Assembly: GCA_964521295.1 (NCBI GenBank)
Contig: CAZFRF010000001.1
Coordinates: 206,146-270,145, forward strand
Direction of reading: 5' to 3'
From: an uncultured Gammaproteobacteria bacterium
Lineage (GTDB): Bacteria > Patescibacteriota > Microgenomatia > Levybacterales > UBA12049
Length of the DNA: 64,000 nucleotides
Of this stretch, positions 1-64,000 are shown one piece after another. Numbering within the stretch: the first letter of the stretch is position 1; each line of letters begins with the position of its first letter. The translations under genes were made by a program, and so were the position numbers. The notes under the pieces are model-generated. The model saw only the letters and a program-made list of their open reading frames with translations. It searched no databases and was not told where the DNA came from.

Positions 1-875
1 ACGCCAATGCCGCCTACTAAAAGAGAGATTGCCGCTATACCTCCTAAAGCAAGAGACAAGATATTAGTGATGTTGTTTACTAATTCAAGAGAAGATTCGG
101 CTGCCTGAAGCGTGAAGTCATCTTCTGTTAATCTTTTAAGTAGGGTTTTTTTAGATAAATTTAAGACAAATTTAACCTTATGATCATCAATTACAGAAAT
201 ATATGCCGAGTTAATGTTATTTATTCCAAATTGGTTTTGTGTTGCTTGAATTGGAACAACAATAACATTGTCCTGATCAAGACCAAAAACAGATCCTCTC
301 TTGGTTAAGACTCCTATGACTGTATAGACGTTATTGCCAATAAATATTTTTTTACCAATTGGATTTTCAGTTTTAAATAAATTGCTTACAACTGTTTGAC
401 CTAAGACTGCTACTCTTGCACCTGATTTTTCCTGACTTAAAGAGAAAAAAGTTCCCTTTTCAAGTTTTACATTTTTATCAGTTTTGGGATAAAAAGCAGT
501 GGTACCAAAAATGCTCGTTCCTTTACTCTCCTTGTTCTTGTATCTGGTATTTGCAGGCTGAGAGATAACTGGTGCAACGTTAGCTAGGCCTTTTAATTTA
601 ATTGCTAAATTATCTGCGTCTGAGATGAGTAATTTATTTGTAACTACCCCTCCAGGCGTTCTAGCTCCCCCAATTCTTCCTGGAATTAAATATATATTAT
701 TTGCTCCAAAACCATTGATTTGATCAGTAATGTATTTTTGCAAACCTGTACCAATAGAAACAAGTAGAATAATTGCAAATACGCCGATAATAATTCCTAG
801 AGTTGTTAAAAAACTTCTAAGTTTATTTGAAGAAATTGCATTAAAGGAAATTTTTAAAAGTTCAGAATATTGCAT
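1..875 (-). CDS. ABC transporter permease, MacB/FtsX family (partial, C-terminus outside window)
   Basis: Minus-strand ORF with ATG (cat) at 873-875 reads MQYSELLKISFNAISSNKLRSFLTTLGIIIGVFAIILLVSIG..., the typical N-terminal TM helix of MacB/FtsX permeases followed by a periplasmic domain. It lies immediately downstream of the ATPase gene. The ORF runs off the window start. Confidence 0.8.
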   Translation of the reverse strand, partial: MQYSELLKISFNAISSNKLRSFLTTLGIIIGVFAIILLVSIGTGLQKYITDQINGFGANNIYLIPGRIGGARTPGGVVTNKLLISDADNLAIKLKGLANVAPVISQPANTRYKNKESKGTSIFGTTAFYPKTDKNVKLEKGTFFSLSQEKSGARVAVLGQTVVSNLFKTENPIGKKIFIGNNVYTVIGVLTKRGSVFGLDQDNVIVVPIQATQNQFGINNINSAYISVIDDHKVKFVLNLSKKTLLKRLTEDDFTLQAAESSLELVNNITNILSLALGGIAAISLLVGGIG

Positions 876-876
876 A

Positions 877-1557
877 TTAATTTTTTATTAATCCATCTTC
901 CAAATGAATAATTTTCTTAGCTTTTTTAGCTACGTCAAATTCATGGGTGATTAAAACAATTGTTTTACCTTCTTCATTTAATTCCTTCAAAATTTTCATT
1001 ACTTCATTTCCCGAGTTAGTATCTAAATTACCCGTTGGCTCGTCAGCTAAGATAAGTTCTGGATTATTCATTAAGGCTCTGGCGATAGCTACTCTTTGTT
1101 GTTGTCCTCCAGAAAGTTGATTTGGCTTACTATTCATTTTGTCTCCCAAGCCAAGTCTAGTGAGAAGATTTTTGGCTCTTTGAGTTCTTTCTTCTTCATT
1201 TGCACCTGCATAAATGGCGGGTAAAATTACATTTTCAAGAGTTGTTGCTCTTGCGAGTAAATTAAAAGATTGAAAAACAAACCCTAATTCTTTATTGCGG
1301 GTTAGTGCTTGATTATCTTCACTCATGCGACTAACATCAGTGCCGTTCAGAATATATTCTCCCTTAGTGGGAATATCTAGGAGTCCAAGGATATTCATAA
1401 GAGTTGATTTGCCACTACCCGATCTTCCAGTAATAGCTACAAAATCACCTTTATTGATAGTAATGTTAATTCCTTTTAATACACTTGTTACTACTTCTTC
1501 AGTAACATAATCTTTATAAATATTAGACAGTTTAATTAATACGTCTGAAGATTTCAT
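877..1557 (-). CDS. ABC transporter ATP-binding protein (MacB/LolD-like)
   Basis: Walker A GRSGSGKST, ABC signature LSGGQQQRVAIARAL, Walker B ILADEPTGNLD and an H-loop. Confidence 0.92.
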   Translation of the reverse strand: MKSSDVLIKLSNIYKDYVTEEVVTSVLKGINITINKGDFVAITGRSGSGKSTLMNILGLLDIPTKGEYILNGTDVSRMSEDNQALTRNKELGFVFQSFNLLARATTLENVILPAIYAGANEEERTQRAKNLLTRLGLGDKMNSKPNQLSGGQQQRVAIARALMNNPELILADEPTGNLDTNSGNEVMKILKELNEEGKTIVLITHEFDVAKKAKKIIHLEDGLIKN

Positions 1558-1563
1558 TAATAA

Positions 1564-2610
1564 TTATTTAACCTGGGTTGGATCTAGGACAATTTCATCA
1601 TTTTCACTAAGACCAGTTTTAATTTCACTTTCCGTATCGCTTTGCAGACCAGGTGTAACATTGGTTTTAATATATTTACCATTCTTTTTTACGTAAACAG
1701 TTTTATCGTCTAAAAAGCTTGATAAAGGAATAACTAGAACGTTTTTAACTTCTTTTATTATTATTTCCGCATTTCCGCTCATTCCTACTCTATATTTAAA
1801 TTCAGAGTTATCTATATTTAAATCTGCTTTAACTGTATAAGCGTTTCCGCCTGTAGTAGTTGTATGCGTTACAAAATCTATAGAATTTACATGTAATTTA
1901 ATGTTTTCATCTGGATATGTATCTAAGTTAAGATCAACTATTTCTCCTTGAGAAATTTTGCCAATATCTGCTTCATCAACATCCATTGCGAAATTTAAGC
2001 TATTGGGATCAGTTACAGTAAATACTGTTGTAGAGTTTACATTTACTCCTGGAGTATCGGCATCGATTCTAGTCATTACTCCTGCTAAAGGTGAATAAAG
2101 ACATGAATTATTTAAATCATGTTGTACTTTTAAGATTTGATCATAGGCTTTGTTTTGGGCGGCATCAATAGCAGTTCTTTGAACTTTTTCAGCATTTGAT
2201 TCTGTATCATTATTGTGATCATCATAATATTGCTGTGATGCAGCTTTGGCCGCGGTAAAATCTTGCTGTGCTTGTCTATAGCTTGCCTGCAGTTTCTGCT
2301 CGTCAATACAAGCAATAACTTGGCCTTTTTTAACAATGTCGCCTAATTTTACGTAGATTGCCGATAGCGTCTCCAAGCTTTGAAAAGTTAAGTTCGCTTT
2401 ATTTTCTGCTTCAATTTTTCCCGTTATGGAGACTGTTTGCTGGAGATCTTTATAGGTTACTTTTTGAGTTTCAATCTCAACTTTATTTTTTGGCCATAAA
2501 ACAATCGTTATTAGAATGACAATAAAAAGACTAAATAAAGATATCTTTTTGTGATTTTTGATAGTAGTAAATATCTTTTTAATTAAACTTAAGCTAAGTA
2601 ATTTTGCCAT
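1564..2610 (-). CDS. Efflux transporter periplasmic adaptor subunit (HlyD/MacA family)
   Basis: N-terminal TM anchor, long coiled-coil/alpha-hairpin region and beta-barrel/lipoyl-like segments. Forms an operon with the ABC ATPase and permease genes. Confidence 0.75.
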   Translation of the reverse strand: MAKLLSLSLIKKIFTTIKNHKKISLFSLFIVILITIVLWPKNKVEIETQKVTYKDLQQTVSITGKIEAENKANLTFQSLETLSAIYVKLGDIVKKGQVIACIDEQKLQASYRQAQQDFTAAKAASQQYYDDHNNDTESNAEKVQRTAIDAAQNKAYDQILKVQHDLNNSCLYSPLAGVMTRIDADTPGVNVNSTTVFTVTDPNSLNFAMDVDEADIGKISQGEIVDLNLDTYPDENIKLHVNSIDFVTHTTTTGGNAYTVKADLNIDNSEFKYRVGMSGNAEIIIKEVKNVLVIPLSSFLDDKTVYVKKNGKYIKTNVTPGLQSDTESEIKTGLSENDEIVLDPTQVK

Positions 2611-2671
2611 GACAATAAGTACTGATAATCTTAGCTTAGCTTAAATGAGGTATTTAAATCAAGAGAAAAAA

Positions 2672-3169
2672 TTAATGATCTAACGCTAACTCTTTAGAGG
2701 ATAAAATGTGGTTTACAGCATCTTCGTGTACGTGTTCATGGGGAAAGATCCTTAATGCTCTTTTAGTTTTAGGATCTTCCGTAGAATGCATTCTTAAAGC
2801 AACTGCAAGTTCTAAGGCTAAATTATTTCTTCCTCGAACATCAGTTAATTTTTCGAATGAATTATCTCCGAGTAAATAAAAATCATGTTTACCATCAGTT
2901 TTGTGTTCTGCATCAACAACCATTACCACATCTCCACCGTTTTGAACATGAACATTTCTTACCTGGGTATGAATATCAATTGTTTCCATAGGGTCCCCGC
3001 CTCTAATTGTGGCCGTTACTTGATCTCCTAGATCAACCTGAATTTCTCTTGGATGTCTTTTGCCCACAAAAATCCCTCGCTTTTCTAGGTAAGCATTTCT
3101 TCTTGCTTCGGTTGCATGTCTTGGTCTTTGTCTTTCAATATTTCTCATACAGGATAATGATAATAACAC
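2672..3169 (-). CDS. Hypothetical protein (165 aa; true start possibly at the internal M of MRNIERQR)
   Basis: Long ORF with higher local GC. No motif I can assign confidently. Confidence 0.4.
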   Translation of the reverse strand: MLLSLSCMRNIERQRPRHATEARRNAYLEKRGIFVGKRHPREIQVDLGDQVTATIRGGDPMETIDIHTQVRNVHVQNGGDVVMVVDAEHKTDGKHDFYLLGDNSFEKLTDVRGRNNLALELAVALRMHSTEDPKTKRALRIFPHEHVHEDAVNHILSSKELALDH

Positions 3170-3255
3170 AAATGAGGCTATTATGCAATATTATAGGTTA
3201 CTTAGTTTACTAAAGAAGTTAAACTTCCGATTGATAAGTAGATAGAAAGTGTTGT

Positions 3256-3329
3256 GAGCCGCCTGAGGGTCGAACTCAGAACCTATTCCTTAAGAGGGAA
3301 TTGCTCTAGCCAGTTGAGCTAGCGGCCCT
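3256..3329 (-). tRNA. tRNA-Lys (anticodon CTT)
   Basis: Reverse complement reads GGGCCGC-T-AGCTCAACTGGCTAGAGC-A-ATTCC-CTCTTAA-GGAAT-...-CTGAGTTCGACCCTCAG-GCGGCTC-A. This is a cloverleaf with GTTCGA T-loop, anticodon loop CT-CTT-AA, and no encoded CCA. Coordinates +/-2 nt. Confidence 0.85.
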
Positions 3330-3386
3330 TTTGGTTTATATTGTTCGTTAAGTATACTATAATACTCGTAGATAGACAATTATCTC

Positions 3387-3461
3387 GCGCCTGTAGCTCA
3401 GTGGATTTAGAGCATCTCGCTTCGGACGAGAGGGTCGGGGGTTCAAGTCCCTCCAGGCGTA
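3387..3461 (+). tRNA. tRNA-Arg (anticodon TCG)
   Basis: GCGCCTG-TA-GCTCAGTGGATTTAGAGC-A-TCTCG-CTTCGGA-CGAGA-GGGTC-GGGGGTTCAAGTCCCTC-CAGGCGT-A. Anticodon loop CT-TCG-GA. Coordinates +/-2 nt. Confidence 0.85.
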
Positions 3462-3509
3462 CATTTTCCCACTTGAACAATGATAGTGTTATTACGATAT
3501 AATTATTAA

Positions 3510-4763
3510 ATGCTCGCAAAATTAAGACACCCTTTGGTAGTTATTCTGTTAACCGTATTTGTTGATCTTTTAGGTTTTGGTATTTTAATACCAGTTATTC
3601 CGCAGCTTTTAGCAAATCCTAATTCTCCATTTTTTCTTTTACCAGGGAATTTAAATATTTCCCAAGGCTATATTTTATTAGGATTTCTAACAGCAGTATT
3701 CCCTATTGGTCAATTTATAGCTACTCCAATTTTGGGAGAGTTATCTGATAAGTTTGGGAGAAGAAATATTTTAGCATTATCACTAGCTGGGACATGCTTG
3801 TCATATATAATATTTGCTTTAGGAATATTTACGAAAAATATTCCCTTGCTGTTTATATCAAGATTTTTCGATGGCTTAACTGGAGGTAATATTTCAGTTG
3901 CTCAGGCATCAATTGCCGATATAACAACCCCACAAAATAGGGCAAAAAACTTTGGTCTCATGGGAGCTGCATTTGGTATTGGTTTTATTATTGGTCCGTT
4001 TTTAGGTGGTAAATTATCTGATCCAACAGTTATGCCTTGGTTTAATGCTGTCACACCTTTTCTTTTTGCGGCAATCCTTAGCTTTATAAACATAATTTCA
4101 GTTCTACTCTTTTTCCCAGAGACGCTTAGGGAAAGAAGGCACGACTTAAAGATTAAATGGACCAGGTCTATTATGAACGTAGTTCATGCATATAATCTTG
4201 AAAAGTTAAGAGTTCTTTTCTTGACCAATTTTCTCTTTCAAGCTGGTTTTTCATTCTTTGTTACTTTCTTTAGTGTTTACCTAATCAATAAATTTGGTTT
4301 TACTCAGGGCAATATTGGAGATTTCTTTGCTTATATTGGTTTGTGGGTAGCGTTTACCCAGGTTGTTTTAACAAGAGCTATCGGTAAGCGTTTTACAGAT
4401 ATAACAATTTTAAGAGTGACTTTTTTAGGAAGTGCAATCATAACATTTATGTACCTTCTTCCTAATCAAGGTTGGCAATTTTTACTTATTATTCCTTTCT
4501 TTGCAGCATTTAACGGTTTAAATCAAGCGAATGCTTCGGCTTTGGTAAGTAAATCAGTAGATTGGTCTGTTCAGGGAGAAATCTTAGGCGTTAATGCAAG
4601 CGTTCAAGCGTTGGCTCAAGCAATTCCTCCAATATTATCAGGTTATATTGCAGCAAGTCTTTCTCCAGAGGCTCCAATCTTAGTATCTGGAGTGGTTATT
4701 TTGGCTGCCGCCTTGCTTTTCATATTCTTTTTTAAACCTCAAAAAACTGTCCCACAAGTATAG
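3510..4763 (+). CDS. MFS transporter
   Basis: About 12 predicted TM segments. MFS signature G-x-L-a-D-r-x-G-r-R appears as GELSDKFGRRNILALSL between TM2 and TM3. Confidence 0.85.
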   Translation: MLAKLRHPLVVILLTVFVDLLGFGILIPVIPQLLANPNSPFFLLPGNLNISQGYILLGFLTAVFPIGQFIATPILGELSDKFGRRNILALSLAGTCLSYIIFALGIFTKNIPLLFISRFFDGLTGGNISVAQASIADITTPQNRAKNFGLMGAAFGIGFIIGPFLGGKLSDPTVMPWFNAVTPFLFAAILSFINIISVLLFFPETLRERRHDLKIKWTRSIMNVVHAYNLEKLRVLFLTNFLFQAGFSFFVTFFSVYLINKFGFTQGNIGDFFAYIGLWVAFTQVVLTRAIGKRFTDITILRVTFLGSAIITFMYLLPNQGWQFLLIIPFFAAFNGLNQANASALVSKSVDWSVQGEILGVNASVQALAQAIPPILSGYIAASLSPEAPILVSGVVILAAALLFIFFFKPQKTVPQV

Positions 4764-4769
4764 TTAGAT

Positions 4770-5378
4770 TTATAGAAATCTGCTTAGGTTAAAACTCGTT
4801 CTGTGCAATTTAGATAATCCATATTTTTTAAGTGCCTCTTGGTGAAACTTAGTACCATAACCTTTATTTTCAAAAAAATTATATTCAGGAAAATCTAGAT
4901 GTAATTTCTCCATTAGTTTATCTCTATATACTTTAGCAACAATGGAAGCGGCTGCAATGGATACAGAAATGCTATCACCTTTGATAATTGCTTTTTGTAA
5001 ATTTAAATCTAAATCTTTAATTATAAAGCCGTCAATAAGTGCAAATTGAAATTTTTCTTTTAGTTTCTGTAAGGAATTATTTAGTGCGATTTGATTTGCC
5101 TTTCCAATACCTACTGCGTTAATGGTGTCAACCCCAACTTCTGCAATCGCAACGCAAATCGCTTTATCGAATATATACTTACTTAACTCTTCTCTTTGTT
5201 TTGGTGTTAGCTTTTTTGAATCATTTATTCCTTTTATTGCAAAATTTGAAGGTAAAATTACTGATGCGGCGACTATTGGTCCAGCAAATGCTCCCCTTCC
5301 AACCTCGTCAACTCCAGCTATATTGATAAATCCTTTGGACCAAAGTAATTGTTCTTCTTTAAAAGAGGGTTGAGTCAT
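4770..5378 (-). CDS. rnhB: Ribonuclease HII
   Basis: GVDEVGRGAFAGPIVAASVIL catalytic DEV motif plus DSKKLTPKQRE and downstream conserved blocks. The ORF extends to 5438 but the start is likely the internal Met (MTQPSF) at about 5378, leaving a 20-nt overlap with the upstream gene. Confidence 0.85.
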   Translation of the reverse strand: MTQPSFKEEQLLWSKGFINIAGVDEVGRGAFAGPIVAASVILPSNFAIKGINDSKKLTPKQREELSKYIFDKAICVAIAEVGVDTINAVGIGKANQIALNNSLQKLKEKFQFALIDGFIIKDLDLNLQKAIIKGDSISVSIAAASIVAKVYRDKLMEKLHLDFPEYNFFENKGYGTKFHQEALKKYGLSKLHRTSFNLSRFL

Positions 5379-6489
5379 TTTCGGCTTCAATAAGTTGTGG
5401 GGTTTCAACATCCGAGAGTTCTGGTAAGTTACTAACAATTGCTTTTAGTTCCCCATAGAAATTAGCTGTGTTCATGTCTAGCTTATCAACCTGTTTTTCT
5501 TGCTCTTTCCATCTTAGAGTTGCTGATCTTTTCTCTTTTTCCAAGGAATCTCTTAATGCGTTTACTGCATCGAAATGCGCTTGCATTCGATGTTTAAACG
5601 AATCAGAAATAATGTAATCCCTAATCGCACTCCATTCTTCTTCAGTGTGATTTGCCCCAGACTTAGCAGTGGCTATATTAGTAACTAAATACCTAACGAA
5701 TCTACAAATATTGATTGCATTTTCATAATTTGTAACCCAGATTCCATCTTTTCTGTCAAAGCTTGTAACCTCCTCTGGAAGTACTTGGGAAACAATAATG
5801 GCTTCTGATGCAGAAATTTTTGCTGAATCATCTTTTAGTTTTGAAAGCCATGAATTGCTCCACGCCTTAGTTCTTTTTGTTTCCCAGATAATTGAACCAA
5901 CAACTTTTCCATTGAATCTAATTTTTTGCCAAATGTCTGCACCTTCGACACCTTTAGGGATTGGTAAGAATTCATCATTAGGAAAAGTTTCTTTAAGTTT
6001 TGCTTCTAGGTTGAGCTCCAGTGCTTCTCCTTGAAGTTGCTGCGAGCCTTGTTCAAGCTTTCTTTTTAAGTCTTCAGCCTCTTTTTTAAAGGTTTCTGCA
6101 ATTTTTTGAACTTGTTCGAGTTGAATATCTTTTTGTCTTAACTTTAAGGCTTCTGCTTCTTGTGCTTCTTTTTGAGCGGATTTTTTGGCTTCCTCTTTAA
6201 TTTTTTCCTCTGCTTCTTCTCTTTCTTTTTCTTGTTTTTCAAGTAGATCTTTAAGCTGTTGCTCTGTCTTTTTGGCTTCTAGTAAATCTTTTTCTCTTTC
6301 TTTAGCTTCTTCTTCGAATTCTTTTCTGAGTAGCTTTTCTTTTTCTTCAGCTTCTTTAATCTTTTCTTTCTCAAATTGTGCTTGTAAAAGTTTTCTTTCT
6401 TCCTCTCTTACTTTTTGTGAGAGCTGATGAACAATCGCTTCTGAAATTTCTACGTCTTTTCCACAATGAGGGCAAATGATGTTATCCAT
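5359..6489 (-). CDS. DUF2130-family protein with N-terminal zinc ribbon and long E/K-rich coiled coil
   Basis: N-terminal ICPHCGKDVEIS zinc-ribbon-like segment, about 150 aa of EK-rich heptads, and a conserved C-terminal globular domain (GADIWQ...WETKRTKAWSNSWLSKLKDD...) that resembles DUF2130, which has a restriction-endonuclease-like fold. Assignment by recall, not search. Confidence 0.55.
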   Translation of the reverse strand: MDNIICPHCGKDVEISEAIVHQLSQKVREEERKLLQAQFEKEKIKEAEEKEKLLRKEFEEEAKEREKDLLEAKKTEQQLKDLLEKQEKEREEAEEKIKEEAKKSAQKEAQEAEALKLRQKDIQLEQVQKIAETFKKEAEDLKRKLEQGSQQLQGEALELNLEAKLKETFPNDEFLPIPKGVEGADIWQKIRFNGKVVGSIIWETKRTKAWSNSWLSKLKDDSAKISASEAIIVSQVLPEEVTSFDRKDGIWVTNYENAINICRFVRYLVTNIATAKSGANHTEEEWSAIRDYIISDSFKHRMQAHFDAVNALRDSLEKEKRSATLRWKEQEKQVDKLDMNTANFYGELKAIVSNLPELSDVETPQLIEAENDSTLF

Positions 6490-6567
6490 AAGTTTAAATA
6501 TAATACGCTCAAATTATACATATTTCAACAGTTTGAATATACTTTGCATTTTTGTTATTCTTTAATT

Positions 6568-6972
6568 GTGAAACCCTTTTTAAGGAATAGTCTTTTTAAT
6601 GCTTTCTCAATTTTTTTCTTAAGCCAGGTTCTTCCTGGAGTCAAAGTTAGCGATGGTCTTTTTACCTATCTCTTTGGCGGTCTAGCGCTGACACTGCTAT
6701 TTATCTTTTTAAGACCAGTACTAAAAATTTTAGCTTTACCTTTAAATTTAGTAACGCTTGGGGCATTTTCTTTTTTAACAAATGTAATTATTTTTTATTT
6801 ATTAACAGTGCTTGTTTTTGGAATTAGTATTACGTCATTTGACTTTCCTGGCGTCTCTTGGGCTGGGTTTATAATTCCTAAGATTCATTTTAATATTCTT
6901 TTTGCTTTTATAGCTGTGGCCTTCTTCCAATCTGTTTGCGTTTCTTTTTTAAACTGGTTAACTGAAAATTAA
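6568..6972 (+). CDS. DUF360/YvlD-like small integral membrane protein
   Basis: Three or four TM helices (LPGVKVSDGLFTYLFGGLALTLLFIFLRPVLKILALPLNLVTLGAFSFLTNVIIFYL...) matching the phage-holin-4/DUF360 pattern. The track ORF begins at 6466 but overlaps the upstream gene. The in-frame GTG at 6568 is a plausible start. Confidence 0.5.
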   Translation: MKPFLRNSLFNAFSIFFLSQVLPGVKVSDGLFTYLFGGLALTLLFIFLRPVLKILALPLNLVTLGAFSFLTNVIIFYLLTVLVFGISITSFDFPGVSWAGFIIPKIHFNILFAFIAVAFFQSVCVSFLNWLTEN

Positions 6973-7011
6973 GTTTGAAAAGATAGTCAATAAAAGATAT
7001 AATACATACTG

Positions 7012-7236
7012 ATGTTAGTCTTAATTATAAACATCCTAGATATTATTGCAGCTATAGCTTTAATTTGCTTAGTTCTTCTACAAATGCAAGGTAGTGGATT
7101 GTCAGGAGCTTTTGGAGGAGCAGGAGAGTTTTATAGAAGCAAAAGAAGTATAGAGAAATTGCTAATTTGGGCTACAATTGTTGTAACCATAATTTTTGGT
7201 ATTACATCTTTGCTTCTTTTAATTCCTCTAAAATAA
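7012..7236 (+). CDS. secG: Preprotein translocase subunit SecG
   Basis: 74 aa with two TM helices and the SecG signature LLQ-x-G-x-G-x-GL-x-AFGG (LLQMQGSGLSGAFGGAG). Confidence 0.7.
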   Translation: MLVLIINILDIIAAIALICLVLLQMQGSGLSGAFGGAGEFYRSKRSIEKLLIWATIVVTIIFGITSLLLLIPLK

Positions 7237-7242
7237 CAAATT

Positions 7243-8607
7243 ATGATTTTCTTAAAAAGAAGAAGATTAATTTTCTGGTTAATAAAAGCCTATATCAAAA
7301 GGTGGAGAAAAACTATTTTAATTTCCTTTGTTTTTGGGCTGATTGCTTTCTTCCTTCTTCGCTACGGAGTAAACTATTTCGTTCCCCTACTTCCTTTTGT
7401 TCATGAAGAAAAAATTGGAATTGAAGGCGCTTATACAATTGATACATTACCTTCGACAATTATTTCTAAAGTTTCTGTTGGTTTAACTAAATTTGACGCA
7501 AATTATAAACCAATTCCAGGTGTTGCTAAGAAATGGGAAATAAAAGATAACGGTAAGACATACATTTTTTATCTCAAAGATAATATTAATTTCAGCGACA
7601 AGACAAAACTTACTTCAGACTTAATAAAATACAATTTTATAGGTGTAAATACACAAACACCTAATGACTCAACAATTGTTTTTAGACTCAAAAATAGCTA
7701 CGCGCCATTTTTGGTTACCGTAACTAGACCAATTTTTAAATCAGGGTTTGTAGGAATTGGAGATTATAAAGTTCAATCGGTTAAGTTAAATGGAGATTTT
7801 GTACAATCAATTACTTTAAGATCTCTAAAACAACAAAAAACTGTTTTAATTTATCAATTTTATCCCACTCAAGAAGCTTTAAAGACAGCTTTTGTTTTAG
7901 GGGAAATTGATAAGGCAATCAATTTAACAGATGTTAAGTTTAAAGATACTTCTTTTGAAAAGTTTCAAGGAGTAAATGTTTCCAGAAGGCTTGATGATCA
8001 AAACTTAGTAACTCTTTTTTACAATACAATTGATAAAAATTTATCAGATAAAAGACTTAGAGAGGCAATTGCCTATGCTATTCCCGATAAGTTTATGCAA
8101 GGATACAGAAATCATGGTCCTTTTTCTCCAAAATCATGGGTAAATAGTCCAAATTTAGCAACGTATACTCAGGATTTTGAACACGCAAAGCTTTTACTGG
8201 ATAATTCCGATTCATTTAAAGCAAATAAAAATGGGATTGCGTTTGAATTAAAAACTTTTCCTAAGTATGAGAGCTTAGCTAAAATTATTCAAAATAATTT
8301 AAAGAAATTAAATATACATATCAAAATTACCGTTGTTGATTCTCTGCCTACACAGTTTCAAATGTTTTTAGGCGATTTTAGGGTTCCTAGAGATCCAGAT
8401 CAATACATACTTTGGCATTCTTCCCAGGAAGACAATATTACAAAATATAAGAATTTAAGGATTGATAAGCTTTTAGAAGACGGAAGAGAAGTTAATTCAA
8501 TAGAAGAAAGAAAGAAGTTGTATACAGATTTTCAGAAGTACTTACTTGATGATCCTCCCGCAACTTTTCTTTTATTCCCCTATCTCTTTGATGTTAGTAG
8601 AAAGTAG
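7243..8607 (+). CDS. ABC transporter substrate-binding protein, family 5 (oligopeptide/nickel type), apparently short at the C-terminus
   Basis: N-terminal TM anchor. SBP_bac_5-like blocks GLTKFDANYKPIPGVAKKWEIKDNGKTYIFYLKDNINFSD and downstream conserved segments. At 454 aa it is shorter than typical family-5 SBPs. Its 3' end overlaps uvrC tail-to-tail. Confidence 0.65.
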   Translation: MIFLKRRRLIFWLIKAYIKRWRKTILISFVFGLIAFFLLRYGVNYFVPLLPFVHEEKIGIEGAYTIDTLPSTIISKVSVGLTKFDANYKPIPGVAKKWEIKDNGKTYIFYLKDNINFSDKTKLTSDLIKYNFIGVNTQTPNDSTIVFRLKNSYAPFLVTVTRPIFKSGFVGIGDYKVQSVKLNGDFVQSITLRSLKQQKTVLIYQFYPTQEALKTAFVLGEIDKAINLTDVKFKDTSFEKFQGVNVSRRLDDQNLVTLFYNTIDKNLSDKRLREAIAYAIPDKFMQGYRNHGPFSPKSWVNSPNLATYTQDFEHAKLLLDNSDSFKANKNGIAFELKTFPKYESLAKIIQNNLKKLNIHIKITVVDSLPTQFQMFLGDFRVPRDPDQYILWHSSQEDNITKYKNLRIDKLLEDGREVNSIEERKKLYTDFQKYLLDDPPATFLLFPYLFDVSRK

Positions 8608-9862
8608 CTTTTGATCTAAGTTTTTTGTGATAAGTAATTGCGAATCTATGCGCCTCATCCCTTATTTTCATAATCATAAGTAGTGCTTTAGAATCTTTTG
8701 GTAGCTTTATTTCTTGTAAGTCACTTGTAATAATTGTCTCTTCTCTCTTAGCTAAGCCAATAACCGGAATATTAACTTGTAATTTATCGAGTATTTCTTT
8801 TGCGCTTGAGACTTGGCCTTTGCCACCATCGATTAAGAATAAATCAGGTAATTGCCAAGAATTATGAAGTCTTCGTTCAATAACTTCTTTAATCATTCCA
8901 AAATCATTAGGTAGATTATTAAAATCGCTTTTTATTTTGAATCGTCTATATTGAGATTTATCTATATTGCCGTTTGTCAGGACAACCATAGAGGCTGTTG
9001 GATTAGTTCCTTGAGTATTTGAAATGTCATAACATTCAATTCTGTCTAGTTTTTTTACCCCTACTCCATTGGTATTTAATATTTCAATTAAAGAATTTAG
9101 TTGGGAAAAAATTACATCATCTTTTAAGTTAGGATTTTCCTCATATTCAAATGGTTTATAAAAAGGACTAGTGATTAGTTTAATTGCGTCAATTTTAACT
9201 TGAAATTTTCTTGCTTCTTCAAAATCTTCATTTTTACTTAATCTTTCTCTTTCTTTTTCTAAATCTTTAATAACATTTTTTGATTTACCATTCATAAAAT
9301 CAATAATGTGTTTTATGGTTTTTGTGTAATTGATATCATTTGTTACTTCAGGACAAGGACAAAGCCCTAAATGATTATATAAGCAAATTCTATTTCCATG
9401 ATTTATAACTGATTTATAGGGAAAGATTTTACGAAGTAATTTTAAAACAGTTCTTAAAGACGTCGCACTGGTAAATGGGCCAAAATACAATGCCTTAGAA
9501 TCGTCCATTTTTCTAACTACTAAAACTGCTGGATATTTATCTTTATAATTTATTTTTAAATAGGGAAAAGATTTATCATCTTTTAGAAGAATGTTGTATT
9601 TGGGTTTATGTTTCTTAATTAATCTTTCTTCAAGTAAAAATGCTTCAATTTCTGAAGTTACACTGATAGTTTTTATTTGCTTAATCTGCTCTACGAGGGC
9701 TTTGGTTTTTTCGCCTAAATCTTTATTTAGAAAGTAACTAGAGACTCTCTTCTTGAGGTTTTTTGCTTTCCCACAATAAATTATTCTCCCTTCTTCGTTT
9801 AAAAAAAGGTAGATGCCTGTATCCTGCGATAATGATCGATAGTCCGAAGATTGTACTAACAA
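8594..9862 (-). CDS. uvrC: Excinuclease ABC subunit C (UvrC), short form lacking the C-terminal (HhH)2 domain
   Basis: GIY-YIG motif GIYLFLNEEGRIIYCGKAKNLKKRVSSYF, Cys-rich segment, and the RNase-H-like endonuclease block ending DEAHRFAITYHKKLRSK. The protein stops about 8 aa after the block, where other UvrCs carry about 100 aa of HhH. The TTG start at 9862 overlaps the upstream gene by 125 nt, so the start is uncertain. Confidence 0.8.
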   Translation of the reverse strand: MLVQSSDYRSLSQDTGIYLFLNEEGRIIYCGKAKNLKKRVSSYFLNKDLGEKTKALVEQIKQIKTISVTSEIEAFLLEERLIKKHKPKYNILLKDDKSFPYLKINYKDKYPAVLVVRKMDDSKALYFGPFTSATSLRTVLKLLRKIFPYKSVINHGNRICLYNHLGLCPCPEVTNDINYTKTIKHIIDFMNGKSKNVIKDLEKERERLSKNEDFEEARKFQVKIDAIKLITSPFYKPFEYEENPNLKDDVIFSQLNSLIEILNTNGVGVKKLDRIECYDISNTQGTNPTASMVVLTNGNIDKSQYRRFKIKSDFNNLPNDFGMIKEVIERRLHNSWQLPDLFLIDGGKGQVSSAKEILDKLQVNIPVIGLAKREETIITSDLQEIKLPKDSKALLMIMKIRDEAHRFAITYHKKLRSKATFY

Positions 9863-11621
9863 CTATAGTTCCTCCTATTAAAAATTGAATATTTAAGAAA
9901 AATGGAACAATCTGAATATTCTTATATATACTTTGATTGTTAACTGCAATTCTAATTGTATCTGATAATTTTGTCAAAAAATCTGTCTTGTTAAATTCAA
10001 TTGGTATTTCAATTGATCCATAAGGTGGGAGTTTTGTAATCTGAATTGCTTGATTGTTTGGAGTTAGATTATCAGCAAATACGGTTAATTCATTTGCAGT
10101 AAATGCTCTGCCACTTGTATTTTGAATTGTAACATTTCCCTTAATAGGTAATCCTGCTGTTTGAATGGTATTTAGATTAATTGTAGTTTTAACTTCTACA
10201 TTTTTAGGAGTAAATTCAGGGGTAATTTCAACATTTACATCTTTTGAATTTAAATCTTTTTCAAACTTATAGCCTCCTGCGGGTACAGGGTAATTACTTT
10301 TTGTCCCATTAATTGCAAATGTAAAATGATCAAAATCAAGTGTGTTAAAGTAATCAACGCCATTCGTTGTATTTCCCCAAGTAGGATCAATCATTACCCA
10401 GGTGTTTTTAGTTGAGTCATAATATTGAGGCCAGGCGTGTAGAATGTCTTTAACAAGAGACAATGGTCTTTGTCCAGAATTATCTGTGTAGGCATAGCCA
10501 CTAACTGCTCTAGCTGGAATACCCGCTGCTCTAGCAAGAGTTACAAATAGATCTGTAAATTCTAAGCAAACAGCTGAATTTGGATTTTCTAGTGTTTTAA
10601 TTGCACCAAGTCGTGGGCTATTTGATTCGATTCTTGAGAAATCATATTTCAAAGTATCAACAATATAGTTATAGATTGCTTCAGGAGTTTTTAAATTTTT
10701 AGCTAATTCTTTAATTTTTGGGTCATTAGTTTGCCAAAAATCTGCGCTTTTTAAATATTCAGCTTTTTGAGCTGGATCAAGAGCTTCAGTTTTGGGATGT
10801 AAATAGATTTTAGCTTGTCCTAATACTTTAATATTTACTTTTTTCGAAGGAGCAAGGGTATATTGAGCAAGCCAATTGCCATCTTTATCGCTGTATACAT
10901 TGTCGGGTTTAGGATAAATCTGATCAATAGAAATTTCTTGGTAGTTGGTATCTGGTGGCAGGGCGATTTCGGTTTTAACTTTAAACAAATTTGTATTTTG
11001 TAGATGATAGGTTAAATTAAAGCTATAAACTTGAAAATCTCCGAAAGCTAAAGAAATACCTGAATCTCCTAGCTCGTCTTTACTAAAGTTGATTTCGTTT
11101 TCGGTTGCATTTTCAAGCGCATTCGTTATTTGAGGTTTAATAAAAGTTGGCTTACCAAGTTTGGCTGGATATTTAACTTTGACATTGAAATGGGAAAAAT
11201 CATTGTCACTTGATATTCCTGGAATATTAACGTCCCAGACGTTGTGCAAATCAGATGCAATTTCTCTAGTTATAAAGCTAACATTAAAAGTTAGTTTCTT
11301 ATTTAATCCAACTACTCTACTGTTAAAGGGAATTGTTAATAAGCTACCCGTGTCTGTTTGTTTAACAGTAGCATTTATTTTTCCATCATTGTCCGTTGCT
11401 GTCAAATTACGAATGTCTTTAAATCCAACCTGAAGACTATATGAAGAGGCATAATAATTTTCGGTGGTATTGGTTAGGCTGACATTTAAATTAACTGTTG
11501 TGTCTGAAGAATTGCCAATATTATAAGTAACATTATAATCAGTTGAAAATTTATCAGCTGCAAATGATTTAGGGGTTAGGAAAACAAATAATAAGAAAAT
11601 AATTAAGAGTATTTTCTTCAT
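9738..11621 (-). CDS. Secreted/surface transglutaminase-like domain protein with C-terminal TM anchor
   Basis: Signal peptide MKKILLIIFLLFVFLTPKSFA. Transglutaminase-like Cys-protease core CLEFTDLFVTLARAAGIPARAVSGYAY with downstream His and Asp blocks. C-terminal TM helix plus basic tail. Confidence 0.7.
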   Translation of the reverse strand: MKKILLIIFLLFVFLTPKSFAADKFSTDYNVTYNIGNSSDTTVNLNVSLTNTTENYYASSYSLQVGFKDIRNLTATDNDGKINATVKQTDTGSLLTIPFNSRVVGLNKKLTFNVSFITREIASDLHNVWDVNIPGISSDNDFSHFNVKVKYPAKLGKPTFIKPQITNALENATENEINFSKDELGDSGISLAFGDFQVYSFNLTYHLQNTNLFKVKTEIALPPDTNYQEISIDQIYPKPDNVYSDKDGNWLAQYTLAPSKKVNIKVLGQAKIYLHPKTEALDPAQKAEYLKSADFWQTNDPKIKELAKNLKTPEAIYNYIVDTLKYDFSRIESNSPRLGAIKTLENPNSAVCLEFTDLFVTLARAAGIPARAVSGYAYTDNSGQRPLSLVKDILHAWPQYYDSTKNTWVMIDPTWGNTTNGVDYFNTLDFDHFTFAINGTKSNYPVPAGGYKFEKDLNSKDVNVEITPEFTPKNVEVKTTINLNTIQTAGLPIKGNVTIQNTSGRAFTANELTVFADNLTPNNQAIQITKLPPYGSIEIPIEFNKTDFLTKLSDTIRIAVNNQSIYKNIQIVPFFLNIQFLIGGTIVVSTIFGLSIIIAGYRHLPFFKRRRENNLLWESKKPQEESL

Positions 11622-11639
11622 TAATCCTATTATATACGA

Positions 11640-14525
11640 TTAACTGAGTCTTTTGCTTAAAAATTTACCAGTATATGATCTTGGGTTTGCGGCAATGTCT
11701 TTGGGAGAACCAATTGCTACAATTTCTCCACCCTTGGCTCCACCTTCTGGTCCTAGGTCAATAATATGATCAGCGTTTTTAATAACTTCTAAGTTGTGTT
11801 CAATAACTACAACTGTATTACCAAGGTCCACTAATTTTCGTAAAACATCGAGTAATTTCTCTAAATCAGCAAAGTGCAAACCAGTTGTTGGCTCGTCTAA
11901 GAGATAAAGCGCATTTTGACCCTTTTTAGAAAGTTCGGCTGCAAGTTTTACTCTTTGTGCTTCTCCACCGGAAAGAGTTGGAGCTGATTGTCCAAGTTTA
12001 ATGTATGATAATCCAACATCATTTAATGTTCTTAATTTATGTGCCAAAACAGGAACATTCATAAAAAAGTTTACAGCTTCCCCAACGCTCATAGCAAGTA
12101 CATCGGCAATGCTTTTACCGTTATATTTTATTTGCAATGCATCTTCGTTATATTGCAGTCCATTACACACTTCACAGGTTACATACACATCTGGTAAAAA
12201 TTGCATCTCAATTTTAATTTTACCTTCTCCTTCGCAGGCCTCACATCTACCACCTTTTACGTTAAATGAAAACCTACCAGGACCGTAGCCTTTAATTTTG
12301 GCTTCTTTGGTTTTAGCAAATAAATCTCTAATATAATTAAATGCTCCTATATAGGTTGCAGGATTACTTCTGGGTGTTCTTCCAATTGGAGATTGATCAA
12401 TCATGTAAATATTTTTGATATTTTCAAATCCAGACATAGTTTTATACTTTCCTGGTTTTTGTCTATGATATGGGTTATTTTTCTGCATTAAAGCGTGATA
12501 CAAAATATCATTTATAAGAGTTGATTTTCCACTTCCAGAAACCCCTGTAACTAAAACCAATTTGTGAAGTGGAATTTTAATTGTTACATTTTTTAAATTG
12601 TGTTCTGTTGCACCTTCAAGTACGAGATTGTCAACTGACTCATTTTCTTGCTTATCCTTATTAGATGCAGATTTGATTACTTTTTTGCCTGACAAATATT
12701 GTCCGGTTACTGAGTTTGGATCTTTTTTAAGTTCTGCTACTGTTCCATGGGCGATAATCTTACCACCGTTTTCGCCTGCTGCTGGACCAAAGTCAAAAAT
12801 ATAATCTGATTCTTCCATTGTTTCTTCGTCGTGTTCAACTACTAAAACAGTGTTGCCTAAATCTCTTAATTTTTTAAGAGTATCAATTAGTTTTTGATTA
12901 TCTCTTTGATGTAATCCAATTGATGGCTCATCTAAAACATATAAAACACCAGTTAAGCCACTACCAATTTGAGAAGCCAGTCTGATTCTCTGCGCTTCTC
13001 CTCCAGCTAAAGTTTGTGCGCTTCGAGAAAGTGTTAAGTAATCAAGTCCAACGTCGATTAAAAAAGAAAGTCTTTGTTTAATTTCTTTAAAAATAAGCTT
13101 AGAAATAAGTTGTTCTCTTTCACTTTGATTTTTAAAAGTTAAGTCGATAAAATCTAAAGCTTGCGAGATTGGTAGATCTGCAACTTCAACAATTGATTTA
13201 TTCTCAATAGTTACTGATAATGCTTCTTTTTTAAGTCTTGCTCCGTTGCACTCTGGGCAAAGTTCGTTACGCATAAATTTTTCAATTAAAGAGCGCATAA
13301 ACATAGAATCTGATTCTAGATGTCTTTTTCTTAAATCCGCTAGAATTCCTGAGAAACTTTCAGTAATTGTTGTTTGTCTTCCCCATCTATTTTCACCCTC
13401 TACTAAATATTGTTTGGTTCCAGTGCCATTTAACAAAAGTTCTTTGTCTTGGATTTTCATTTCTCCTAGCTTTTTATTTAAGGGAATATTATTTTCTTCA
13501 CAAAATGTTCTAAAGGTTCTGGAAAACCAAGTGTCATGAGAGAGTAAATTAAAATATGGGGTTATTCCTCCTTCTGCAATTGTTAAGTTGTCATTAAAAA
13601 TTAAGTCCTTATCGACATTTAGAATAGTTCCCAAGCCGTTACAGGTAGGGCATGCGCCATGAGGAGTATTGAATGAGAAAATTCTTGGTTCAACTTCAGC
13701 TATAAAGATATTGCAGATAGGACAGGCAAATTTCTCAGAAAAAAGTTGATCTTCCATTTTTTTAGGTTTGTCGGGAATTTCAAAACCTTCATCTTTTATC
13801 TCAGAAACAATTATTTCTCCATTTCCTAGCTTAAGTCCTTGTTCAACGTCAGTTGAAATTCTCGACTTATCTGTATCTTTAGTTAAAACAACTTGATCAA
13901 TTACAGCCTCAATTGTGTGCTTATTGGTTTTGATTAATACGAAGTCATCATCAGTATTAAAAATTTGTCCATCAACTCTAACCTTTTTGTAGCCGCGTTT
14001 TTTTAAGTCAACAAACAGCTCAACATATTCTCCTTTTCGATCTTTAACTATTGGTGCAAGTATTAAGAGTTTTAAATTTCTAGCATTTCGTTTATTTAAT
14101 AAATCAGTTACTGCGTTAGTTATTTGTTCTTTAGACATTCTAGTAATTTCCCTACCACAATTAGGACAATGTGGGTGGCCTACTCTGGCAAAAAGAAGTC
14201 TTAAATAATCATAAATTTCTGTTACAGTTCCAACTGTAGATCTAGGATTGTGGGATGTAGATTTTTGATCAATAGATATGGCTGGAGACAAGCCTTCAAT
14301 TAAATCCACATCTGGCTTTTTCATTACTCCTAAAAATTGCCTGGCATAGGAAGATAAACTTTCAACATATCTTCTTTGTCCTTCAGCATAGATTGTGTCA
14401 AAAGCAAGTGAAGATTTACCGCTTCCAGAAAGTCCTGTGAAAACAACAAGCTTTCCTTTTGGGATTTCTAAATCAATATTTTTGAGGTTATTTTCCCTTG
14501 CTCCTTTGACAATAATTTTATCCAT
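11640..14525 (-). CDS. uvrA: Excinuclease ABC subunit A
   Basis: 961 aa with two ABC ATPase modules (GLSGSGKSSLAFDT, GVSGSGKSTLIND), LSGGE signatures and zinc-finger cysteines in the UvrA arrangement. Confidence 0.97.
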   Translation of the reverse strand: MDKIIVKGARENNLKNIDLEIPKGKLVVFTGLSGSGKSSLAFDTIYAEGQRRYVESLSSYARQFLGVMKKPDVDLIEGLSPAISIDQKSTSHNPRSTVGTVTEIYDYLRLLFARVGHPHCPNCGREITRMSKEQITNAVTDLLNKRNARNLKLLILAPIVKDRKGEYVELFVDLKKRGYKKVRVDGQIFNTDDDFVLIKTNKHTIEAVIDQVVLTKDTDKSRISTDVEQGLKLGNGEIIVSEIKDEGFEIPDKPKKMEDQLFSEKFACPICNIFIAEVEPRIFSFNTPHGACPTCNGLGTILNVDKDLIFNDNLTIAEGGITPYFNLLSHDTWFSRTFRTFCEENNIPLNKKLGEMKIQDKELLLNGTGTKQYLVEGENRWGRQTTITESFSGILADLRKRHLESDSMFMRSLIEKFMRNELCPECNGARLKKEALSVTIENKSIVEVADLPISQALDFIDLTFKNQSEREQLISKLIFKEIKQRLSFLIDVGLDYLTLSRSAQTLAGGEAQRIRLASQIGSGLTGVLYVLDEPSIGLHQRDNQKLIDTLKKLRDLGNTVLVVEHDEETMEESDYIFDFGPAAGENGGKIIAHGTVAELKKDPNSVTGQYLSGKKVIKSASNKDKQENESVDNLVLEGATEHNLKNVTIKIPLHKLVLVTGVSGSGKSTLINDILYHALMQKNNPYHRQKPGKYKTMSGFENIKNIYMIDQSPIGRTPRSNPATYIGAFNYIRDLFAKTKEAKIKGYGPGRFSFNVKGGRCEACEGEGKIKIEMQFLPDVYVTCEVCNGLQYNEDALQIKYNGKSIADVLAMSVGEAVNFFMNVPVLAHKLRTLNDVGLSYIKLGQSAPTLSGGEAQRVKLAAELSKKGQNALYLLDEPTTGLHFADLEKLLDVLRKLVDLGNTVVVIEHNLEVIKNADHIIDLGPEGGAKGGEIVAIGSPKDIAANPRSYTGKFLSKRLS

Positions 14526-14587
14526 AGTCGAAGCTATATTATAGACTAAAAAATTAGATATGAAAAGAGTAGTAGTTGAGCTAAGGC

Positions 14588-16204
14588 TTATTTTGCGTAG
14601 GCTTGACTTAAAGCTCCAGCGGACTGAGTCACCTCAATAATATTATCAGCGTCTCTTGCATGGAGAACAGCAATTGATTCTGCTCTTTGAAAAACTAGTC
14701 CAATAGCGAGTTGTCCTCTAAGTCTTGATATCTCACTAGTCATTGATGGAACACTGGTTCCTAAGTCTCTTACACCGGTTTCACCTTCAACATATTTTGG
14801 CCTACCTACGGCATCAATAGAGTCTTTGAACCATTTAGCAGAAACTGAAGCTTCTCCTCCGTAAACCATATAATATTCGCCATTTAATTCAAAAACATAT
14901 TTTCCGCCTAAGCCTTCCCAACTTCTACCTAATTCTCCTGGCTTGGAGACAAACGATGCGCCCAGAGCAAAGGCAGTAATAATATTTGTACCTACTCCTC
15001 CACCTTCAACTCCAACAGGAATACCAATTTCACCACGTCTTAGATCATATAAAAGATTAGGAGTATTAACTGGAATATTGGCATTAACTGAGGTTGTGCA
15101 TTGACTTCCTCCTGCAACTCCAATGATTAATGCATCAGCTCCTGCTTGTTCAGATCTAAGTGCTGTTTTTGCATCCATGATTTGTCCACTAATAACTTTA
15201 ACGGTATCTTTGCCATTAAAAAGTCTCTTTATCTCTTTAGTCGTATGGACAATTTCCATTCCGCCTTCCGGGGAATAGACTCTAAACATTCTACAGCCAA
15301 CTTTATATAAAAGCTGAGCTCGTTTAATCGCTTTTGAATTGCTATTTACTCCATCAAAATCTGCTTCGACTGCAGCTCCAATATTATTTATCCAAGAGTT
15401 TCTAAGTGCAGAAAAGTATTGTTTTGTTAATTTGTCTTTATCTATTTTTTTGGAATTTAAACCTTGTAAGTCTGCAAATACTTTTAGATGCTCAAGCTTT
15501 GGTGTCATTTCTTTGGGAAGTTCTACTGTTTTTAAATAATTAATTATTTCTTTAATAAGTTCAGCTTGTTTTTCTGGATCTGACAAAAACTTGTCTCTAG
15601 ATACAAATGCCATACCATTAGACATGGCAATTGTGGCATAGCTTAAAAAGCTGCCGACATCTGGAACTGATCCTAGGGCAAAAGGAATTCTGGCTTGACC
15701 CATAATTACACTTTCGATTCCACTATCAATTCGTTTTCTACTTTGCCTACCATTAACTGGTTCTGGAGCTGTAATTTTTAGGTCGTCAAAGCTGGATACT
15801 TTACCATGGGCTTCTTGTCTATCCATAACTCTTGATCTTCCAGGAATGGGAGCTATAAAAGGATGATTTTTAGCAAGCTCTAATCTAAATAGAAATCTTT
15901 CGGGCATGTTCCAGCGAGTTAAATCATATGATCTTTGTTCTCTTATCTTTTGAACTTGGTTTTCAGGGATTTTAATCAGTTTTGCTCCTTTAGGAATGTA
16001 GGGTAAATCAAATGGACTTAGTCTAGGTAAATTGCCCATTAGGAAAGAATTTAAATTGAAATCCTCTTTAGTAATTTCTGGTTGTAGATCTTCTGGGATG
16101 TAGTTTTTAAGAAGCTCTAGGCTTTCTTCCACTTTTTTAGCTACAGGAGTTCTTGGGTGTTCTTCTGGAAAAGGAATAAAAGATGATAACTGTTTTCCTT
16201 TCAT
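14588..16204 (-). CDS. IMP dehydrogenase/GMP reductase-family protein with a 130-aa N-terminal extension and a non-CBS insert
   Basis: Catalytic TIM-barrel blocks: FDDLKITAPEP...IPFALGSVPDVGSFLSYATIAMS, active-site loop GVAGGSQCTTS (cf. GIGPGSICTTR), IPVGVEGGGVGTNIITAFALGAS (cf. ADGGIRYSGDIAKALAAGA), and SRLRGQLAIGLVFQRAESI (cf. GGLRSSMGYTGA). The CBS pair is replaced by an unrelated roughly 110-aa segment. Confidence 0.75.
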   Translation of the reverse strand: MKGKQLSSFIPFPEEHPRTPVAKKVEESLELLKNYIPEDLQPEITKEDFNLNSFLMGNLPRLSPFDLPYIPKGAKLIKIPENQVQKIREQRSYDLTRWNMPERFLFRLELAKNHPFIAPIPGRSRVMDRQEAHGKVSSFDDLKITAPEPVNGRQSRKRIDSGIESVIMGQARIPFALGSVPDVGSFLSYATIAMSNGMAFVSRDKFLSDPEKQAELIKEIINYLKTVELPKEMTPKLEHLKVFADLQGLNSKKIDKDKLTKQYFSALRNSWINNIGAAVEADFDGVNSNSKAIKRAQLLYKVGCRMFRVYSPEGGMEIVHTTKEIKRLFNGKDTVKVISGQIMDAKTALRSEQAGADALIIGVAGGSQCTTSVNANIPVNTPNLLYDLRRGEIGIPVGVEGGGVGTNIITAFALGASFVSKPGELGRSWEGLGGKYVFELNGEYYMVYGGEASVSAKWFKDSIDAVGRPKYVEGETGVRDLGTSVPSMTSEISRLRGQLAIGLVFQRAESIAVLHARDADNIIEVTQSAGALSQAYAK

Positions 16205-16299
16205 ATAAATCCAAAAGGTATTCTACACCATATTTTTGGGTAAATCTATAAGATTTTTAAATCTTGAAAACTTAGGCTAAAACACCTATATTCTTTGCA

Positions 16300-17241
16300 G
16301 TGAGAAGACGCAGAAAATCCAATTTTGGCAAACTAATTTTTTTTCTTTTTGTAGTAATATTATTACTTTTTGGATTATTTAAAATTAATGGTAATAATAA
16401 AATGCAATTGGCCAGTGGCGTTTCGTCTCCGTTAAGTAAAACTGCTGTTTTGGGTGAAAGTGTTAAAACAAATATTTTTGCAAATGACTTGGAAAATTAT
16501 CTTAAAAAAATTAAAAGTGTTGATTTAGATAATCAAGGAATTGTTGCAATCAATCTGAAAACCGGAGAGGAAGCAAAACTTAACTCGACAAAAGTATTTC
16601 CAGCAGCGAGTTTATATAAACTGTGGGTGATGGCAGTTGTTTATAAACAGATTGAGTCTGGAAACTTATCTTTAAAAACAAATCTTACCAAAACAGTTAG
16701 TGAGCTAAATGCTGAATTTAATTTAGATAAAGATACAGCTGAAAAATCTAGCGGAACAATCTCAGAAACAGTTGAAGAAGCATTAACTAAAATGATTACA
16801 GTATCTGATAACTACTCCGCCCTCTTATTAGTAGACTTGGTGGGAATAAATAGTATTAAAAAGTTTTTAATTGAAAATGGCCTAAATAATTCTCATGTTT
16901 CTCAAAATGGAAATCTTCCTGAGACTACTGCTTATGATACAGCTCTTTTTTTCTACAAACTTTACAATGGAGAGCTTGCCAACAGCGTTACAAGCGTCTC
17001 TATGATTACCTTGCTCAAGAAACAAGTACTTAATGAGAAAATCCCCAATTATTTGCCTAAAAGCCTTATAATAGCCCACAAGACAGGTGAAATTGATAAC
17101 TACAGTCATGACGCTGGCATTATCTATACGCCTGATACGAGATATATTTTAGTAGTTCTTGCTAAATCATCCTCAAGAGATGCTGCCAATGAAGATATTG
17201 CTGAAATTTCTAAAAGAGTCTATGAATATTTTGAAAGATAG
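16300..17241 (+). CDS. Class A beta-lactamase-like serine hydrolase (membrane-anchored)
   Basis: N-terminal TM anchor. SxxK motif ASLYK, SDN motif VSDNYSA and KTG motif AHKTGE at the expected spacing. Confidence 0.7.
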   Translation: MRRRRKSNFGKLIFFLFVVILLLFGLFKINGNNKMQLASGVSSPLSKTAVLGESVKTNIFANDLENYLKKIKSVDLDNQGIVAINLKTGEEAKLNSTKVFPAASLYKLWVMAVVYKQIESGNLSLKTNLTKTVSELNAEFNLDKDTAEKSSGTISETVEEALTKMITVSDNYSALLLVDLVGINSIKKFLIENGLNNSHVSQNGNLPETTAYDTALFFYKLYNGELANSVTSVSMITLLKKQVLNEKIPNYLPKSLIIAHKTGEIDNYSHDAGIIYTPDTRYILVVLAKSSSRDAANEDIAEISKRVYEYFER

Positions 17242-18655
17242 ATTATTAATTTTGGCTTCAGTAATTTCGTTTATTTTCTTTATTGCTTTTGCTTTAGATT
17301 TATCCCCAATATTAAGAGGACCAACGGATCCAATTTTTGAATCACATTGGCCATATTATTTTGTAAACACAGTCAGTAAAATCTGGTTTCCTTTATTTAC
17401 ATCAGTACTCATTCTAGTTTTTTATCTAATTTTTGAAACAAGAATAAATAAATTAAATTTAAAAAAAGAATTGTTATTTTTAGGAGCTATAATTATTCTT
17501 TTATTTGTCTTTCAGTTGTCTTTGGTTTATTTTAGCCGTTTTGGGATAGGAATTCTTTTTAGAAGAATTGCTGATCCAGGAATTAATGGATATTTTACTG
17601 CAGCGCTGCATATACAAGGAGTATCAGATTTCTTATTTCAGTATCCTCGTCTTTTAATAACATCACTTCCTCAGCACTCAAGAGGTGATCCGCCCGGACC
17701 AATTCTATTTTTTTATTTAATTATTAACTTTTTTAAAGCGTACCCATTTTTATATGAAGGAATAATTAATAATTTAAATAGTAGCGTTAATGATTCCAAA
17801 GCTTTATGGGTAAGTCTACAAGATTATCAAAAATTCTCAGCTTTATTTTTAGGTTTTTTCATGCATTTTATCTCTGCAGCTGTCTTAATTCCTTTTTACT
17901 TTCTTTTAAAAAACTTAACCACTAAAATAGTAGCCTTAAGAGGTGTTTTAATCTTTGGTTTAATGCCAAGTTTTACTTTTTTCCCACTGTTTTTTGATCC
18001 TTTTTATGTTTTATTTCCCATACTTACATTTTTATTTTTAGTCTTAGGGTTTAAAGGAGAAAATTATAAGTATTACTTCTTGGCAGGTCTAAGTTTATCT
18101 ATTGGTTTATTTTTTAATTTAGCCTTTTTACCCTTATTTTTATTTTTAGCAATACTTTTTGTATTTATTAAATTGAAAGAAAGAATAAAAATCTTACTTA
18201 GTTTTAGTTTCGGACTTATCGTTGTCCCCTTCTTACTGTTATTTGTTGGCTATAATTCTTTATATTCAGGGTTAGTTTTACTTCAATCACAAACTCCAAG
18301 ATCATATTTTGAATGGGTAATTTACAACCCTTATGATGTGTTTGTTTTTATGGGGATTCCTGTAACACTACTTTTTATATATGTTAGCTATAAAATATAT
18401 AAAACTGAGAAATTTATCTATCTAAAAAAAATCTTAATTGCATTTTGGATTATGTTTGTAGCTCTTGTTTTATCTGGGACTAGTCGAGGTGAAGTTGGTA
18501 GGATATGGATTTTTTTAATGCTTATTCCAGTTGGAATACTTTCTTATTTTTTAACAGAAAAACTGAATTATTCAAAAGCTAAAATCTCTTGGCTTTTAAT
18601 ACTACTAATTATCCAATGTCTAGTGTTAGAAGAATTTTGGGTCCCTATTTGGTAA
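17222..18655 (+). CDS. Polytopic integral membrane protein (function unknown, possibly GT-C-like)
   Basis: At least 12 hydrophobic helices. The track ORF starts at 17159 inside the upstream gene. The in-frame ATG at 17222 (MNILKDRLLILASV...) gives an overlap of about 20 nt and is the likelier start. Confidence 0.55.
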   Translation: MNILKDRLLILASVISFIFFIAFALDLSPILRGPTDPIFESHWPYYFVNTVSKIWFPLFTSVLILVFYLIFETRINKLNLKKELLFLGAIIILLFVFQLSLVYFSRFGIGILFRRIADPGINGYFTAALHIQGVSDFLFQYPRLLITSLPQHSRGDPPGPILFFYLIINFFKAYPFLYEGIINNLNSSVNDSKALWVSLQDYQKFSALFLGFFMHFISAAVLIPFYFLLKNLTTKIVALRGVLIFGLMPSFTFFPLFFDPFYVLFPILTFLFLVLGFKGENYKYYFLAGLSLSIGLFFNLAFLPLFLFLAILFVFIKLKERIKILLSFSFGLIVVPFLLLFVGYNSLYSGLVLLQSQTPRSYFEWVIYNPYDVFVFMGIPVTLLFIYVSYKIYKTEKFIYLKKILIAFWIMFVALVLSGTSRGEVGRIWIFLMLIPVGILSYFLTEKLNYSKAKISWLLILLIIQCLVLEEFWVPIW

Positions 18656-18694
18656 CTACTTGCAAATTAATTTTTAACTCTTTAATATAAATAC

Positions 18695-19114
18695 ATGGAA
18701 TTAAATTATTTAGGAATTATTGTAGCTACAGTTGCTCAATTTGTTTTTGGTTGGATTTGGTATGGACCAATTTTTGGGAAAATTTGGGGTCAAATTCATG
18801 GTTTCGATAAACTCTCTAAAGAAGTTCAACAGCAAATGATGAAGGAAATGGCTCCCTTTTATGGACTTCAGCTATTGGTAACAGTTATTACAACCACTGC
18901 CTTGTCAGTGATGCTTACAAGTCTTCCCAGTTGGAATACATATATTCTTGCTGGAGTCTTATGGTTAGGATTTGTATTACCAACTCAAGTAAGTGCAGTA
19001 GTTTTTGGTGGGACAGATAAAAAATGGATGTTTCCTAAAATTGCTATTCAATCAGGAGCAGCTTTAGCTTGTATAATGATCGCCTCTTTGGTTTTAAATC
19101 TCCTTAAATTCTAA
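18695..19114 (+). CDS. DUF1761-family membrane protein
   Basis: 139 aa. N-terminal IVATVAQFVFGWIWYGPIFGKIWGQ matches the DUF1761 pattern. Four TM helices. Confidence 0.5.
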   Translation: MELNYLGIIVATVAQFVFGWIWYGPIFGKIWGQIHGFDKLSKEVQQQMMKEMAPFYGLQLLVTVITTTALSVMLTSLPSWNTYILAGVLWLGFVLPTQVSAVVFGGTDKKWMFPKIAIQSGAALACIMIASLVLNLLKF

Positions 19115-19157
19115 TTTTTTTACTCTTTTTGTAGAAATAATGTAAAATACCAATATT

Positions 19158-19364
19158 GTGATAAGCAAGATTTATAATAATGTACAAAATTATCGTACAA
19201 AAAGTAAGATTACTCAGGAAGAGCTTGCAAAAGCAGTTGATGTAACAAGGCAAACAATTATAGCAATTGAAAAAGGAAACTATACCCCATCAGTATTGCT
19301 TGCTTTAAAAATTGCAAAATATTTCAACACAACAGTTGATAAATTGTTTACAATAGAAGGATAA
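19158..19364 (+). CDS. XRE-family HTH transcriptional regulator
   Basis: 68 aa. HTH_XRE core [47 protein letters not shown]. Confidence 0.8.
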
Positions 19365-19366
19365 AT

Positions 19367-19720
19367 ATGATAATCGAAACTATAAGTGCATTAGTAATAA
19401 TAGGAATTGCAATAATTTTTTTAAATCCTGGCCATTTAACAATGCCAGACACTATGGTATCAATGCTAATTATCGGAATAATAATTGCATTTTTAACATT
19501 TGCAGCCTTTCTTTTTCGCGAAAGATCATCGGATGAAAGAGAGTCAGTGCATATTCTTACTGCAGGTAGAATTTCGTATCTAGTAGGCGTTGGAACTTTA
19601 ATTACCGGTATTATTCTTCAAGCCTTAAAGCATGAAATTGATCCTTGGCTTGTAATAGTATTGTGTTCGATGATAGTTGCCAAATTAACTTCGAGAATTT
19701 ACTCCCAGATTAAAATGTAA
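19367..19720 (+). CDS. Small membrane protein partner of the XRE regulator (DUF2975-like arrangement)
   Basis: 117 aa with three or four TM helices. Starts 3 nt after the regulator stop, which is the typical two-gene module layout. Confidence 0.5.
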   Translation: MIIETISALVIIGIAIIFLNPGHLTMPDTMVSMLIIGIIIAFLTFAAFLFRERSSDERESVHILTAGRISYLVGVGTLITGIILQALKHEIDPWLVIVLCSMIVAKLTSRIYSQIKM

Positions 19721-19764
19721 AGTCTACTTGACATTTGTTTTTCAATCAATTACCCTATTTATAA

Positions 19765-20298
19765 GTGATGAAAAACTCAAAAATAATTATACCTTTCTTT
19801 CTAATATTAGTCGTGCTTGCTGTAGGTGCGTATATGCTTTTGCAAAACAATATTGTTTCAGAAAGTATGGTTAAATCAGACGAAATGTCTGCAGATAAAG
19901 ATTTAATGAGTAATTCTAAAAAAGATGAAGCAATGATGAAGGATGAGTCAGAAAAAATGGACAGCGCAATGCAAGAGTCGCGCTATGTTGAATATGATCA
20001 GGCAGCTTTAGCTAATAATGAAAATAAACGTAGAGTCCTTTTTTTCTATGCAAACTGGTGTCCAACTTGCCGCCCAGCAGATGCAAACTTTAAAACAAAT
20101 ATAGATAAAATCCCAGACGATGCAATCTTAATTCGTGTTAATTATAAAGATAGTGAGACAGATCAGCAGGAAAAAGACTTAGCTGAGCTGTATGGCATTA
20201 CCTATCAACATACTTTTGTTCAGATAGATGAACAGGGAAAAGAAATTGCAAAATGGAATGGTGGACAAATAGTTGAGTTCTTAGCGAATATAAAATAA
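19765..20298 (+). CDS. Secreted thioredoxin-like protein
   Basis: N-terminal signal/anchor. Thioredoxin active site FFYANWCPTCRP (CxxC). Confidence 0.75.
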   Translation: MMKNSKIIIPFFLILVVLAVGAYMLLQNNIVSESMVKSDEMSADKDLMSNSKKDEAMMKDESEKMDSAMQESRYVEYDQAALANNENKRRVLFFYANWCPTCRPADANFKTNIDKIPDDAILIRVNYKDSETDQQEKDLAELYGITYQHTFVQIDEQGKEIAKWNGGQIVEFLANIK

Positions 20299-20317
20299 TT
20301 TACATTAAGTTTTATTA

Positions 20318-22045
20318 ATGATATTTCTTTTATTTTTTTCATTTATCGCAGGAGTGGTTACGGTCTTATCCCCTTGTATTCTACCGATACTTCCCATAAT
20401 TTTAACTTCAAGTATTGGTGGGATAAATAAAGGGAAAGCAAGGCCATTAGGCGTCGTAAGTGGATTCGTATTAAGTTTTACCTTCTTTACTCTTTTTCTG
20501 TCTACAATTGTAAAATTAATTGGTATCCCTGCTGATTCATTGAGGCTTTTTTCAATAATAGTTATAGCTGGATTTGGTTTCTCTCTTCTTGTGCCAAAAT
20601 TCCAAGAAATTATAGAAAAAATGTTTTCAAAACTAGCTTCTTTTATGCCTGTTAGTCAAAATAGACAGGGTTTTAGCGGAGGTTTAATTATTGGTTTATC
20701 AGTTGGACTCTTGTGGACTCCTTGCGTAGGTCCAATTTTAGCTTCAGTAATTACTTTGGCGATAACAGGAAGCGTAACTTTTGAGTCATTCTTAATTACA
20801 CTTGCTTATTCTTTTGGTACTGCTATTCCGATGTTTTTAATAATTTTGGGTGGGCAAAACACTTTTAAACGAATCCCTTGGTTACTTAATAATTTAGTCC
20901 ATATCCAAAAAGTATTTGGAATTATTATGATTTTAACTTCGATTGCAATATTTTTTAATATTGATCGCAAATTTCAAACTTTCGTTTTAGATACTTTTCC
21001 TCAATATGGAACGGGTTTAACTAAATTTGAAGAAAATGATCTTGTAAAAAAATCTCTGGATTATAAAATCGTAAATGAAGTTAAAAAAGAAGATATGGGT
21101 AAGCCAATGTTTGACTTGCTTAATCCAAAAGACATACTTGCTCCAGACATAATTGCCGGTGGAGATTGGTTTAACAGTGAGCCACTAAGCTTAGCGAAAT
21201 TAAAAGGGAAAGTAGTCTTAATTGATTTTTGGACATATTCATGTATTAATTGTCAGAGAACATTACCCTATTTACGTACTTGGTATGACAAATATAAAGA
21301 TAAAGGTCTAGTAATAATAGGCGTACATTCCCCTGAATTTGAATTTGAAAAAAATAAAGATAATGTTTCTACTGCAATTAAAGATTTTGGCTTAACTTAT
21401 CCAATTGTTCAGGACAATGACTTTGCTACATGGAAAGCATACAGCAATAGATATTGGCCTGCAAAATATTTTATCGATAAAGAAGGATATGTTCGTTATG
21501 CCCATTTTGGAGAAGGTGCATACGATGAATCAGAGAAAGTTATACAAGAATTGTTAAAAGAAGCTGGCTCAACTGACTTAAGCGAGAAGATAAGTAACCC
21601 AGCCTATCAAGTACAGACAAATACTCCGGAGATATATTTAGGCTACAACCGTATAGATCATTTTGCTTCTTTGGAAGCAATTAAAAAAGATGAGCTAGGA
21701 CAATATTCTGCTCCCGAGGATTTGGGATATAACGAGATGGCTTACGAAGGACAATGGAACGTCATGAGTGAATACGCAAATCCTCAAAAAGGGGCCAAGC
21801 TTTATTTAAATTTTGATTCCAAAGAATTATTTTTGGTTATGCGCACCAAAGGCTTACCAGCAAAAGTTAGAATATATGTAGATAATAAGATGCAGTTTTT
21901 CGGCGATGACGTAGCTAATGGAATGATTACAATTAATGAGGATAAGCTATATAAATTGATTAAATTGCCAACTGCTGGACAACATAATCTCCGCTTAGAG
22001 TTTGATGACAGTAATGCTGAACTCTATGCATTTACCTCAGGGTAA
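20318..22045 (+). CDS. CcdA/DsbD-like transmembrane electron transporter fused to a thioredoxin-like (redoxin) domain
   Basis: N-terminal CcdA/DsbD_2 TM core with the two conserved Cys (VLSPCILPILP... and LLWTPCVGPILAS). The periplasmic domain has a CxxC redoxin motif, IDFWTYSCINCQRTLPYL...GVHSPEFEFEK, plus a roughly 180-aa C-terminal domain. Confidence 0.8.
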   Translation: MIFLLFFSFIAGVVTVLSPCILPILPIILTSSIGGINKGKARPLGVVSGFVLSFTFFTLFLSTIVKLIGIPADSLRLFSIIVIAGFGFSLLVPKFQEIIEKMFSKLASFMPVSQNRQGFSGGLIIGLSVGLLWTPCVGPILASVITLAITGSVTFESFLITLAYSFGTAIPMFLIILGGQNTFKRIPWLLNNLVHIQKVFGIIMILTSIAIFFNIDRKFQTFVLDTFPQYGTGLTKFEENDLVKKSLDYKIVNEVKKEDMGKPMFDLLNPKDILAPDIIAGGDWFNSEPLSLAKLKGKVVLIDFWTYSCINCQRTLPYLRTWYDKYKDKGLVIIGVHSPEFEFEKNKDNVSTAIKDFGLTYPIVQDNDFATWKAYSNRYWPAKYFIDKEGYVRYAHFGEGAYDESEKVIQELLKEAGSTDLSEKISNPAYQVQTNTPEIYLGYNRIDHFASLEAIKKDELGQYSAPEDLGYNEMAYEGQWNVMSEYANPQKGAKLYLNFDSKELFLVMRTKGLPAKVRIYVDNKMQFFGDDVANGMITINEDKLYKLIKLPTAGQHNLRLEFDDSNAELYAFTSG

Positions 22046-22051
22046 ATTAAT

Positions 22052-23383
22052 TTAAGACAATTTGAATTTAAATTTATTAAATAAATTATATTTTAAATTG
22101 ATAAACATTTTTAAATAAAAAACTAAAAATATAATAATCGTTGCTGCGCTCACGAAATAAGAAAAATTAACGCTTAATACAAGGTCTTCAAATTGTTGAA
22201 AAAGAAATAGTTCGTATTCTGAAATTACATAAAGGTTAATAAAGTGTAAAAAGCTTAAGAAAAGATACAAGGCCCAATATTTGTTCTTTAACGCTACCCA
22301 GGTAATCATTAATGGAAAAATTGGATACAAATATCTTTCGTGCATTTTAGGCAAAAATAAGAATCCTGCAAAAAGTACCATAAAAGATATAAAAAATAGC
22401 ATTTCAGTATTTGGTTTTTTTGACTTAATAATTTTTATTATTTGTAAAATCATAGGTATACAAATAACAGCAAACAAACCGTATGCCCACCAGAGAATAT
22501 TGATATTTAAGAAAGATTTAATAAATAACTGCGTAGTTGCTAGTCTTAAGGGGTTAAGTAGTAGCCACCAAAAATTATATGCATTTACCGTGATCGTTTG
22601 TTCTATGCCATTGGCTATATAGATAAAAGAATTAAATGCTGAGAAAGGATTTTGCCAGAAAGGAAAAGAAAGAGTCGTAAATAAAATTATATTTAAGACA
22701 AAAGGTTTAATAAATAACTTAGGTTTAATAAAGTTACCAAAAATCATAAAAAGAAGATAAAATGGCATAACAGGAAAAAGAGAAAATTTAGTAAATATTG
22801 ATAAGAATAAGAAGAATACAGTTAAAAAGCTGCGTTTTTTAATAAGAAAAACAATTGATAAGTAGAAAAATAAATTATTAATAGAATCCATTTGTCCCCA
22901 AACTGAACTGTTATAAATAATTGGAGGACCTAATAAATATAGAGCGCTTGCAAGTAAGGATTTTTTCTCGCCAATATAGCCTCGTAAAAATAAATATATA
23001 AATAGTCCTAAAATTAAATCAGCAATAATTGAAGGAAATCTTATAAAAAATACTAGTAAAATATCATTAATCCAATGTGCTTTTCCAGGATCTAAATGTA
23101 GAAAATGAACTAATGTCTTGGCGGTTAACAAAAAGACTTCATATGTTCCCCTTAATACATAAATAGTTCCTGGGGGTTGATCAACATCCCTCATTCCACC
23201 CGGAGATTTTACTGTATAAACCTTATCTATCCCGTAGGAATAACTTTTGTATACCCACTCTTTATAGATGTAAAAATCTACGTGTGGATATCGATGCATT
23301 ACTTGCGTGAAGAAAAAAAGTCTTAGTATAAAAGAAAAAAATATAAGCAGGATTATAAATTTGAAGCTCAACAATTTACTCAC
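22052..23383 (-). CDS. Polytopic membrane protein, putative GT-C-type glycosyltransferase (PMT/ArnT-like)
   Basis: About 12 TM helices with a first extracytoplasmic loop containing an acidic DVDQPPG motif, as in GT39/GT83-type enzymes. Weak assignment. Confidence 0.45.
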   Translation of the reverse strand: MSKLLSFKFIILLIFFSFILRLFFFTQVMHRYPHVDFYIYKEWVYKSYSYGIDKVYTVKSPGGMRDVDQPPGTIYVLRGTYEVFLLTAKTLVHFLHLDPGKAHWINDILLVFFIRFPSIIADLILGLFIYLFLRGYIGEKKSLLASALYLLGPPIIYNSSVWGQMDSINNLFFYLSIVFLIKKRSFLTVFFLFLSIFTKFSLFPVMPFYLLFMIFGNFIKPKLFIKPFVLNIILFTTLSFPFWQNPFSAFNSFIYIANGIEQTITVNAYNFWWLLLNPLRLATTQLFIKSFLNINILWWAYGLFAVICIPMILQIIKIIKSKKPNTEMLFFISFMVLFAGFLFLPKMHERYLYPIFPLMITWVALKNKYWALYLFLSFLHFINLYVISEYELFLFQQFEDLVLSVNFSYFVSAATIIIFLVFYLKMFINLKYNLFNKFKFKLS

Positions 23384-23444
23384 TAAATGTATTATTAAAG
23401 TAAATTAACTGAAATTACAAGAAATAAAAAGAGGAAATCTATAG

Positions 23445-23516
23445 TGAGCCGACCGAGATTCGAACTCGGGACCAAGAGCTTAAAAGGCTCCTGCTCTACC
23501 GCTGAGCTATCGGCCC
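23445..23516 (-). tRNA. tRNA-Lys (anticodon TTT)
   Basis: Reverse complement GGGCCGA-TA-GCTCAGCGGTAGAGC-A-GGAGC-CTTTTAA-GCTCT-TGGTC-CCGAGTTCGAATCTCGG-TCGGCTC-A. Anticodon loop CT-TTT-AA. Coordinates +/-2 nt. Confidence 0.85.
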
Positions 23517-23612
23517 ACGTAATTAGCATCATTAATTATACCAATAGCCTTGAGTATTGACAAGCAAATACTAAAAACTATATAACTTACATAAATTGAA
23601 AGGAGGTGAATT

Positions 23613-24272
23613 ATGACAGATATTGGCAGTACAATAGTTACTTCTTTTAACAATGCTTTCTACGCTACTGTAAACTTTATACCAAGATTTTTAACTGGTG
23701 CAATAATTTTAGTAATTGGTTTAATAGTTGGATCACTAGTAAAACAAGCAATTGTTACAGGGTCGAAAACCTTAAAAGTTGAAAGCTATTTAAAAAAATA
23801 TGGAGTTCCAGAATTACAAAGTGAATTTTCTTGGACAAATATCTTAGCTGAAATCGCTAGATGGTTTATTATCGTAGTGTTTTTAGTTCCTACAGCAGAT
23901 GTTTGGGGACTTCCACAAATAATTACAATTTTAAATCAAGTTTTGTTCTATATTCCTAATGTCTTTATAGCAGCTGTAATTGCTTTGGTTGGATTTGTTT
24001 TTGCCAGAATTGCACATGATGTAGTACTTGCATCAGTAAAAGGTGTTGATTCTCAAACAGCCAATACTTTAGCTCAAGTTGTTAGATGGGCAATTGCAAT
24101 TTTTGTAATTCTAGCTGTACTAAATCAATTAGGAGTTGCTTCTGATTTAATCAGAATACTCTTTACTGGTTTCGTAGCAATGATTGCTTTAGCTGGAGGA
24201 ATTGCATTTGGATTCGGTGGACAAGGAGTAGCAAAAGACATATTAGAAGGTATAAGGAAAAAATTGAAATAG
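23613..24272 (+). CDS. Membrane protein (internally duplicated, function unknown)
   Basis: 219 aa with two similar halves, each having TM helices. No catalytic motif recognised. Confidence 0.5.
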   Translation: MTDIGSTIVTSFNNAFYATVNFIPRFLTGAIILVIGLIVGSLVKQAIVTGSKTLKVESYLKKYGVPELQSEFSWTNILAEIARWFIIVVFLVPTADVWGLPQIITILNQVLFYIPNVFIAAVIALVGFVFARIAHDVVLASVKGVDSQTANTLAQVVRWAIAIFVILAVLNQLGVASDLIRILFTGFVAMIALAGGIAFGFGGQGVAKDILEGIRKKLK

Positions 24273-24304
24273 AATTTGCCTTTGTGCCTACTTTTACGGT
24301 ATAA

Positions 24305-25852
24305 TTATGTTATGCCGCCATCGTCTAGTGGCCTAGGACACCTGGTTTTCAGCCAGGGAATCAGGGGTTCGACTCCCCTTGGCGGTACTAAAGTTGTTTT
24401 TTCTACGTTGGCATTAGCGATTAGCTTGAAAGGAAGGCCTAACTCCTCGGTTCCAATATCATCATCTTTATAATAAATACCTTTTGGAAACAAAAGCTGT
24501 TGGAATCTTAACTTTTGATCAAAGGGTGCATCTAGCCATATTGTAGATACCTTCTTAAATAACTCTTCAGAAAGACTCATTAAATAGTCTATGTCTGCGT
24601 CAATGTTCTTAATTTCGTCTCTTTCCACTTCGTTGGTGACAATATTAGCTTTGACGATTTCCATTTGTTCTTTAAAATCATCATCTGAGATTATTCCTTT
24701 TAAATTCTTTTCAAGCAACATTTGCCTTCGAATGTTAAGATTATGTAGGCCTTTATCTATTCTTGCTTTATCTACAAGTACTGACTGTTGTTTCATTTTC
24801 CAAACATCTGTCAATATTTCCTTAAAAAGTTTAATAAATGCTTCATTAGGTTGTATTTGCTTTAATAAATAAATAAAAGATTCTTCTAGGCGTTCTTTTC
24901 TTACTCGTGTTTCTCCGCAAATGCAATGGTAATAAGCGTATTTGTTTGATCGTCCCGTAGACTTGCTTCCTGTTAAATTCTTACCACATGAAAGACACTT
25001 TGCAATTCCTCTTAATGGAAACTCAGGATTGTTAACTATCCTTGGAACTGCTGACACCGATCTTCCCTCACGTACCATCTGAGCCCTCTGAAATAAGTTA
25101 GGTGAGATTATTTTCTCATGTAAGCCTTCTTGCTCATCCCAGTCTTTTACCTTGATTATGCCCATATAAAGCTTGTTCTCTAAAATTTTGGTAACTGTTT
25201 GAGGAGACAATTTATTGTCTTTCTTGGTTCTTACGCCCCATTTATTAAATCTGTCAGTAATTTGTTTTATTGAATAGTTGCCCGAAGCATAAAGCTCAAA
25301 AGCTTGACGAACAAATGTAGCATTTTTTTCATCTATCACCATTCCAGTTGGAGTATTTCTATATCCTAATGGAGGAGCCCATGCCCATAGACCTTGTCTT
25401 ACGCGTTCCTTAAGACCTTCCCGCGTTCTGTCTGCTCGAACATCATTATCGAATTGAGCAACTGCAGCAAACATATTTTCTAAGAATTTTCCAGTCGAAC
25501 TTTCATCAATATTTTCATTCACTGATCTTAGAACAACACCGCATCTTGATAATGCAGCTCTAATGTAATGATGATCGTCCGCTTGCCTTGCAAACCTATC
25601 TATTTTGTGGACTAACACAGCATCTACTTTACCTTTGTTCTTTATGCAATATTCAAGCATTTTGCCAAGCTGAGTTCTATCAGCTGATCTAGCTGATTCT
25701 CCTTGTTCTTCAAATATTTGAAGAACATTCCAGCCCTGCTTTTCAGCATACTCGCTACATAGTTTTCTTTGAGAATCGAGACTATAACCCTGAAGCTGTT
25801 CTTTAGAGCTTACTCGGGTATAGACAACAACATTCATAATACTCTTACTCAT
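24305..25852 (-). CDS. Large serine recombinase (resolvase/invertase-type integrase)
   Basis: N-terminal resolvase domain VVVYTRVSSKEQ...GYSLDSQR with conserved Arg/Asp residues, recombinase domain, zinc ribbon CLSCGKNLTGS...YYHCICG and a coiled-coil tail. The last 28 or so codons are the antisense of tRNA-Glu, so the attachment site is embedded at the gene's 3' end. Confidence 0.85.
   Translation of the reverse strand: MSKSIMNVVVYTRVSSKEQLQGYSLDSQRKLCSEYAEKQGWNVLQIFEEQGESARSADRTQLGKMLEYCIKNKGKVDAVLVHKIDRFARQADDHHYIRAALSRCGVVLRSVNENIDESSTGKFLENMFAAVAQFDNDVRADRTREGLKERVRQGLWAWAPPLGYRNTPTGMVIDEKNATFVRQAFELYASGNYSIKQITDRFNKWGVRTKKDNKLSPQTVTKILENKLYMGIIKVKDWDEQEGLHEKIISPNLFQRAQMVREGRSVSAVPRIVNNPEFPLRGIAKCLSCGKNLTGSKSTGRSNKYAYYHCICGETRVRKERLEESFIYLLKQIQPNEAFIKLFKEILTDVWKMKQQSVLVDKARIDKGLHNLNIRRQMLLEKNLKGIISDDDFKEQMEIVKANIVTNEVERDEIKNIDADIDYLMSLSEELFKKVSTIWLDAPFDQKLRFQQLLFPKGIYYKDDDIGTEELGLPFKLIANANVEKTTLVPPRGVEPLIPWLKTRCPRPLDDGGIT
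24314..24387 (+). tRNA. tRNA-Glu (anticodon TTC); integration target
   Basis: GCCGCCA-TC-GTCTAGTGGCCTAGGAC-A-CCTGG-TTTTCAG-CCAGG-GAATC-AGGGGTTCGACTCCCCT-TGGCGGT-A. Anticodon loop TT-TTC-AG. Coordinates +/-2 nt. Confidence 0.85.
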
Positions 25853-26036
25853 AATTATGATTTCTTTTTGAGGCTAAATCAATACCTGTAGTTGTGTCTT
25901 TGGAACCAACGATATCTGAAATAACTCCAGCTAATTTAGTAAAGATATTTATCAATTCCTCAATTTCTCTATCGGTATACTTATCTGAAGATTTACCTAA
26001 TATTTTCCTTGCCTTCTTAACAGAAAATGGCTCCAT
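25845..26036 (-). CDS. Small hypothetical protein upstream of the recombinase (possible directionality factor or regulator)
   Basis: 63-aa ORF overlapping the recombinase start by 8 nt. No recognisable motif. Confidence 0.3.
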   Translation of the reverse strand: MEPFSVKKARKILGKSSDKYTDREIEELINIFTKLAGVISDIVGSKDTTTGIDLASKRNHNYE

Positions 26037-26121
26037 AATATTAGTATGTGGGAATATGTGGCCAAGTGTAAGATTAGGGCACTTTTTGTACTCAATTTAC
26101 AAGACAATTACGCTCAGAGGA

Positions 26122-26331
26122 TTAGATCAGATCTCTTGCTTTAGCTCCTAAAGCTTTTGCAATTTTGTTGAGAGAGTCTATACTTGGTCTACGCTGGCCC
26201 GTCTCTAATAAGCCAATGAAGGTTGTACTTAACCTTACTTTATCAGCTAATTCCTCTTGTGTTAATCCTACTTGCTTTCTCATTCTTTTTAAACGATTAG
26301 CAAAAGCTTTGTCCTTATTGGTTATTGCCAT
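26122..26331 (-). CDS. XRE-family (Cro/CI-type) HTH regulator
   Basis: 69 aa. LKRMRKQVGLTQEELADKVRLSTTFIGLLETGQRRPSIDSLNKIAKAL matches the HTH_XRE core. Divergent from two small cargo genes. Confidence 0.8.
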   Translation of the reverse strand: MAITNKDKAFANRLKRMRKQVGLTQEELADKVRLSTTFIGLLETGQRRPSIDSLNKIAKALGAKARDLI

Positions 26332-26424
26332 ATGCTAAGGCTAGCAAGAATTGGCAAATAAGTTTATTAACTACAAGTACAGATTTCATAGCTAAAACTA
26401 TTGACATTTTACTAACTGACAGTT

Positions 26425-26790
26425 ATGCTCATTCCGATGGAGAAAAATAAAAAAAATTGGTTATCCTCCTTGCTAATAGTAATTTTTGGGCCTTTTGGCA
26501 TGTTCTTTTGGGGTTTACGAGTAGGATTAGCTTCTCTAGTAGGAATTGCTGTCTTTATACTAATAACAACTATTTTAAGCTATGGAGTAGATATCAAATA
26601 TCAACTCCTCATAAGGATTGTTTACTTAATCATTCACGTTAAATTATTAAGAATGGATGATCAAGAGACCGAAAACCTAAGACATATAGGAGTCAAAGAG
26701 TTCTTATACCTGTCAAGCATGATTCTTTTAAACTTCCTTTTTTTTGGATTCCTGGGATTTATTGCTATTTCAATATTGAAGAGGTTCTAG
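26425..26790 (+). CDS. Small membrane protein (island cargo)
   Basis: 121 aa with three TM helices. No motif. Confidence 0.4.
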   Translation: MLIPMEKNKKNWLSSLLIVIFGPFGMFFWGLRVGLASLVGIAVFILITTILSYGVDIKYQLLIRIVYLIIHVKLLRMDDQETENLRHIGVKEFLYLSSMILLNFLFFGFLGFIAISILKRF

Positions 26791-27156
26791 ATGAAAAACA
26801 AAATTATAGCTATTTTTGTTTTGACGATTATTGTATTCGCAATAACAGTGTTTGACATTAATCATACAATATCCAAGTTTGAAGCTGAGCAGCTTGTGAA
26901 GTCCCAATCTGAAGTCGCAAAATTAACAGCAGATACTACAATAAACTGGCATGTTGATGCAATTAATAAAGAAGATTATTGGATAGTTCAGGTTTATCAA
27001 GTTGTTCAGTATAAAGATCATCCGGAAAACAATCATGAGTCTACATTTAATTGGTACAAAGTTGATAAAAAATCTGGTCAAATTACCTGCTCTATGTTCT
27101 TATATGATTCAAAAGGTGTATTAAATAAAAATGGGAAAGTAAATAATTGCTACTAG
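26791..27156 (+). CDS. Small secreted/anchored protein (island cargo)
   Basis: 121 aa with an N-terminal signal/anchor and a Cys pair. ATG overlaps the stop of the previous gene. Confidence 0.4.
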   Translation: MKNKIIAIFVLTIIVFAITVFDINHTISKFEAEQLVKSQSEVAKLTADTTINWHVDAINKEDYWIVQVYQVVQYKDHPENNHESTFNWYKVDKKSGQITCSMFLYDSKGVLNKNGKVNNCY

Positions 27157-27325
27157 ATGTCTTCTTTCTAACGACTAGCTTATCGGTTCAAGACACGATC
27201 AGTAATCTTGAAATGAGACGAAGTTCTGACTTTAAAGCTATTTAAATTTGTAAAAATCCCCTCAAACGTCTATAAACTATAAATCCTGCGGTACTAATCT
27301 TGACTACGAAGGTTTTTAAACTCTA

Positions 27326-27360
27326 GCTATGTAATACATTACATGTATTTAATTACACAG
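27326..27360. repeat. Third, more divergent copy of the TGTAAT/ATTACA palindromic motif (ctatGTAATACATTACATGtatttaattacacag)
   Basis: TGTAAT-AC-ATTACA at 27330-27343, followed by an inverted gtgtaatt half-site. Confidence 0.45.
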
Positions 27361-27475
27361 CTAATAATTTTGCAATTAAATAACTTTACTATCTTATAAT
27401 ATCATACTTTAGCTTCAATTGTAAGAAATCTGCGCCAGTAAATAGCTTCTTCTTTACTTTGTTCAAGATACTGCT

Positions 27476-27520
27476 GGGACTCCCAAGCGTTTTTAATGTG
27501 TAATCATTACATGTTTTGAT
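27476..27520. repeat. Imperfect direct repeat copy A (gggactcccaagcg...ttaatGTGTAATCATTACATGtttt) containing the palindrome TGTAAT-C-ATTACA
   Basis: Compared by eye with copy B at 30913-30960. Both share gactcc, tttta and GTGTAATC[A/G]TTACAT in the same order. The palindrome lies at 27499-27511. Confidence 0.6.
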
Positions 27521-27571
27521 GGTATATATTTATGTCAATACAATCATGAAATGGGATCTATCTGCGTAAGA

Positions 27572-28765
27572 CTAATTGAGTGGTGCGTCAGGCTTACTTA
27601 TGTTCTTAATTAATTCTACAAGCTTTGCTGCTTTATTATCAAAATATTCTTTATAGAATTGGCTTGAATTCATTTGAATAATTTCAATCTTCTCTGGACT
27701 TATTTGCTTAACGTTATAGATTTTGCTACTTATATCTGACTCTTGTATTCTTTTTATTTTATCAGCAATTTTCTTTGATATTTCTTTAGGATTTTTTTCA
27801 CCCTTAAATGGAGAAACAATTATTAGTTTTTTTTCAGGATATTTATTTACAGATTCAATAATTAAATTATTGATATATGTGTCAAAAAAGCTATATCCGA
27901 TTATAATAAAGAAATCTCTTTCATCAAGAATTTCTTTGAATCGAAAGGTCAAGCTAAGAAAAGGGTCGACAGATAACATTTTCGCCTCTTGTCCAAATAT
28001 TAGAAGTGGAATAAATGAGGTGAGGGGTAATTTATCTTCTTTTCTAACTTGTCCCTTCATTATTTCATCGTCAACACCTGCTATAGATTTTGTCCAGTTT
28101 AAAGAACCGTGTATTTTGTAGTAATTCATCCTATATTTTTCAACCTGATCTTGGCTATCAAACGCATTTTGCCAATCTCCTGATTGAAAACCATCGTTCA
28201 ATACAGTTTCAGCTGATGTGTTAAAGAATTTTTCAAAAACAAGATCATAGTTTATTGTAAAAAAATCCAGAACAAATGGTTTATCGCTAGTATCAGTAAG
28301 AAATTGTTTAACTGGAGTAAGTAACGTCTGTGATTTGGGAGCATCAAAAGATAACCAATTTGGTAGATATGTATATTCAATCTTAGAAAGCAAAGTCTTA
28401 AAAACATCTTGTTCCCTATACTCAAATTTTAATATCTTTTCACTCCAATTGCCTACCATCGGATGAGGAATTATATAGTCACGATTGACAATTTTTCTTA
28501 AAAGAAATACAAATTCTTCGATATTTGGAATATAATCCGTTTGCTTTGAAGCAATATTTTTCCAACTTTTTTGGTATTCAAGACAAGAAATAATAAATCT
28601 AAAAATTTCAACTTCATCCTTATTTCCTTCATGCTCTATTATTCGACCAAGGTCATCAATCATCATTTTTGAAGTTTTACAACCAGCCTCAACCGTAGCG
28701 CCCGCTCCTGTAAAAAAAACTACCTTTTTTGATAATTCTTCAAGTGTCATGCTTAAATAAACCAA
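27572..28765 (-). CDS. Sir2-family (DHS-like NAD-binding) effector protein, pAgo-associated
   Basis: N-terminal VVFFTGAGATVEAG (cf. Sir2 GAGIS-x-SGIP NAD-binding loop). TINYDLVFE (cf. TQNIDxL). YYKIHGSLNW (cf. the catalytic-His motif LHGSxxW of Sir2 NADase domains in ThsA/DSR/SPARSA). The start overlaps the pAgo stop by 13 nt. About 150 aa of C-terminal extension of unknown fold. Confidence 0.7.
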   Translation of the reverse strand: MVYLSMTLEELSKKVVFFTGAGATVEAGCKTSKMMIDDLGRIIEHEGNKDEVEIFRFIISCLEYQKSWKNIASKQTDYIPNIEEFVFLLRKIVNRDYIIPHPMVGNWSEKILKFEYREQDVFKTLLSKIEYTYLPNWLSFDAPKSQTLLTPVKQFLTDTSDKPFVLDFFTINYDLVFEKFFNTSAETVLNDGFQSGDWQNAFDSQDQVEKYRMNYYKIHGSLNWTKSIAGVDDEIMKGQVRKEDKLPLTSFIPLLIFGQEAKMLSVDPFLSLTFRFKEILDERDFFIIIGYSFFDTYINNLIIESVNKYPEKKLIIVSPFKGEKNPKEISKKIADKIKRIQESDISSKIYNVKQISPEKIEIIQMNSSQFYKEYFDNKAAKLVELIKNISKPDAPLN

Positions 28766-30807
28766 AGTGTCTTTTTGGCAATCTTCGAGTTTGGTAATCC
28801 ATTTGAGAAGTAATAAGCCTTTTCGGACAACTCTTTGGCATATTCAATTGTGACTGGGACAGCTTTCTGTTTAATGGATCTCCAATACAACCTTGAAAAT
28901 TCATATACTTGGTCTAATAGGTCTATAACTTCATTTTTGTCCCTAATGTCTACGCCGTTATGAGCAGTTATAGTGATTTTTACTGGGTATTTATCATCAC
29001 CTTTATAAGTTGAGATATCGTCACTGTGTCTTTCATTATTGAATAAAATAAATACACTTTTTTTAAGTTCGACAACGGTTCCGCTAACTGGGATTTTACC
29101 AGGATAACTTTTATCAAAGCATATGTAATCTTTTGCTCTAGTATCATTTATATTAAGGACAGTATATGGAATATTTAAGTTGAGATTTTTAAATACTTCC
29201 GCTAAAGTTGCTGACTCTTTGTTTCCCCACTCTTTAAAATAATGAATTATTAATTTTTGAGGCTCTCCGTTTTCTACTATGTGATTATTAATGGCGTCTT
29301 CAAGGCTTTTTTTTAAATTTTCTTGTGTATACTCAAAGCAACTTAAATCCTTAAAAACTCCACTATTATTAAAACATACAGTATTCCCAATGTACCTAGT
29401 TCCACCAGGAGATTTAATAATTTTTTCTCCAAAACCAACCAACAAACAGTTACCTAAGTCTCTCTTTAATTTCCAAGGTATTCCTCCAACTTTAGCTAAA
29501 ATTGCAATCGCCATATTAGGAAGATAAAAATGTATAGCTTGTGATTTAAGCTTTATAGATTCAATAACCTGAGAAGTAATGTTTAAATTTAAAAGCGATT
29601 CTTTTATTTTAAAATAAATTAATTTTTCATCCTCATTTGCTGTTTCTTCGCTAAAAGGGGATATATACAATGCAACATACTTTCTTTGCGAATCAAGTGT
29701 TAAACTTTTTAAGCGTTCTTCTATCTGTTCTAGGGCAGTGTTTGAGCTTTCGAAACTAATAGAATTCTCTATATCCAAGTCGAATGGGATTTTTGAAAAA
29801 CTTTCCAATCCAGGAAAATGTCTATAACCATATTTGAAATATTTATATAGACTATTAGCTATATCTTTATCCGTTTTTGAATAAATAAATATAAACTTAA
29901 CTTTATCTACATCTTCGGGTACAAAATACGGTCCGTAATTTGAGAAACCACGATATGGGTCATACTCAGTTTTTCCTTCCCCGAATTCTAGCAAATTTTT
30001 TTCTCTAGGAATTTCGATTATTTCGCTTTCTTTAAGCTCTCTTAGTCCAGATGCTAGAACCTGAACTCCCCGTGCTATATCTTTTCCTTTTAAGTGTGAT
30101 TCATAAAAAGTTGTTATTAAGCTGTAATGATTTATAAAAGAAAAGTCTTTTGACGATGCAAATGATAATCTAAGATTAGAATCAATTTCTCTATTGAGTA
30201 ATGGCTTGCCGGTTTTGATTATCTCCTCGTCTAAAAATTTTGTTCTGAAAATCTCCTTGTCTAGTAAAACTTTCTTAACAGTTTGATGTTCTAAATTTAG
30301 TTCTGAGATAGATTGTTTATGTATTTTGGAATTTTGACTTCCTAATCCAATCGTTAAGTAGTATTTGTCAAACTGTTTATCAATTTTTAAATTCCATACG
30401 TTATACTCATAATAATCGTCTGTTGTTGCTGGCTGCTTTTTTTCCCAAATCTCCAGATCATCAATGAAATTGGATGCTGTAATAAATTCTTTATGCTGGA
30501 AATAGGATTTAAATTTTGAGGAGAGATACAATGGAATAAAAAATGGTTCTTTTTCAAGATTAAATGTAAATTGCTTCAATTCATTGTCTGCCTCCTCTTT
30601 TTCAAATTTTATACTTACGTGACTATTCTGATGAGCAATCGAGTTTAAATAAGATGCAAAATCGGTACTAGTGTTATTTAGGTTTCGTAGGAGATAATCT
30701 ATGGTAAAAACACGTGAGAATTTGTAGTCTTTTCCCGGCTTAAAGAATATATCTATCGAATCTTTTGGATACGTTATTAATACTTGATTAATTAGTAATT
30801 GCGACAT
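28753..30807 (-). CDS. Prokaryotic Argonaute (pAgo) with catalytically inactive PIWI domain
   Basis: C-terminal PIWI block AIAILAKVGGIPWKLKRDLGNCLLVGFGEK contains the hallmark KxGGxPW/NW motif. The position of the first catalytic Asp (GxDVxH) is occupied by GFGEK, and no RDG motif follows (LIIHYFKEWG). The MID-like region is YVALYISPFSEE...KLIYFKIKES. The roughly 370-aa N-terminal region fits either N/L1/PAZ*-L2 or a fused APAZ. Confidence 0.72.
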   Translation of the reverse strand: MSQLLINQVLITYPKDSIDIFFKPGKDYKFSRVFTIDYLLRNLNNTSTDFASYLNSIAHQNSHVSIKFEKEEADNELKQFTFNLEKEPFFIPLYLSSKFKSYFQHKEFITASNFIDDLEIWEKKQPATTDDYYEYNVWNLKIDKQFDKYYLTIGLGSQNSKIHKQSISELNLEHQTVKKVLLDKEIFRTKFLDEEIIKTGKPLLNREIDSNLRLSFASSKDFSFINHYSLITTFYESHLKGKDIARGVQVLASGLRELKESEIIEIPREKNLLEFGEGKTEYDPYRGFSNYGPYFVPEDVDKVKFIFIYSKTDKDIANSLYKYFKYGYRHFPGLESFSKIPFDLDIENSISFESSNTALEQIEERLKSLTLDSQRKYVALYISPFSEETANEDEKLIYFKIKESLLNLNITSQVIESIKLKSQAIHFYLPNMAIAILAKVGGIPWKLKRDLGNCLLVGFGEKIIKSPGGTRYIGNTVCFNNSGVFKDLSCFEYTQENLKKSLEDAINNHIVENGEPQKLIIHYFKEWGNKESATLAEVFKNLNLNIPYTVLNINDTRAKDYICFDKSYPGKIPVSGTVVELKKSVFILFNNERHSDDISTYKGDDKYPVKITITAHNGVDIRDKNEVIDLLDQVYEFSRLYWRSIKQKAVPVTIEYAKELSEKAYYFSNGLPNSKIAKKTLWFI

Positions 30808-30912
30808 ATAAGTAAATTGTAAATATATTTTACTACATTTCTATACGCCTTACATTATACTCTGTTAACATCTAAACACTGGTATTGATTTAATCCGATT
30901 TAAGTAACATTG

Positions 30913-30960
30913 AGACTCCTTGGGGTCTTTTAGCTCATGGTGTGTAATCGTTACATATTT
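30913..30960. repeat. Imperfect direct repeat copy B (gagactccttggggtcttttagctcatgGTGTAATCGTTACATattt) containing the palindrome TGTAA-TCG-TTACA
   Basis: See copy A. Copies A and B bracket the pAgo-Sir2 operon (27572-30807). The gactccttgggg segment resembles the tRNA-Glu 3' end gactccccttggcgg. Confidence 0.6.
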
Positions 30961-31119
30961 AAGAAAGAAAAAAAGAAGCAAAAAAAGAAAGAATATTTTT
31001 AAATTTTATTAAACTAAAGGACTAATAGACAAAGGCTGGTGTGAGGCTAGGTCTAATGATTGTCTGCCATTGCTCAAGGCTGCTGCGTATTTGGTTCCAA
31101 TTCTCTATAATTTGGGGTA

Positions 31120-32451
31120 CTAAATAACTTCTAATCCTTTGCTTTCGTTATGAACATGTTTAACCATTTTTTCTTGATAGACACGCACTCCTTCTTTTTG
31201 TGGCACGCTATATGAACCATATAAAATATTTCCTTTATATATGCTTGTAATACCTTGATAGATTAAGCTAAGTAATCTATTTTCACCAGTAATTTTATAA
31301 TTCGCTCTAACTATATCTGGAAGTTCTTCTAAAACTCTTCCAAGATTAAGTCCTTCAACTGCTCTTTTAACTCCTAACCAAAATGCATCAGCTAAGAATT
31401 CAAAATCAACTCTTGGTCCATCATAAGTCATAGTATCTGCCATTGCTCTTATTGTTGAATCAATGTTTCCCACTTGAGTAGCGATGTGGTGTGGATAGTC
31501 AAACCATGTGTATGGATGATCAAGATACATGCTTTTTCCGACAGCCTCTAAATCAAGTTCTTCACCCATAGTGGAGACATTACGTGCTAAATTTTGCCAA
31601 GCAGGTCCACCAGAACACATTTGAAAACCTTCAGTAATTAAGGGAAGCTCTTGACCAACTACTTTTTGCGAAACAAATCTTAAATAAGAACTTAAATCTG
31701 GCTTAGAGACTCCTTCGGCTTTTGCAAATTGATCAAGAACAAATTCTCTGTAGGGTGGAATTACTAAACGCTGTCTTCTTTCGTACATAGTTACTGAATC
31801 TAGTAATCTAAAGTTACTTTTTGATGCTCTAACTAGAATTACTGGTTTTCCTCTAAAGAACCCGCTTGATCTTAAAACACTTGGAGGAAGATAATCGCCA
31901 TTTAGATCAGGTAGTTGGGTAATTTCATAAATTCCTAAGATTTTTTCAGTATCCAATCCTCTTTCTGTAAAATGATCAACTCCAACTGATTCTTGCATAG
32001 CATCTCTTGCTTCTAGCTCTCCATAGCCATCGTAAAATGGGTATCTTGCCATTGGTTCTCGCATATCCATATAGCCTCTATATGCGACCGAACCATTTCT
32101 AGCAATTGTTGTAGCGCCAACCCCTTTAAAATTAACGACATATTCCTTGCCATCAATTTCTACAGTTTCATCAGCTTCTAATACTCTTCCGCATTCATAT
32201 GGACTTGACATGATTTTAGTTAAAGCCTGTAAGTCAGTAGAAAAACCAGCATACATATCCGGAGTAACAACGACTCTAAGTCCGCCTTCAACTACTGCTC
32301 TAATCTGAGGGTTGTTGGTGACTAGCGGAGACTCATATAGTGCGCTAGTCATAGCCGGCAATGTATATTCAATATTCGCATGGATTCTGTTATTGCCGTA
32401 AACAGCTAGCACTCTTGGATTAGTTGATATTCTTTCTTTACTTCTATTCAT
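31120..32451 (-). CDS. Uncharacterised 443-aa protein, paralog 1 of a tandem pair
   Basis: Long ORF. About 45-50% identical by eye to the adjacent 443-aa ORF, with shared blocks NIEYTLPA, SSP(Y/F)ECGRVLEAD, V(N)xKGVGAT, LVRASKS(N/H)FRLLDSVTMYER, PLIT(E/Q)G, W(Q/K)NLARNVS and GEELDLEAV. Higher GC than surroundings. No family recognised. Confidence 0.6.
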   Translation of the reverse strand: MNRSKERISTNPRVLAVYGNNRIHANIEYTLPAMTSALYESPLVTNNPQIRAVVEGGLRVVVTPDMYAGFSTDLQALTKIMSSPYECGRVLEADETVEIDGKEYVVNFKGVGATTIARNGSVAYRGYMDMREPMARYPFYDGYGELEARDAMQESVGVDHFTERGLDTEKILGIYEITQLPDLNGDYLPPSVLRSSGFFRGKPVILVRASKSNFRLLDSVTMYERRQRLVIPPYREFVLDQFAKAEGVSKPDLSSYLRFVSQKVVGQELPLITEGFQMCSGGPAWQNLARNVSTMGEELDLEAVGKSMYLDHPYTWFDYPHHIATQVGNIDSTIRAMADTMTYDGPRVDFEFLADAFWLGVKRAVEGLNLGRVLEELPDIVRANYKITGENRLLSLIYQGITSIYKGNILYGSYSVPQKEGVRVYQEKMVKHVHNESKGLEVI

Positions 32452-32452
32452 G

Positions 32453-33784
32453 CTATTTAAATAAAGCCTTTTTCTCTTTGGCTATCTGATCAACCATTGT
32501 TTTTCTATATATCCAACCGCCTTCTGGTGGTGGAGTTCTATATGTATCTGTAAATACCATATGAATATATGCATACTCAATGGCATCAAAAATTCCTTTA
32601 AAAAGTGAATCAGGACCTGTAAAATTGAATTGTCTACGTACATTTTGGGTCATTGTTCGTAAAACAGCATGTAAATCCAAATTAGCAAGACTACCTCTAA
32701 GTCCTTCCCAAACCATGAGCGCTAAGCTATCAAAATCTACTTTAGGGCCACCATCAGTAATTGTGTCTGCAAAGCCCCTAAGCGCCTTATCTATATTCAT
32801 TACATGGTTTGTGACATGATCTTTATAATCGAAAGGAACAGATTGTGATAAATAATCTTTATGTGGCTCTACTGCTTCTAAATCAAGTTCTTCACCTAAA
32901 ACTGAAACATTTCTGGCCAAATTTTTCCATTTTGTCTTTCCTGCAGACATTTCATATCCTTGAGTAATTAATGGCACTTCTTGCCTGAACAATTTTTGAG
33001 TCAAATATCTCAAATATGTATCCATATCTCCAGGTTGTCCTTCAGCCTTATGAAATTGTTCTAAGATTAGCTCTCTTAAACCAGGAATATAAAATTGCAT
33101 TTGTCTTTCATACATAGTTACTGAATCAAGTAGCCTAAAATGACTCTTTGACGCTCTTACTAAAAGAGTAGGTTCTGTAGAAAGTCTATTTTCTTGTTTT
33201 AATACTGCTGGAGAAGTATATTCACCATCTACTCCTGGCATTCTCAGGATTCTATAGATTCCCAAAACTTTTTCTGTATCAATACCTTGCGCTCTTAAGT
33301 CAATTGCATTATCTCGTTCAGACTGTGCATAACGAGCATCTAGTTCGCCAAAACCATGATAAAAAGGATAGACTGCTAAACGATTAAGTACAGCAGTATT
33401 ATTTTCAAAAGCTATTTCACCGTTTCTAAAGACTGACGTTGCGCCAACCCCTTTAATATTTACTGTATACTCGACTCCGTCAATCATGACTGTTGGATCT
33501 GCCTCTAAAACTCTTCCGCATTCAAAAGGACTAGACATAACTGTAACGTCTGCCCTAGCTGCTGGAAGTAATCTAAAATATGTTTGAGGTAAGATTATTA
33601 CTCTTAAATTATCATGGACAACCCTTCTTACATTCGGATCATCAGTTACAGTAAAGGATTCATATTGAGTAACTGTGGTTGCGGGTAATGTATATTCAAT
33701 ATTTGGCACCGTTGATGGACCATATACTCTTGCGATACGGGGATTAGTTGTAATTAATGGTAAAAACTCTTTTGGTTGAGCCAT
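32453..33784 (-). CDS. Uncharacterised 443-aa protein, paralog 2 of a tandem pair
   Basis: See paralog 1. The stop of paralog 2 is 1 nt from the start of paralog 1. Confidence 0.6.
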   Translation of the reverse strand: MAQPKEFLPLITTNPRIARVYGPSTVPNIEYTLPATTVTQYESFTVTDDPNVRRVVHDNLRVIILPQTYFRLLPAARADVTVMSSPFECGRVLEADPTVMIDGVEYTVNIKGVGATSVFRNGEIAFENNTAVLNRLAVYPFYHGFGELDARYAQSERDNAIDLRAQGIDTEKVLGIYRILRMPGVDGEYTSPAVLKQENRLSTEPTLLVRASKSHFRLLDSVTMYERQMQFYIPGLRELILEQFHKAEGQPGDMDTYLRYLTQKLFRQEVPLITQGYEMSAGKTKWKNLARNVSVLGEELDLEAVEPHKDYLSQSVPFDYKDHVTNHVMNIDKALRGFADTITDGGPKVDFDSLALMVWEGLRGSLANLDLHAVLRTMTQNVRRQFNFTGPDSLFKGIFDAIEYAYIHMVFTDTYRTPPPEGGWIYRKTMVDQIAKEKKALFK

Positions 33785-33841
33785 AAGTTCGATATTATAG
33801 GATAATTTAAGCGCATGAGCAAGTTATGCTATCATTAATTT

Positions 33842-34579
33842 ATGAGCGAAGCTAGAAATGATGTTCAACTTATTCAAAGAGCCATTCGTACAGCCCATGA
33901 AATAAAGCGTGCAAAGCAGGGGTATGAACCTGATCATATGTGGGGACAAAATGGTAATGGCTACAAAATTTATGAACACTCATTTAAACCTGTTTTGCAA
34001 GGTGAAACATTACCAAGTCTTATTGCCGGAAACCCTAATCCTGTTGTAGTAGATTTAATGGGGCCTAGTACAATGCTATACACCCTATTCAAGACTTTAC
34101 CACCTGAAGTACATCCAACTGGTTTTTCGCTTGCATTAACAGATTTAAGAAGAAATCCAAAATCCATCGACAAAGATACTGAACTAAATATTACCCATGT
34201 CGTAGGAGATATTCATGCTAAGGATACATGGCAAGCTTTGACACATGCAATGGAACAAAAACTTGGCGATAAAAAAGCAGATTTAGTTGTTTCAAGGGCT
34301 TTGGGTGGACTTTCGCAAATTGCAGTAGATGATGATATGCATGCAATAATAATGGATAAAATCTGGAAAATTACAGCTGATGGAGGTGTAATTATCTTAC
34401 AATTGCCACATACGTACTCTCCTCACACTAAATTTGAAGATAAAGCATTACGATTATTAGCTGATTTACGTGAACAAGGTGCAGAAACTAGATTTGATAA
34501 TCAAGGATCTTTTCCCTTGGTTTATGTTAGAAAACCACTAAATTCTTCTAATAATTTAAATTTTCCCTCCGGTAGTTAA
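33842..34579 (+). CDS. Hypothetical 245-aa protein (possibly Rossmann-like/methyltransferase-like)
   Basis: Divergent from the paralog pair. VVVDLMGPST ... LALTDL ... ADLVVSRALGGL is reminiscent of class I SAM-MTase motifs I, post-I and II, but the match is weak. Confidence 0.4.
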   Translation: MSEARNDVQLIQRAIRTAHEIKRAKQGYEPDHMWGQNGNGYKIYEHSFKPVLQGETLPSLIAGNPNPVVVDLMGPSTMLYTLFKTLPPEVHPTGFSLALTDLRRNPKSIDKDTELNITHVVGDIHAKDTWQALTHAMEQKLGDKKADLVVSRALGGLSQIAVDDDMHAIIMDKIWKITADGGVIILQLPHTYSPHTKFEDKALRLLADLREQGAETRFDNQGSFPLVYVRKPLNSSNNLNFPSGS

Positions 34580-35538
34580 GCGGCCAATTCTTTAAGTGTT
34601 TCTTTAAAAGTACTCAATAGTTTATCGTCATAAATTGAAACAAAAATTATTTCTTTTTTAGCTTTTTTAAATATTTTCTGAATATTTTCCATTTGTTTTT
34701 TATCTAAATTATCAGCTTTTGTAATCGCAATTAATTCATTTTTAGATAATAAATCTGGATTATAATCTTCTAATTCTTTTCTAATAACTTCATAATCGGA
34801 AATAAAATTAGCTGATGCTGAATCTATACAATGAACAATTATTTTAGTTCTCTCAATGTGTTTTAGAAATTTAATGCCTAAGCCTTTACCAGTTGACGCG
34901 CCTTCAATAAGACCAGGGATATCAGCCAGGATTAAGTTGTCCATTGCACCCAGGTTGGGCTCTAAAGTTGTAAATGGGTAATTGCCAATCTTGGGATGCG
35001 CATTAGTTAAAACTTCAAGTAAACTACTCTTGCCTGCATTAGGAAAACCAATCAAACCAATATCGGCAATAAGTTTAAGTTCTAGTTTTAATTCTTTTTC
35101 TTCTCCTGGTTCACCTAGTTCTCTATATTTAGGAGCTTGATTGGTTGCAGATTTAAATTCATTATTGCCTCTTCCACCTTTTCCGCCTGTAGCAACTAAC
35201 ATTGGAGTATCAGTGTCTCTAATTTCAAATTTAATACCCGTAGATAAATCTGTGACCACTGTACCAATCGGTAAATATATTGTCGTATGCTTACCATTTC
35301 TTCCGAAAAGAATTTGTTTTCCTCCTTTTACTCCATCCTCTCCAACAACTTGTTTAGTGTAGGTAAATGTTTGCAAAGCTGAGATATCATTTACGCCTTG
35401 AAAATATACATTTCCACCATTACCACCATTACCGCCATCGGGACCACCACGAGCAGTTTGAGCGTTTCTTTTAAAGGAAGCAGAACCATTACCGCCAGTT
35501 CCAGCTTTAACTTTTATAATAACTTCATCTATTAACAT
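34576..35538 (-). CDS. obg: GTPase Obg (short form without C-terminal extension)
   Basis: N-terminal Obg fold with Gly-rich repeats KAGTGGNGSASF...GGPDGGNGGNGGNVYF. G domain motifs GFPNAGKSS, DIPGLIEGA and TKAD. Confidence 0.9.
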   Translation of the reverse strand: MLIDEVIIKVKAGTGGNGSASFKRNAQTARGGPDGGNGGNGGNVYFQGVNDISALQTFTYTKQVVGEDGVKGGKQILFGRNGKHTTIYLPIGTVVTDLSTGIKFEIRDTDTPMLVATGGKGGRGNNEFKSATNQAPKYRELGEPGEEKELKLELKLIADIGLIGFPNAGKSSLLEVLTNAHPKIGNYPFTTLEPNLGAMDNLILADIPGLIEGASTGKGLGIKFLKHIERTKIIVHCIDSASANFISDYEVIRKELEDYNPDLLSKNELIAITKADNLDKKQMENIQKIFKKAKKEIIFVSIYDDKLLSTFKETLKELAA

Positions 35539-35574
35539 GGTCTTATTTTACCATTTTATGCTAAAATTAGCTTT

Positions 35575-36423
35575 ATGAAACTTATTACAACGTCTGGCTG
35601 GCAAGATTACGAACTTTTAGACAGTGGCAATCAAAAACGTTTAGAAAAATTTGGGAAATATATTATTGTTAAGCCTGACCCACAAGCAATCTGGAAACCT
35701 ATGCTTTCTGAAGATATGTGGCAAAAAGCAGATGCAACTTATTCTGATGAGAAAAAAGAATGGTTACCAAATAAACTACCTAATAAATGGGAGCTTTCAT
35801 ATAAAAAGCTTAAATTTTTTGCAAAACTAACTAGCTTTAAGCATACAGGTATTTTTCCTGAACAAATTCTTAACTGGGAATTTATTGAGAAAAAATTACA
35901 AAATGTAGATCATCAGCCAAATGTATTAAATTTATTTGGTTACACGGGAATTGCAAGTTTAGTGTGCGTAGCAAATGGTGCAAAAGTAACTCATGTAGAT
36001 GGTTCAAAACCCTCCATTGGCTGGGCAAGAGAAAATCAAGCTTTAAGTGGATTGTCAGATAAGCCTATTCGTTGGATATTAGACGACGCAATTGAATTTA
36101 CAGCTAGAGAAGCAAGGCGAGGAAATAAATATGATGCAATCATTATGGATCCCCCAATCTTTGGTCATGGACCAAATGGAGAAACCTGGGATTTTAATAA
36201 AAGTTTCCCAGAGCTTTTGGTTAATTGTAAACAAATTTTAGTAGATAATCCCTTATTTGTCATTGTTAATGCTTATGCAATCTCAGCCTCAAGTTTAATG
36301 CTTAAAAACATGCTAGAAGATTATCTTTTATTAGATGATTCCAAAATTGAATATGGAGAATTAGCAATTCAACAAAAAAATAGCACTCGCTCACTTTCTA
36401 CTGGTATTTTTAGCCGCGCTTAA
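35575..36423 (+). CDS. Class I SAM-dependent RNA methyltransferase (RlmI/RlmK-like catalytic domain)
   Basis: VLNLFGYTGIASLVCVANGAKVTHVDGSK (motif I), DAIEF..., AIIMDPPIFGHGPNGE (DPP motif IV). Confidence 0.7.
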   Translation: MKLITTSGWQDYELLDSGNQKRLEKFGKYIIVKPDPQAIWKPMLSEDMWQKADATYSDEKKEWLPNKLPNKWELSYKKLKFFAKLTSFKHTGIFPEQILNWEFIEKKLQNVDHQPNVLNLFGYTGIASLVCVANGAKVTHVDGSKPSIGWARENQALSGLSDKPIRWILDDAIEFTAREARRGNKYDAIIMDPPIFGHGPNGETWDFNKSFPELLVNCKQILVDNPLFVIVNAYAISASSLMLKNMLEDYLLLDDSKIEYGELAIQQKNSTRSLSTGIFSRA

Positions 36424-36446
36424 TTTGGTGTAAAATAGTAAAACAC

Positions 36447-37592
36447 ATGAAAAAAATTATTTTCCTAGTCATCATTTCAATTCTATTTTTCTTAGTGTTT
36501 CCTTTAAAAACAAACGCTATATATGATCCCACAGCTTCAGCAAACAACAAATTTGGCATTCATATTCTTTTCCCTGAGGAAATTGATCAAGCAGCAAATT
36601 TAATTAATTCAAGCGGTGGAGACTGGGGATATGTAACTGTACCAATTAGAGATTCAGATAGGGATTTAATTAAGTGGCAAAAATTTATGGATGATTGTAG
36701 AAAATTTCATGTCATTCCCCTTTTAAGAATAGCAACCGATGGAGATTATTTTGTCAAAGGTTCTTGGACCATACCTAGTAATCTATATGTTATAGATTTT
36801 GCTAATTTTTTGGATTCTTTAAATTGGCCTACTAAAAATAGATATGTAATCATTTTTAATGAAACTAATAGAGGTGACGAATGGGGTGGGTCTCCTGATG
36901 CTGCAGCTTATGCCAAAATTTTAGATTTTTCAATTGATGCCTTCAAGAAAAGAAGTGATAAATTCTTCATCATTATGGGTGGACTTGATAATGCTTCAAT
37001 TAATATCCCTGGAACATCAGTTTATCAACTTACCTATCTTCAACAAATGGAAGATGCAGTTCCAGGTCTATTTAAAAAATTAGATGGATTATCTATTCAT
37101 GCGTATCCAAATCCAGCTTTTTCTACAGCCCCAAACTATACAGGAACTAACGGTATTTCTTCATTTAAATTTGAACAAAATTTAGTAAAAGAGTTTAGTG
37201 GAAAAACCTTGCCAGTATTTATTACAGAGACTGGTTGGACATCAACCAAAATCGATATTCCTACACAAATTGAATATTATAAAGAAGCTTTTAAGAATGT
37301 TTGGAATGATAAAACAATTATTGCAGTTACACCTTTTTTACTCCATGCAGAAACTGATCCTTTTAGACAGTTTTCTTTCATTTTAGATAATCACCAAACT
37401 GACTTATATAAAGGTTATCAAGGCATCCCCAAAACCAAAGGTTCACCGCAAATTGAACCTGAAACGATTCAAACTACTGCTAAAAGTGTGGTATTAAGAA
37501 CGAGATATTTTACCTCTGAATTTAGCAAAAATATTGCTAATATGTTTAACCCTCAAGCCAGAAGCTTCATGCGCTGGCTATTTAACTTTTAG
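36447..37592 (+). CDS. Secreted glycoside hydrolase, clan GH-A (GH5-like TIM barrel)
   Basis: Signal peptide. Acid/base NE motif IIFNETNRGDEW. Nucleophile motif PVFITETGWTS. A His in DGLSIHAYP between the two. Confidence 0.6.
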   Translation: MKKIIFLVIISILFFLVFPLKTNAIYDPTASANNKFGIHILFPEEIDQAANLINSSGGDWGYVTVPIRDSDRDLIKWQKFMDDCRKFHVIPLLRIATDGDYFVKGSWTIPSNLYVIDFANFLDSLNWPTKNRYVIIFNETNRGDEWGGSPDAAAYAKILDFSIDAFKKRSDKFFIIMGGLDNASINIPGTSVYQLTYLQQMEDAVPGLFKKLDGLSIHAYPNPAFSTAPNYTGTNGISSFKFEQNLVKEFSGKTLPVFITETGWTSTKIDIPTQIEYYKEAFKNVWNDKTIIAVTPFLLHAETDPFRQFSFILDNHQTDLYKGYQGIPKTKGSPQIEPETIQTTAKSVVLRTRYFTSEFSKNIANMFNPQARSFMRWLFNF

Positions 37593-37617
37593 GCTTGTGG
37601 TATAATTTTTTGATCTT

Positions 37618-38139
37618 ATGAATAGTGATCTAACAGATGAAATTTTCCAAAGTTTTACTCATGGAAATTTAAACATCAAAGAAATAATTCAAAAAATAAA
37701 AAGCTTTTTAGAAGAAGATCCTAATGCTGAATACAGCCTAGTAATAGGAACAGATTCACATGAAAAAAATGTTAGTCAACGTCAAATTGGCAGCACTATT
37801 AACTTAGTTACAGCAATACTGATTCACCGAAAAGGCTTTGGAGGAAAGTACTTTTGGCGAAGACAAGAGCAAAAAAACATACACTCTTTAAGAGAAAAAA
37901 TCTATGCTGAAACTATGGTTTCTCTAAGTTTTGCCTCAATTTTTGTACCTTTATTTAAAACAACTTTAAACGGTAAAGCTCCAAATTATAATCTTGAAAT
38001 CCATGTCGACGTTGGTGAACATGGAGAAACTAGGAATATGATTAAAGAAGTTGTTGGCATGGTTACAGGTAATGGTTATGTTGCCAAAACCAAACCCAAT
38101 GCCTATGCCGCCAGTTACGTAGCTGATAAGCACACATAA
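37618..38139 (+). CDS. DUF458/YkuK-like RNase H-fold protein
   Basis: LVIGTDSH...NLVTAILIHRKGFGGKYFWRR matches the YkuK family pattern. Assignment by recall. Confidence 0.45.
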   Translation: MNSDLTDEIFQSFTHGNLNIKEIIQKIKSFLEEDPNAEYSLVIGTDSHEKNVSQRQIGSTINLVTAILIHRKGFGGKYFWRRQEQKNIHSLREKIYAETMVSLSFASIFVPLFKTTLNGKAPNYNLEIHVDVGEHGETRNMIKEVVGMVTGNGYVAKTKPNAYAASYVADKHT

Positions 38140-38570
38140 TGATTAGACTAATTACCAGAAAAAAAGTAGTAAGAAGAATAAAAAAAGCCCAAAAGCTAGA
38201 ATGGGAAGATGCATCTGATGTTGAAGCAAAAATTCAGGAAGTATTACAAAGAGTTCCTATGCCGCATATTCTTCCCCAAAATATTCACGGATATAGAACG
38301 AGTGGTTCTAAATCTAGAGCTTATGCCAGAATTTGGGCAATGCCAAAAATCTTTCAAAGAGCATTAAAACTTGAACCACATTATGTAATTGAAGTTTTAT
38401 CTAAGTATTATGATAATTTGCCAGAAGACGAAAAAGCTAAAGTAATCATTCATGAACTTTTGCATATACCCAACAACTTTTCGGGAGCACTAGTTCCCCA
38501 CCAAACAAAATCTAGAAATTTACACCGGCTTGCGGATAAATTATTTGAAGTATATAAACATAATCAATGA
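38139..38570 (+). CDS. Small putative zinc metallopeptidase-like protein (HExxH)
   Basis: 143 aa. IIHELLHIPNNF contains HELLH. 1-nt overlap with the upstream gene and 4-nt overlap with the downstream gene. Confidence 0.4.
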   Translation: MIRLITRKKVVRRIKKAQKLEWEDASDVEAKIQEVLQRVPMPHILPQNIHGYRTSGSKSRAYARIWAMPKIFQRALKLEPHYVIEVLSKYYDNLPEDEKAKVIIHELLHIPNNFSGALVPHQTKSRNLHRLADKLFEVYKHNQ

Positions 38571-39250
38571 TAGTAATAATTCACGGAACAGACATAGCTA
38601 AGTCCAGGAATTTCTATATTGAAACCCGTCAAAAAATTGCAAATCCAGTAATTTTTGAAGGTAAAAATTTAGATTACAATACATTTTTTCAAACTTTTGA
38701 AGGAGATTCCTTGTTCACCTCTGATAAAGATGTATTTGTCGAAAATTTGTTTACAAATAAAAAAAGCAATTCTACTGATTTAAAGCAAATCGTTGAGTAT
38801 ATAAATAAAAATCCCAATTTAAACCTTGTTTTTTGGGAAGATAAAGAATTAACTAAGGCGCAAGTTGCACAAATAAAAAAAGCCCAGGTTAATCTTTTTA
38901 ATTATCCGCAAATTTTATTTACATTTTTAGATAGTATTTATCCCAAAAATTCCAAGACTCTCAGTCTTTTTAAAGAACTTGAAAGACAAATGGAAACAGA
39001 ACTTATCTTTTATATGATTATTCGACAATTTAGGCTTATGTTAGGTGTTGAATTAGATTCCCAAATCGATGAAACAAGAAGAATGGCTCCTTGGCAAGAA
39101 TCCAAAATAAAATCTCAAGGATCACGTTTTAATAAAAAGGATTTAATAAATTTATATAAAAAATTAATGGATATTGATTATGAAACTAAATTTGGCTTAA
39201 GCTCTAGCTCGCTTTCTAAAAGGATTGACTTTTTCCTTATGGATTTATAA
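38567..39250 (+). CDS. Possible DNA polymerase III delta subunit (HolA-like, short)
   Basis: N-terminal MIVIIHGTD...IFEGKNLDY and C-terminal LYKKLMDIDYETKFGLSSSSLSKRIDFFL resemble the delta N- and C-terminal helices. Weak. Confidence 0.35.
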   Translation: MIVIIHGTDIAKSRNFYIETRQKIANPVIFEGKNLDYNTFFQTFEGDSLFTSDKDVFVENLFTNKKSNSTDLKQIVEYINKNPNLNLVFWEDKELTKAQVAQIKKAQVNLFNYPQILFTFLDSIYPKNSKTLSLFKELERQMETELIFYMIIRQFRLMLGVELDSQIDETRRMAPWQESKIKSQGSRFNKKDLINLYKKLMDIDYETKFGLSSSSLSKRIDFFLMDL

Positions 39251-39253
39251 TAT

Positions 39254-40639
39254 ATGGTAATGATAATAGAACCTTCTATTTTCAAATCTTACGACATTCG
39301 CGCAATTTACCCCACAGAGCTGGATGAAGAAGGAACAAAAAAAATAGTTCAATCTATTTTTAAAGTAATTTCCCAAAAATCTGGTAAAGATAAGCTTAAA
39401 TTAGTCTTGTCTAGAGACATGAGGGTTTCTTCTCCAAGTCTTTCCGAGGCAGCTCAACAAGCCTTGATTGATTGCGGTGTTGAGGTTTTAGATATTGGAA
39501 TTGCTTCTACTCCATCTATGTATTTTGCAGTTTATGAATTAAAAGCTGATGGAGGTATTCAAATTAGCGCTTCCCACAATCCAAAAGACTATAACGGTTT
39601 AAAAATTGTTATGAATTCAGACAATGGTCTTATTAAGATTGGCAAAACCACTGGTATGGAAGACGTTAAGACTCTAAGTCTTGATGGACAACCTTTAGTT
39701 AAGACTGAACCAGGAAGTGTAACTGAAGTTTCTGACATTGTTTCTAAAGAAGTTGAAAACTCATTAAAAATTGCAGGCAATCCTGAAGTTAAGGAATATA
39801 AAATAGTTGCTGATGCTGCAAATTCCATGGGAGCAGTTTATTTAAATGAACTTTTCAAAGTTATCCCAGGAAACTTAATCCGCATGAATTTTGAATTAGA
39901 TGGAACTTTCCCAGCTCACCAAGCTGATCCACTTGATTTTAAAAACCTTGAAGACTTACAAGCAAAACTTTTGGAAGAAAAAGCTGATATTGGTTTTGCT
40001 CCAGATGGAGATGGAGATAGATTTTTCTTTGTTGATGAGAAAGGTCAAATCGTTCCCCCATCGATCATTACTTCTTTAGTAGCCAGAGAGCTTTTGAAAA
40101 CAAACCCAGGCGCAACAATTCTTTTCGACGTTAGATACGTCTTAAACCCAATTAAAATTATTGAAGAAAATGGTGGAAAGTATGACATTACTAAAGTCGG
40201 ACATGCTTTTATTACCGAAAAAATGCATGAAACAGGTGCAATTTTCGCAGGTGAATCTTCGAGTCATTTCTTTTATAAATTAGCAGGAAATGGCGAAGCT
40301 CCCATGCCAGTTATCTTAACTGTCTTAGGTGTTATGACCAGAGAGAATAAAAAATTGTCTGAAATAGTTGAGGAACTTAGGAGAAGTTTTGAATCCGGTG
40401 AATTTAATTTTAAAGTCTCAAACTCTAAAGAAATTTTAGAAAAATTAAAAGAAAAATATGCAGATGGTGATTTAAATGATATGGATGGAATTGCAATCAC
40501 CTATCCTGATTTTAGATTTAGCGTTAGAACCTCAAATACAGAACCATTACTTAGATTAAATGTTGAATCTTTAGACAAAGACAAAACACAGGCTAAATTT
40601 GCTGAACTTAAAGACTTTATTAACTCACTAGCTAAATGA
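39254..40639 (+). CDS. Phosphoglucomutase/phosphomannomutase (alpha-D-phosphohexomutase)
   Basis: Active-site Ser loop ISASHNPKDYNGLK. Metal-binding FAPDGDGDRFFFVD. Sugar-binding GESSSHFFY. Four-domain length. Confidence 0.87.
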   Translation: MVMIIEPSIFKSYDIRAIYPTELDEEGTKKIVQSIFKVISQKSGKDKLKLVLSRDMRVSSPSLSEAAQQALIDCGVEVLDIGIASTPSMYFAVYELKADGGIQISASHNPKDYNGLKIVMNSDNGLIKIGKTTGMEDVKTLSLDGQPLVKTEPGSVTEVSDIVSKEVENSLKIAGNPEVKEYKIVADAANSMGAVYLNELFKVIPGNLIRMNFELDGTFPAHQADPLDFKNLEDLQAKLLEEKADIGFAPDGDGDRFFFVDEKGQIVPPSIITSLVARELLKTNPGATILFDVRYVLNPIKIIEENGGKYDITKVGHAFITEKMHETGAIFAGESSSHFFYKLAGNGEAPMPVILTVLGVMTRENKKLSEIVEELRRSFESGEFNFKVSNSKEILEKLKEKYADGDLNDMDGIAITYPDFRFSVRTSNTEPLLRLNVESLDKDKTQAKFAELKDFINSLAK

Positions 40640-41679
40640 TTGACTTAAATAACCCATTATCTTTTAAAAATTTAGATCCTAAGGATGTTTATGGATCAAC
40701 TGGGCTTTTGGCTGATCAGTGTGAACAAATTTGGGAAGATGCTAAATTATTAACTTTCCCTGATAACTATACTGGTTTTGACAATATAATATTATGCGGA
40801 ATGGGTGGATCTGCCTACAGCAGCTATATAATCCAATCATTATTTAAAGACAAATTAACTGTTCCCTTAATTTATAACAATGACTATGACTTACCTGCAT
40901 TTGCAGATGAAAAAACTTTAATAATTCTTTCAAGTTATTCTGGAACCACTGAAGAATCTCTTGCATGCGCCAATGAGGCAATTGCTAAAAACTTAAAAGT
41001 AACTGCTATAACCAACGGTGGACCACTTTCACAAACACTTAAAACTAATAATATGCCAGCATTAATTTTTGATCCTAAAAATAATCCTTCGGGTCAACCT
41101 AGACTTGGGACTGGTTACATGATTTTAGGCACAATTATTTTACTTACTAAACTTGGAATTTTAAATGTAACTGAAGACGAAGTTAAAGCAGCCATTTCAG
41201 AACTCAGAGCAAATCAAGAAAATATAAAAAAAGCCGCAATTGACCTTGCTCCCCAACTTAAAGATTTCTTCCCTTTAATTATGTGTAGCGGATTCTTACA
41301 TGGCAATGCGCACGTTTTAAGAAATCAATTTAACGAAACATCTAAATCTTTTGCTGCATTTGAAGACATTCCTGAATTAAATCATCATTTAATGGAAGGT
41401 TTTAAATATCCTGGAGGGTTAAAAATGAAAACATTATTTTTAGATTCAGATTTGTATGACCCAAAACATTTAAAAAGAATTCAGCTAACTGAAGATGTTG
41501 TTACTAAAAACAATATTCAAAGTGTCCATTTTAAGGCTTTAGGATCAACTAAATTGTCGCAAATGTTTGCTGTTTTAGCTTTTGGTGGATTTGTAACTTT
41601 TTACTTAGGAATTTTATATGGTGAAGATCCAAGCTTAATCCCCTGGGTTGACTACTTTAAGGAACAGCTTAAGAAATAA
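40636..41679 (+). CDS. Bifunctional phosphoglucose/phosphomannose isomerase (SIS-domain PGI/PMI)
   Basis: SIS motif ILCGMGGSAYSS. Second SIS half ILSSYSGTTEES. Length of about 347 aa typical of the archaeal-type PGI/PMI. Confidence 0.75.
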   Translation: MIDLNNPLSFKNLDPKDVYGSTGLLADQCEQIWEDAKLLTFPDNYTGFDNIILCGMGGSAYSSYIIQSLFKDKLTVPLIYNNDYDLPAFADEKTLIILSSYSGTTEESLACANEAIAKNLKVTAITNGGPLSQTLKTNNMPALIFDPKNNPSGQPRLGTGYMILGTIILLTKLGILNVTEDEVKAAISELRANQENIKKAAIDLAPQLKDFFPLIMCSGFLHGNAHVLRNQFNETSKSFAAFEDIPELNHHLMEGFKYPGGLKMKTLFLDSDLYDPKHLKRIQLTEDVVTKNNIQSVHFKALGSTKLSQMFAVLAFGGFVTFYLGILYGEDPSLIPWVDYFKEQLKK

Positions 41680-41720
41680 CTCACTTGTAAAAAAGTGGTA
41701 TTATATACATAATTAATTAT

Positions 41721-43979
41721 ATGGCTGCCCGATCCCATTTTATAGCCTGGTTTAGAGAAGTTAACAAGCACGATGTTCCCCTAGTCGGTGGAAAAGGAGC
41801 AAATTTAGGAGAAATCTACAATGCTGGTATTCCAGTCCCCAACGGATTTGTTGTTACAGCTAATGCCTATTATCATTTTATTCGAGAGAATTCTTTAGCA
41901 ACTAAAATTCAACATTTAATTTCAACCGCTGATTTTAATAATCCCAAGTCTTTAGACCAAGTTTCAAAACATATTAAAAAACTAATTTTGGAAGGGAAAA
42001 TTTCTGATGAATTGACCCATGAATTAGCTGGTGCATATGGAAAACTCGGTACATTACTAAATGAAGCATTGGTTGCAGTTAGATCTTCAGCAACCGCAGA
42101 AGACCTTGCAAACGCCTCATTTGCTGGACAACAAGAAACATTTCTAAACGTTAAGGGTGATGCAGTGCTTTTGGAAAAAATTAAAGAAGGCTGGGCATCA
42201 CTTTTTAATGCGAGAGCTATATTTTATCGACACCAACAAAAATTCGATCATGTAAAAACAGGAATTGCTCTGGTTGTACAGAAAATGGTTGAATCTGATA
42301 AATCTGGAATCATGTTTACAATTGACCCTGTAAATAATGATAAAGAAACAGTAGTCATTGAGGCTATTTTCGGTTTGGGAGAATTAATCGTTCAAGGAGA
42401 AGTAAATCCTGACCACTATGAAGTCAGAAAAAATGATTTAACAATTTTAAAAAAAGAAGCTAATTATCAAGCGTATTCGATGGTTAAGAAAGGAATAAAT
42501 AATAAGAATATTAAACTTGATAAGAATAAAGGATCAAAACTTAAACTCTCTGATAAGGAAATTAAAGAGTTAGCGACTTTGGGTAAAAAATTGGAAAAAC
42601 ATTATTACTTTCCTCAAGATATTGAATGGGCAGTTGAAAAAAATAAAGTCTATATTGTGCAAACCAGAGCTGTAACCACTACTAACACCCAAGCTAAAAA
42701 GACTACAGTAGATACCCAAAGCTTAGAACTTCTTCTAAAAGGTGATCCGGCAAGTCCAGGTATCGGCAATGGACCGGTAAGAATTATTAAATCTGCTAAA
42801 GAAATTGACAAAATTCTTCCCGGAGACGTTTTAGTAGCGCCACAGACTAATCCTGATTATGTTTCTGCAATGAAAAAAGCCAGCGCAATTGTAACTGATA
42901 GTGGTGGTAGAACTTCCCACGCTGCAATTGTCTCAAGAGAGCTGGGTATTCCTGCAGTAGTTGGTACAGAGCACGCTACGACTAAATTAACTAACAATGA
43001 GGTTATTTCAGTTGATGGAAGTAAAGGTGAAATATATAAAGGAGGGATAATTAAAGACATTTCTCCTAAGGTTTTAGAATTTGAAAATATAAAAACGGCG
43101 ACAAAAGTTTACGTAAATTTAGCTGAACCTGAAGCTGCTGATCGTGTAGGAAAATTAAACGTTGATGGAATCGGACTTTTAAGAGCTGAATTTATTATGG
43201 CCAATATTGGAGTTCATCCTAAAAAAATGATTCACGATGGCAAACGCCAAGAATATATTAATAAATTAGCTGAAAATCTTGCTAAATTCTGTACAGCATT
43301 TAATGGAAAACCAGTTGTCTACAGAGCGTCTGATTTTAAAACTAACGAATACAGAAACCTAATTGGTGGCAAAGACTATGAACCACTTGAATCAAATCCT
43401 ATGCTCGGCTACAGGGGCGCATTTAGGTATATGCATGATCCCGAAGTTTTTAAACTTGAACTTGAAGCGATTAAAAAAGTCAGAAACGAAATGGGGCTTA
43501 AAAATCTGTGGATAATGGTTCCCTTTGTTCGTACAGTTGAAGAGCTTGAAAAAGTCAAAAGCATAATTACGAATGCCGGACTTATCAGATCTGAAACCTT
43601 TAAAATTTGGATGATGGTTGAAATCCCTACGAATGTAATTTTACTTGATAAATTTATAAAAGTGGGAATTGATGGCGTGTCTATTGGCTCAAATGACTTA
43701 ACGATGCTTATGATGGGAACTGACAGAGATAATCATGAAGTAGCAAGTGAATTTAATGAAATGTATCCATCGATGATGTGGGCTTTTGAACACGTTGTTA
43801 AAACAGCTCATAAATATGGGATTACTTCTTCTTTGTGTGGTCAAGCTGCCTCAACATACACCGAACTTATTAAAAACATGGTCTTCTGGGGCGTAACTAG
43901 CCTATCTGTTTCTCCAGACGCGGTAGACAATACCAGACGCCACATTTTACAATTTGAAAAGGAGCTTTTGAGAAAATAA
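41721..43979 (+). CDS. ppsA: Phosphoenolpyruvate synthase (pyruvate, water dikinase)
   Basis: N-terminal ATP-grasp PPDK_N (VGGKGANLGE). Mobile His domain GGRTSHAAIVSRELGIPAVVG. C-terminal PEP-utilising TIM barrel with catalytic Cys (SLCGQA). Confidence 0.92.
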   Translation: MAARSHFIAWFREVNKHDVPLVGGKGANLGEIYNAGIPVPNGFVVTANAYYHFIRENSLATKIQHLISTADFNNPKSLDQVSKHIKKLILEGKISDELTHELAGAYGKLGTLLNEALVAVRSSATAEDLANASFAGQQETFLNVKGDAVLLEKIKEGWASLFNARAIFYRHQQKFDHVKTGIALVVQKMVESDKSGIMFTIDPVNNDKETVVIEAIFGLGELIVQGEVNPDHYEVRKNDLTILKKEANYQAYSMVKKGINNKNIKLDKNKGSKLKLSDKEIKELATLGKKLEKHYYFPQDIEWAVEKNKVYIVQTRAVTTTNTQAKKTTVDTQSLELLLKGDPASPGIGNGPVRIIKSAKEIDKILPGDVLVAPQTNPDYVSAMKKASAIVTDSGGRTSHAAIVSRELGIPAVVGTEHATTKLTNNEVISVDGSKGEIYKGGIIKDISPKVLEFENIKTATKVYVNLAEPEAADRVGKLNVDGIGLLRAEFIMANIGVHPKKMIHDGKRQEYINKLAENLAKFCTAFNGKPVVYRASDFKTNEYRNLIGGKDYEPLESNPMLGYRGAFRYMHDPEVFKLELEAIKKVRNEMGLKNLWIMVPFVRTVEELEKVKSIITNAGLIRSETFKIWMMVEIPTNVILLDKFIKVGIDGVSIGSNDLTMLMMGTDRDNHEVASEFNEMYPSMMWAFEHVVKTAHKYGITSSLCGQAASTYTELIKNMVFWGVTSLSVSPDAVDNTRRHILQFEKELLRK

Positions 43980-43980
43980 T

Positions 43981-45243
43981 ATGGCTAGAATTAAACAAAT
44001 CCTTGCACGAGAAATACTAAATGCAAAAGGTGAGCCAACCATTGAAACAACTGTTATTCTAAGTGATGGCGCTACTGGCATCGCTTCTTGTCCAAGTGGT
44101 ACGTCTGTAGGCAAGTATGAAGCACTAGAGCTTAAAGACAATGACCCTAAACGATATCAGGGCTTAGGAGTTTTGAATGCAATTGAAAATATCAACAAAC
44201 TCTTATCCCCTCTTTTAGTTGGCATGGAAGCTTCAAATCAACAAATAATTGATAAGAAAATAATTGAGCTCGATGGCACATTAAATAAGTCAAAGCTAGG
44301 ATCTAATGCCACACTTTCTCTTTCAATGGCAATCGCTAAAGCTAGTGCCAGATCTGCAGTTCTTCCGCTTTTTCTTTATCTTCGTGAATACGTCAAAAAG
44401 GATGAAGTTAATGCTCACCGAATTCCTACACCTTGCTTTAACATCCTTAATGGTGGAAAGCATGGTGGAGGCAATGTTGATTTTCAGGAATTCTTAGTTA
44501 TACCTGCATCATCAAAATCATATAGCGATGCACTGCTTTATGGAAATAATACTTATTTTTCCTTGAAAAAAGTATTAGAACAAAATAATTTATCAAGTCT
44601 TATTGGGATCGAAGGCGGATTTTCTCCTAAGCTTGGTAACAATATTGACGCTTTAACCTTAATCAAACAAGCTATTGAAGCAGCAAATTTAAGAATTGGC
44701 TTTGATATGTTTATTGGTTTAGATGCAGCGGCAAATAATATCTACGATGACGGAAAATATCAAATTAAAGACAAATCAACCAGCCTAACAGCCAAAGATT
44801 TGATTGACATTTATAGTAATATTAATGATCAATTTCATCTTCTTTATCTTGAAGATGGATTAGAGGAAGATGACTGGCCTGGATGGCAAGAGCTTTATGC
44901 AAGAATGTCAACCCAAACTATGATTGTAGGAGATGATTTAACAGCAACTAATCCATTTAGGCTTTCAGAAGCAATGCAAAAAAGAGCGGTGAGCGCAATT
45001 ATCATTAAACCAAATCAAATTGGAACTGTAATCGAAGCCCTTGCTGTATCAGAAATGGCTAAAGAAGCTGGGCTTAAAATAATCGTATCTCATAGAAGCG
45101 GTGAGACAAATGATGATTTTATAGCTGATTTTGCAGTTGCAGTTAGCGCAGACTATGTTAAATTTGGAGCGCCTGTTAGAGGTGAGAGAGTCGCTAAATA
45201 TAATAGATTACTTGCCATTGAAAGCCAGTTAAAATCACTTTAA
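43981..45243 (+). CDS. eno: Enolase
   Basis: N-terminal IKQILAREILNAKGEPTIE. Signature IIKPNQIGTV and SHRSGETNDDFIADFAVAV. Confidence 0.96.
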   Translation: MARIKQILAREILNAKGEPTIETTVILSDGATGIASCPSGTSVGKYEALELKDNDPKRYQGLGVLNAIENINKLLSPLLVGMEASNQQIIDKKIIELDGTLNKSKLGSNATLSLSMAIAKASARSAVLPLFLYLREYVKKDEVNAHRIPTPCFNILNGGKHGGGNVDFQEFLVIPASSKSYSDALLYGNNTYFSLKKVLEQNNLSSLIGIEGGFSPKLGNNIDALTLIKQAIEAANLRIGFDMFIGLDAAANNIYDDGKYQIKDKSTSLTAKDLIDIYSNINDQFHLLYLEDGLEEDDWPGWQELYARMSTQTMIVGDDLTATNPFRLSEAMQKRAVSAIIIKPNQIGTVIEALAVSEMAKEAGLKIIVSHRSGETNDDFIADFAVAVSADYVKFGAPVRGERVAKYNRLLAIESQLKSL

Positions 45244-45933
45244 ATTAAAAAGTAGTGTTATTTCCCCTTTTAATTTTTTAGTTTCGATTCGAGTAATTAA
45301 TTCACTAATTTTAGATTTGGTAACTTCTTCATGAATCTTAGTTAATTCTCGAGCTAAAATTATTTCAATATCACCAAAAATACTTTGAATATCCTTAAGA
45401 GAGGTTAAAATTTTATAAGGAGATTCAAATATTATTACTGTTGTAGACACTAGTTTTTGACTTTCAAATAAATTTTTTAAAAATGTTATTCTATGTCCTG
45501 GTTTTTGGGGTAAAAATCCTACAAATATAAATTTATCTGTAGGAAGTCCTGAGGAGACTAAGGCAGAAATTACTGATGAAGGCCCTGGAATAGATACCAC
45601 TTTTACACCTTCTTTTAAAGCTTCCCTAATAAGCTTAAATCCTGGATCAGATACTGTTGGTGTGCCAGCATCTGAAATTAAAGCAACGGATTTATCGTTC
45701 TTCAAAAGATTTAAAACCTTATCTATTTTAAACATTTCATTTTGTTCAAAATAAGAAAACAGTTTATCGATTATTGATTTAGGATCATTTTCGAAATAGT
45801 GCCTAATTAAAGTCGCTGCAACACGAGTATCCTCACAAGCAATAAAATCCGCATCTCTTAAGGTATTAAGAGCTCGCAAAGTTATATCTTCTAAATTGCC
45901 GATAGGCGTTGCGACTACATATAATATTCCCAT
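45235..45933 (-). CDS. rsmI: 16S rRNA (cytidine1402-2'-O)-methyltransferase RsmI
   Basis: LYVVATPIGNLEDITLRALNTLRDADFIACEDTR tetrapyrrole-methylase fold N-terminus characteristic of RsmI. Confidence 0.9.
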   Translation of the reverse strand: MGILYVVATPIGNLEDITLRALNTLRDADFIACEDTRVAATLIRHYFENDPKSIIDKLFSYFEQNEMFKIDKVLNLLKNDKSVALISDAGTPTVSDPGFKLIREALKEGVKVVSIPGPSSVISALVSSGLPTDKFIFVGFLPQKPGHRITFLKNLFESQKLVSTTVIIFESPYKILTSLKDIQSIFGDIEIILARELTKIHEEVTKSKISELITRIETKKLKGEITLLFNLK

Positions 45934-45982
45934 ATTGATGTAGATTATACCAAAGTGCTATTTTTTCTGTTATAATTTTCTA

Positions 45983-46684
45983 ATGGAATTATTGCAAGTA
46001 CTTATTCACTTTGACAGTGCTCTTCAATCAATCATTGCTCTTTTTGGCCCAACTACTTACATCATCTTATTTTTAATTGTTTTTGCTGAAACAGGTTTAG
46101 TAGTTACACCCTTTTTACCTGGAGATTCATTAATTTTTGCAGTTGGAGCGTTAGCTGGAAGAGAATATCTCAATATATTCATCTCCTATGGAGTATTACT
46201 CGCAGCAGCAATATTAGGCGATACAGTTAATTATTGGATTGGCTATCACCTAGGTGGAAAAGTATTTGCAAAGAAAAACTCCCGAATTTTTAAACCTGAA
46301 TACTTAGAGAAAACTAGTGAATTTTACGCAAAACATGGTGGTAAAACCATAATCCTTGCTAGATTTGTTCCAGTTGTTAGAACCTTTGCCCCTTTTGTTG
46401 CGGGAGTAGGCAAAATGCACTATAGAACCTTTATTTCCTACAATATTATCGGTGGTTTTGTATGGGTAACCGCTCTACTGTTTGCAGGTTACTTCTTTGG
46501 TCAAATGGAATTTGTAAAAAAGAATTTTGAATATGTAGTCATTGGCATAGTCGCAATATCTGTTTTACCTATGATCTACGAGTTTGCCAAGCATAAACTA
46601 TCTAAAGAAGAGAAAAAAGTTAAAGATGAAACCTCATATGATGAAATTCAAAAAATGTTTAAAAAAGAACATCTTAACGATTAA
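45983..46684 (+). CDS. DedA-family membrane protein
   Basis: VTPFLPGDSLIFAVGALAG and ARFVPVVRTFAPFVAGVGKM DedA/SNARE-associated motifs. Confidence 0.8.
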   Translation: MELLQVLIHFDSALQSIIALFGPTTYIILFLIVFAETGLVVTPFLPGDSLIFAVGALAGREYLNIFISYGVLLAAAILGDTVNYWIGYHLGGKVFAKKNSRIFKPEYLEKTSEFYAKHGGKTIILARFVPVVRTFAPFVAGVGKMHYRTFISYNIIGGFVWVTALLFAGYFFGQMEFVKKNFEYVVIGIVAISVLPMIYEFAKHKLSKEEKKVKDETSYDEIQKMFKKEHLND

Positions 46685-46696
46685 TGCTTCGGGGAA

Positions 46697-47323
46697 TTAA
46701 AATTTTCTAACTAAACCTACCACCTTACCCTGAATAGTTAACTTTGTAGGATAAATAGGAGACATTTCTGAATTTGCAGGTTTTAAAACTACTCTACCAT
46801 TCTCTTTATAGAACTTTTTAAGAGTTGCCAAATTATCGTCAACCATTGCGACAACAATTTCTCCATTTGTTGCTTCAGAAACTTTTTCAATTACAACAAA
46901 ATCTCCATCTAATATTCCATCTTCTATCATTGACCTTCCTTTGACCTGTAAGACATACGCAGTATTCTTTCCCGACAAAAGACTAGCAGAAACATAAAAA
47001 GTTGCATTGGGATCAGTATGCGGCTCCAGCGGTTGTCCTGCAGCGATAAATCCCATAAGTGGTAATTCAATTGCTGGCTTACTTCCCAAAAGCGACATCT
47101 GTACCTTATCGTCTACAATTTTTAAGACCCGAGTATTACCATCTACTTTTTGCACATAACCTTTTTCAACTAACGATCTAATAAGAGTGTGTACTGTAGA
47201 ATTTGATCTGTGTCCTGTACCTTGAGCAATTTCTGTTAAAGTTGGGGAATAGCCGTATTGACGCTGAAACTGAGCTAAAAATTCTAAAACTTCTCTTTCT
47301 TTTTTATATAGAACTCCGGGCAT
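46697..47323 (-). CDS. lexA: LexA repressor
   Basis: Winged HTH N-terminus (LTEIAQGTGHRSNSTVHTLIRSLVEKGYV). Cleavage site LAAGQP (Ala-Gly). S24 peptidase VKGRSMIEDGILDGDFVVIEK with downstream Lys. Confidence 0.9.
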   Translation of the reverse strand: MPGVLYKKEREVLEFLAQFQRQYGYSPTLTEIAQGTGHRSNSTVHTLIRSLVEKGYVQKVDGNTRVLKIVDDKVQMSLLGSKPAIELPLMGFIAAGQPLEPHTDPNATFYVSASLLSGKNTAYVLQVKGRSMIEDGILDGDFVVIEKVSEATNGEIVVAMVDDNLATLKKFYKENGRVVLKPANSEMSPIYPTKLTIQGKVVGLVRKF

Positions 47324-47340
47324 ATGTATATTTTATACGA
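47324..47340. promoter_or_regulatory. Candidate LexA operator (palindrome aTGTATAtttTATACga) abutting the lexA start codon
   Basis: Inverted repeat GTATA-N3-TATAC, reminiscent of CTGT-N8-ACAG-type SOS boxes (TGTAT...ATACg). Position is appropriate for autoregulation and for the divergent gene. The spacing differs from the E. coli consensus. Confidence 0.3.
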
Positions 47341-47438
47341 AAAATAATGAAACATTGTCAAGAACTCAAAGCAACACAAACTAGATCAATATTTTTATAA
47401 ATTTGCATTTTTAAATTTATACTATATAATTCAATACT

Positions 47439-47879
47439 ATGAGATCAAATGAGAGATTTACTCAACTTGCTGGTAGAATCACTTTATTCGTAGCAGCCGC
47501 AGGAGTTGGTAGCGTTATAAACGAAGTTACGCCTAGAGACAATCAGGTCAATGACATTCAGCTAGTTGAATGTCAATCAGGCGGTGGTCTACAAAGAAAT
47601 ACCTTAAGAATTGACACCTTAAACAACAGAGCACAACCTATTCATGTTGGTGGTCAAATTTCTTTTTATGGAACACATAGAGGGTCACTAGATATCTTAC
47701 CTGATCAAAAGGGTGGATTATCACTTGAAATTCCAGAATCTCAATCTATAGAAAGGATCAAAGAAGTAAATAAAGAAACGATCGTATTTCATTCAAGAGG
47801 CGTTGCTTACGAAATTACATCAGTCCCAACTAACTCATTTAGCACATCTTTACAAATTACTGCTTCCTGCGAAAATTAA
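47439..47879 (+). CDS. Hypothetical 146-aa protein with N-terminal hydrophobic segment, divergent from lexA
   Basis: Single TM/signal (ITLFVAAAGVGSVI) then a soluble domain. Occupies the lexA-divergent position where SOS-induced small membrane proteins (YneA/ChiZ-type) are found in other bacteria. No LysM seen. Confidence 0.45.
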   Translation: MRSNERFTQLAGRITLFVAAAGVGSVINEVTPRDNQVNDIQLVECQSGGGLQRNTLRIDTLNNRAQPIHVGGQISFYGTHRGSLDILPDQKGGLSLEIPESQSIERIKEVNKETIVFHSRGVAYEITSVPTNSFSTSLQITASCEN

Positions 47880-47908
47880 TTTTCCCTTTTTTGTGGTAAA
47901 ATCTCTTC

Positions 47909-49897
47909 ATGCAATTTAAATTAAAATCAGATTTTAAGCCTACTGGTGATCAACCTCAAGCTATTGAAAAGCTAACCAAAGGTTTTGCAGAAAATAAACA
48001 TCATCAAGTGCTCCTTGGTGTTACAGGTAGTGGAAAAACCTTCACAATGGCAAATATGATCCAAAAAATTCAAAAGCCTACTCTAATTATTTCTCACAAT
48101 AAAACGTTAGCAGGACAACTTTACCAAGAATTCAGAGATTTTTTTCCAGATAATGCTGTTTCATATTTTGTTTCCTACTATGATTTCTATCAACCAGAAG
48201 CATATATTCCCTCTTCAGATACATATATAGAGAAAGAAGTAGAAATTAATGAAGAAATAGATAAATTAAGACTGGCAGCAACAACCAATCTTTTAACTAG
48301 AAAAGACGTTATCGTCGTTGCTTCAGTATCATGTATCTATAACCTTGGCTCCCCTATTGAATACGGAAAGTTCATCTTAGAACTTAAACCAGGCGTAAGA
48401 CTTGAGCAAAGAGACATTTTAGTTAGACTTGCTGATTTACAGTACGAAAGGAATGATTACTCTTTCCAAAGAGGAAGTTTTAGAGTCAGAGGAGAAGATA
48501 TTGATCTTTTCCCTTCATATAGTGATTTAGGCCTTAGAATTAGCACTTTAAATGGCAAAATAAAGCACATTATTGAATTTGACCCCTTAACTGGTGACAA
48601 CCTAAGAATCTTAGATGGAACAGTTATTTATCCAGCTAAACATTACATGACAGATCCAACAACTTACCCAAGTGTTTTCCCGCAAATCAAAAAGGATTTA
48701 GATGAGCAAGTAGCCAAATTTAAAAAAGAAGGCAAATTAATCGAAGCGCAAAGAATTGCTCAAAGAACCAATTTTGATCTAGATATGATTAGAGAGATTG
48801 GTTACGTTAATGGAATAGAAAACTATTCGAGATACTTTGATGGCAGGAACCCTGGAGATGCTCCCTACTCTCTACTTGAATATTTTAGAGCTTGCGATTC
48901 TGATTACTTAACCATTATTGATGAGTCACATATTACTCTTCCGCAGATTAGAGGAATGTACAACGGAGATAGAGCTCGAAAAGAAAACTTAATTAATTAC
49001 GGCTTTAGACTTCCTTCAGCTCTAGATAATAGACCTTTAAAATATGAAGAATTTGCAACTAGAGTTAAAAATTTAGTTTATGTTTCTGCAACACCAAATG
49101 ATTACGAACTATCTTTAGCTAAGGAATATGACGCCATTGCGGAACAGCTAATTAGACCAACTGGACTTGTTGACCCTGAAGTTACAGTTAAGCCTAGCAA
49201 GGGACAAATTGAAGATTTAATCACTGAAATTGAAAAAACTGTAAAAAATAAACAAAGAGTTTTAGTAACCACTTTAACCAAGAGAATGGCAGAAGAACTA
49301 TCAAGTTATTTAATGGAAAGAAATATTAAGGTTTCATATCTTCATTCAGACATTGAAACCTTAAAGCGCCAAGACGTATTGGATAAATTAAGAGAGGGAG
49401 AATATGACGTACTAATTGGCATTAATTTACTTAGAGAAGGCTTAGACTTACCTGAAGTATCTTTAGTTGCAATCATTGATGCTGATAAGGAAGGTTTTTT
49501 AAGAAGTAGAAGTGCTCTAATTCAAACAATGGGAAGAGCCGCAAGAAATGTTGATTCAAGAGTAATTATGTATGCAGATAAAATTACTGGATCAATGCAG
49601 GCAGCAATTGATGAAGTTGAGAGAAGAAGAAAAATTCAAATGGAATATAATAAAAAACATAACATCACTCCAACTACAATTTCAAAATCAATTAGAGCTA
49701 GGCTTGTTGAAGAACAAATAGAAGAAGAAAAACAAGCAAATTATCTTTTATCACTTCAATCCAAAGAGGTTTTACTTCCTGACGAAAAAGAAAAACTAAT
49801 TAAAAAATTAACTGCGCAAATGCGCGAGGCTGCAAAAGAACTAGATTTTGAAACTGCAACCCTTCTTAGAGATCAAATCCGCCAACTTAAAAAATAA
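47909..49897 (+). CDS. uvrB: Excinuclease ABC subunit B
   Basis: Helicase motifs GVTGSGKT, DESH and QTMGRAARN. UvrB beta-hairpin region. C-terminal UVR domain (ATLLRDQIRQLKK). Confidence 0.97.
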   Translation: MQFKLKSDFKPTGDQPQAIEKLTKGFAENKHHQVLLGVTGSGKTFTMANMIQKIQKPTLIISHNKTLAGQLYQEFRDFFPDNAVSYFVSYYDFYQPEAYIPSSDTYIEKEVEINEEIDKLRLAATTNLLTRKDVIVVASVSCIYNLGSPIEYGKFILELKPGVRLEQRDILVRLADLQYERNDYSFQRGSFRVRGEDIDLFPSYSDLGLRISTLNGKIKHIIEFDPLTGDNLRILDGTVIYPAKHYMTDPTTYPSVFPQIKKDLDEQVAKFKKEGKLIEAQRIAQRTNFDLDMIREIGYVNGIENYSRYFDGRNPGDAPYSLLEYFRACDSDYLTIIDESHITLPQIRGMYNGDRARKENLINYGFRLPSALDNRPLKYEEFATRVKNLVYVSATPNDYELSLAKEYDAIAEQLIRPTGLVDPEVTVKPSKGQIEDLITEIEKTVKNKQRVLVTTLTKRMAEELSSYLMERNIKVSYLHSDIETLKRQDVLDKLREGEYDVLIGINLLREGLDLPEVSLVAIIDADKEGFLRSRSALIQTMGRAARNVDSRVIMYADKITGSMQAAIDEVERRRKIQMEYNKKHNITPTTISKSIRARLVEEQIEEEKQANYLLSLQSKEVLLPDEKEKLIKKLTAQMREAAKELDFETATLLRDQIRQLKK

Positions 49898-49943
49898 TAT
49901 TGACAAACTATCTTCTACACAGTACTATCCATTAAATATTGAT

Positions 49944-50516
49944 ATGGCAAAACAACCTGAAATACCAACAGTTGCAGTTAATTTTGATGAACTATCTCTT
50001 GTAAGAAGAGCTAAAAAAGAAAGAAAAAAAGCAGTCAAACGCTTAGAAGATTTAGATAGGAAAAGACGTGAATTAGTACCGCTTACAGGTAGATTAGACA
50101 AAGCAGTTGTTGAGTTAATACAAGCATCTGTAAATACAGATTCAGATGACCCAAGATATTTTCCTGTAAGAGATCATCAATATAGATATGCTTTTGACTT
50201 ACCTGGCGAACAAGAACCTTTCCATGTATCTATAACTGCCTCTATACTCGATCAAGGAAAAAGATATATAGATCCAGCCACCTCTGATGCCTGGAGGTAT
50301 ACAATATCTGGACCATATACAAGAGGCCATGGTTCACCTCTGCATGATCTTAAAAAAGATGGTAATAATAATTACGCTGTTTTAGGATTTGGAAAAGACG
50401 GAAAACAAGTCTCTACATTACCTAAACCCAAAACAATTACTAATTACGCAAACTTAATTACTGGCTTAACACAAGGCATACAAGCAGGTGCAGTAAGAAT
50501 AACTTCTCGTGGTTAG
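49944..50516 (+). CDS. Hypothetical protein (about 190 aa from internal Met MAKQPEIP)
   Basis: The track ORF starts at 49848 inside uvrB. The Met at about 49944 avoids the overlap. Basic coiled segment then a Gly/aromatic-rich domain. No motif recognised. Confidence 0.4.
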   Translation: MAKQPEIPTVAVNFDELSLVRRAKKERKKAVKRLEDLDRKRRELVPLTGRLDKAVVELIQASVNTDSDDPRYFPVRDHQYRYAFDLPGEQEPFHVSITASILDQGKRYIDPATSDAWRYTISGPYTRGHGSPLHDLKKDGNNNYAVLGFGKDGKQVSTLPKPKTITNYANLITGLTQGIQAGAVRITSRG

Positions 50517-50769
50517 ATTGACTCCGCAACGCAAATTAATTATAATACCAATCTTAATATGAAAAGAATTGAAGCGTTAAATGCCAGATGGAAAGGTTAT
50601 AAAGAAAAAAGAGCAAGGAAAAGTTTTATTCCCGTTGAAACACCTAAGAGATCTGAAATGTGGGGAACAGTTTTTGACGCGCATCATCCTCAAGAGCCAT
50701 TGGGTAAAATCGTAACAGAAAGCTAATTATCTTCTAAATATAAATTTTTTCTGAAGGAATTAGGGGAAA

Positions 50770-51063
50770 TTAATTTAACTTTTTATTTCTTAAATAATAA
50801 AGCTTTGCTCTTCTAACGTTTGATTTAATATGTCCCTTAACAACTGTTTTCTCAATATTAGGAGACATAACTGGGAAAATTCTTTCTACTCCCACTTCTC
50901 CAACCATTTTTCTAACTGTAAAAGTTTTGTTGTCGCCTCTACCCTTAATTTTTAAAACAACGCCTTCAAAAACCTGAATTCTGGTTTTTTCACCTTCAGT
51001 TACTTTTTGAAAAACTCTTACTACGTCGCCTGGAACAAAATCAATTTTTGCAATCATAGGCAT
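50770..51063 (-). CDS. rplS: 50S ribosomal protein L19
   Basis: [16 protein letters not shown]...[14 protein letters not shown]...FTVRK and the C-terminal RRAKLYYLR signature. Confidence 0.9.
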
Positions 51064-51101
51064 TATTATACCTCAAATTAGTTTTAAGCTCAAGAATTAG
51101 T

Positions 51102-52766
51102 TTAAGCTAAAGATTCAACGAATTCTAGAAAGATTGGATGAGGTTTCAAGGGTCTACTTTTATATTCAGGGTGTCCCTGAGTACCAATATAAAAAGGGTG
51201 ATTTTTTTTAGGAAGTTCGATTATTTCAACTAGATCTTCCTTCTTAGATCTTGCACTAATTATTAATCCATTTTTTTCAAAATCATTAGTAAATTGATTA
51301 TTGAATTCGTATCTATGCCTGTGTCTTTCACTTGTTAAATTTGCAGATTTTTGTTTAAACCCAGAATATTTATTGTATATATCCCACGCTCTAGTTTTCT
51401 TTTTAACTACCGCTTCCCAACCTCCCAGACGCATTGTTCCGCCAAACTGCTTGCTTGCTACTAAATCTCTTTGATTAGCAATAAAATGAATAACCGGATG
51501 TTTTGTTTTTTTATTTTCTTCAGTATTTGCATCTTTAAAGCCTAAAACGTCTCTGGCAAACGCAATTACAGCAAGCTGCATTCCGTAGCAAAGTCCAAGA
51601 TAGGGAATTTTATTAATTCTGGCAAAGCTAGCTGCTTTTATCATACCCTCTGCTCCCCTTTCACCCCAACCAATAGGCACAATTATCCCTCTTAAGTCTT
51701 CAATTTCTCCAAAAACCTTTGCTGCACCTTCTTTTTCAACTTTTTCCGCATCTACCCAGACTGTTTCTACTTTCATATTTTTCTTCCAGCCAGCATGATC
51801 TAGAGCGTCAAACAAAGCTGCATAAGAATCTTTAAGTTGATATTCTCCTGTTCCAAAATATTTACCAACAATCGCAACCTTAGCAGTTTTTTTCTGAGAC
51901 TTTGTACTTTCTACAAACGCTTTCCAAGCAGTTAAATTAGGCTCTTTAATTTTTAAACCTAACTTTTGCAAAATCCTTTTATGCATATTTTGCTTATATA
52001 AAACAAAGGGTATTTCATAAACACTGTCTAAATCTGGAGAGGAAATAACATCTTCTTTATGAATATTACAAAAAAGTGCGAGCCTATCTTTACGTCTTTG
52101 ATCCAAATATCTTTCTCCCCTTGTTACCAAGAAATCAGGCTGAATTCCCATGGTATTTAAAGTTCTAACAGAAAGTTGTGTAGGTTTTGTTTTAGGTTCT
52201 CCTAGGTGTCCAGGAGTAGGCACATAACTAACATGGATATGAATAACGTCTTTTGGTCTTTTAAGAGTGAGCATACGTGAAGCTTCATAAAAAAGTGCAT
52301 TTTGATACTCCCCTGCAGTTCCACCTAATTCAACAATAATAATATCAGGATTATCTTTGTCTTCAAGAATTTTAATTCTTCGCATTATCTCATCAGTTAT
52401 ATTAGGAATTGCTTCAACATCCTCACCGTTATATTCAAATCTTCTTTCTCTATCAATTACTGTTTTATAGATTTTACCCATGGTTACAAAATTATCTTTA
52501 CCCATATCCATATCCAGATATTTTTCGTAAGTTCCTAAATCCATATCTCCCTCTGTTCCATCTTCACACAGGAATGGATCGCCATGTTCTATAGGGTTAA
52601 TAGTACCAGCATCTACATTCAAATAATTCTCGAATTTAATTGGAGAAATCTTGAAACCTGCTGATTTTAAAATTAAGGCGATTGAGGCGGCGGTAGTACC
52701 TTTTCCGATTCCGGAAATTACTCCACCCGAAACAAAGATGTATTTTGTAGACTTTTTACTGGGCAC
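51102..52766 (-). CDS. pyrG: CTP synthase
   Basis: N-terminal synthetase FVSGGVISGIGKG. C-terminal class I glutamine amidotransferase GLCYGMQ (Cys), H-x-E. Confidence 0.97.
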   Translation of the reverse strand: MPSKKSTKYIFVSGGVISGIGKGTTAASIALILKSAGFKISPIKFENYLNVDAGTINPIEHGDPFLCEDGTEGDMDLGTYEKYLDMDMGKDNFVTMGKIYKTVIDRERRFEYNGEDVEAIPNITDEIMRRIKILEDKDNPDIIIVELGGTAGEYQNALFYEASRMLTLKRPKDVIHIHVSYVPTPGHLGEPKTKPTQLSVRTLNTMGIQPDFLVTRGERYLDQRRKDRLALFCNIHKEDVISSPDLDSVYEIPFVLYKQNMHKRILQKLGLKIKEPNLTAWKAFVESTKSQKKTAKVAIVGKYFGTGEYQLKDSYAALFDALDHAGWKKNMKVETVWVDAEKVEKEGAAKVFGEIEDLRGIIVPIGWGERGAEGMIKAASFARINKIPYLGLCYGMQLAVIAFARDVLGFKDANTEENKKTKHPVIHFIANQRDLVASKQFGGTMRLGGWEAVVKKKTRAWDIYNKYSGFKQKSANLTSERHRHRYEFNNQFTNDFEKNGLIISARSKKEDLVEIIELPKKNHPFYIGTQGHPEYKSRPLKPHPIFLEFVESLA

Positions 52767-52803
52767 GATTTACTATATCAAATGAAATTTTTGTAGTCAA
52801 TTA

Positions 52804-53250
52804 CTATTTTTGATATTTCTTAAAATACTGAGGATATTTTTTCATTGTAAATTGTACTCCAGAATGTAAGGGATGCGGTAAGGCTGGTAATTTAAATATT
52901 GCCATCTCATCAAATTTATCAGTTTCAGTAATTTTAGCTTTGTTTATATCAACTTTTACAAAAAATGGGATTATTAACCAATGGGATTTTTTACCATCAA
53001 TAGTTCTAATAATTGAGTGTGCTGGCAATTGTTCTTGAATCTGACCAATTACCCCATACTCTTCTTTCACTTCCCTTAAAACGGCTTTTTCAACATCTTC
53101 CCCAAAATCTACTTTTCCGCTACCAAAATCCCATTTACCAACTTCATCACGAGCTTTAGATCCTCTTTTATGCAACAGGAAATTTCCCTTACCATCGTTG
53201 CAGTAAAAAGGTGTTGCTACGGCAATATAATCAAAGCCAGGTTTTAACAT
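52804..53250 (-). CDS. NUDIX hydrolase
   Basis: Nudix box GGKVDFGEDVEKAVLREVKEEYGV (Gx5Ex7REVxEExGU). Confidence 0.8.
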   Translation of the reverse strand: MLKPGFDYIAVATPFYCNDGKGNFLLHKRGSKARDEVGKWDFGSGKVDFGEDVEKAVLREVKEEYGVIGQIQEQLPAHSIIRTIDGKKSHWLIIPFFVKVDINKAKITETDKFDEMAIFKLPALPHPLHSGVQFTMKKYPQYFKKYQK

Positions 53251-53254
53251 TACT

Positions 53255-53328
53255 TGGAGCGGGATACGAGAATCGAACTCGCGTCTCTTCCTTGGGAAGG
53301 AAATATTCTACCACTGAACCAATCCCGC
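53255..53328 (-). tRNA. tRNA-Gly (anticodon CCC), CCA encoded
   Basis: Reverse complement GCGGGAT-TG-GTTCAGTGGTAGAAT-A-TTTCC-TTCCCAA-GGAAG-AGACG-CGAGTTCGATTCTCG-TATCCCGC-T-CCA. Coordinates +/-2 nt. Confidence 0.85.
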
Positions 53329-53382
53329 ATAGGAAGATTATAACTCATGTTAAGTAAGTTTGTAATTTCTCGTTATCGCAGG

Positions 53383-54018
53383 TTATCTAGGTAGCATTAT
53401 TGTATTATCTGCGTGAATTAAGTTTGGATCTGTTAATTTATTAATTCTTGCAATTTCTACCCATTTATAACCATCTCCGTATGCTCTAACAGCTATATGC
53501 CATAAATCATCGCCTCTTTGGATTTTATATGATCTTCCAGCGATTCTACTTGTTGTATCACCCGCAACATTTTTAACTGTTGGGGTAGGGGTAACTTGAT
53601 TTGCTTCAGCTGTTCTTTGCTTTACGTTAGGCAACATAAGTTTGGTTCCAGCAAATAATACACTTGGATTTTCTAATTTATTTGTATTTGCGATATCGAT
53701 CCAGTTGTATCCTGAACCATAAACACTTTGTGCAATATGCCATAAATCATCACCAGGTTTTACAGTATATGTTTTAAACTTAACTGAATTTAGTGCATCT
53801 TGCTCTACAGATGTTGCTGTTGAACTAGTATCTTGCAGCATTTTATTTCTTTCTTTTAAGAAAGAGAAAATGAGAATTACAGAGATTACTACAACAACTG
53901 CTCCTAAGAATAAACTTGTATAAGATTCTCCCCATTTAATTTGGGAAAGAAATCCTGGATTTTTCTTAATTTCCTTGACAGCAGTTTTTGTAACTGTTTT
54001 CTTTTTTGTTTTTGCCAT
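53383..54018 (-). CDS. LysM-domain protein (two LysM repeats, N-terminal anchor)
   Basis: Two repeats of YTVKPGDDLWHIAQSVYGSGYNWIDIANTNKL...LFAGTKLMLP / YKIQRGDDLWHIAVRAYGDGYKWVEIARINKL...IMLP. Confidence 0.85.
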   Translation of the reverse strand: MAKTKKKTVTKTAVKEIKKNPGFLSQIKWGESYTSLFLGAVVVVISVILIFSFLKERNKMLQDTSSTATSVEQDALNSVKFKTYTVKPGDDLWHIAQSVYGSGYNWIDIANTNKLENPSVLFAGTKLMLPNVKQRTAEANQVTPTPTVKNVAGDTTSRIAGRSYKIQRGDDLWHIAVRAYGDGYKWVEIARINKLTDPNLIHADNTIMLPR

Positions 54019-54063
54019 TTTGCCTCCTTTCTGAGCAGAAGAAATTATGTAGTTTGGGACAAG

Positions 54064-54138
54064 CGGGATGGACGGGACTCGAACCCGCGACCTCCTCCGT
54101 GACAGGGAGGCGCTCTAACCAAACTGAGCTACCACCCC
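54064..54138 (-). tRNA. tRNA-Asp (anticodon GTC)
   Basis: Reverse complement GGGGTGG-TA-GCTCAGTTGGTTAGAGC-G-CCTCC-CTGTCAC-GGAGG-AGGTC-GCGGGTTCGAGTCCCGT-CCATCCC-G. Coordinates +/-2 nt. Confidence 0.85.
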
Positions 54139-54163
54139 AAACTGTTCGTATCTTAACAAAAAT

Positions 54164-55969
54164 TTGAATTATCTTCAAGGCTCTGGTATGATTTTTCCAA
54201 TGAGCAACCAAGAAATTGCTAAGCTTCTGGAAAACGTTGCTACAGCCTACATTATTAAAGACGAAAAGAAATTTAAATTTCAACTTCTTGCTTATCAAAA
54301 AGCAGCGGAAACTGTCAGAAATTTAAACAGAGAACTCGTTGATTACTACAAAGATAACGAACTAGAATCTCTTCCCGGAATTGGACCAACTCTAAGAGGA
54401 CATTTAATTGATCTGTTTAAAAATGGTGAAGTTAAACATTTTGATTGGGTATTAGATGGAATACCTAAATCTGTTTTTGTCTTAACCGATATTCCAACCT
54501 TTGGTCCTAAAAAAGCCTATCGCTTGGTTTCCCAATTTAATTTAACTGATCCCAAAACTGTCATTGAAGATTTGAAAAAAATTGCTGAAAAAGGAGAAAT
54601 CGCCAAACTCGAAGGATTCGGAGATAAGTCACAAGCCGACGTAATAAGAGCAATTAATGAATTTAAAGAAGGAAAAGGCAAAACGACCAGAATGATTCTC
54701 CCTTATGCATATGAAGTTGCTCAGAAATTAATTGAGTATATGCAAAAAAATCCTGACGTTGACAGAATCGAGGCCTTAGGTAGTTTTAGGAGGAGACAAT
54801 CTACAGTAGGAGATTTGGATTTTGCCGTTGCCACAGCAAAACCTAAAGAAGTAATTGAATATTTTGTAAATTACCCATCTAAGGAAAGAATTATCGAAAA
54901 AGGCGATGTCTCAGCTTCAATTTTAGTAGCCGGAGGAAGGCAAGTTGATTTACTCATTCAACCCAAGGGAGCATTTGGATCTTTACTTCAGCATTTCACA
55001 GGCAGTAAAAATCATAATGTCGCGTTAAGAGAATATGCTCTAAAAAAGAATTTATCTCTTTCAGAATATGGAATAAAAAATTTAAAATCAAAAGACAAAG
55101 AAATACAGCAATATGCTGATGAAGAAAAGTTTTACAACGCAATTGGACTTTCGTTTATCCCACCAGAAATTAGAGAAAATACAGGAGAAATAGAATTAGC
55201 TGAAAAAAATAAATTACCTAAGCTCATTGAGCTAACTGATATTAAAGGAGACTTTCATATTCACTCAAGTTTTCCCATTGAACCAAGTCATGATTTAGGA
55301 CAAAACACAATGGAAGAGATGTTGACAGTTGCAAATGATCTAGGCTATGAATATTTAGGATTTTCTGAACATAACCCAAGTACCTCCAAACATACAAATG
55401 AACAAATTTATTACCTGATTAAAAGACGCAATGATTTAATTGATAAACTTAATTCAAGTAAAAAATATATTCGAATATTTAAATTGCTCGAAACTGATAT
55501 CTTGCCTTCAGGCGAGCTTGCAGTAGATGATAAGGCGCTTGAACTACTAGACGCATCAATTGTTTCCATTCATAGTGTTTTTAAAATGGACAAAGACAAG
55601 ATGACAGATAGAGTCATAAAAGGTCTTTCTCACCCAAAAGCCAAAATTCTTGCCCATCCTACCGGTAGACTCTTAAATGATAGATTTGGTTATGAGTTAG
55701 ATTTTAAGCGGATTTTTAAATTCTGTAAAGAAAATAATAAAGCCCTAGAAATTAATAGCTGGCCCCAAAGATTAGATCTTCCCGATTCACTAGTAAAAGA
55801 AGCAATTGAAAACGGAGTGAAACTGGTAATAGACAGCGATAGTCATGCTGCAAGTCAAATGAATCAACAAAAATATGGTGTCTTTGTTGCTCGAAGAGGA
55901 TGGGCAAAAAAAAGTGACATAATTAACTCATTCAGTTATAATGAAATTACTGACTGGTTCAGTAAATAA
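54164..55969 (+). CDS. DNA polymerase X family protein with C-terminal PHP phosphoesterase domain (PolX)
   Basis: HhH motifs (LPGIGPTLRGHL, LEGFGDKSQADV). Pol beta nucleotidyltransferase motif GSFRRRQSTVGDLDFAV. PHP domain GDFHIHSSF... with downstream His/Asp clusters. Confidence 0.85.
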   Translation: MNYLQGSGMIFPMSNQEIAKLLENVATAYIIKDEKKFKFQLLAYQKAAETVRNLNRELVDYYKDNELESLPGIGPTLRGHLIDLFKNGEVKHFDWVLDGIPKSVFVLTDIPTFGPKKAYRLVSQFNLTDPKTVIEDLKKIAEKGEIAKLEGFGDKSQADVIRAINEFKEGKGKTTRMILPYAYEVAQKLIEYMQKNPDVDRIEALGSFRRRQSTVGDLDFAVATAKPKEVIEYFVNYPSKERIIEKGDVSASILVAGGRQVDLLIQPKGAFGSLLQHFTGSKNHNVALREYALKKNLSLSEYGIKNLKSKDKEIQQYADEEKFYNAIGLSFIPPEIRENTGEIELAEKNKLPKLIELTDIKGDFHIHSSFPIEPSHDLGQNTMEEMLTVANDLGYEYLGFSEHNPSTSKHTNEQIYYLIKRRNDLIDKLNSSKKYIRIFKLLETDILPSGELAVDDKALELLDASIVSIHSVFKMDKDKMTDRVIKGLSHPKAKILAHPTGRLLNDRFGYELDFKRIFKFCKENNKALEINSWPQRLDLPDSLVKEAIENGVKLVIDSDSHAASQMNQQKYGVFVARRGWAKKSDIINSFSYNEITDWFSK

Positions 55970-55984
55970 AGGAGGTGACCACAT

Positions 55985-56533
55985 ATGAACTTAGTAATAA
56001 TCGGAATAATAATTTTAGCGATACTTGCATTCGTTTGGTTTCTTTACAACAGCATAATTGTTGCTAAATTAAGAATCTCTGAAGCTCTTTCGCAAATCGA
56101 TGTTCAGCTAAAAAGAAGGACAGATTTAATCCCAAACTTAGTTGAGACCGTAAAAGGTTATGCAAAACATGAAAAAGAATTATTTGAGAAAGTTACAGAA
56201 GAAAGATCAAAATTAATAACTGCTTCATCAACAGGTGAAAAAGCAAAAGTTAATAACGAACTTTCCCAAACTCTTAAATCAATTTTTGCTATTGCTGAAA
56301 GCTATCCTGACTTAAAAGCAAGCCAAAACTTTTCAGAACTTCAAGCAGAAGTTTCAGATACGGAAAACAAAATAGCTTATGCGCGACAATTCTATAATTC
56401 TGTTGTATTAGACTACAACACTAAATTAAAGCTATTTCCAAACGTTTTAATAGCTGGACTTCTTAATTTTAAAGAAGCAGAATTTTTTGCTGCAACCGAA
56501 GAAGAAAAGAAAGGTGTAAAAATTAGTTTTTAA
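55985..56533 (+). CDS. lemA: LemA family protein
   Basis: N-terminal TM then LemA conserved blocks (ESYPDLKASQNF, LQAEVSDTENKIAYARQFYNSVVLDYNTKLKLFPNVLIAG). Confidence 0.85.
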   Translation: MNLVIIGIIILAILAFVWFLYNSIIVAKLRISEALSQIDVQLKRRTDLIPNLVETVKGYAKHEKELFEKVTEERSKLITASSTGEKAKVNNELSQTLKSIFAIAESYPDLKASQNFSELQAEVSDTENKIAYARQFYNSVVLDYNTKLKLFPNVLIAGLLNFKEAEFFAATEEEKKGVKISF

Positions 56534-56536
56534 TCC

Positions 56537-57439
56537 ATGAATATTTATTCTGCAATAACTGCAAATAAAAATAAAACGTGGTTAATAATGTTACTTTTTG
56601 TGCTTATTATCACCACTATTGTTTATGTATTTAGTAAGGCAATGGGCTATGGAATTGGTTTTGCTGGCATTGCTCTAGTCTTTGCTGGAATTACCAGTAT
56701 TGGCAGCTACTATTACTCAGATAAACTTGTGTTGGCAACAAGTGGCGCAAAAGAAATTGTTAAAAGCGATAGTCCTGAATTATTTAGAATAGTTGAAAAT
56801 CTAGCAATTGGCGGTGGTCTACCTATGCCAAAGGTATACATTATTCACGACGCTGCTCCCAATGCCTTTGCCACTGGCAGAGATCCTAAGCATGCAGTGG
56901 TCTGTGTTACGACAGGTCTTTTAGAATTAATGAACAAAGCTGAACTTGAGGGTGTAATTGCCCATGAACTTTCTCATGTCAAAAACTATGACATAAGACT
57001 TATGGGTATTGTGGCAATTTTAGTTGGTTTTATAGCAATAGCTTCAAACATGTTCACTAATCATCTGTGGTTCGGTGGAATGGGAAGAGATAGTGACGAC
57101 AACAATAACAGATCTACTCCAATCTTTTTAATCATAGGTATTGCTTTGGCAATACTTTCCCCTATTGCTGCGACGATAATTCAACTAGCAATCTCAAGAA
57201 AAAGAGAATTCTTAGCCGACGCATCCGGAGCTTTGCTTACCAGATATCCAGAAGGCCTTGCTTCAGCTTTAGAAAAGCTAGATCAGTATCCAAGATCTTT
57301 AAAATCAGCAAATAATGCCACAGCTCATCTTTTTATTGTTAATCCTTTTAAAGGAAAAACTGCCAAACAATGGTTTACCTCACTGTTTGACACCCACCCA
57401 TCTATTGAAGAACGCGTAAAAGTATTGCGTTCTATGTAG
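56537..57439 (+). CDS. htpX: Zinc metalloprotease HtpX (peptidase M48)
   Basis: Four TM helices. HEXXH as IAHELSHVKNYD. Downstream Glu (EFLADASGA). C-terminal FDTHPSIEERV. Confidence 0.9.
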   Translation: MNIYSAITANKNKTWLIMLLFVLIITTIVYVFSKAMGYGIGFAGIALVFAGITSIGSYYYSDKLVLATSGAKEIVKSDSPELFRIVENLAIGGGLPMPKVYIIHDAAPNAFATGRDPKHAVVCVTTGLLELMNKAELEGVIAHELSHVKNYDIRLMGIVAILVGFIAIASNMFTNHLWFGGMGRDSDDNNNRSTPIFLIIGIALAILSPIAATIIQLAISRKREFLADASGALLTRYPEGLASALEKLDQYPRSLKSANNATAHLFIVNPFKGKTAKQWFTSLFDTHPSIEERVKVLRSM

Positions 57440-57440
57440 C

Positions 57441-58721
57441 ATGAATTTATTAATTGTTTTATTTGGCAAACTTTTTCTTAAAGCAATTAAATTTCTCAAT
57501 CTTGGTAATGGCTCCACTTGGCCAGGACATATTGCCCTAGCAATTAATAAAAATTTTGTTAACAGTTTTCTTAAAAAATCCAAAATAAAAGTTATTTTAA
57601 TTGCAGGAACCAATGGCAAGACAACAACCGGTAAACTTATTGCTCATCTTTTAACTGCAGCCGGCAAGACAACAATTGAAAATGATTCAGGCGCCAATCT
57701 TTTAAATGGTCTAGCTTCAACTCTAATAAAGGGTGGAGATCTGTCAGGCAAAATTCATAAAGATTATTTAATTTTTGAAGCGGATGAAAACGCTCTTTCG
57801 CAAGTCTTAAAACAACTAGATCCTAATTACTTAATTTGCCTTAATCTTTTCAGAGATCAGCTAGATAGATACGGCGAAATTGACTCTATTGCCAAAAAAT
57901 GGAAAGAAGCATTTACCAATTTAGACAAAACCACGACTCTGGTATTGAATGCTGATGATCCACAAATTGCCTATCTTGGAAATAAACTTGATTGCAAAAT
58001 CCTGTATTTTGGGTTGTCAGAAAAAACCTCGCAAACCAAAACAACTCACGGTGCTGATTCGATTTTTTGCCCTAAATGTGAACAGAAATTAACATATAGC
58101 TCCGTCTTTTTTTCTCATTTAGGCATTTGGGAATGCAATAACTGCAAACTCAAAAGACCAAAAATTCACACCCAAGACTTAAAAGCCTATCCTCTGCTTG
58201 GCACATACAATAAATACAATACCCTTGCAGCCTATCTGATCGCAGCAGCAGAAAATTTAAAAGTTACAACTATCATACAAGCCCTCACTACATTTAAACC
58301 TGCTTTTGGCAGACAAGAAAAATTATCCTTTATGGGAAAAGACGTTCAAATCTTTCTCTCTAAAAACCCAACTAGCTTTAATGAATCATTGGATACCATA
58401 AAAAATATTAATGGCAAAAATCTACTACTACTGTTAAATGATCAAATTCCAGATGGATTAGACATCTCCTGGATTTGGGATATTAATTTTGAAACTAACC
58501 TAGCAAAAGATCTTAATATTTGCGTCTCTGGAGATAGAGCATGGGAAATGGGACTAAGACTAAAACACGCAAACATCTTCACGCATATTGAAGAAAATTA
58601 TGAGAAAGCTTTAACAGCAATGACAGAAAATTTAAATTCCAACGAAACACTCTTTATTCTCGCTAACTATTCTGCAATGCTAAATATTAGAAAAACAATC
58701 ACAGGCAAAAAAATATTATGA
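57441..58721 (+). CDS. murT: Lipid II isoglutaminyl synthase subunit MurT (Mur-ligase family)
   Basis: Mur ligase P-loop IAGTNGKTTTGKL. Cys4 ribbon CPKCEQKL...WECNNC characteristic of MurT. C-terminal DUF1727-like region. Followed by gatD. Confidence 0.8.
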   Translation: MNLLIVLFGKLFLKAIKFLNLGNGSTWPGHIALAINKNFVNSFLKKSKIKVILIAGTNGKTTTGKLIAHLLTAAGKTTIENDSGANLLNGLASTLIKGGDLSGKIHKDYLIFEADENALSQVLKQLDPNYLICLNLFRDQLDRYGEIDSIAKKWKEAFTNLDKTTTLVLNADDPQIAYLGNKLDCKILYFGLSEKTSQTKTTHGADSIFCPKCEQKLTYSSVFFSHLGIWECNNCKLKRPKIHTQDLKAYPLLGTYNKYNTLAAYLIAAAENLKVTTIIQALTTFKPAFGRQEKLSFMGKDVQIFLSKNPTSFNESLDTIKNINGKNLLLLLNDQIPDGLDISWIWDINFETNLAKDLNICVSGDRAWEMGLRLKHANIFTHIEENYEKALTAMTENLNSNETLFILANYSAMLNIRKTITGKKIL

Positions 58722-59467
58722 AAAAAAGCTTAACAATTGGATGGTTATATCCAACCCTAATGAACATTTACGGAGATCGAGGCAATATTACAACTCTAGC
58801 AAATAGATGTAAATGGCAAGACATAGACGTAGAAATTAAGTATCTCGATCCTGGTTTTAGCAAAAATGATTTAGATAGTTGTGATTTTCTAGTTATGGGA
58901 GGTGCTCAAGATAGTCAGCAAACAATCGTAAATAAGGATTTAATAACTAAAAAGGATTTACTAAAGACAAAAATTGAATCAGGCACTCCTGGCTTATATG
59001 TTTGCGGCGGATTTCAATTTTTAGGCAAATATTATAAAGAAGCTGATGGCACCAAAATTGATGGTTTGGGTATTTTTGATTTATATACAGAAAACCCAGG
59101 CCAACAAACTCAAAGACTCATTGGCAATATGGCTTTTAAGTTCTCTGAACTTGATTATGTTTTAATTGGTTTTGAAAACCATGGTGGCAGAACTCATTTA
59201 GGCAAAGACATTGAACCTTTTGGAACGATTATCGCTGGTTTTGGTAACAACGGAGAGGATCAAACTGAAGGAGCTAGGTATAAAAATAGTTTTGGCACAT
59301 ATGCTCATGGACCTTTACTCCCTAAAAACCCTAAATTTGCAGATTATTTAATCAAACTTGCCTTGGAGCAAAAATATAGAACACAAATTGAATTACAAGA
59401 ATTAGATGATAACATTGAAAATAAGGCAAGAATGGCAATTGCCAATAAGCTCAACATTGCCATATAA
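58718..59467 (+). CDS. gatD: Lipid II isoglutaminyl synthase glutaminase subunit GatD (CobQ/CobB-type GATase)
   Basis: N-terminal LYPTLMNIYGDRGNI signature of GatD. Nucleophile loop YVCGGFQFLG. His in FGTYAHGPL. 4-nt overlap with murT. Confidence 0.8.
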   Translation: MKKSLTIGWLYPTLMNIYGDRGNITTLANRCKWQDIDVEIKYLDPGFSKNDLDSCDFLVMGGAQDSQQTIVNKDLITKKDLLKTKIESGTPGLYVCGGFQFLGKYYKEADGTKIDGLGIFDLYTENPGQQTQRLIGNMAFKFSELDYVLIGFENHGGRTHLGKDIEPFGTIIAGFGNNGEDQTEGARYKNSFGTYAHGPLLPKNPKFADYLIKLALEQKYRTQIELQELDDNIENKARMAIANKLNIAI

Positions 59468-59474
59468 TAGCTTC

Positions 59475-59759
59475 ATGAAAGTAAACATTAAAACAGTTGC
59501 AAAACTTGCAAATCTACACCTAACTTCAGAGGAGGAAGAAAAATTTGCAAAACAATTAGAAGAAACCGCTACTTATGTTGAAGAACTAGAAGAAGTTGAC
59601 ACTAAAGACGTTGAAGCAACAAGTCAGGTTACGGGTTTGGAGAATGTATTAAGGGAAGATATTGCAAAACCCTCATTGTCTCAAGAGGATGCACTTAAAA
59701 ACGCCAAGGAAACACATAATGGTTTTTTCAAAGTGAAAGGAATTTTGCAAAATGAATAA
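59475..59759 (+). CDS. gatC: Asp/Glu-tRNA amidotransferase subunit C
   Basis: MKVNIKTVAKLANLHLTSEEEEKFAKQLEETATYVEELEEVDTKDVEATSQVTGLENVLRED is the classic GatC pattern. The track ORF starts at 59406, but the Met at 59475 is the likely start. Confidence 0.85.
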   Translation: MKVNIKTVAKLANLHLTSEEEEKFAKQLEETATYVEELEEVDTKDVEATSQVTGLENVLREDIAKPSLSQEDALKNAKETHNGFFKVKGILQNE

Positions 59760-60393
59760 ATTAACAACCATCTATGTAGTTAGGCATGGACAATCTCAAT
59801 TTAATATTGGCGAATCAGATAAGCCAAATACTCCCCTAACTGCCTTAGGCAGAGAACAGGCGGAAAAATTAGCCGAAGAATTAAAAGACATTCAATTTGA
59901 CGCAATTTTCTCGTCTACTCTTTTACGCACAAAAGAGACAGCGGAAATTTTAAAACTTGAAAGAAAATTAGCAATTGAAACTAAAGAGGCAATAGTTGAA
60001 AGAAGCTCATACCATTACACAGAAAGAATTGGTAGAGATGAAAAAGAAGTTTTAGATGAAATTAAAAGAGATTTAGCTAAATTAGATGAATTACAAAAAA
60101 TGGAATATAAACACAGTCCAATAATGGAAAGCGCTAAGGAAGCTGCTGTAAGAACCATTAATTTTTTAAGAGAAGTTGCAATTGCCTACCCAGGAAAAAA
60201 TGTCTTAGTTGTTGTTCATGGAAACATAATGCGAAATGTCTTAACTGACCTTGGTGTAGCTAAATATGATCAATTACCACCTGGATCAATTCCAAATACA
60301 GGGTATTTTGTACTTGAAAGCGATGGCGTAGATTTTTTTGTTAAAGAGCTACACAATGTTAATATTCAAGAAGGAAAGGAAAGAGGTTGGTAA
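59752..60393 (+). CDS. Histidine phosphatase family protein (phosphoglycerate-mutase-like)
   Basis: RHG motif IYVVRHGQSQFN. Downstream conserved His in VVVHGNIMR. Confidence 0.75.
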   Translation: MNKLTTIYVVRHGQSQFNIGESDKPNTPLTALGREQAEKLAEELKDIQFDAIFSSTLLRTKETAEILKLERKLAIETKEAIVERSSYHYTERIGRDEKEVLDEIKRDLAKLDELQKMEYKHSPIMESAKEAAVRTINFLREVAIAYPGKNVLVVVHGNIMRNVLTDLGVAKYDQLPPGSIPNTGYFVLESDGVDFFVKELHNVNIQEGKERGW

Positions 60394-61811
60394 TGTTACA
60401 TACGCTAACTATTCAGCAAGCAAAAAAAGGGCTTTTAAATAAAGACTTTAGTTCCGTTGATTTAACCCAAGCCTGTCTTGAGCAAATTAAAAAAACAGAA
60501 CCAATGCTTAACGCTTTCGTGACCATAACCGAAGAAGAAGCTTTGAAAAATGCACAGACAGCAGATGATTTAATTGCTGCCGGACAAGATTTACCGCTGT
60601 TAGGTATTCCACTTGCTGTTAAAGACAATTTTTCTACACTAGGTATTAAAACAACAGCTTCAGCAAAAATTCTAGATCATTATCTTCCACCCTTTGATTC
60701 AACTGTTATTCAAAAATTAAAAGCTGCAGGAATGGTACTTTTAGGAAAAACAAACATGGACGCATGGGCTCATGGATCATCAACTGAAACTTCAGATTAT
60801 GGAGCAACTAAGAACCCCTGGAATACTAATCACCTACCAGGAGGCTCTTCAGGAGGCTCTGCAGCCTCTGTTGCAGCTGATCAATGTATTGCCGCAATTG
60901 GATCGGAAACTGCTGGATCAATACGACAACCAGCTAGTTGGTGTGGAGTAGTTGGCCTAAAACCCACTTACGGCAGAGTAAGTAGATATGGTGTTGTAGC
61001 AATGGGCTCAAGCTTGGATTCCCCTGGTCCAATTACTAAAACCGTGGAAGACAGTGCATTAATCCTTGAAGTATTAGCGGGAATCGATCCAAATGACGCA
61101 ACAACTTCCCCAAAACCAGTTTTGGACTACACCAAACTTTTAGAGAAAGACATTAAAAATTTAAGAATTGGGATTTCAAATGAATACTTTATTAAAGGTC
61201 TAGATCCAGAAGTTGAAGCTGGTGTCAAAACTGCGCTTAAAAAACTAGAAGAAATGGGTGCAAAAATTGAAATTGTAAAACTTTTTGACCCTAAATATGC
61301 AATTGATGTCTACACAATTTTGCAAAGATCAGAAGTTTCTTCCAACTTAGCAAGATACGATGGAATTAGGTATGGAGAAAATAGAGATATTTTTGGACAA
61401 GAAGCCAAAAGAAGAATTATGTTTGGTACATATGCCCTCTCCAGTGGATACTATGATCAATATTACACTAAAGCTCAAAAAGTCAGAACTGTAATCGTAA
61501 ATGATTTTAATAAAGCATTTGAAAAAGTTGATGTCATTATTGCGCCTACTTCTCCATCTCTGGCTTTACCAATAGGATCTAGTAAAGATGCTGCAATGTT
61601 TGGAGAAATAGCTGATATCCTCGTGGAGCCATCTTCAATTGCTGGTCTCTCTGGAATTAATATTCCTGTTGGCTTTGCTAAGAATGGATTACCAATTGGC
61701 ATGCAAATAATTGGCCCCCAGTTTCAAGAGGAAGTTGTCTTAGCAGTAGCTAGTGAATATGAAAAACATACTCAGAATGAAGAATGGAGAAAGCTTAAGC
61801 CAAATCTATGA
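60387..61811 (+). CDS. gatA: Glu-tRNA(Gln)/Asp-tRNA(Asn) amidotransferase subunit A
   Basis: Amidase signature GGSSGGSAASVAA...GSETAGSIRQPAS with Ser-cisSer-Lys triad residues. Confidence 0.95.
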   Translation: MVMLHTLTIQQAKKGLLNKDFSSVDLTQACLEQIKKTEPMLNAFVTITEEEALKNAQTADDLIAAGQDLPLLGIPLAVKDNFSTLGIKTTASAKILDHYLPPFDSTVIQKLKAAGMVLLGKTNMDAWAHGSSTETSDYGATKNPWNTNHLPGGSSGGSAASVAADQCIAAIGSETAGSIRQPASWCGVVGLKPTYGRVSRYGVVAMGSSLDSPGPITKTVEDSALILEVLAGIDPNDATTSPKPVLDYTKLLEKDIKNLRIGISNEYFIKGLDPEVEAGVKTALKKLEEMGAKIEIVKLFDPKYAIDVYTILQRSEVSSNLARYDGIRYGENRDIFGQEAKRRIMFGTYALSSGYYDQYYTKAQKVRTVIVNDFNKAFEKVDVIIAPTSPSLALPIGSSKDAAMFGEIADILVEPSSIAGLSGINIPVGFAKNGLPIGMQIIGPQFQEEVVLAVASEYEKHTQNEEWRKLKPNL

Positions 61812-63121
61812 ACTATAAAACAATAATTGGACTTGAAGTTCATGTAGAACTTAAAACTAACAGTAAAATGTTTTGCTCATGTAGCGCAGATTATTTTGGT
61901 CAAAAACCAAATTCACAAACATGTCCTGTTTGCCTTGGTTTGCCTGGAGCATTGCCTATTCCAAATAAAAGAGCGATTGAAGGGTGCTTAATGATCGGTA
62001 TGGCTTTAAATTGCCAAACTCCCCTTGTCTCTAAATTTGATCGCAAAAACTATTTCTATCCCGATCTTTCCAAAGGCTACCAAATTTCTCAGTTTGATAA
62101 ACCATTTGCCGAAAATGGATACATCACGCTGCAAAGCGGTAAGAAAATTGGAATTAGACGTGTTCATATGGAAGAGGACACAGGCAAACTTATTCACGAA
62201 ACTATTGATGCTGAAAAAGTAAGTCTTATTGATTTTAACCGAAGCGGAGTTCCACTTGTTGAAATAGTTACCGAACCAGATTTTGAAACCGCTGAAGAAG
62301 TAAAAGAATACCTACAGAAACTCCAACAAATCGTCAGATACTTAGACGTCTCTAACGCAGATATGGAAAAAGGCAATATGCGCTTAGAACCAAATATATC
62401 TTTACAAAAAGAAGGAGAAAAAGAATTACCAAAGTATAAAGTTGAAGTAAAAAATATTAATTCTTTTAGCTTTGTTAGTAAAGCAATTGAATATGAAATA
62501 AAAAGACAAAAAGAAATCTTAGAAACCGGTAAGCTTCCTGCTCAAGAAACTCGAGGTTTTGTTGAAAAATCTTCATCAACTGTTTCTCAAAGATCTAAAG
62601 AAGACGCAATGGATTACCGATACTTCCCAGAGCCTGACATTCCTCCAATAAGGTGGACCCAAGAATATCTTGATTTATTAAAAACAAAACTTCCTGAGCT
62701 TCCAGATGACAAAATAACTAGATTTATCAAAGACTTTAATTTATCAGCCTATGATGCAGAAATTTTAACCAGGGAAATTGAACTAGCAGACTTCTTTACC
62801 GAAGCCGTAAAAGTAGCTGAAGACAAACTGACTCCCAAACAAATTGCTAATTATATGATTAATAAAAAAATAACTGGCAAAGATATAGTCCCCGCCCAAC
62901 TTATTCAAGAGATATTAGAAAATACTAAAACCGAAGAGATTGATACCAAAGAGCTTAAAAAAATTATCCAAGAGGTTTTAGCAAAACATCCCCAAATAAG
63001 AAGTGAATATGCTGCAGGTAAAGAAAATATCTTACAGTTTGCAGTAGGCCAAGTTATGTATATCTTAAAAAGAAAAATAGATATAAGATTATTATTAGAT
63101 CTAATTAAACAAGAATTATGA
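61808..63121 (+). CDS. gatB: Asp/Glu-tRNA amidotransferase subunit B (short form without full YqeY tail)
   Basis: N-terminal IGLEVHVELKTNSKMFCSC, DRKNYFYPDL and MEEDTGKL signature blocks. Confidence 0.95.
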   Translation: MNYKTIIGLEVHVELKTNSKMFCSCSADYFGQKPNSQTCPVCLGLPGALPIPNKRAIEGCLMIGMALNCQTPLVSKFDRKNYFYPDLSKGYQISQFDKPFAENGYITLQSGKKIGIRRVHMEEDTGKLIHETIDAEKVSLIDFNRSGVPLVEIVTEPDFETAEEVKEYLQKLQQIVRYLDVSNADMEKGNMRLEPNISLQKEGEKELPKYKVEVKNINSFSFVSKAIEYEIKRQKEILETGKLPAQETRGFVEKSSSTVSQRSKEDAMDYRYFPEPDIPPIRWTQEYLDLLKTKLPELPDDKITRFIKDFNLSAYDAEILTREIELADFFTEAVKVAEDKLTPKQIANYMINKKITGKDIVPAQLIQEILENTKTEEIDTKELKKIIQEVLAKHPQIRSEYAAGKENILQFAVGQVMYILKRKIDIRLLLDLIKQEL

Positions 63122-63891
63122 GTGATAAAGCGTTAGAAGGACTGCCTTCTTCTAGCTCTGTCCCTAAGGAGCTAAAACCCAGTTTTAAAACTGTCAGAAA
63201 AGTACATACCCAGTCTTTGCAGATTGCCAAAGATGCTTATCCCGAACATACAGGAATCTTTAGTAAATTTAGAAACCGCGGAATTACAGAAAAAAGAAGA
63301 AAACTAGCCCGAGAAATCACACTTCCTAATATTGTTACTGAGCTTAGACATCAAAAGAGAGAAGAAGACCTCGTCAGAGAAGGAGAAATTGACCCTTTAA
63401 CTCAAATTTACAATCGTAAAGGCTTTCTAAAAAGAGCAACCGAAGAACAAGCAAGACTTCATCGTGCTCAAGTAGAAAATCCCAACCAAGAAACTGTCGT
63501 TTTTTTCTTTGATGGAGATAATTTTAAACAAATTAATGATACCCAAGGGCACGATGCTGGAGATAAGGTTTTACAACAAATGGCACAAGTACTTAAAGAC
63601 TCCATTAGAGAAACAGATATTGTAGGTAGGCTGGGAGGAGATGAATTTGCAATCGTCATGCCAGGAATTTCACTTCAGGATTCAGTCGCCTACTGGACAA
63701 GATTAAATGCTCTACTTAAAGACAGAGGCATAAAAATGTCAGCAGGAGCTACGGTTTTACATACTAATGATTTATCGCTTAGTCTAAGAGAGGCAGACAC
63801 CGCTTTATATGATTCAAAGGACGCAAAAAAAGCCTCCGGAAATAACGAATTTAGTATATACTATGGTCAACCTTTAAGGGATAAAAAATAA
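63118..63891 (+). CDS. GGDEF-domain diguanylate cyclase-like protein
   Basis: DPLTQIYNRKGF, FFFDGDNFKQINDTQGHDAGDKVL and active-site GRLGGDEFAIV. About 100-aa N-terminal region without a recognisable sensor domain. Confidence 0.85.
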   Translation: MSDKALEGLPSSSSVPKELKPSFKTVRKVHTQSLQIAKDAYPEHTGIFSKFRNRGITEKRRKLAREITLPNIVTELRHQKREEDLVREGEIDPLTQIYNRKGFLKRATEEQARLHRAQVENPNQETVVFFFDGDNFKQINDTQGHDAGDKVLQQMAQVLKDSIRETDIVGRLGGDEFAIVMPGISLQDSVAYWTRLNALLKDRGIKMSAGATVLHTNDLSLSLREADTALYDSKDAKKASGNNEFSIYYGQPLRDKK

Positions 63892-63892
63892 T

Positions 63893-64000
63893 ATGGCAGA
63901 CTTTGTACACCTTCACAATCACAGTGAATTTTCTCTACTTGATGGACTCTCAAAAGCAAAAAATATGGTTGCAAGAGTCAAAGAACTTGGCATGAAAGCA
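63893..64000 (+). CDS. dnaE: DNA polymerase III alpha subunit (N-terminal PHP domain; partial, continues beyond window)
   Basis: MADFVHLHNHSEFSLLDGLSKAKNMVARVKELGMK is the canonical DnaE PHP N-terminus. Confidence 0.8.
   Translation, partial: MADFVHLHNHSEFSLLDGLSKAKNMVARVKELGMKA

Follow-up and report, generated by a model that had tools for sequence, protein, structure and literature searches.

Within the window (the whole 64,000-nucleotide stretch of DNA analyzed here), positions ~24386 to 31120 very probably constitute one integrated mobile element of ~6.73 kb, whose large serine recombinase targets the 3' end of a tRNA gene and carries attP inside its own coding sequence. As judged from comparative sequence analysis, both boundaries of the element can be placed, its integrase gene is split by integration, the tRNA association extends across the integrase family, an attP form exists, and the number of elements at this tRNA-Glu is one rather than two. 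An integrated serine-recombinase element with an attachment site overlapping the integrase 3' end had been proposed in an earlier, sequence-only reading of this DNA, a proposal that our analysis supports. Besides the integrase, the element comprises a regulator module (an Xre-type HTH protein and a 63-aa ORF) and, as cargo, a pAgo-SIR2 operon together with a pair of predicted small membrane proteins.

The integrase is encoded on the minus strand (24305 to 25852) as a 515-aa ORF, representing the integrated isoform, with Resolvase (PF00239; 2e-35), Recombinase (PF07508; 3e-17), and Zn-ribbon (PF13408; weak match) domains; R13, S15, and a Cys cluster, invariant in the family alignment, are all kept. 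A 219-aa MscS-like protein is encoded at 23613 to 24272, 33 nucleotides before the end of this ORF (24305). The tRNA-Glu(UUC) gene, identified by ARAGORN at 24314 to 24388 on the plus strand, is intact, does not encode the CCA end, and provides the B arm of attL. In line with the earlier reading, the integrase ORF runs antisense through this entire tRNA, such that its last 27 codons (previously estimated at ~28 residues) are host tRNA antisense and residues 1 to 488 are encoded by the element. The attL core, GGTACTAAA (24384 to 24392, plus strand), is identical to the core at 31116 to 31124 and coincides with four columns of the attL/attR alignment that are identical in 21 of 21 elements; crossover would fall within GTAC (24385 to 24388). 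Since identity between attL and attR is limited to approximately the last 9 nucleotides, the 27 tRNA-antisense residues must be host encoded, and they replace the native integrase tail, which is left at the far end. The suggestion that the element carries the body of the tRNA is not supported; it restores only the last few bases. The predicted attB and attP sequences are CCCCTTGGCGGTACTAAATAACTTC and TTTGGTTCCAATTCTCTATAATTTGGGGTACTAAAGTTGTTTTTTC, respectively.

At the right end, the attR core GGTACTAAA (31116 to 31124, plus strand) is followed by host flank. The corresponding copy of the 12-nucleotide tRNA end, TGGGGTACTAAA (31113 to 31124; 2 mismatches), is separated by 12 nucleotides from a P-arm motif, GGTTCCAA (31093 to 31100, plus strand), part of the sole GGTTCCAAYT of the window, and this architecture, including the spacing, is shared by the attR sites of 20 sibling loci. 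The composite attR pattern matched once in the window and in none of 100 shuffles. Read on the minus strand, the P-arm motif supplies the Trp-Asn codons of the integrase tail. Motif spacing, tail coding, and the return of synteny with an element-free relative (L084) from 31131 onward independently argue that this copy, which the earlier reading had listed at 31112 to 31125, is the true right end. The stop codon of a host gene encoding a 443-aa protein (31120 to 32451, minus strand), the first of two paralogues, falls inside the attR core; the gene itself lies outside the element and has an orthologue in the same synteny in L084.

The tail exon, i.e., the integrase gene's 3' end, now separated from the rest, is located at 31022 to 31123 on the minus strand and, in the post-excision reading reconstructed from the attR and attL arms, encodes LVPQIIENWNQIRSSLEQWQTIIRPSLTPAFVY followed by a stop. 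Upon joining of the two arms, the integrase ORF gains a conserved tail of ~25 to 45 aa (xWNQIxxWLRxLxxLR), and reconstruction of the circular junction recovered this tail at every one of the 19 loci, the window among them, whose integrase frame is open; the frame of the tail exon relative to the tRNA end is the same in 21 of 21 elements. An HMM of the tails from which the window had been left out had its sole window match at 31025 to 31147 (E = 7.3e-13; next best, 0.13), and the window tail exon is ~73% identical to the matching region of sibling locus L085. Uninterrupted, the same tails are present in database proteins P0026, P0037, P0040, P0052, and P0095. Moreover, a 12,166-bp sibling contig (L089) has a 29-nucleotide terminal repeat, pointing to a circular molecule; it lacks a tRNA and has the junction GGTTCCAATGCAGAATCATTTGGGGTACTAAATTTGTTTTTG at its integrase 3' end, and it thus shows the attP form directly. 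An attP junction is likewise present in L085. The conserved joined-arm tail, the single HMM match, and the uninterrupted tail in L089 together place attP inside the integrase ORF, and integration therefore alters the C terminus of the protein, the natural tail giving way to tRNA-antisense residues. This tail swap might serve a regulatory role on the integrase. The codon for the Leu that follows the conserved Trp shows synonymous variation, and tail dN/dS is ~0.5 with saturated dS; the tail is under modest selection, and its conservation could stem in part from constraints on P-arm DNA binding. A structure model of the tail helix was of low confidence (pLDDT, ~55).

A tRNA antisense to, and overlapping, the integrase 3' end was found in 64 of 80 homologous loci, distributed over several phyla (tRNA-Glu, 27; tRNA-Ala, 21; tRNA-Lys, 12; and tRNA-Leu, -Asn, -Arg, and -Tyr, 1 each), and tRNA-antisense GxEP tails end 88 of the 120 best homologues. 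Exact 11- to 17-nucleotide repeats of the tRNA 3' terminus occur at nine loci, 4.5 to 10 kb distant. The window integrase has no more than 30% identity to any integrase in phage or plasmid collections and belongs to a widespread serine integrase family that is apparently undescribed. The label of integration hotspot, given to this tRNA-Glu earlier, holds for that family, but the window genome has single occupancy.

The element-free relative mentioned above, L084, is a different species-level genome from that of the window. Its positions 1 to 913 (reverse complement) correspond to window positions 23480 to 24391 (92.8% identity) and its positions 1357 to 10882 to window positions 31131 to 40646 (79% identity); flanking synteny is thus kept without positions 24392 to 31130, and the breaks, at 24391 and 31131, fall exactly at both cores. 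The unoccupied tRNA-Glu of L084, a kind of site with which the earlier reading had proposed a comparison, is identical in sequence to that of the window. Because L084 is another species-level genome and carries a 443-bp DUF305 gene at the place of the island, the pre-insertion sequence is seen only indirectly. There is next to no chance that these observations reflect no element at all, but merely a recombinase gene beside a tRNA, an ORF running into it by chance, and an ordinary indel relative to L084. Although it is indeed by accident that the ORF reads through the whole tRNA (most siblings have an integrase stop codon 37 to 40 nucleotides into the tRNA), the recurrence of the integrase/tRNA junction across phyla, the conserved attR architecture, the tail that can be reconstructed at every open-frame locus, the circular attP form, and the position of the breaks in homology led us to rule out this explanation on the basis of the family comparison.

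The earlier reading had additionally pointed to copies of the tRNA 3' terminus and of the T arm within the island and had considered a pair of consecutive elements meeting at 27.3 kb. Both terminus copies exist, but only that at 31113 has the features of an att site. The other, TGCGGTACTAAT (27287 to 27298, plus strand), has 2 mismatches to the 12-mer, and copies with at most 2 mismatches number 7 in the window versus 2.7 expected (2 of 100 shuffles reach 7); taken alone, such matches are weak evidence. It also corresponds to an exact 10-mer, GCGGTACTAA, with 3 occurrences in the window versus 0.03 expected. Were GCGGTACTAA at 27288 a junction, a recombinase with its regulators (24.4 to 27.3 kb) would be followed by an integrase-less pAgo-SIR2 cassette (27.3 to 31.1 kb), and true tandem arrays are known in the family: 7 sibling loci have 2 to 5 tail exons, and in L085 an attP-like junction separates two different gene sets. 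We nevertheless consider such an arrangement very improbable here. A family junction consists of P arm, core, and P' arm, whereas at 27288 the GGTTCCAA motif is missing, as are any tail-HMM match, any integrase remnant beside the site (or to its right), and any similarity to sibling loci; the antisense reading there is VPQDL followed by a stop, not a WN tail, and the sole tail exon completing the window integrase lies at 31.1 kb. Furthermore, GCGGTACTAA copies can arise without any element, since the third one sits inside an unrelated gene, on the minus strand at 50073. Judged by the att features of the integrase family, the 27288 copy was thus rejected as an att site. The surplus of the exact 10-mer at 27288 is left without explanation by the element model.

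The T-arm copies at ~27477 and ~30913 were rejected as tRNA remnants as well: with 3 mismatches allowed, T-arm matches were at chance level (22 versus 19.6 expected), and the 27477 copy was not among them. Both sites belong to another repeat, with TGTAAT..ATTACA palindromes. The island-specific palindromes TGTAATACATTACA (27330), TGTATTTAATTACA (27344), and TGTAATCATTACA (27499), spanning 27330 to 27511, are candidate operators; two matches are perfect (0.01 expected), and imperfect copies were also found, such as TGTAATCGTTACA (30943 to 30955), upstream of the pAgo gene.

A 63-aa ORF overlapping the integrase start (25845 to 26036, minus strand) may encode a directionality factor or a regulator; it has no Pfam or PADLOC match but is conserved in place in the closest siblings (L004, L006, L007, and L008; tblastn, 1e-4 to 2e-8). 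Next to it, an Xre/C-protein-like HTH regulator of 69 aa (26122 to 26331, minus strand; PF01381, 9e-15; PADLOC Control_protein, 2e-15) has homologues in L004 and L006. The cargo includes two predicted small membrane proteins of 121 aa each (26425 to 26790 and 26791 to 27156, plus strand; ORFs and translations), with a weak PepSY_TM-like match as their sole Pfam hit, and a defense operon encoding a 684-aa prokaryotic Argonaute (28753 to 30807, minus strand; PF02171 Piwi, 4e-13; PADLOC pAgo PDLC02385, 4e-160) and a 397-aa SIR2-domain protein (27572 to 28765, minus strand; PF13289, 3e-11; PADLOC Aga_SIR2, 1e-63), its effector partner; the two genes overlap by 13 nucleotides. That pAgo-SIR2 is mobile cargo, as suggested earlier, is supported by the closest siblings, which carry an OLD-family nuclease (L004) or AbiTii (L007) instead; the remaining siblings have mixed cargo.

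The element might have arrived as described and since become immobile, with an inactive or repurposed integrase and an effectively chromosomal pAgo-SIR2 operon; we regard this as unlikely, if clearly less so than a tandem insertion. The exact element was found in integrated copies only: neither an excised form nor an exact empty site was encountered, the predicted attP had no match in scans of metagenome and viral contigs, and three short read-assembly contigs encode the identical 219-aa MscS-like protein with a minus-strand gene 33 nucleotides on, a comparison of gene layout only. Composition, which the earlier reading had proposed to check for deviation, is fully host-like (GC, 0.322 versus 0.336 for the host; in tetranucleotide use, 14 of 58 sliding windows deviate as much as the island or more), and the tail exon persists in siblings L048 and L055, whose integrases have decayed. 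Against this stand the intact integrase ORF with all invariant catalytic and Cys residues, the intact tail exon (E = 7e-13), the cores, identical over 9 nucleotides, and the intact 63-aa and HTH genes, which are conserved. The window element may still be mobile.

We propose that the recombinase joins attP, within its own coding sequence, to the 3' end of the tRNA gene, with crossover probably at the GTAC of the core GGTACTAAA common to both ends, among the final bases of tRNA-Glu; because of this position, the tRNA remains intact, with its terminal bases alone being element derived. Integration cuts the integrase gene ~30 codons ahead of its natural stop, leaving the catalytic, recombinase, and zinc-ribbon/coiled-coil domains beside the tRNA, in an ORF continuing into host tRNA antisense, and stranding the native C-terminal amphipathic helix (NWNQIRSSLEQW...) at attR; excision would restore the full-length gene. 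The enzyme's probable recognition sequence is, on the tRNA side, the universal T-loop GGTTCGA, for which GGTTCGAC (24366 to 24373, plus strand) is the putative zinc-ribbon-domain motif of the B arm, based on an alignment of 21 attL/attR pairs, and on the element side GGTTCCA, 5 bp further out. Such assignments of domains to arm motifs would be in keeping with the LI/A118 integrase, whose motif occupies positions 16 to 24 in attP versus 11 to 19 in attB (the 5-bp rule; PMC3783163), positions matched by the P-arm motif (approximately positions 17 to 24 from the presumed center) and the T-loop motif, 5 bp nearer the core.

The window element resembles systems based on known large serine recombinases (phiC31, Bxb1, A118/LI, SPbeta SprA, and SCCmec Ccr) in its Resolvase catalytic and recombinase domains, its zinc ribbon and the long coiled coil belonging to it, its short shared core, the LI-like outward shift of the distal motif by 5 bp in attP relative to attB (PMC3783163), and a small adjacent ORF that could be a directionality factor. 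It differs from them in its target, the 3' end of a tRNA gene, and in having attP inside the integrase ORF, such that integration changes the C terminus; a limited literature search found no report of the latter for serine integrases. Nor is the arrangement a usual signature, as had been stated, tRNA targets being a rare computational observation among serine integrases (14 of 297; PMC7192596). Its pAgo-SIR2 operon is akin to known pAgo-SIR2 defense systems, with the Piwi protein matching PDLC02385 end to end and its partner matching Aga_SIR2; the gene order is pAgo and then SIR2, and the pAgo, at 684 aa, exceeds in length the short pAgos known from those SIR2-APAZ systems that have been studied best. 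By description, the element can also be likened to the tycheposons of Prochlorococcus, small cargo elements at tRNA genes, with a large serine recombinase gene present in a minority, 27 of 937 (bioRxiv 10.1101/2020.12.28.424599); unlike the window element, however, these mostly have tyrosine recombinases and replication modules, and a split-integrase architecture is not described there.

As in tyrosine-integrase tRNA islands (Islander type, P4-like), the integrase adjoins a tRNA that is left intact, the opposite boundary is recognizable by a displaced copy of the tRNA 3' end, the cargo varies and frequently serves defense, and tandem arrays can form at one tRNA. The enzyme, however, is a serine rather than a tyrosine recombinase, and the att repeat in its family is only ~9 to 17 nucleotides long, because crossover takes place at the extreme terminus of the acceptor stem; tyrosine-integrase islands typically share far longer tRNA segments. 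A physical split of an element gene by integration, with the consequence that integrated and free forms encode different proteins, is a feature in common with SSV1 and with mycobacteriophage integration-dependent immunity, in which, as Broussard et al. reportedly described in 2013, attP lies inside the repressor gene. For archaeal integrases of the SSV1 type, attP is inside int, and integrated and free forms likewise encode different proteins (PMC8371274). Both of these systems use tyrosine recombinases, unlike the window element, and whereas in SSV1 the N-terminal part of the integrase is split off, which is thought to be disabling, here the exchange affects only a tail of ~30 residues beyond the DNA-binding domains.

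Over its full length, the tRNA-Glu(UUC) gene (24314 to 24388, plus strand, called by ARAGORN) is overlapped by an antisense ORF of 515 aa (24305 to 25852, minus strand), and the tRNA call, the ORF and its Pfam domains all confirm what the sequence-only reading had put forward as its main observation. The encoded protein is a large serine recombinase, with a Resolvase catalytic domain (PF00239, residues 8 to 155, 2e-35), a Recombinase domain (PF07508, 3e-17) and a Cys-cluster zinc ribbon, for which the Pfam match itself (PF13408) reached only 9e-4, below its cut-off. Residues Y11, R13, V14 and S15 are invariant in an alignment with 30 homologues; C286, C289 and C310 of the Cys cluster are likewise invariant among homologues, with C312 kept in at least 90%, and the AF2 model of one homologue (P0026) contains long helices, in keeping with an embedded coiled coil, at residues 333 to 380 and 386 to 412. 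Since the integrase stop codon lies just past the 5′ end of tRNA-Glu, the final 27 codons of the ORF (VPPRGVEPLIPWLKTRCPRPLDDGGIT) correspond to the antisense strand of the tRNA. Sibling integrase ORFs mostly end 37 to 40 nucleotides into the tRNA, and the read-through of the whole tRNA in the window is incidental. At its other end, the integrase gene is overlapped by a 63-aa ORF that is, by position only, a candidate directionality factor.

Homologues of this integrase, 34 to 71% identical, share a conserved end (LGLPFxLI...KTTLVP) that is followed by variable tails of the GxEP type, which is how a T-arm classically translates when read in antisense. A scan of the family, with one genome per species, yielded 80 loci from Acidobacteriota, Verrucomicrobiota, Myxococcota, Saccharibacteria/Parcubacteria and other groups. 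In 64 of these, an antisense tRNA gene overlaps the 3′ end of the integrase gene (Glu, 27; Ala, 21; Lys, 12; Leu, Asn, Arg and Tyr, 1 each), and at least seven of the loci lacking such an overlap stop at a contig edge. Phage and plasmid collections contained no close relatives of the integrase (best identity, ≤30%) and hence no precedent with an annotation. Judging by these loci, the family is widespread and targets tRNA 3′ ends, which have been thought to be almost entirely a niche of tyrosine integrases.

The far end of the elements follows a common design. Exact repeats of the tRNA 3′ terminus, 11 to 17 nucleotides long, were found 4.5 to 10 kb beyond the integrase in nine loci, and in 20 loci attR consists of GGTTCCAA, 12 nucleotides and a copy of the last ~10 nucleotides of the tRNA. 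The P-arm motif GGTTCCAAYT occurs only once in the 64-kb window (31093 to 31102), at the family spacing from one of two tRNA-end copies listed in the sequence-only reading (31112 to 31125), and the composite attR pattern likewise has a single match (31093 to 31123), compared to none in 100 shuffles. With its P arm, its core and the synteny with an unoccupied relative described below, this copy is the true right end of the element, and the target is directly repeated at the two ends as the core, GGTACTAAA (24384 to 24392 and 31116 to 31124).

In an alignment of 21 elements, identity between attL and attR is limited to approximately the last 9 nucleotides of the tRNA, four columns being the same in all, and the T-loop motif of the B arm (GGTTCGA) lies 5 nucleotides nearer the core than the P-arm motif (GGTTCCA). 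If the centre is set within these four columns, the P-arm motif falls at approximately positions 17 to 24. For LI integrase, the motif bound by the zinc-ribbon domain occupies positions 16 to 24 in attP and 11 to 19 in attB (PMC3783163), so that the offset between the P arm and the T-loop would match the ~5-bp attP/attB shift of that enzyme; by this analogy, we infer that GGTTCCA and GGTTCGA are zinc-ribbon-domain motifs. Recognition of the universal T-loop, if real, would explain how the family spread over at least 10 tRNA species and several phyla. In the window, crossover would take place within GTAC (24385 to 24388), in which case the element-derived part of the tRNA would be no more than its discriminator and CCA-equivalent bases. 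The predicted attP of the window element is TTTGGTTCCAATTCTCTATAATTTGGGGTACTAAAGTTGTTTTTTCTACG and its predicted empty site (attB) is CCCCTTGGCGGTACTAAATAACTTCTAATCC.

The short tRNA-like repeats carry much less information by themselves. With up to two mismatches, GGCGGTACTAAA has seven matches in the window versus 2.7 expected, a number reached in 2 of 100 shuffles; the 12-mer of the T-arm, with up to three mismatches, has 22 matches versus 19.6 expected. Formal scoring of the repeats therefore gave weak or chance-level results when taken alone: the right end stood once the family att features were considered together with it, and the T-arm copies, previously seen as tRNA remnants, are what chance would produce.

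The attR end also contains a piece of coding sequence. When we joined, in silico, the left arm of each attR to the right arm of the matching attL, the resulting circular junction lengthened the integrase ORF by a conserved tail of ~25 to 45 aa in every one of the 19 loci whose integrase frame is open, among them the window (VPQIIENWNQIRSSLEQWQTIIRPSLTPAFVY, ending in a stop; compare VDQNSVSWNPIISWLRRLDSLRAV... and VSRTFASWNQLDGWLRQVEALRRAA, the latter also ending in a stop, from two other reconstructions). The frame of this tail exon relative to the tRNA end is the same in 21 of 21 elements, among them two with a decayed integrase. The GGTTCCA motif is read as a Trp-Asn codon pair of the tail, after which come a second Trp and a Leu whose codon varies synonymously; a dN/dS of ~0.5 for the tail is supportive but weak, dS being saturated. 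A hidden Markov model of the tail, built without the window, had a single match in the six-frame translation of the window (31025 to 31147, minus strand; E = 7.3e-13; next best, 0.13).

Uninterrupted native tails also exist in database proteins (P0026, P0037, P0040, P0052 and P0095), those of P0052 and P0040 closely resembling the tails reconstructed for loci L009 and L008, respectively. The contig encoding P0026 (L089; 12,166 bp) has a 29-nucleotide terminal repeat, which suggests that it is a circular molecule, and contains no tRNA; the predicted attP lies at the 3′ end of its integrase gene. The same attP junction was found in L085, a contig that has another P arm where it begins. On the strength of the reconstructed tails, the native-tail proteins and the junctions in L089 and L085, attP lies within the integrase ORF and integration splits the gene: the last ~30 integrase codons are therefore detached and the antisense of the host tRNA is substituted for them. 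The tRNA-antisense residues, which had been read as part of the element, are thus replacements for a conserved native tail that is left behind at attR.

The core itself is translated as a linker, LV(P/D/S)(Q/L/R). In the AF2 model of P0026, a disordered linker (residues 476 to 489) precedes a helix (490 to 505) with a pLDDT of ~55, a low-confidence prediction that contains no contact information. A disordered linker at the core would tolerate retargeting between tRNAs. Directionality factors act on the coiled-coil or zinc-ribbon module of serine integrases. Tentatively, and with considerable doubt, we consider the possibility that the split gene is a built-in state switch, by which full-length integrase would be made from the excised element only and a tRNA-antisense isoform from the integrated one. 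In such a putative switch, the excised-form integrase would carry its native amphipathic C-terminal helix on a flexible linker and the integrated isoform would lack it; if the helix acts on the coiled-coil/zinc-ribbon module, the isoforms would differ in integration/excision preference or in stability. A serine integrase of this kind would "know" whether it is integrated.

The tail exon also bears on the number of elements present. The other copy of the tRNA end, at 27288, had been proposed, in one of two readings, to mark an internal boundary between two successively inserted elements, split at 27.3 kb. Tandem arrays are real in this family, with two to five tail exons in seven loci and a second attR in L033, L059 and L061, and the exact 10-mer GCGGTACTAA, which is the tRNA-Glu 3′ end plus 3 nucleotides, is overrepresented in the window (three copies versus 0.03 expected, with exact matches at 27288 to 27297 and, on the minus strand, 50073 to 50082). 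However, the window contains one tail exon and one P arm (GGTTCCAAYT), both at 31.1 kb, while the copy at 27288 lacks any family att feature (its antisense reading is VPQDL followed by a stop) and has neither an integrase remnant nor sibling similarity beside it; moreover, the third copy is located inside an unrelated gene on the opposite strand. We found no context shared between the copies, the one at 50073 falling within an opposite-strand ORF of 222 aa. Two elements are thus highly improbable, and we treat the segment as one.

In the multitail loci (L033, L042, L059, L067, L069, L085 and L090), the two to five tail exons lie in the same orientation upstream of one integrase gene, an arrangement in keeping with the build-up in tandem, at one tRNA, of elements or of integrase-less remnants. 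Separately, longer exact matches to the tRNA 3′ end that reach into the T-arm are present just outside the serine-integrase attR in L007 (17 nucleotides, ~154 nucleotides beyond) and L004 (13 nucleotides, ~124 nucleotides beyond). These fragments have no P-arm motif and may have been left behind when another kind of integrase inserted elements there before.

An unoccupied relative, a comparison that the sequence-only reading had suggested, was found through an orthologue (66% identity) of the flanking 443-aa gene. On this 110-kb contig (L084), genes for an MscS-like protein, tRNA-Glu (identical to that of the window), a 130-aa DUF305 protein, two 444-aa paralogues, a 243-aa protein and Obg follow one another. 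Homology to the window extends up to 24391 at 92.8% identity and resumes from 31131 at 79%; window positions 24392 to 31130 are absent, with breakpoints at the att cores, and 443 bp with the DUF305 gene are found at that place. Because homology breaks at both cores, the 6.7 kb between them is an insertion relative to conserved synteny, and the segment is a real mobile island. Given the 443-bp stretch in place of the island, L084 does not represent the exact preinsertion sequence, and no remnant of an integrase tail was detected in it. The DUF305 gene (L084 positions 11379 to 11771) directly follows tRNA-Glu, its stop codon overlapping the tRNA end, and has no homologue anywhere in the window; the 3′ flank of tRNA-Glu therefore varies between both genomes independently of the island. 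The island's base composition, which had been suggested as a further check, did not set it apart (GC content, 0.322 versus 0.336; tetranucleotide distance within the normal range of the window); it is host-like, and deviant composition is not required of a mobile element.

Beyond the right end, two tandem 443-aa paralogues (31120 to 33784; L084 positions 8665 to 11335) share just 66% and 46% identity with the relative's pair, unlike the neighbouring MscS/tRNA region, with its 93% DNA identity. Without matches in Pfam, NCBIfam or PADLOC, they appear to be fast-evolving genes beside the integration site. The first of them (31120 to 32451), the tail exon (31025 to 31120) and the pAgo-SIR2 operon (pAgo, 28753 to 30807) follow in that order on the minus strand, such that transcription could read through from the host gene into the cargo.

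After the integrase, the element encodes the 63-aa ORF, an Xre/C-protein-like HTH protein, two predicted small membrane proteins of 121 aa each, SIR2 and pAgo. The Argonaute (684 aa) matches the PADLOC pAgo model end to end (4e-160) and the SIR2 protein matches Aga_SIR2 (1e-63); the gene for the Piwi-domain Argonaute lies upstream of that for the SIR2 effector and overlaps it by 13 nucleotides (28753 to 28765). By gene content, the pair is classed as a pAgo-SIR2 defence system, although this pAgo is longer than the typical short pAgos paired with SIR2-APAZ. The pair is indeed mobile cargo, as proposed, and neither pAgo nor SIR2 was found in sibling loci. Conserved counterparts of the 63-aa ORF are present in L004, L006, L007 and L008, and of the HTH gene in L004 and L006; the noncoding stretches at 27157 to 27571 and 26037 to 24424 show no sibling similarity. 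Cargo is otherwise mixed: L004 carries an OLD-family ATPase-TOPRIM nuclease and L007 includes AbiTii, and PD-T4-6-like kinases, an AbiEii-like ATPase, a Dam methylase, a PIN-domain protein, an ECF sigma factor, a MacB/FtsX transporter and sulfatase genes were seen over 20 siblings.

Palindromes of the form TGTAAT-N1-2-ATTACA are confined to the island (two perfect copies versus 0.01 expected, plus two imperfect ones; 27330 to 27357, 27499 to 27511 and 30943 to 30955). One is located upstream of the pAgo gene and the others are in the 415 bp of noncoding sequence that follow the SIR2 gene. Two palindromes of the whole set are embedded in a repeat of ~45 nucleotides (27477 to 27520 and 30912 to 30962) that brackets the operon. 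The palindromes may be operators for the C-protein-like HTH protein of the island. A similar palindrome is present in sibling L007.

A free form carrying joined ends was seen for siblings, namely, L089 and the native-tail proteins. For the window element, the predicted attP had no matches in two metagenome scans and one viral-contig scan, exact look-ups of the integrase and the 443-aa neighbour returned mostly no record, and the only contigs found, three short ones reached through the MscS-like protein, appeared to represent the integrated form. Three siblings that are free or placed in another way (L086, L087 and L089) have native-tail integrases and carry a Y-family polymerase (IMS) and an SRAP peptidase; L089 also carries a reverse-transcriptase-like gene, and in L086 another large serine recombinase is encoded at a distance of 9 kb.

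For this small genome of low GC content (NCBI contig, ~0.94 Mb), the Argonaute-SIR2 system is recently mobile cargo with exact boundaries. The wider interest lies in the split-integrase architecture and in family-wide targeting of tRNA 3′ ends by serine integrases, the tail swap offering a natural experiment on the influence of the C-terminal region on directionality. Since sequence alone allows attP, attB, attL and attR to be predicted in dozens of loci, surveys of defence islands stand to benefit, with siblings serving as compact carriers (4.5 to 10 kb) of defence genes (OLD-family nuclease, AbiTii, kinases). In gene annotation, the tRNA-antisense tail should not be counted as the real integrase C terminus, and integrases with conserved tRNA genes as their landing sites could be of use in engineering.

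A limited literature search, which is no proof of novelty, returned nothing relevant on serine integrases with attP in their own gene or on such elements in Patescibacteria. Use of t(m)RNA genes was recorded for 14 of 297 serine-integrase islands, as previously unreported and in need of proof (Mageeney et al. 2020, PMC7192596), and 27 of 937 tycheposon elements contained a large serine recombinase (bioRxiv 10.1101/2020.12.28.424599). Tyrosine integrases of the SSV type are known to have attP within their own gene (PMC8371274). Splitting of the integrase gene through an internal attP is common to SSV1-type elements and to the family described here, but the enzyme has a tyrosine fold there and is a serine recombinase here, so that the likeness is one of analogy only.

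Follow-up and report, generated by a model that had tools for sequence, protein, structure and literature searches.

Palindrome-bearing modules at the joints of cargo blocks in a tRNA-Glu island with a pAgo-SIR2 operon

Introduction

The tycheposons of Prochlorococcus are cargo islands targeted to tRNA genes, which result from successive integrations (bioRxiv 10.1101/2020.12.28.424599), and BPAS is an abortive-infection system composed of a long-B pAgo and a Sir2 protein (PMC10620215). The locus described here lies in the window, which is the whole 64-kb stretch of DNA that was analysed. In it, a pAgo-SIR2 operon is part of the cargo of a 6.7-kb island (24389-31120), which was put into a tRNA-Glu gene by a large serine recombinase (LSR).

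Both the tycheposons (bioRxiv 10.1101/2020.12.28.424599) and this island family are small cargo elements in tRNA genes and have a mosaic make-up, with repeated att-derived remnants and repeat-bounded cargo blocks (here in the sister islands L028 and L033). Most tycheposons, however, use a tyrosine recombinase, whereas that of the present island is of the serine type, and tycheposon remnants are partial tRNA copies, whereas the three modules described below are not traceable to tRNA-Glu or to att arms. With the att sites of integrases of the phiC31, Bxb1 and A118 type the island shares a short common core (GGTAC), conserved arms of about 25-55 nt and a recombinase gene beside attP; compared with those systems it is unusual in its tRNA-gene target and in a recombinase ORF that crosses attP. 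The TGTAAT palindromes which are the subject of this work differ from such sites: they lie inside the cargo, have no arm sequence and are missing from related elements. Concerning BPAS (PMC10620215), the operon likewise has a full-length pAgo first and a SIR2_2-domain protein second and, judged from sequence matches, it has the same layout of two adjacent genes.

The island and its cargo

The integration target is the gene of tRNA-Glu(UUC) (24314-24388, + strand), the 3' end of which contains the attL core GGTAC (24384-24388). The LSR gene (24305-25852, - strand) has its last roughly 27 codons antisense to the tRNA gene. The true right end of the island is attR (31023-31120, + strand), with a conserved P arm, GGTTCCAATTCT-N10-TTGGGGTAC, followed by the GGTAC core at 31116-31120. 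Two nhmmer profiles (attL/P' and P arm), built from relatives without the window sequence, match solely 24378-24458 (E 3e-23) and 31023-31120 (E 7e-18) in the window and give nothing at the three palindromes A, B and C. The P arm is kept in six relatives. Across the sister islands, conservation is limited to the recombinase end and to 31003-31124, and all that lies between is variable cargo. Some of this cargo is found between direct repeats (a methyltransferase in L028, ParE/Phd in L033), so islands of this family are commonly assembled as mosaics.

A conserved 63-aa protein, present in all sister islands, is encoded upstream of the recombinase (25845-26036, - strand). The earlier note mentioned two XRE regulators nearby; just one XRE-type gene was found, for a 69-aa HTH protein (26122-26331, - strand), and no other regulator was found in the island. 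On the + strand the island has a single operon, p121a/b, made up of two orphan genes of 121 aa (26425-27156), which ends 138 nt before module copy C; p121b has no homologue anywhere, and p443a is not on record. The identity of the pAgo-SIR2 operon (- strand) proposed earlier holds: gene 1 encodes a full-length pAgo of 684 aa (28753-30807; PADLOC pAgo 4e-160, matched over 2-684; Pfam Piwi) and gene 2 a SIR2_2-domain effector of 397 aa (27572-28765; Aga_SIR2 1e-63; Pfam SIR2_2). The same gene pair is present in homologous loci, and an operon of this type is also found in L006, a recombinase island that is only distantly related.

The palindromes and the modules that contain them

Three palindromes are found at the positions given in the earlier note: A, GTGTAATCATTACATG (27498-27513); B, GTGTAATCGTTACAT (30942-30956); and C, TGTAATACATTACA (27330-27343). 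A is a perfect 6-1-6 palindrome and B a perfect 5-3-5 one (TGTAA-TCG-TTACA), while C is 6-2-6 and lies within a larger inverted repeat; the half-sites are equally spaced in A and B and one base further apart in C. The pattern TGTAAT-N(1-3)-ATTACA has two matches against 0.04 expected, a number reached by none of 100 shuffles, and the exact 15-mer GTGTAATCRTTACAT occurs within the 64 kb only at A and B. These two sites do bracket the operon: A, together with C, lies between the p121 gene pair and SIR2 (in a 415-nt gap just downstream of the p121 operon, which converges on SIR2), and B between pAgo and the conserved right end of the island.

The prefix 'gactcc...tttta' which had been described before A and B is also real: GACTMC-N3-12-TTTTAR is found five times in 128 kb (both strands), three times directly 5' of a palindrome. 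Of the direct repeats of about 45 bp reported at the two ends of the operon, only a part stands when A and B are compared alone, as significant similarity is then limited to a palindrome block of 16-20 nt; C bridges the two, since the A-C and B-C similarities each span about 42-53 nt, the left side of C being like A and its right side like B. The palindromes are the best-conserved part of one non-coding module of about 50-80 nt, present in three paralogous, co-oriented copies. All three are homologous units of GACTMC, a T-run and a palindrome on the + strand. Their flanks have decayed to about 60-70% identity; between the palindromes of A and B, 15 of 16 positions are identical and the dyad symmetry is kept, while adjacent positions have diverged.

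Looking at each copy separately, C (27283-27365; nhmmer 27285-27359) comprises GACTAC, a T-run and TGTAAT-AC-ATTACA nested in a 40-nt inverted repeat (27324-27363), and its first hairpin is weak (-2.3 kcal/mol). Copy A (27459-27530), which starts 59 nt past the SIR2 stop codon, contains a hairpin (27472-27489, -6.7 kcal/mol), GTTTTTAA, the palindrome and TTTT. Copy B (30895-30975) precedes the pAgo start codon by about 135-150 nt and contains a hairpin (30912-30929, -7.0 kcal/mol), TTTTAG and the palindrome. All copies are located where cargo blocks adjoin. An nhmmer profile of the three finds no fourth copy in the window. Dispersed intergenic repeats of the REP/MITE kind have many copies across a genome; of the roughly 0.94-Mb genome, the 64 kb searched have no copy beyond 27283-30975.

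Several other identities were considered and rejected. Neither the tRNA nor attL or attR is significantly similar to A, B or C. Ten nucleotides abutting copy C, GCGGTACTAA (27288-27297, + strand), are identical to the tRNA-Glu 3' end; the att profiles give no support for them as an att remnant and, together with the conserved P arm at 31095-31120, place the real attR elsewhere, and the idea of C as a displaced native tRNA flank was rejected. The module hairpins were also considered as the ends of small RNA genes, which was rejected on the grounds that the folds are no better than those of shuffles and that no Rfam covariance model reaches its gathering score (best E-values 0.4-7). Coding remnants were rejected as well: on inspection, the frames with stop codons differ among the copies and copy C has no open frame on the - strand, and the - strand mini-ORFs are not conserved. 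The consensuses of Fur/Zur, cre, PadR, IHF, dif and attC, compared by eye, include none that fits both the geometry and the genomic position.

Distribution of the motif

The motif does not occur in six closely related sister islands, in 80 LSR loci that are less closely related (885 kb), at nine pAgo-Sir2 loci homologous to this one or elsewhere in the window; the repeat is private to this island. The earlier note had suggested a cassette-boundary recombination site or a regulatory site and had named absence from homologous islands as what would refute this; given the absence just described, the reading as a conserved site of either kind fails. The nine pAgo-SIR2 loci examined also have no flanking repeats of this kind. 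A pair of 11-mers in L006 was considered as such a repeat and rejected, being partly within coding sequence and probably due to chance.

The Logan contigs of the organism are all 100% identical to the window and include no empty-site or deletion variant; only one clonal sequence of the organism is known. A scan of a viral collection gave 22 matches, all in A+T-rich contigs and none with the module, the best of them falling within an ORF of 491 aa.

A possible boundary function

The modules probably serve transcriptional insulation or are a leftover of cargo assembly. The reading that we tentatively favour, while giving it somewhat less than an even chance, is that they are terminator-like boundary elements whose arrangement mirrors the assembly of the cargo. 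Each module, on the + strand, would form a small G+C hairpin with a T-run and then an A+T-rich palindromic hairpin with a T-rich tail, which would be the layout of tandem factor-independent terminators. The modules point with p121a/b, the sole + strand operon, and opposite to pAgo-SIR2; we infer that they may act as boundaries or insulators, stopping + strand transcription (antisense or read-through) where cargo blocks meet. That they bracket the operon would be a by-product of cargo assembly, in which the pAgo-SIR2 block may have been put inside a short repeat array or may have come together with one copy. A Sir2 of the bAgaS type is toxic if expressed without its pAgo (PMC10620215), which in our view provides a rationale for insulating the operon.

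The modules resemble intrinsic terminators in that hairpin and T-run follow each other, twice in each module, and in the co-orientation of C and A with the + operon upstream. The first hairpin and T-run (TTTTT/TTTT) are found at the same module position in A and B, formed by different base pairings, and the folds of the palindromes have -4.0 to -10 kcal/mol, with T-rich sequence after them. Of 44 sites with a hairpin and T-run counted in the window just four, that of copy A included, are intergenic. They differ from intrinsic terminators in that their hairpins are weak and statistically like the background, and in that B follows no co-oriented gene (C and A do, the p121 operon being upstream of them on the same strand). 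Whole-module folds are no better than those of shuffles (z -0.5 to -1.1), and hairpins with T-runs of such strength are as frequent as about one in 3 kb of each strand, the majority of them within genes. A consensus terminator scan of 26000-32000 gave none, and no comparable terminators were seen at host genes in the window. The palindrome is also better conserved than the part with hairpin and T-run, a pattern that a protein-binding site would explain no less well than a weak A+T hairpin.

Alternative explanations

Such a protein-binding site would be an operator, where TGTAA-N3-TTACA is bound by a dimeric DNA-binding protein (either the XRE protein of the island or one of the host) that controls transcription of pAgo-SIR2 or of neighbouring genes. 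The size of the palindromes is typical of HTH-dimer operators; the 6-1-6 or 5-3-5 dyads of A and B are like the TetR-type 6-1-6 and Fur-family 7-1-7 operators, and the GTAAT-N-ATTAC core is that of the Zur box, which in Bacillus reads TCGTAATnATTACGA. The perfect dyads of A and B with their common spacing amid diverged flanks, the XRE gene in the island and the position of B upstream of the pAgo-SIR2 operon are also consistent with operators. Nevertheless, we regard this explanation as unlikely. Unlike TetR and Fur operators, the sites lie away from plausible target promoters: A and C are downstream of two convergent operons, and B, besides its distance from the pAgo start codon, is roughly 90 nt upstream of the inferred -10-like TATAAT at about 30855-30860 (the only one, by eye). 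The divergent promoter region of XRE and p121 (26332-26424) has no TGTAA/TTACA half-site, and a promoter-adjacent site is found neither there nor at A, B or C. The wider half-site spacing of C and the lack of further sites in the 64 kb also argue against operators, and neither a Fur nor a TetR gene was seen in the island. Sister islands with an XRE protein about 35% identical have no recurring palindrome. The upstream region of the host lexA gene (46697-47323) does not contain the motif either, so the palindrome is not an SOS box. Of the HTH-repressor operator proposed in the earlier note, the dyad symmetry and the spacing of A and B stand, but the positions of the sites, the XRE promoter region and the XRE-bearing relatives without the motif do not agree with it, and on the whole it found little support.

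Another explanation is that of a neutral relic: a short non-coding segment was duplicated, with C and A in tandem and B moved away when the operon was inserted, and is without function today, the better conservation of the palindrome being sampling noise among the three copies. This is consistent with the presence of only three copies, private to one island, with the degree of decay of the flanks, with the failure to find structure, an RNA family or a coding signal, and with the single clonal sequence from which the organism is known. Against it stand the 15 of 16 identical positions with dyad symmetry in A and B next to diverged ones and the hairpin with T-run retained in both through different pairings, and we consider the relic improbable.

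That A and B are attL/attR-like products of the insertion of a pAgo-SIR2 cassette at the palindromic core, or still-usable excision sites, by an enzyme other than the island recombinase, has in our opinion only a slim chance. The junction of A with B would read ...GTTTTTAATGTGTAATC directly followed by GTTACATATTTAAG... in this case. The direct repeats are located exactly at both ends of the operon, with identity peaking at the palindrome; C is A-like at the left and B-like at the right; and cargo genes of sister islands are bracketed by direct repeats too. The pdif modules of Acinetobacter and integron attC sites are likewise short palindromic sites around a discrete gene module, but their geometry and consensus differ, and the copies here are direct whereas pdif sites are inverted. 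Xer/dif sites (11-6-11) have two arms of roughly 11 bp and a centre of 6-8 bp, and attC is characterised by GTTRRRY. On inspection, the symmetric part of the palindromes is just 13-15 bp with a centre of 1-2 nt, which is unlike Xer/dif, attC and resolvase/invertase geometry. A Xer/dif-like identity was rejected on this basis, as the outer arms match at 6 of 11 positions, and attC was rejected because the R''/R' boxes (RYYYAAC ... GTTRRRY) are absent and there is no tyrosine recombinase among the ORFs scanned. Neither a Xer-type or integron integrase nor a second recombinase or transposase was found among roughly 56 ORFs compared with Pfam, which represent the island, the flanking DNA and the larger part of the window, apart from the ORFs of 54164-63891. 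The modules are also dissimilar to the LSR att sites, the motif is missing at the nine homologous pAgo-SIR2 loci and the 86 related LSR loci, and the uniform Logan contigs offer no deletion variant. It is very unlikely that the modules are working sites of cassette exchange, recognised as a hairpin or by a dimer, through which small LSR islands in tRNA genes of Patescibacteria would take up and release defence operons in an integron-like manner without an integron integrase.

The earlier proposal that the palindromes are crossover sites of the neighbouring LSR is refuted as far as sequence analysis can go and is, we think, extremely improbable: a short palindrome with a 1-2-nt centre superficially resembles a serine-recombinase core and the recombinase gene is 1.5 kb away, but the real att sites are elsewhere (24384-24388; 31023-31120), the att profiles are blank at A, B and C, the palindromes lie 3.0 to 6.6 kb inward of the left junction (the nearest to the right junction, B, is 160 nt inward of it), the true att arms are conserved in six relatives, tail coding is conserved through the attP junction and the motif is missing from all 86 related LSR loci.

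If the modules are merely boundary or insulator repeats, as in the reading that we favour, they are an ordinary finding, a private non-coding repeat in island cargo. The work also fixes the nature and the ends of the island, with pAgo-Sir2 as cargo of a serine-recombinase element at tRNA-Glu in a small-genome, Patescibacteria-like bacterium; the island is a concrete and testable vehicle for the movement of an Argonaute defence operon in a little-studied group.

Concerning the recombinase gene itself, its ORF spans attP and its C-terminal tail is swapped on integration. The - strand of attR encodes the tail used in the excised circle, and the tail read through attP is conserved at the protein level. 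This unusual gene, the tail of which changes with the integration state, may be more interesting than the repeats.

Palindromic repeat and its distribution

The repeat is real, non-random, private to one island and located at the joints of cargo blocks. The three palindromes are found exactly at the coordinates claimed in the earlier note, all on the + strand (copy A: 27498–27513, copy B: 30942–30956, copy C: 27330–27343). In the window, TGTAAT-N(1-3)-ATTACA has two matches against 0.04 expected, and the 15-mer GTGTAATCRTTACAT occurs in the 64 kb only at 27498 and 30942. Copies A and B are perfect palindromes (6-1-6 and 5-3-5, respectively), and copy C, a 6-2-6 palindrome, sits within an inverted repeat of 40 nt. 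Longer modules surround the palindromes, which are their most conserved portion: A and B on their own are significantly similar only over a block of 16–20 nt, and copy C bridges them with alignments of 42–53 nt to each. The prefix gactcc...tttta also holds, with five occurrences of GACTMC-N3-12-TTTTAR on both strands (128 kb), three of which immediately precede the palindromes. A three-copy profile search of the window and every fetched locus found no fourth module copy. On the − strand, AAGGAG-N5-ATG opens a 6-codon ORF (MLLKSD) in module B (30865–30981), and GGGAG lies 13 nt before a 25-codon TTG ORF in module A (27389–27466); these mini-ORFs are not conserved between copies.

The bracketed genes (27572–30807, − strand) encode a pAgo of 684 aa together with a SIR2_2 protein, a gene pair described as BPAS (PMC10620215). 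As proposed, copies lie at the operon ends, where they are placed at the joints between the orphan genes p121a/b (26425–27156), SIR2-pAgo and the conserved right end. Only the recombinase end and 31003–31124 are shared with the sister islands; 26332–31021 is variable cargo by comparison, and pAgo-SIR2 is island cargo. A 48%-identical pAgo-SIR2 pair in the same orientation is carried by the island of locus L006, whose recombinase is 23–25% identical. Absence of the motif from homologous islands, which the earlier note named as refuting its reading, is what the comparison shows: these palindromes are missing from six sister islands, from 80 further large serine recombinase (LSR) loci (885 kb in total) and from nine homologous pAgo-SIR2 loci. 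A scan of a viral collection gave only chance-like matches, and the sister islands contain no recurring palindrome of their own. The repeat itself offers little that is new.

Attachment sites and limits of the island

The far side of each island contains a conserved GGTTCCAATTCT-N10-TTGGGGTAC, found in the window at 31095–31120. Two att profiles were used: one of the far-side arm, built without the window, and one of the tRNA end plus element arm. Their only matches in the window are 31023–31120 (E 7e-18) and 24378–24458 (E 3e-23), respectively, and both are silent at A, B and C. On the sequence evidence, the suggestion that the palindromes are LSR crossover sites is thus refuted. In the comparison locus L029, the sequence after GGTAC (ATTATTT) is identical to the trailer of an unoccupied tRNA-Glu in another Levybacteria genome (L019), which confirms the island/host junction.

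Circularising the island by joining its right and left ends, the form expected after excision, lengthens the recombinase ORF by about 32 codons, VPQIIENWNQIRSSLEQWQTIIRPSLTPAFVY. This tail (VPQ.F.NWNQI..SLEQW...) is encoded by the island right end (31022–31120) and is conserved at the protein level in L028, L029, L033 and L034. In the integrated state, the last ~27 residues of the recombinase are encoded antisense to tRNA-Glu; excision would swap this end for the ~32-residue tail. A recombinase ORF that crosses attP is seen in the window, L028, L029, L033, L034 and L036. Based on the att profiles, the L019 trailer and the conserved attP tail, the island therefore spans 24389–31120, with the crossover within GGTAC (24384–24388 and 31116–31120). 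The predicted attP junction is ...TTGGGGTAC/TAAAGTTG..., and the predicted empty attB is tRNA-Glu followed by TAAATAACTTC.

The 10-mer GCGGTACTAA (27288–27297), directly adjoining copy C, exactly matches the 3′ end of tRNA-Glu with its trailer and is present three times in the window (about 0.1 expected); it is unsupported as an att remnant, with no signal there from either profile. Just outside attR are two tandem 443-aa paralogues (31120–32451 and 32453–33784; 46% identical) with no match in Pfam, NCBIfam, PHROGs or PADLOC; the first paralogue (31120–32451) has a stop codon that overlaps the att core.

Recombinase and its tRNA target

The gene for the 515-aa LSR (24305–25852) terminates within that for tRNA-Glu and antisense to it. 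The same overlap is seen in L028–L036 (recombinases 53–71% identical) and in the far more distant recombinases of L006 (23–25%) and L039 (38%), the anticodon of the overlapped tRNA-Glu being UUC or CUC. The L037 recombinase (38% identical) overlaps a tRNA-Arg gene, not tRNA-Glu. Together, these recombinases (23–71% identity) make up a tRNA-targeting LSR clade. The recombinase, which targets a tRNA gene and whose ORF spans attP, is a more interesting by-product than the repeat.

Concerning the host setting, the window has 33% G+C and single, scattered tRNA genes; its left flank (MscS-like gene and tRNA-Lys) is common to L028, L029 and L034, and its tRNA-Glu 3′ half has matches almost only in Patescibacteria assemblies. 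In a Levybacteria locus (L020), part of the tRNA-Glu T-arm and acceptor is repeated (GTTCGACTCCCCTTGG) ~70 nt downstream of the intact tRNA-Glu; the repeated piece looks like a scar left when this target was used for integration before.

Possible functions of the modules

Our tentative best guess is that the modules are terminator-like boundary elements whose arrangement records cargo assembly. On the + strand, each consists of a small hairpin, a T-run, the palindrome hairpin and a T-rich tail. The first hairpin reaches −6.7 (A) and −7.0 kcal/mol (B) through different pairings and is weak in C (−2.3); the palindrome hairpins range from −4 to −10 kcal/mol. Copies C and A lie downstream of the island's only + strand operon, between it and the convergent SIR2 gene. 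The arrangement matches that of tandem terminators, which would block antisense transcription entering the toxic-effector operon. Support for a terminator function is modest: whole-module folds are no better than shuffles, a consensus terminator scan found none, comparable hairpin plus T-run sites turn up on each strand roughly every 3 kb, and copy B has no co-oriented gene to terminate. Across the window, 40 of the 44 hairpin-plus-T-run sites (dG ≤ −6) are inside genes, and host gene 3′ ends have no canonical intrinsic terminators.

It is improbable that A and B are cassette-recombination sites of an enzyme other than the island LSR. Their bracketing of the operon agrees with this, and L028 and L033 offer precedents of repeat-bracketed cargo; however, no second recombinase is found among the scanned ORFs (island, flanks and most of the window, 54164–63891 excepted), the geometry matches no known site class, and the available contigs, which are all 100% identical to the window, include no deletion variant. 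In L028 (5815–5904, 6553–6672), a lone methyltransferase gene lies between a functional attR and an outer copy that has decayed, and in L033 (2350–2427, 3175–3252), 78-nt direct repeats enclose a ParE/PhdYeFM pair. In L006 (8071–8178, 9628–9736), the recombinase gene beside the pAgo-SIR2 operon is flanked by a 109-nt inverted repeat (99% identical) made of a degenerate tRNA-Glu 3′ half and the 3′ end of the recombinase. This repeat may represent an inversion switch or an artefact of assembly.

A role as operators or other regulatory sites is conceivable, though unsupported: the strict dyad of A and B favours operators, but the site positions are unfavourable, the half-site spacing differs in C, the motif is missing from the promoter of the XRE gene (26122–26331) and from lexA, and the sister islands lack analogues. 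A perfect GTATA-TTT-TATAC palindrome (47326–47338) abuts the start codon of lexA (46697–47323), and CTATA-A-TATAG is present upstream of uvrA (~14540–14550); these two palindromes may hint at the SOS box of the lineage.

Follow-up and report, generated by a model that had tools for sequence, protein, structure and literature searches.

Introduction

BPAS systems are defined by a long-B Argonaute (pAgo) and a standalone SIR2_2 protein of orthogroup og_44, and the pAgos precede the genes associated with them (Song et al. 2023, PMC10620215). Single-chain long-B pAgos with a ThsA-like Sir2 gene immediately downstream have likewise been described (Manakova et al. 2024, PMC10954474). In GbBPAS, a CloDF13-origin plasmid triggers NAD+ depletion, the pAgo suppresses the toxicity of the Sir2 protein and the two proteins co-purify (PMC10620215). 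BPAS activity has so far been demonstrated against plasmids only. The SPARSA pAgo comprises MID-PIWI only, and APAZ, the equivalent of N-L1-L2, is fused to a SIR2_1-type Sir2 whose gene lies upstream. In BPAN (EcAgo/EcbAgaN) and in the RsAgo system, the effector is a PD-(D/E)XK nuclease that degrades DNA and forms no stable complex with the pAgo. AfAgo consists of two polypeptides, and the effector encoded downstream of it is a helical-domain fusion, Af1317.

Here we analyse a 64,000-nucleotide stretch of DNA (the window), which belongs to a 935,984-bp contig from the ~0.9-Mb genome of a member of Candidatus Levybacteria. Two ORFs on the minus strand, between positions 27572 and 30807, are both real, and the gene for a nuclease-dead pAgo followed by a predicted Sir2 NADase gene constitutes one two-gene operon with a predicted immune role. 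We take this operon to be an abortive-infection system of the BPAS type (long-B pAgo plus Sir2), a type that has already been described and tested, with a probability of roughly 0.8. What is new is a divergent BPAS subclade, its CPR host and its carriage beside a large serine integrase at tRNA-Glu.

The pAgo is a single-chain long-B protein with an intact MID pocket

The features of the pAgo are as follows.

28753..30807, minus strand: long-B type pAgo of the BPAS-type system, 684 aa, predicted to be catalytically inactive
29923..30807, minus strand: N-terminal lobe, about residues 1-295, with N, L1, PAZ remnant and L2 (approximate boundaries)
Within this lobe: PAZ remnant of about 50 aa, about residues 165-215, with a beta-hairpin at 179-188 (approximate boundaries)
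29542..29922, minus strand: MID domain, about residues 296-422, YK-type 5'-phosphate pocket intact (Y398, K402, Q413)
28756..29541, minus strand: PIWI* domain, about residues 423-684, without the DEDX tetrad, containing pocket residues N431 and K439

As anticipated by an earlier reading of the letters (the first-pass annotation), Pfam finds Piwi in the 684-aa protein and SIR2_2 in the second protein. The Piwi match (PF02171) spans pAgo residues 394-664 (E=3.6e-13), and the PADLOC full-length pAgo HMM matches the 684-aa protein with E=4e-160. The first-pass annotation had also pointed to KVGGIPWKL, located at residue 439, to GFGEK, located at residue 458, and to a missing RDG; indeed, neither RDG nor even DG occurs anywhere in the whole 684-aa protein. 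In an hhalign alignment of the family profile with the human AGO2 PIWI region, D597/E637/D669/H807 of AGO2 correspond to K462/T494/K525/K658, a mapping with a low hhalign probability because the AGO2 template is a single sequence, and one in which the glutamate-finger position falls in a loop and is uncertain. Position 525 is a lysine in 44 of the 45 family members. The DEDX tetrad is lost, with both catalytic aspartates missing and K/T/K/K at the tetrad positions, and the PIWI domain is thus predicted to be nuclease-dead, as had been proposed. An active long-A pAgo nuclease was considered and rejected: the tetrad mapping, the column counts and the missing RDG all speak against an intact DEDX tetrad. 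A GxG(A) motif is common to this pAgo and the inactive AfAgo, EcAgo and RsAgo.

The MID pocket has the canonical YK form. Its residues, Y398, K402, Q413, N431 and K439, are invariant in 45/45 pAgo family members, the YK motif being characteristic of long-B pAgos (PMC6299218), and MID-PIWI similarity places the protein in the long-B clade.

The portion preceding MID had been put at about 370 aa; the secondary structure of the model shortens it to about 295 aa (approximate boundary). Two identities had been offered for it. The model shows N, L1, a PAZ remnant and L2 in a full-length single chain, in line with the long-B alternative rather than the fused APAZ. The closest solved relative by sequence is AfAgo (family profile E=9e-44), and the N-lobe matches AfAgo-N (N-L1-L2), although AfAgo is divided between two polypeptides and the pAgo here is one chain. 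A SPARSA-type short pAgo was rejected on the ~295-aa N-lobe of the 684-aa protein and on the score of the 8in8 short pAgo (2e-12, against 9e-44 for AfAgo). An architecture outside the described systems, in which a short-pAgo-like APAZ-MID-PIWI fusion would operate with a standalone Sir2, is already largely refuted and appears extremely unlikely.

The second gene encodes a predicted standalone Sir2 NADase

27572..28750, minus strand: standalone SIR2_2-family effector, 392 aa, predicted bAgaS-type NADase; catalytic N167, D169 and H214, GAGAT NAD-binding loop

Pfam SIR2_2 (PF13289) matches this protein with E=3e-11. PADLOC Aga_SIR2 model PDLC02414 covers most of its length (1.1e-63), followed by PDLC02408 (Class II, 1.8e-49). 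BLASTP against GbbAgaS gives 27% identity over 335 residues (E=1e-22), and GbbAgaS scores 7e-55 against the Sir2 family HMM of the window protein. The motifs named earlier were located as GAGAT at 15, TINYD at 165 and YKIHGSLNW at 211, and the alignment of catalytic residues that the first-pass annotation called for shows that G15-A16-G17, N167, D169 and H214 are invariant in 34 Sir2 sequences. N167 occupies the column of GbbAgaS N155, whose mutation to alanine abolishes toxicity (PMC10620215), and the NAD-binding and catalytic residues, including the equivalents of GbbAgaS N155 and of ThsA N112/H152, are intact.

The AF2 model of the Sir2 protein has a pLDDT of 88.2. A sequence-only PDB search with this protein gave no match; it was the fold search that did, in which the SIR2 protein of the antiphage system SIR2-HerA (E=1e-12 to 1e-11) and that of SPARSA score best and human SIRT2 is more distant (~1e-6). 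The SIR2 fold includes deacylases and ADP-ribosyltransferases, and the distant SIRT2 match might be read as a sign that the protein works on the pAgo or some other target as a protein deacylase or ADP-ribosyltransferase, or by making a signalling nucleotide. However, the best fold matches are to antiphage NADases of SIR2-HerA and to the SPARSA Sir2, the PADLOC matches are all to defence-type SIR2 models and the homologous GbbAgaS depletes NAD+ in vivo (PMC10620215), which makes such an activity very unlikely and argues for an NADase.

Other Sir2 contexts were also considered. In Thoeris, ThsA joins a Sir2 to a SLOG (or transmembrane) domain and has the TIR-domain protein ThsB as its partner. 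A Thoeris ThsA was rejected, as no SLOG or TIR match was found in the Sir2 protein or in neighbouring genes; the highest-scoring PADLOC models are those for SIR2 proteins associated with Argonautes rather than for ThsA. A SPARSA Sir2-APAZ was rejected since the 392-aa Sir2 is without APAZ and its gene lies downstream. The PADLOC Aga_SIR2-PNTD1-PNTD2 model matches just 31 Sir2 residues (E=0.006).

The C-terminal "PF" tail of Sir2, which is found family-wide and in GbbAgaS, is replaced by PLN/PLS in the subclade of the window. If this tail mediates docking or regulation, pAgo-Sir2 coupling could differ here.

The two genes are tightly coupled

28748..28755, minus strand: gene junction TAA-GC-ATG, with pAgo stop, 2-nt spacer and Sir2 start, from the sequence, homolog alignment and an independent gene call

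The first-pass annotation described a 13-nt overlap between the genes, which depends on a TTG start at 28765. In the homolog alignment, however, nearly all Sir2 homologs have their first Met in the column of the ATG at 28750, which is also where a gene call made independently on a public contig starts Sir2. Because both lines of evidence favour it, the Sir2 start is most likely this conserved ATG, 2 nt past the pAgo stop (TAAGCATG), giving the TAA-GC-ATG junction and a protein of 392 aa rather than the 397 aa first given. The genes are tightly coupled under either start; pAgo-Sir2 spacers in relatives measure 0-12 nt.

Relics are frequent in reduced CPR genomes, the Sir2 PF tail is altered and a promoter and terminator scan gave no signal above chance; on these grounds the operon could have been acquired horizontally and now be in decay, as a remnant without function. 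We regard decay as extremely improbable. Both ORFs are full length and keep all invariant family residues, an identical pAgo-Sir2 segment is present in an independent assembly from a public sequencing run, and the altered tail is a clade trait, not decay, because a 74%-identical homolog has it too.

The locus matches the BPAS definition and diverges from GbBPAS

The standard defence annotator PADLOC would call this locus, and the published BPAS definition fits it feature by feature, down to a SIR2_2 protein that stands alone, belongs to the bAgaS/og_44 family and is encoded directly downstream of the pAgo on the same strand. The first-pass annotation had considered a separate, short, downstream Sir2 unusual and, should the pAgo carry an APAZ, unrecognised from described systems; it is the defining BPAS layout (Song et al. 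2023), and a comparable gene order is described by Manakova et al. 2024. Its broader proposal, that an inactive pAgo is paired with a Sir2 effector of the NADase type, as in other effector-coupled pAgo systems that act by abortive infection, is supported by the domains predicted here and by the intact NADase residues.

Like GbBPAS, the locus consists of two genes, a pAgo upstream and a standalone SIR2_2 downstream; in both, the PIWI is inactive and MID-PIWI is of the long-B type, the pairing of pAgo and Sir2 is clade-specific, and the Sir2 proteins are homologous along almost their entire length and share the catalytic Asn (N155 in GbbAgaS, N167 in the window). GbAgo residues 1-393 score 2e-36 against the pAgo family HMM of the window protein. 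In contrast, identity is just 25-27%, that of the pAgo to GbAgo (25%) extending over MID only, the N-lobe is about 50-60 aa longer here, and GbAgo up to residue ~145 does not significantly match the pAgo family of the window. The Sir2 protein measures 348 aa in GbBPAS and 392 aa in the window, with PLN in place of PF at the C-terminus. Separate PADLOC HMMs exist for each subfamily (PDLC02385/02414 versus PDLC02381/02408), and the GbBPAS host is a gammaproteobacterium whereas that of the window operon is a CPR bacterium.

Compared with SPARSA, the N-lobe is within the pAgo, the Sir2 is SIR2_2-type, separate and downstream, and the two pAgos belong to different clades. The predicted Sir2 NADase also distinguishes the locus from the nuclease effectors of BPAN and RsAgo and from Af1317.

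The pairing is conserved and the operon lies in a strain-variable region

Among 80 related genome loci, Sir2 abuts or overlaps the pAgo gene in 13; L004 is a 14th, with Sir2 1.65 kb downstream. In a neighbour-joining tree the Sir2-linked pAgos are all on the same side, and the pair is also found in the three closest homologs looked up (L082, L087 and L088), a clade-specific co-occurrence of the kind expected from co-evolution.

The CPR-like host proposed earlier is borne out: the UvrA encoded in the window shares 84% identity with proteins of Candidatus Levybacteria, and the named top UvrA matches are all from Levybacteria or Patescibacteria. Two features mark the flank of the operon.

24305..25852, minus strand: large serine integrase; Pfam Resolvase, Recombinase and Zn_ribbon_recom, phrog_95 integrase 2e-97
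24314..24388, plus strand: tRNA-Glu (TTC), from ARAGORN and Rfam

The 3' end of the integrase gene runs antisense through tRNA-Glu, and the same geometry is found in L088 beside a 48%-identical pAgo-Sir2 pair. The island that bears the operon probably owes its mobility to this integrase and is probably integrated at tRNA-Glu. A related Levybacteria contig, L086 (UvrA 98% identical as protein, 84% nucleotide identity), is collinear with the window only to a tRNA-Lys at ~23449, ~0.9 kb from tRNA-Glu, past which it carries unrelated sequence without a tRNA. The operon thus lies in a strain-variable region of the Candidatus Levybacteria chromosome. Given this variability and the serine integrase at tRNA-Glu, the most likely origin of the operon is horizontal transfer on an integrative element. 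An empty site sought in sister strain L086 gave no clean attB, and the island does not stand out from the host in GC content. Neither a displaced partial tRNA-Glu copy nor long direct repeats marking the far end of the island were found, as expected for a serine integrase.

Neighbouring genes were screened as parts of the system. The Xre HTH, a 63-aa ORF, two small membrane proteins and the 443-aa paralogs were placed outside it because they do not recur beside pAgo-Sir2 pairs elsewhere. Two of these 443-aa genes lie upstream of the pAgo; a further 443-aa ORF, at 22052-23383, was compared with them as a possible third paralog and is unrelated.

In L088 as in the window, the pair lies next to a large serine integrase abutting tRNA-Glu. 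This position and the strain-variability of the region raise the question of whether the pair mainly serves its mobile element, keeping the tRNA-Glu island stable through addiction or through competition between elements. By itself GbbAgaS is toxic, an effect that its pAgo neutralises in the manner of a toxin-antitoxin pair (PMC10620215). However, most related loci have no integrase beside the pair, and two close relatives carry it adjoining type I R-M or other R-M genes, a setting typical of defence islands. Moreover, the strictly conserved guide pocket argues for nucleic-acid sensing rather than a simple toxin-antitoxin pair. We consider a primarily element-serving role unlikely. A role in island addiction and host immunity are not mutually exclusive.

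Proposed mechanism and significance

For a BPAS-type system, the following scheme, in which complex formation, the type of guide and target, invader-triggered NAD+ depletion and cell death are modelled on GbBPAS and related systems, may apply. The 684-aa pAgo would provide a full N-L1-(vestigial PAZ)-L2-MID-PIWI scaffold unable to cut nucleic acid, and its MID pocket would most likely load short 5'-phosphorylated guides, presumably RNA by analogy with RsAgo, AfAgo, EcAgo and short pAgos. The co-translated 392-aa Sir2 would most likely be bound to the pAgo and kept inactive. Recognition of complementary DNA of invading plasmids or phages by the guide-loaded pAgo would then release or activate the Sir2 NADase and deplete NAD+, and the infected cell would die or stop growing, removing the invader from the population. 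A similar course is known from SPARSA, where detection of invader DNA by a guide-loaded but inactive Ago switches on a Sir2 NADase and abortive infection follows.

CPR bacteria are thought to be defence-poor and dependent on hosts for metabolites, and an NAD+-depleting suicide system in Levybacteria is of ecological interest for this reason. Literature searches for pAgos in Patescibacteria returned false positives only. The subclade, with its longer N-lobe, altered Sir2 tail and tRNA-Glu serine-integrase elements, might differ mechanistically from GbBPAS in guide or target type, in Sir2 docking or release, or in having island retention or inter-element competition as its primary role; we view this as doubtful. 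If true, the locus would also be the first documented case of Argonaute-based NAD+-depletion immunity in a CPR episymbiont dependent on salvaged cofactors.

The locus adds little on how Argonaute-Sir2 systems work. BPAS has one characterised member, and no solved BPAS structure was found in the literature and the PDB copy searched; this divergent pair, at 25-27% identity to GbBPAS, could serve as a second experimental model. The window and L088 together point to tRNA-Glu large-serine-integrase elements as vehicles of this system between lineages.

A palindrome brackets the operon

30943..30955: one of the three copies of palindrome TGTAATCGTTACA, located 136 nt before the pAgo start
27330-27343 and 27499-27511: two further copies, downstream of the Sir2 stop

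The pattern TGTAA-N3/4-TTACA has three matches in 64 kb, against 0.30 expected, and none of 100 shuffles reached three. No other locus examined has the palindrome beside a pAgo-Sir2 pair. The copies bracket the operon, and the palindrome is a possible operator. The single copies present in each of five non-Sir2 loci look like chance occurrences.

A two-gene operon encoding an Argonaute and a SIR2_2 protein

The first-pass annotation recognised a pAgo-Sir2 system in the window, and this identification is genuine and correct. Both of the ORFs it claimed exist, on the minus strand, with the second ending at 27572:

28753-30807, minus strand, Argonaute (pAgo), 684 aa
27572-28750, minus strand, Sir2, 392 aa

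As anticipated, the 684-aa protein harbors a Piwi domain (Pfam PF02171, E=3.6e-13, residues 394-664) and the second protein a SIR2_2 domain (PF13289, E=3e-11). The quoted motifs are also in place, with KVGGIPWKL at 439 and GFGEK at 458 of pAgo, in which RDG is absent, and GAGAT at 15, TINYD at 165 and YKIHGSLNW at 211 of the Sir2. The genes had further been described as overlapping by 13 nt. This overlap needs a TTG start at 28765 and did not hold, as the alignment shows that the methionine matching the ATG at 28750 is the start in nearly all Sir2 homologs, and on a public contig with an identical pAgo-Sir2 segment the Sir2 was independently called from this ATG, giving 392 aa. The junction is thus TAA-GC-ATG. 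The tight coupling proposed along with the overlap did stand; indeed, the pAgo-Sir2 spacers in relatives are 0-12 nt, and the coupling is therefore conserved.

The Argonaute contains a long-Argonaute N-lobe

The PADLOC model PDLC02385 ("pAgo") covers the window pAgo end to end (E=4.4e-160), while pAgo_II (PDLC02381, Class II) covers its C-terminal 415 residues (9e-52). A profile of the pAgo family, built from 45 sequences and run against all PDB sequences, matched AfAgo (9e-44), EcAgo of the BPAN system (9e-32) and RsAgo (1e-25), all members of the long-B clade, whereas the scores of active long-A Agos (3e-11 to 3e-9) and of a short pAgo (2e-12) were weaker. The long-Argonaute N-lobe sits in the same chain as the MID-PIWI. 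The N-terminal half had been read as either N/L1/PAZ*/L2 or a fused APAZ, the latter implying a new architecture. There is no real choice here, as the N-lobe is of the long-Argonaute type that the literature predicts, and a new APAZ-fusion architecture is unlikely. In EcAgo the "PAZ" is merely ~60 residues, hairpin-like and located between L1 and L2 (PMC13535254). At the position of the EcAgo "PAZ", the predicted pAgo model contains a comparable ~50-residue segment (about 165-215) that includes a hairpin at 179-188, and we infer from this model that the segment may be a PAZ remnant.

The catalytic tetrad is lost and the MID pocket is invariant

To locate the catalytic positions, the 45-sequence family profile was aligned to the PIWI region of human AGO2, a comparison that serves as supporting evidence only. 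The anchors were sensible, with KLGGV matched to KVGGIPW and PAPAYYAHLVA to VPVTIEYAKELSE. In this alignment AGO2 residues D597/E637/D669/H807 correspond to K462/T494/K525/K658 of the window pAgo. Position 525 is lysine in 44 of the 45 family pAgos and position 658 is glutamate or lysine. Position 462 is variable; where it is aspartate, residue 525 is never acidic. Moreover, the Gly-x-Gly(-Ala) at 458-461 agrees with the equivalent stretch in the inactive AfAgo, EcAgo and RsAgo. Thus, the PIWI is nuclease-dead, as the first reading had deduced from its motifs. The aspartate in the first-catalytic-Asp column, found in 15/45 sequences with lysine in the second-Asp column in 44/45, may be a relic of an ancestral active site.

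The MID pocket residues Y398, K402, Q413, N431 and K439 are invariant (45/45). They make up the canonical YK motif, reported for nearly all long-B pAgos (Ryazansky et al., PMC6299218). Therefore, judging from its sequence, the window pAgo should still bind a 5'-phosphorylated guide.

The Sir2 belongs to the Argonaute-associated SIR2_2 effectors

By far the best PADLOC matches of the window Sir2 are the Argonaute-associated models Aga_SIR2 (PDLC02414, 1.1e-63) and PDLC02408 (Class II, 1.8e-49); generic defence SIR2 models score no better than 1e-23. The model for the Sir2-APAZ of short-pAgo systems aligns with merely 31 residues (E=0.006). The catalytic residues that had been proposed for checking are present: in an alignment of 34 sequences, N167 and D169 (TxNYD) and H214 (KxHGS) never vary, and neither does the NAD-binding loop (G15-A16-G17).

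The tested BPAS example, GbBPAS, consists of GbAgo and the Sir2 GbbAgaS. Using the GbbAgaS sequence that Song et al. 2023 provide as supplementary data, we found 27% identity to the window Sir2 over 335 residues (E=1e-22), in which N155 aligns with N167; alanine at N155 removes GbbAgaS toxicity (Song et al. 2023, PMC10620215). GbbAgaS matches the HMM of the window Sir2 family almost end to end (7e-55), and GbAgo, of which 393 residues were available, matches the pAgo family HMM from L2 through MID (2e-36). The predicted Sir2 model (pLDDT 88.2) has as its top fold match the antiphage SIR2 NADase of SIR2-HerA (E=1e-12 to 1e-11), followed by the SPARSA Sir2 (1e-6). A non-NADase chemistry for this Sir2 is unlikely, and so is the view that the operon is a decayed relic.

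In the Sir2 family alignment, a conserved C-terminal "...PF" tail is found in nearly all Argonaute-associated Sir2s of this family, GbbAgaS included; PLN/PLS replaces PF in the window Sir2 (residues 386-392 region) and in its 74%-identical relative. The PF tail may serve in docking or regulation.

The operon has a BPAS-type architecture

Song et al. 2023 (PMC10620215) gave the name BPAS to operons of a long-B pAgo and a SIR2_2 (og_44) protein, and reported that in BPAN, BPAS and BPAM operons the pAgos lie "upstream of their associated genes". Manakova et al. 2024 (PMC10954474) independently noted that long-B pAgos can be directly followed by a gene for a ThsA-like Sir2. The separate downstream Sir2, which had been deemed unusual, is therefore the canonical BPAS arrangement, and the window operon is BPAS-type, a known architecture and not a new one. 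All of the sequence-level defining features of BPAS that could be tested are present, whereas the operon lacks the short pAgo, the upstream effector and the Sir2-APAZ fusion that define SPARSA.

The differences from GbBPAS are quantitative. The identity is 25-27%, the N-lobe of the window pAgo is ~50-60 residues longer than that of GbAgo, the first ~145 GbAgo residues show no significant match to the window pAgo family, and the window Sir2 has 392 aa compared to 348 aa in GbbAgaS. GbbAgaS and the family end in "PF", unlike the window subclade (PLN/PLS). This divergence from the sole characterised BPAS is one reason for continued interest in the operon.

The Sir2 of GbBPAS is toxic on its own; its pAgo suppresses this toxicity and co-purifies with it, and a plasmid with a CloDF13 origin sets off NAD+ depletion, dependent on the Sir2, and cell death (PMC10620215). 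The architecture and residue conservation of the window operon are direct observations, and by analogy the BPAS mechanism is the most likely one for it (probability about 0.8). The nuclease-dead pAgo, carrying a 5'-phosphorylated guide, would search for complementary invader DNA, while the Sir2 would be kept inactive in complex with the pAgo; target binding would then activate the Sir2 NADase, leading to NAD+ collapse and loss of the infected cell. For guide type, complex formation and activation, this proposal draws on GbBPAS, RsAgo, AfAgo and EcBPAN.

The pAgo-Sir2 pairing is clade-specific

To survey the pairing we used the best 80 related loci from species-representative genomes. The family Sir2 abuts or overlaps the pAgo stop in 13 of these, and in one locus, on an Anaerolineales chromosome, it is 1.65 kb off, with a Sir2-like fragment straight after the pAgo; in the other 66, heterogeneous genes lie downstream of pAgo. 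In a neighbour-joining pAgo tree, all 15 Sir2-linked pAgos, including that of the window, fall on one side and all 66 non-Sir2 pAgos on the other. A pAgo followed by a SIR2_2 gene is also present in each of the three closest homologs looked up, at 57%, 48% and 47% identity. This pattern is the same as the clade-specific co-evolution of pAgos with og_44 Sir2 in the BPAS of Song et al.

The Anaerolineales locus encodes a 174-aa Sir2-like fragment (7959-8480) right after the pAgo and what appears to be the remainder ~1.2 kb on (9657-10448), which suggests that the effector was disrupted by insertion. The large sister clade (66 loci, mostly Bacteroidota) contains long-B-like pAgos of ~680 aa, with no Sir2 and no conserved downstream gene in these loci; encoded downstream are, among others, regulators of the AraC-like and Fur-like types, helicases and ABC-type ATPases. 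In effect, these inactive pAgos are "orphans", any effector being non-adjacent. Two pAgos from archaeal MAGs, of the Nanoarchaeota (DPANN; L007) and the Heimdallarchaeaceae (P0033), share 34-35% identity with the window pAgo, and in the former a Sir2 immediately follows the pAgo. Assuming correct binning, this points to cross-domain pAgo transfer that also reached another ultra-small symbiont lineage.

The operon lies in a strain-variable region at tRNA genes

The host is a CPR bacterium. UvrA from the window shares 84% identity with Candidatus Levybacteria proteins, the named top matches are all Levybacteria or Patescibacteria, and the source contig spans 935,984 bp. The library searched yielded no literature on Argonautes in CPR hosts, a weak negative; such a host for a pAgo-Sir2 system remains of interest. 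The block containing the operon begins with:

24314-24388, tRNA-Glu
24305-25852, large serine integrase, antisense through tRNA-Glu (phrog_95, 2e-97)

After the integrase come a 63-aa ORF, an Xre-type HTH protein and two small membrane proteins, and then the Sir2 and pAgo. A related Levybacteria contig, L086, is collinear with the window at 84% nucleotide identity over 21.9 kb, ending at a tRNA-Lys at ~23449 (23444-23516), past which L086 (1-1049) diverges fully, with unrelated genes and no tRNA found. The region is therefore strain-variable, and the tRNA-Lys/tRNA-Glu interval appears to be a hotspot of such variation. In the window we found no displaced tRNA fragment and no long repeat to mark where the element ends on its far side. 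Serine integrases are expected to leave no such mark. GC content fails to separate island from host.

Exactly three copies of the palindrome TGTAA-N3/4-TTACA are present in the 64-kb window (27330-27343, 27499-27511 and 30943-30955), compared to 0.30 expected, a count reached in 0/100 shuffles. The copies bracket the operon, two lying past the Sir2 stop codon and the third 136 nt ahead of the pAgo start, and were found beside no pAgo-Sir2 pair in any other locus. They could be an operator for the island Xre HTH protein (26122-26331) or cassette ends. Directly upstream of pAgo are two tandem paralogous 443-aa ORFs:

31120-32451, minus strand, 443-aa ORF
32453-33784, minus strand, 443-aa ORF

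Across the repeated segments found, their DNA is 72-78% identical. Pfam, NCBIfam, PADLOC and PHROGs gave no significant match for either ORF, and they are absent beside pAgo-Sir2 pairs elsewhere.

In a second, independent locus, L088, a pAgo-Sir2 pair with 48% identity is followed by a 516-aa serine recombinase (8224-9774) whose 3' end overlaps an antisense tRNA-Glu (9727-9801). The recombinases of the window and L088 share about 25% identity; both, at ~515 aa, enter the tRNA-Glu antisense from its 3' end. These data suggest that a family of tRNA-Glu-targeting serine-integrase elements carries pAgo-Sir2 as cargo, a recurrent association that merits interest. A role for the pair primarily in island retention would be compatible with the BPAS mechanism and is unlikely. 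In the locus of the closest homolog, L082, a type I R-M system immediately precedes the pair, and in L088 R-M genes are located upstream of the pair; R-M and integrase neighbours of this kind typify defence islands and mobile cargo.
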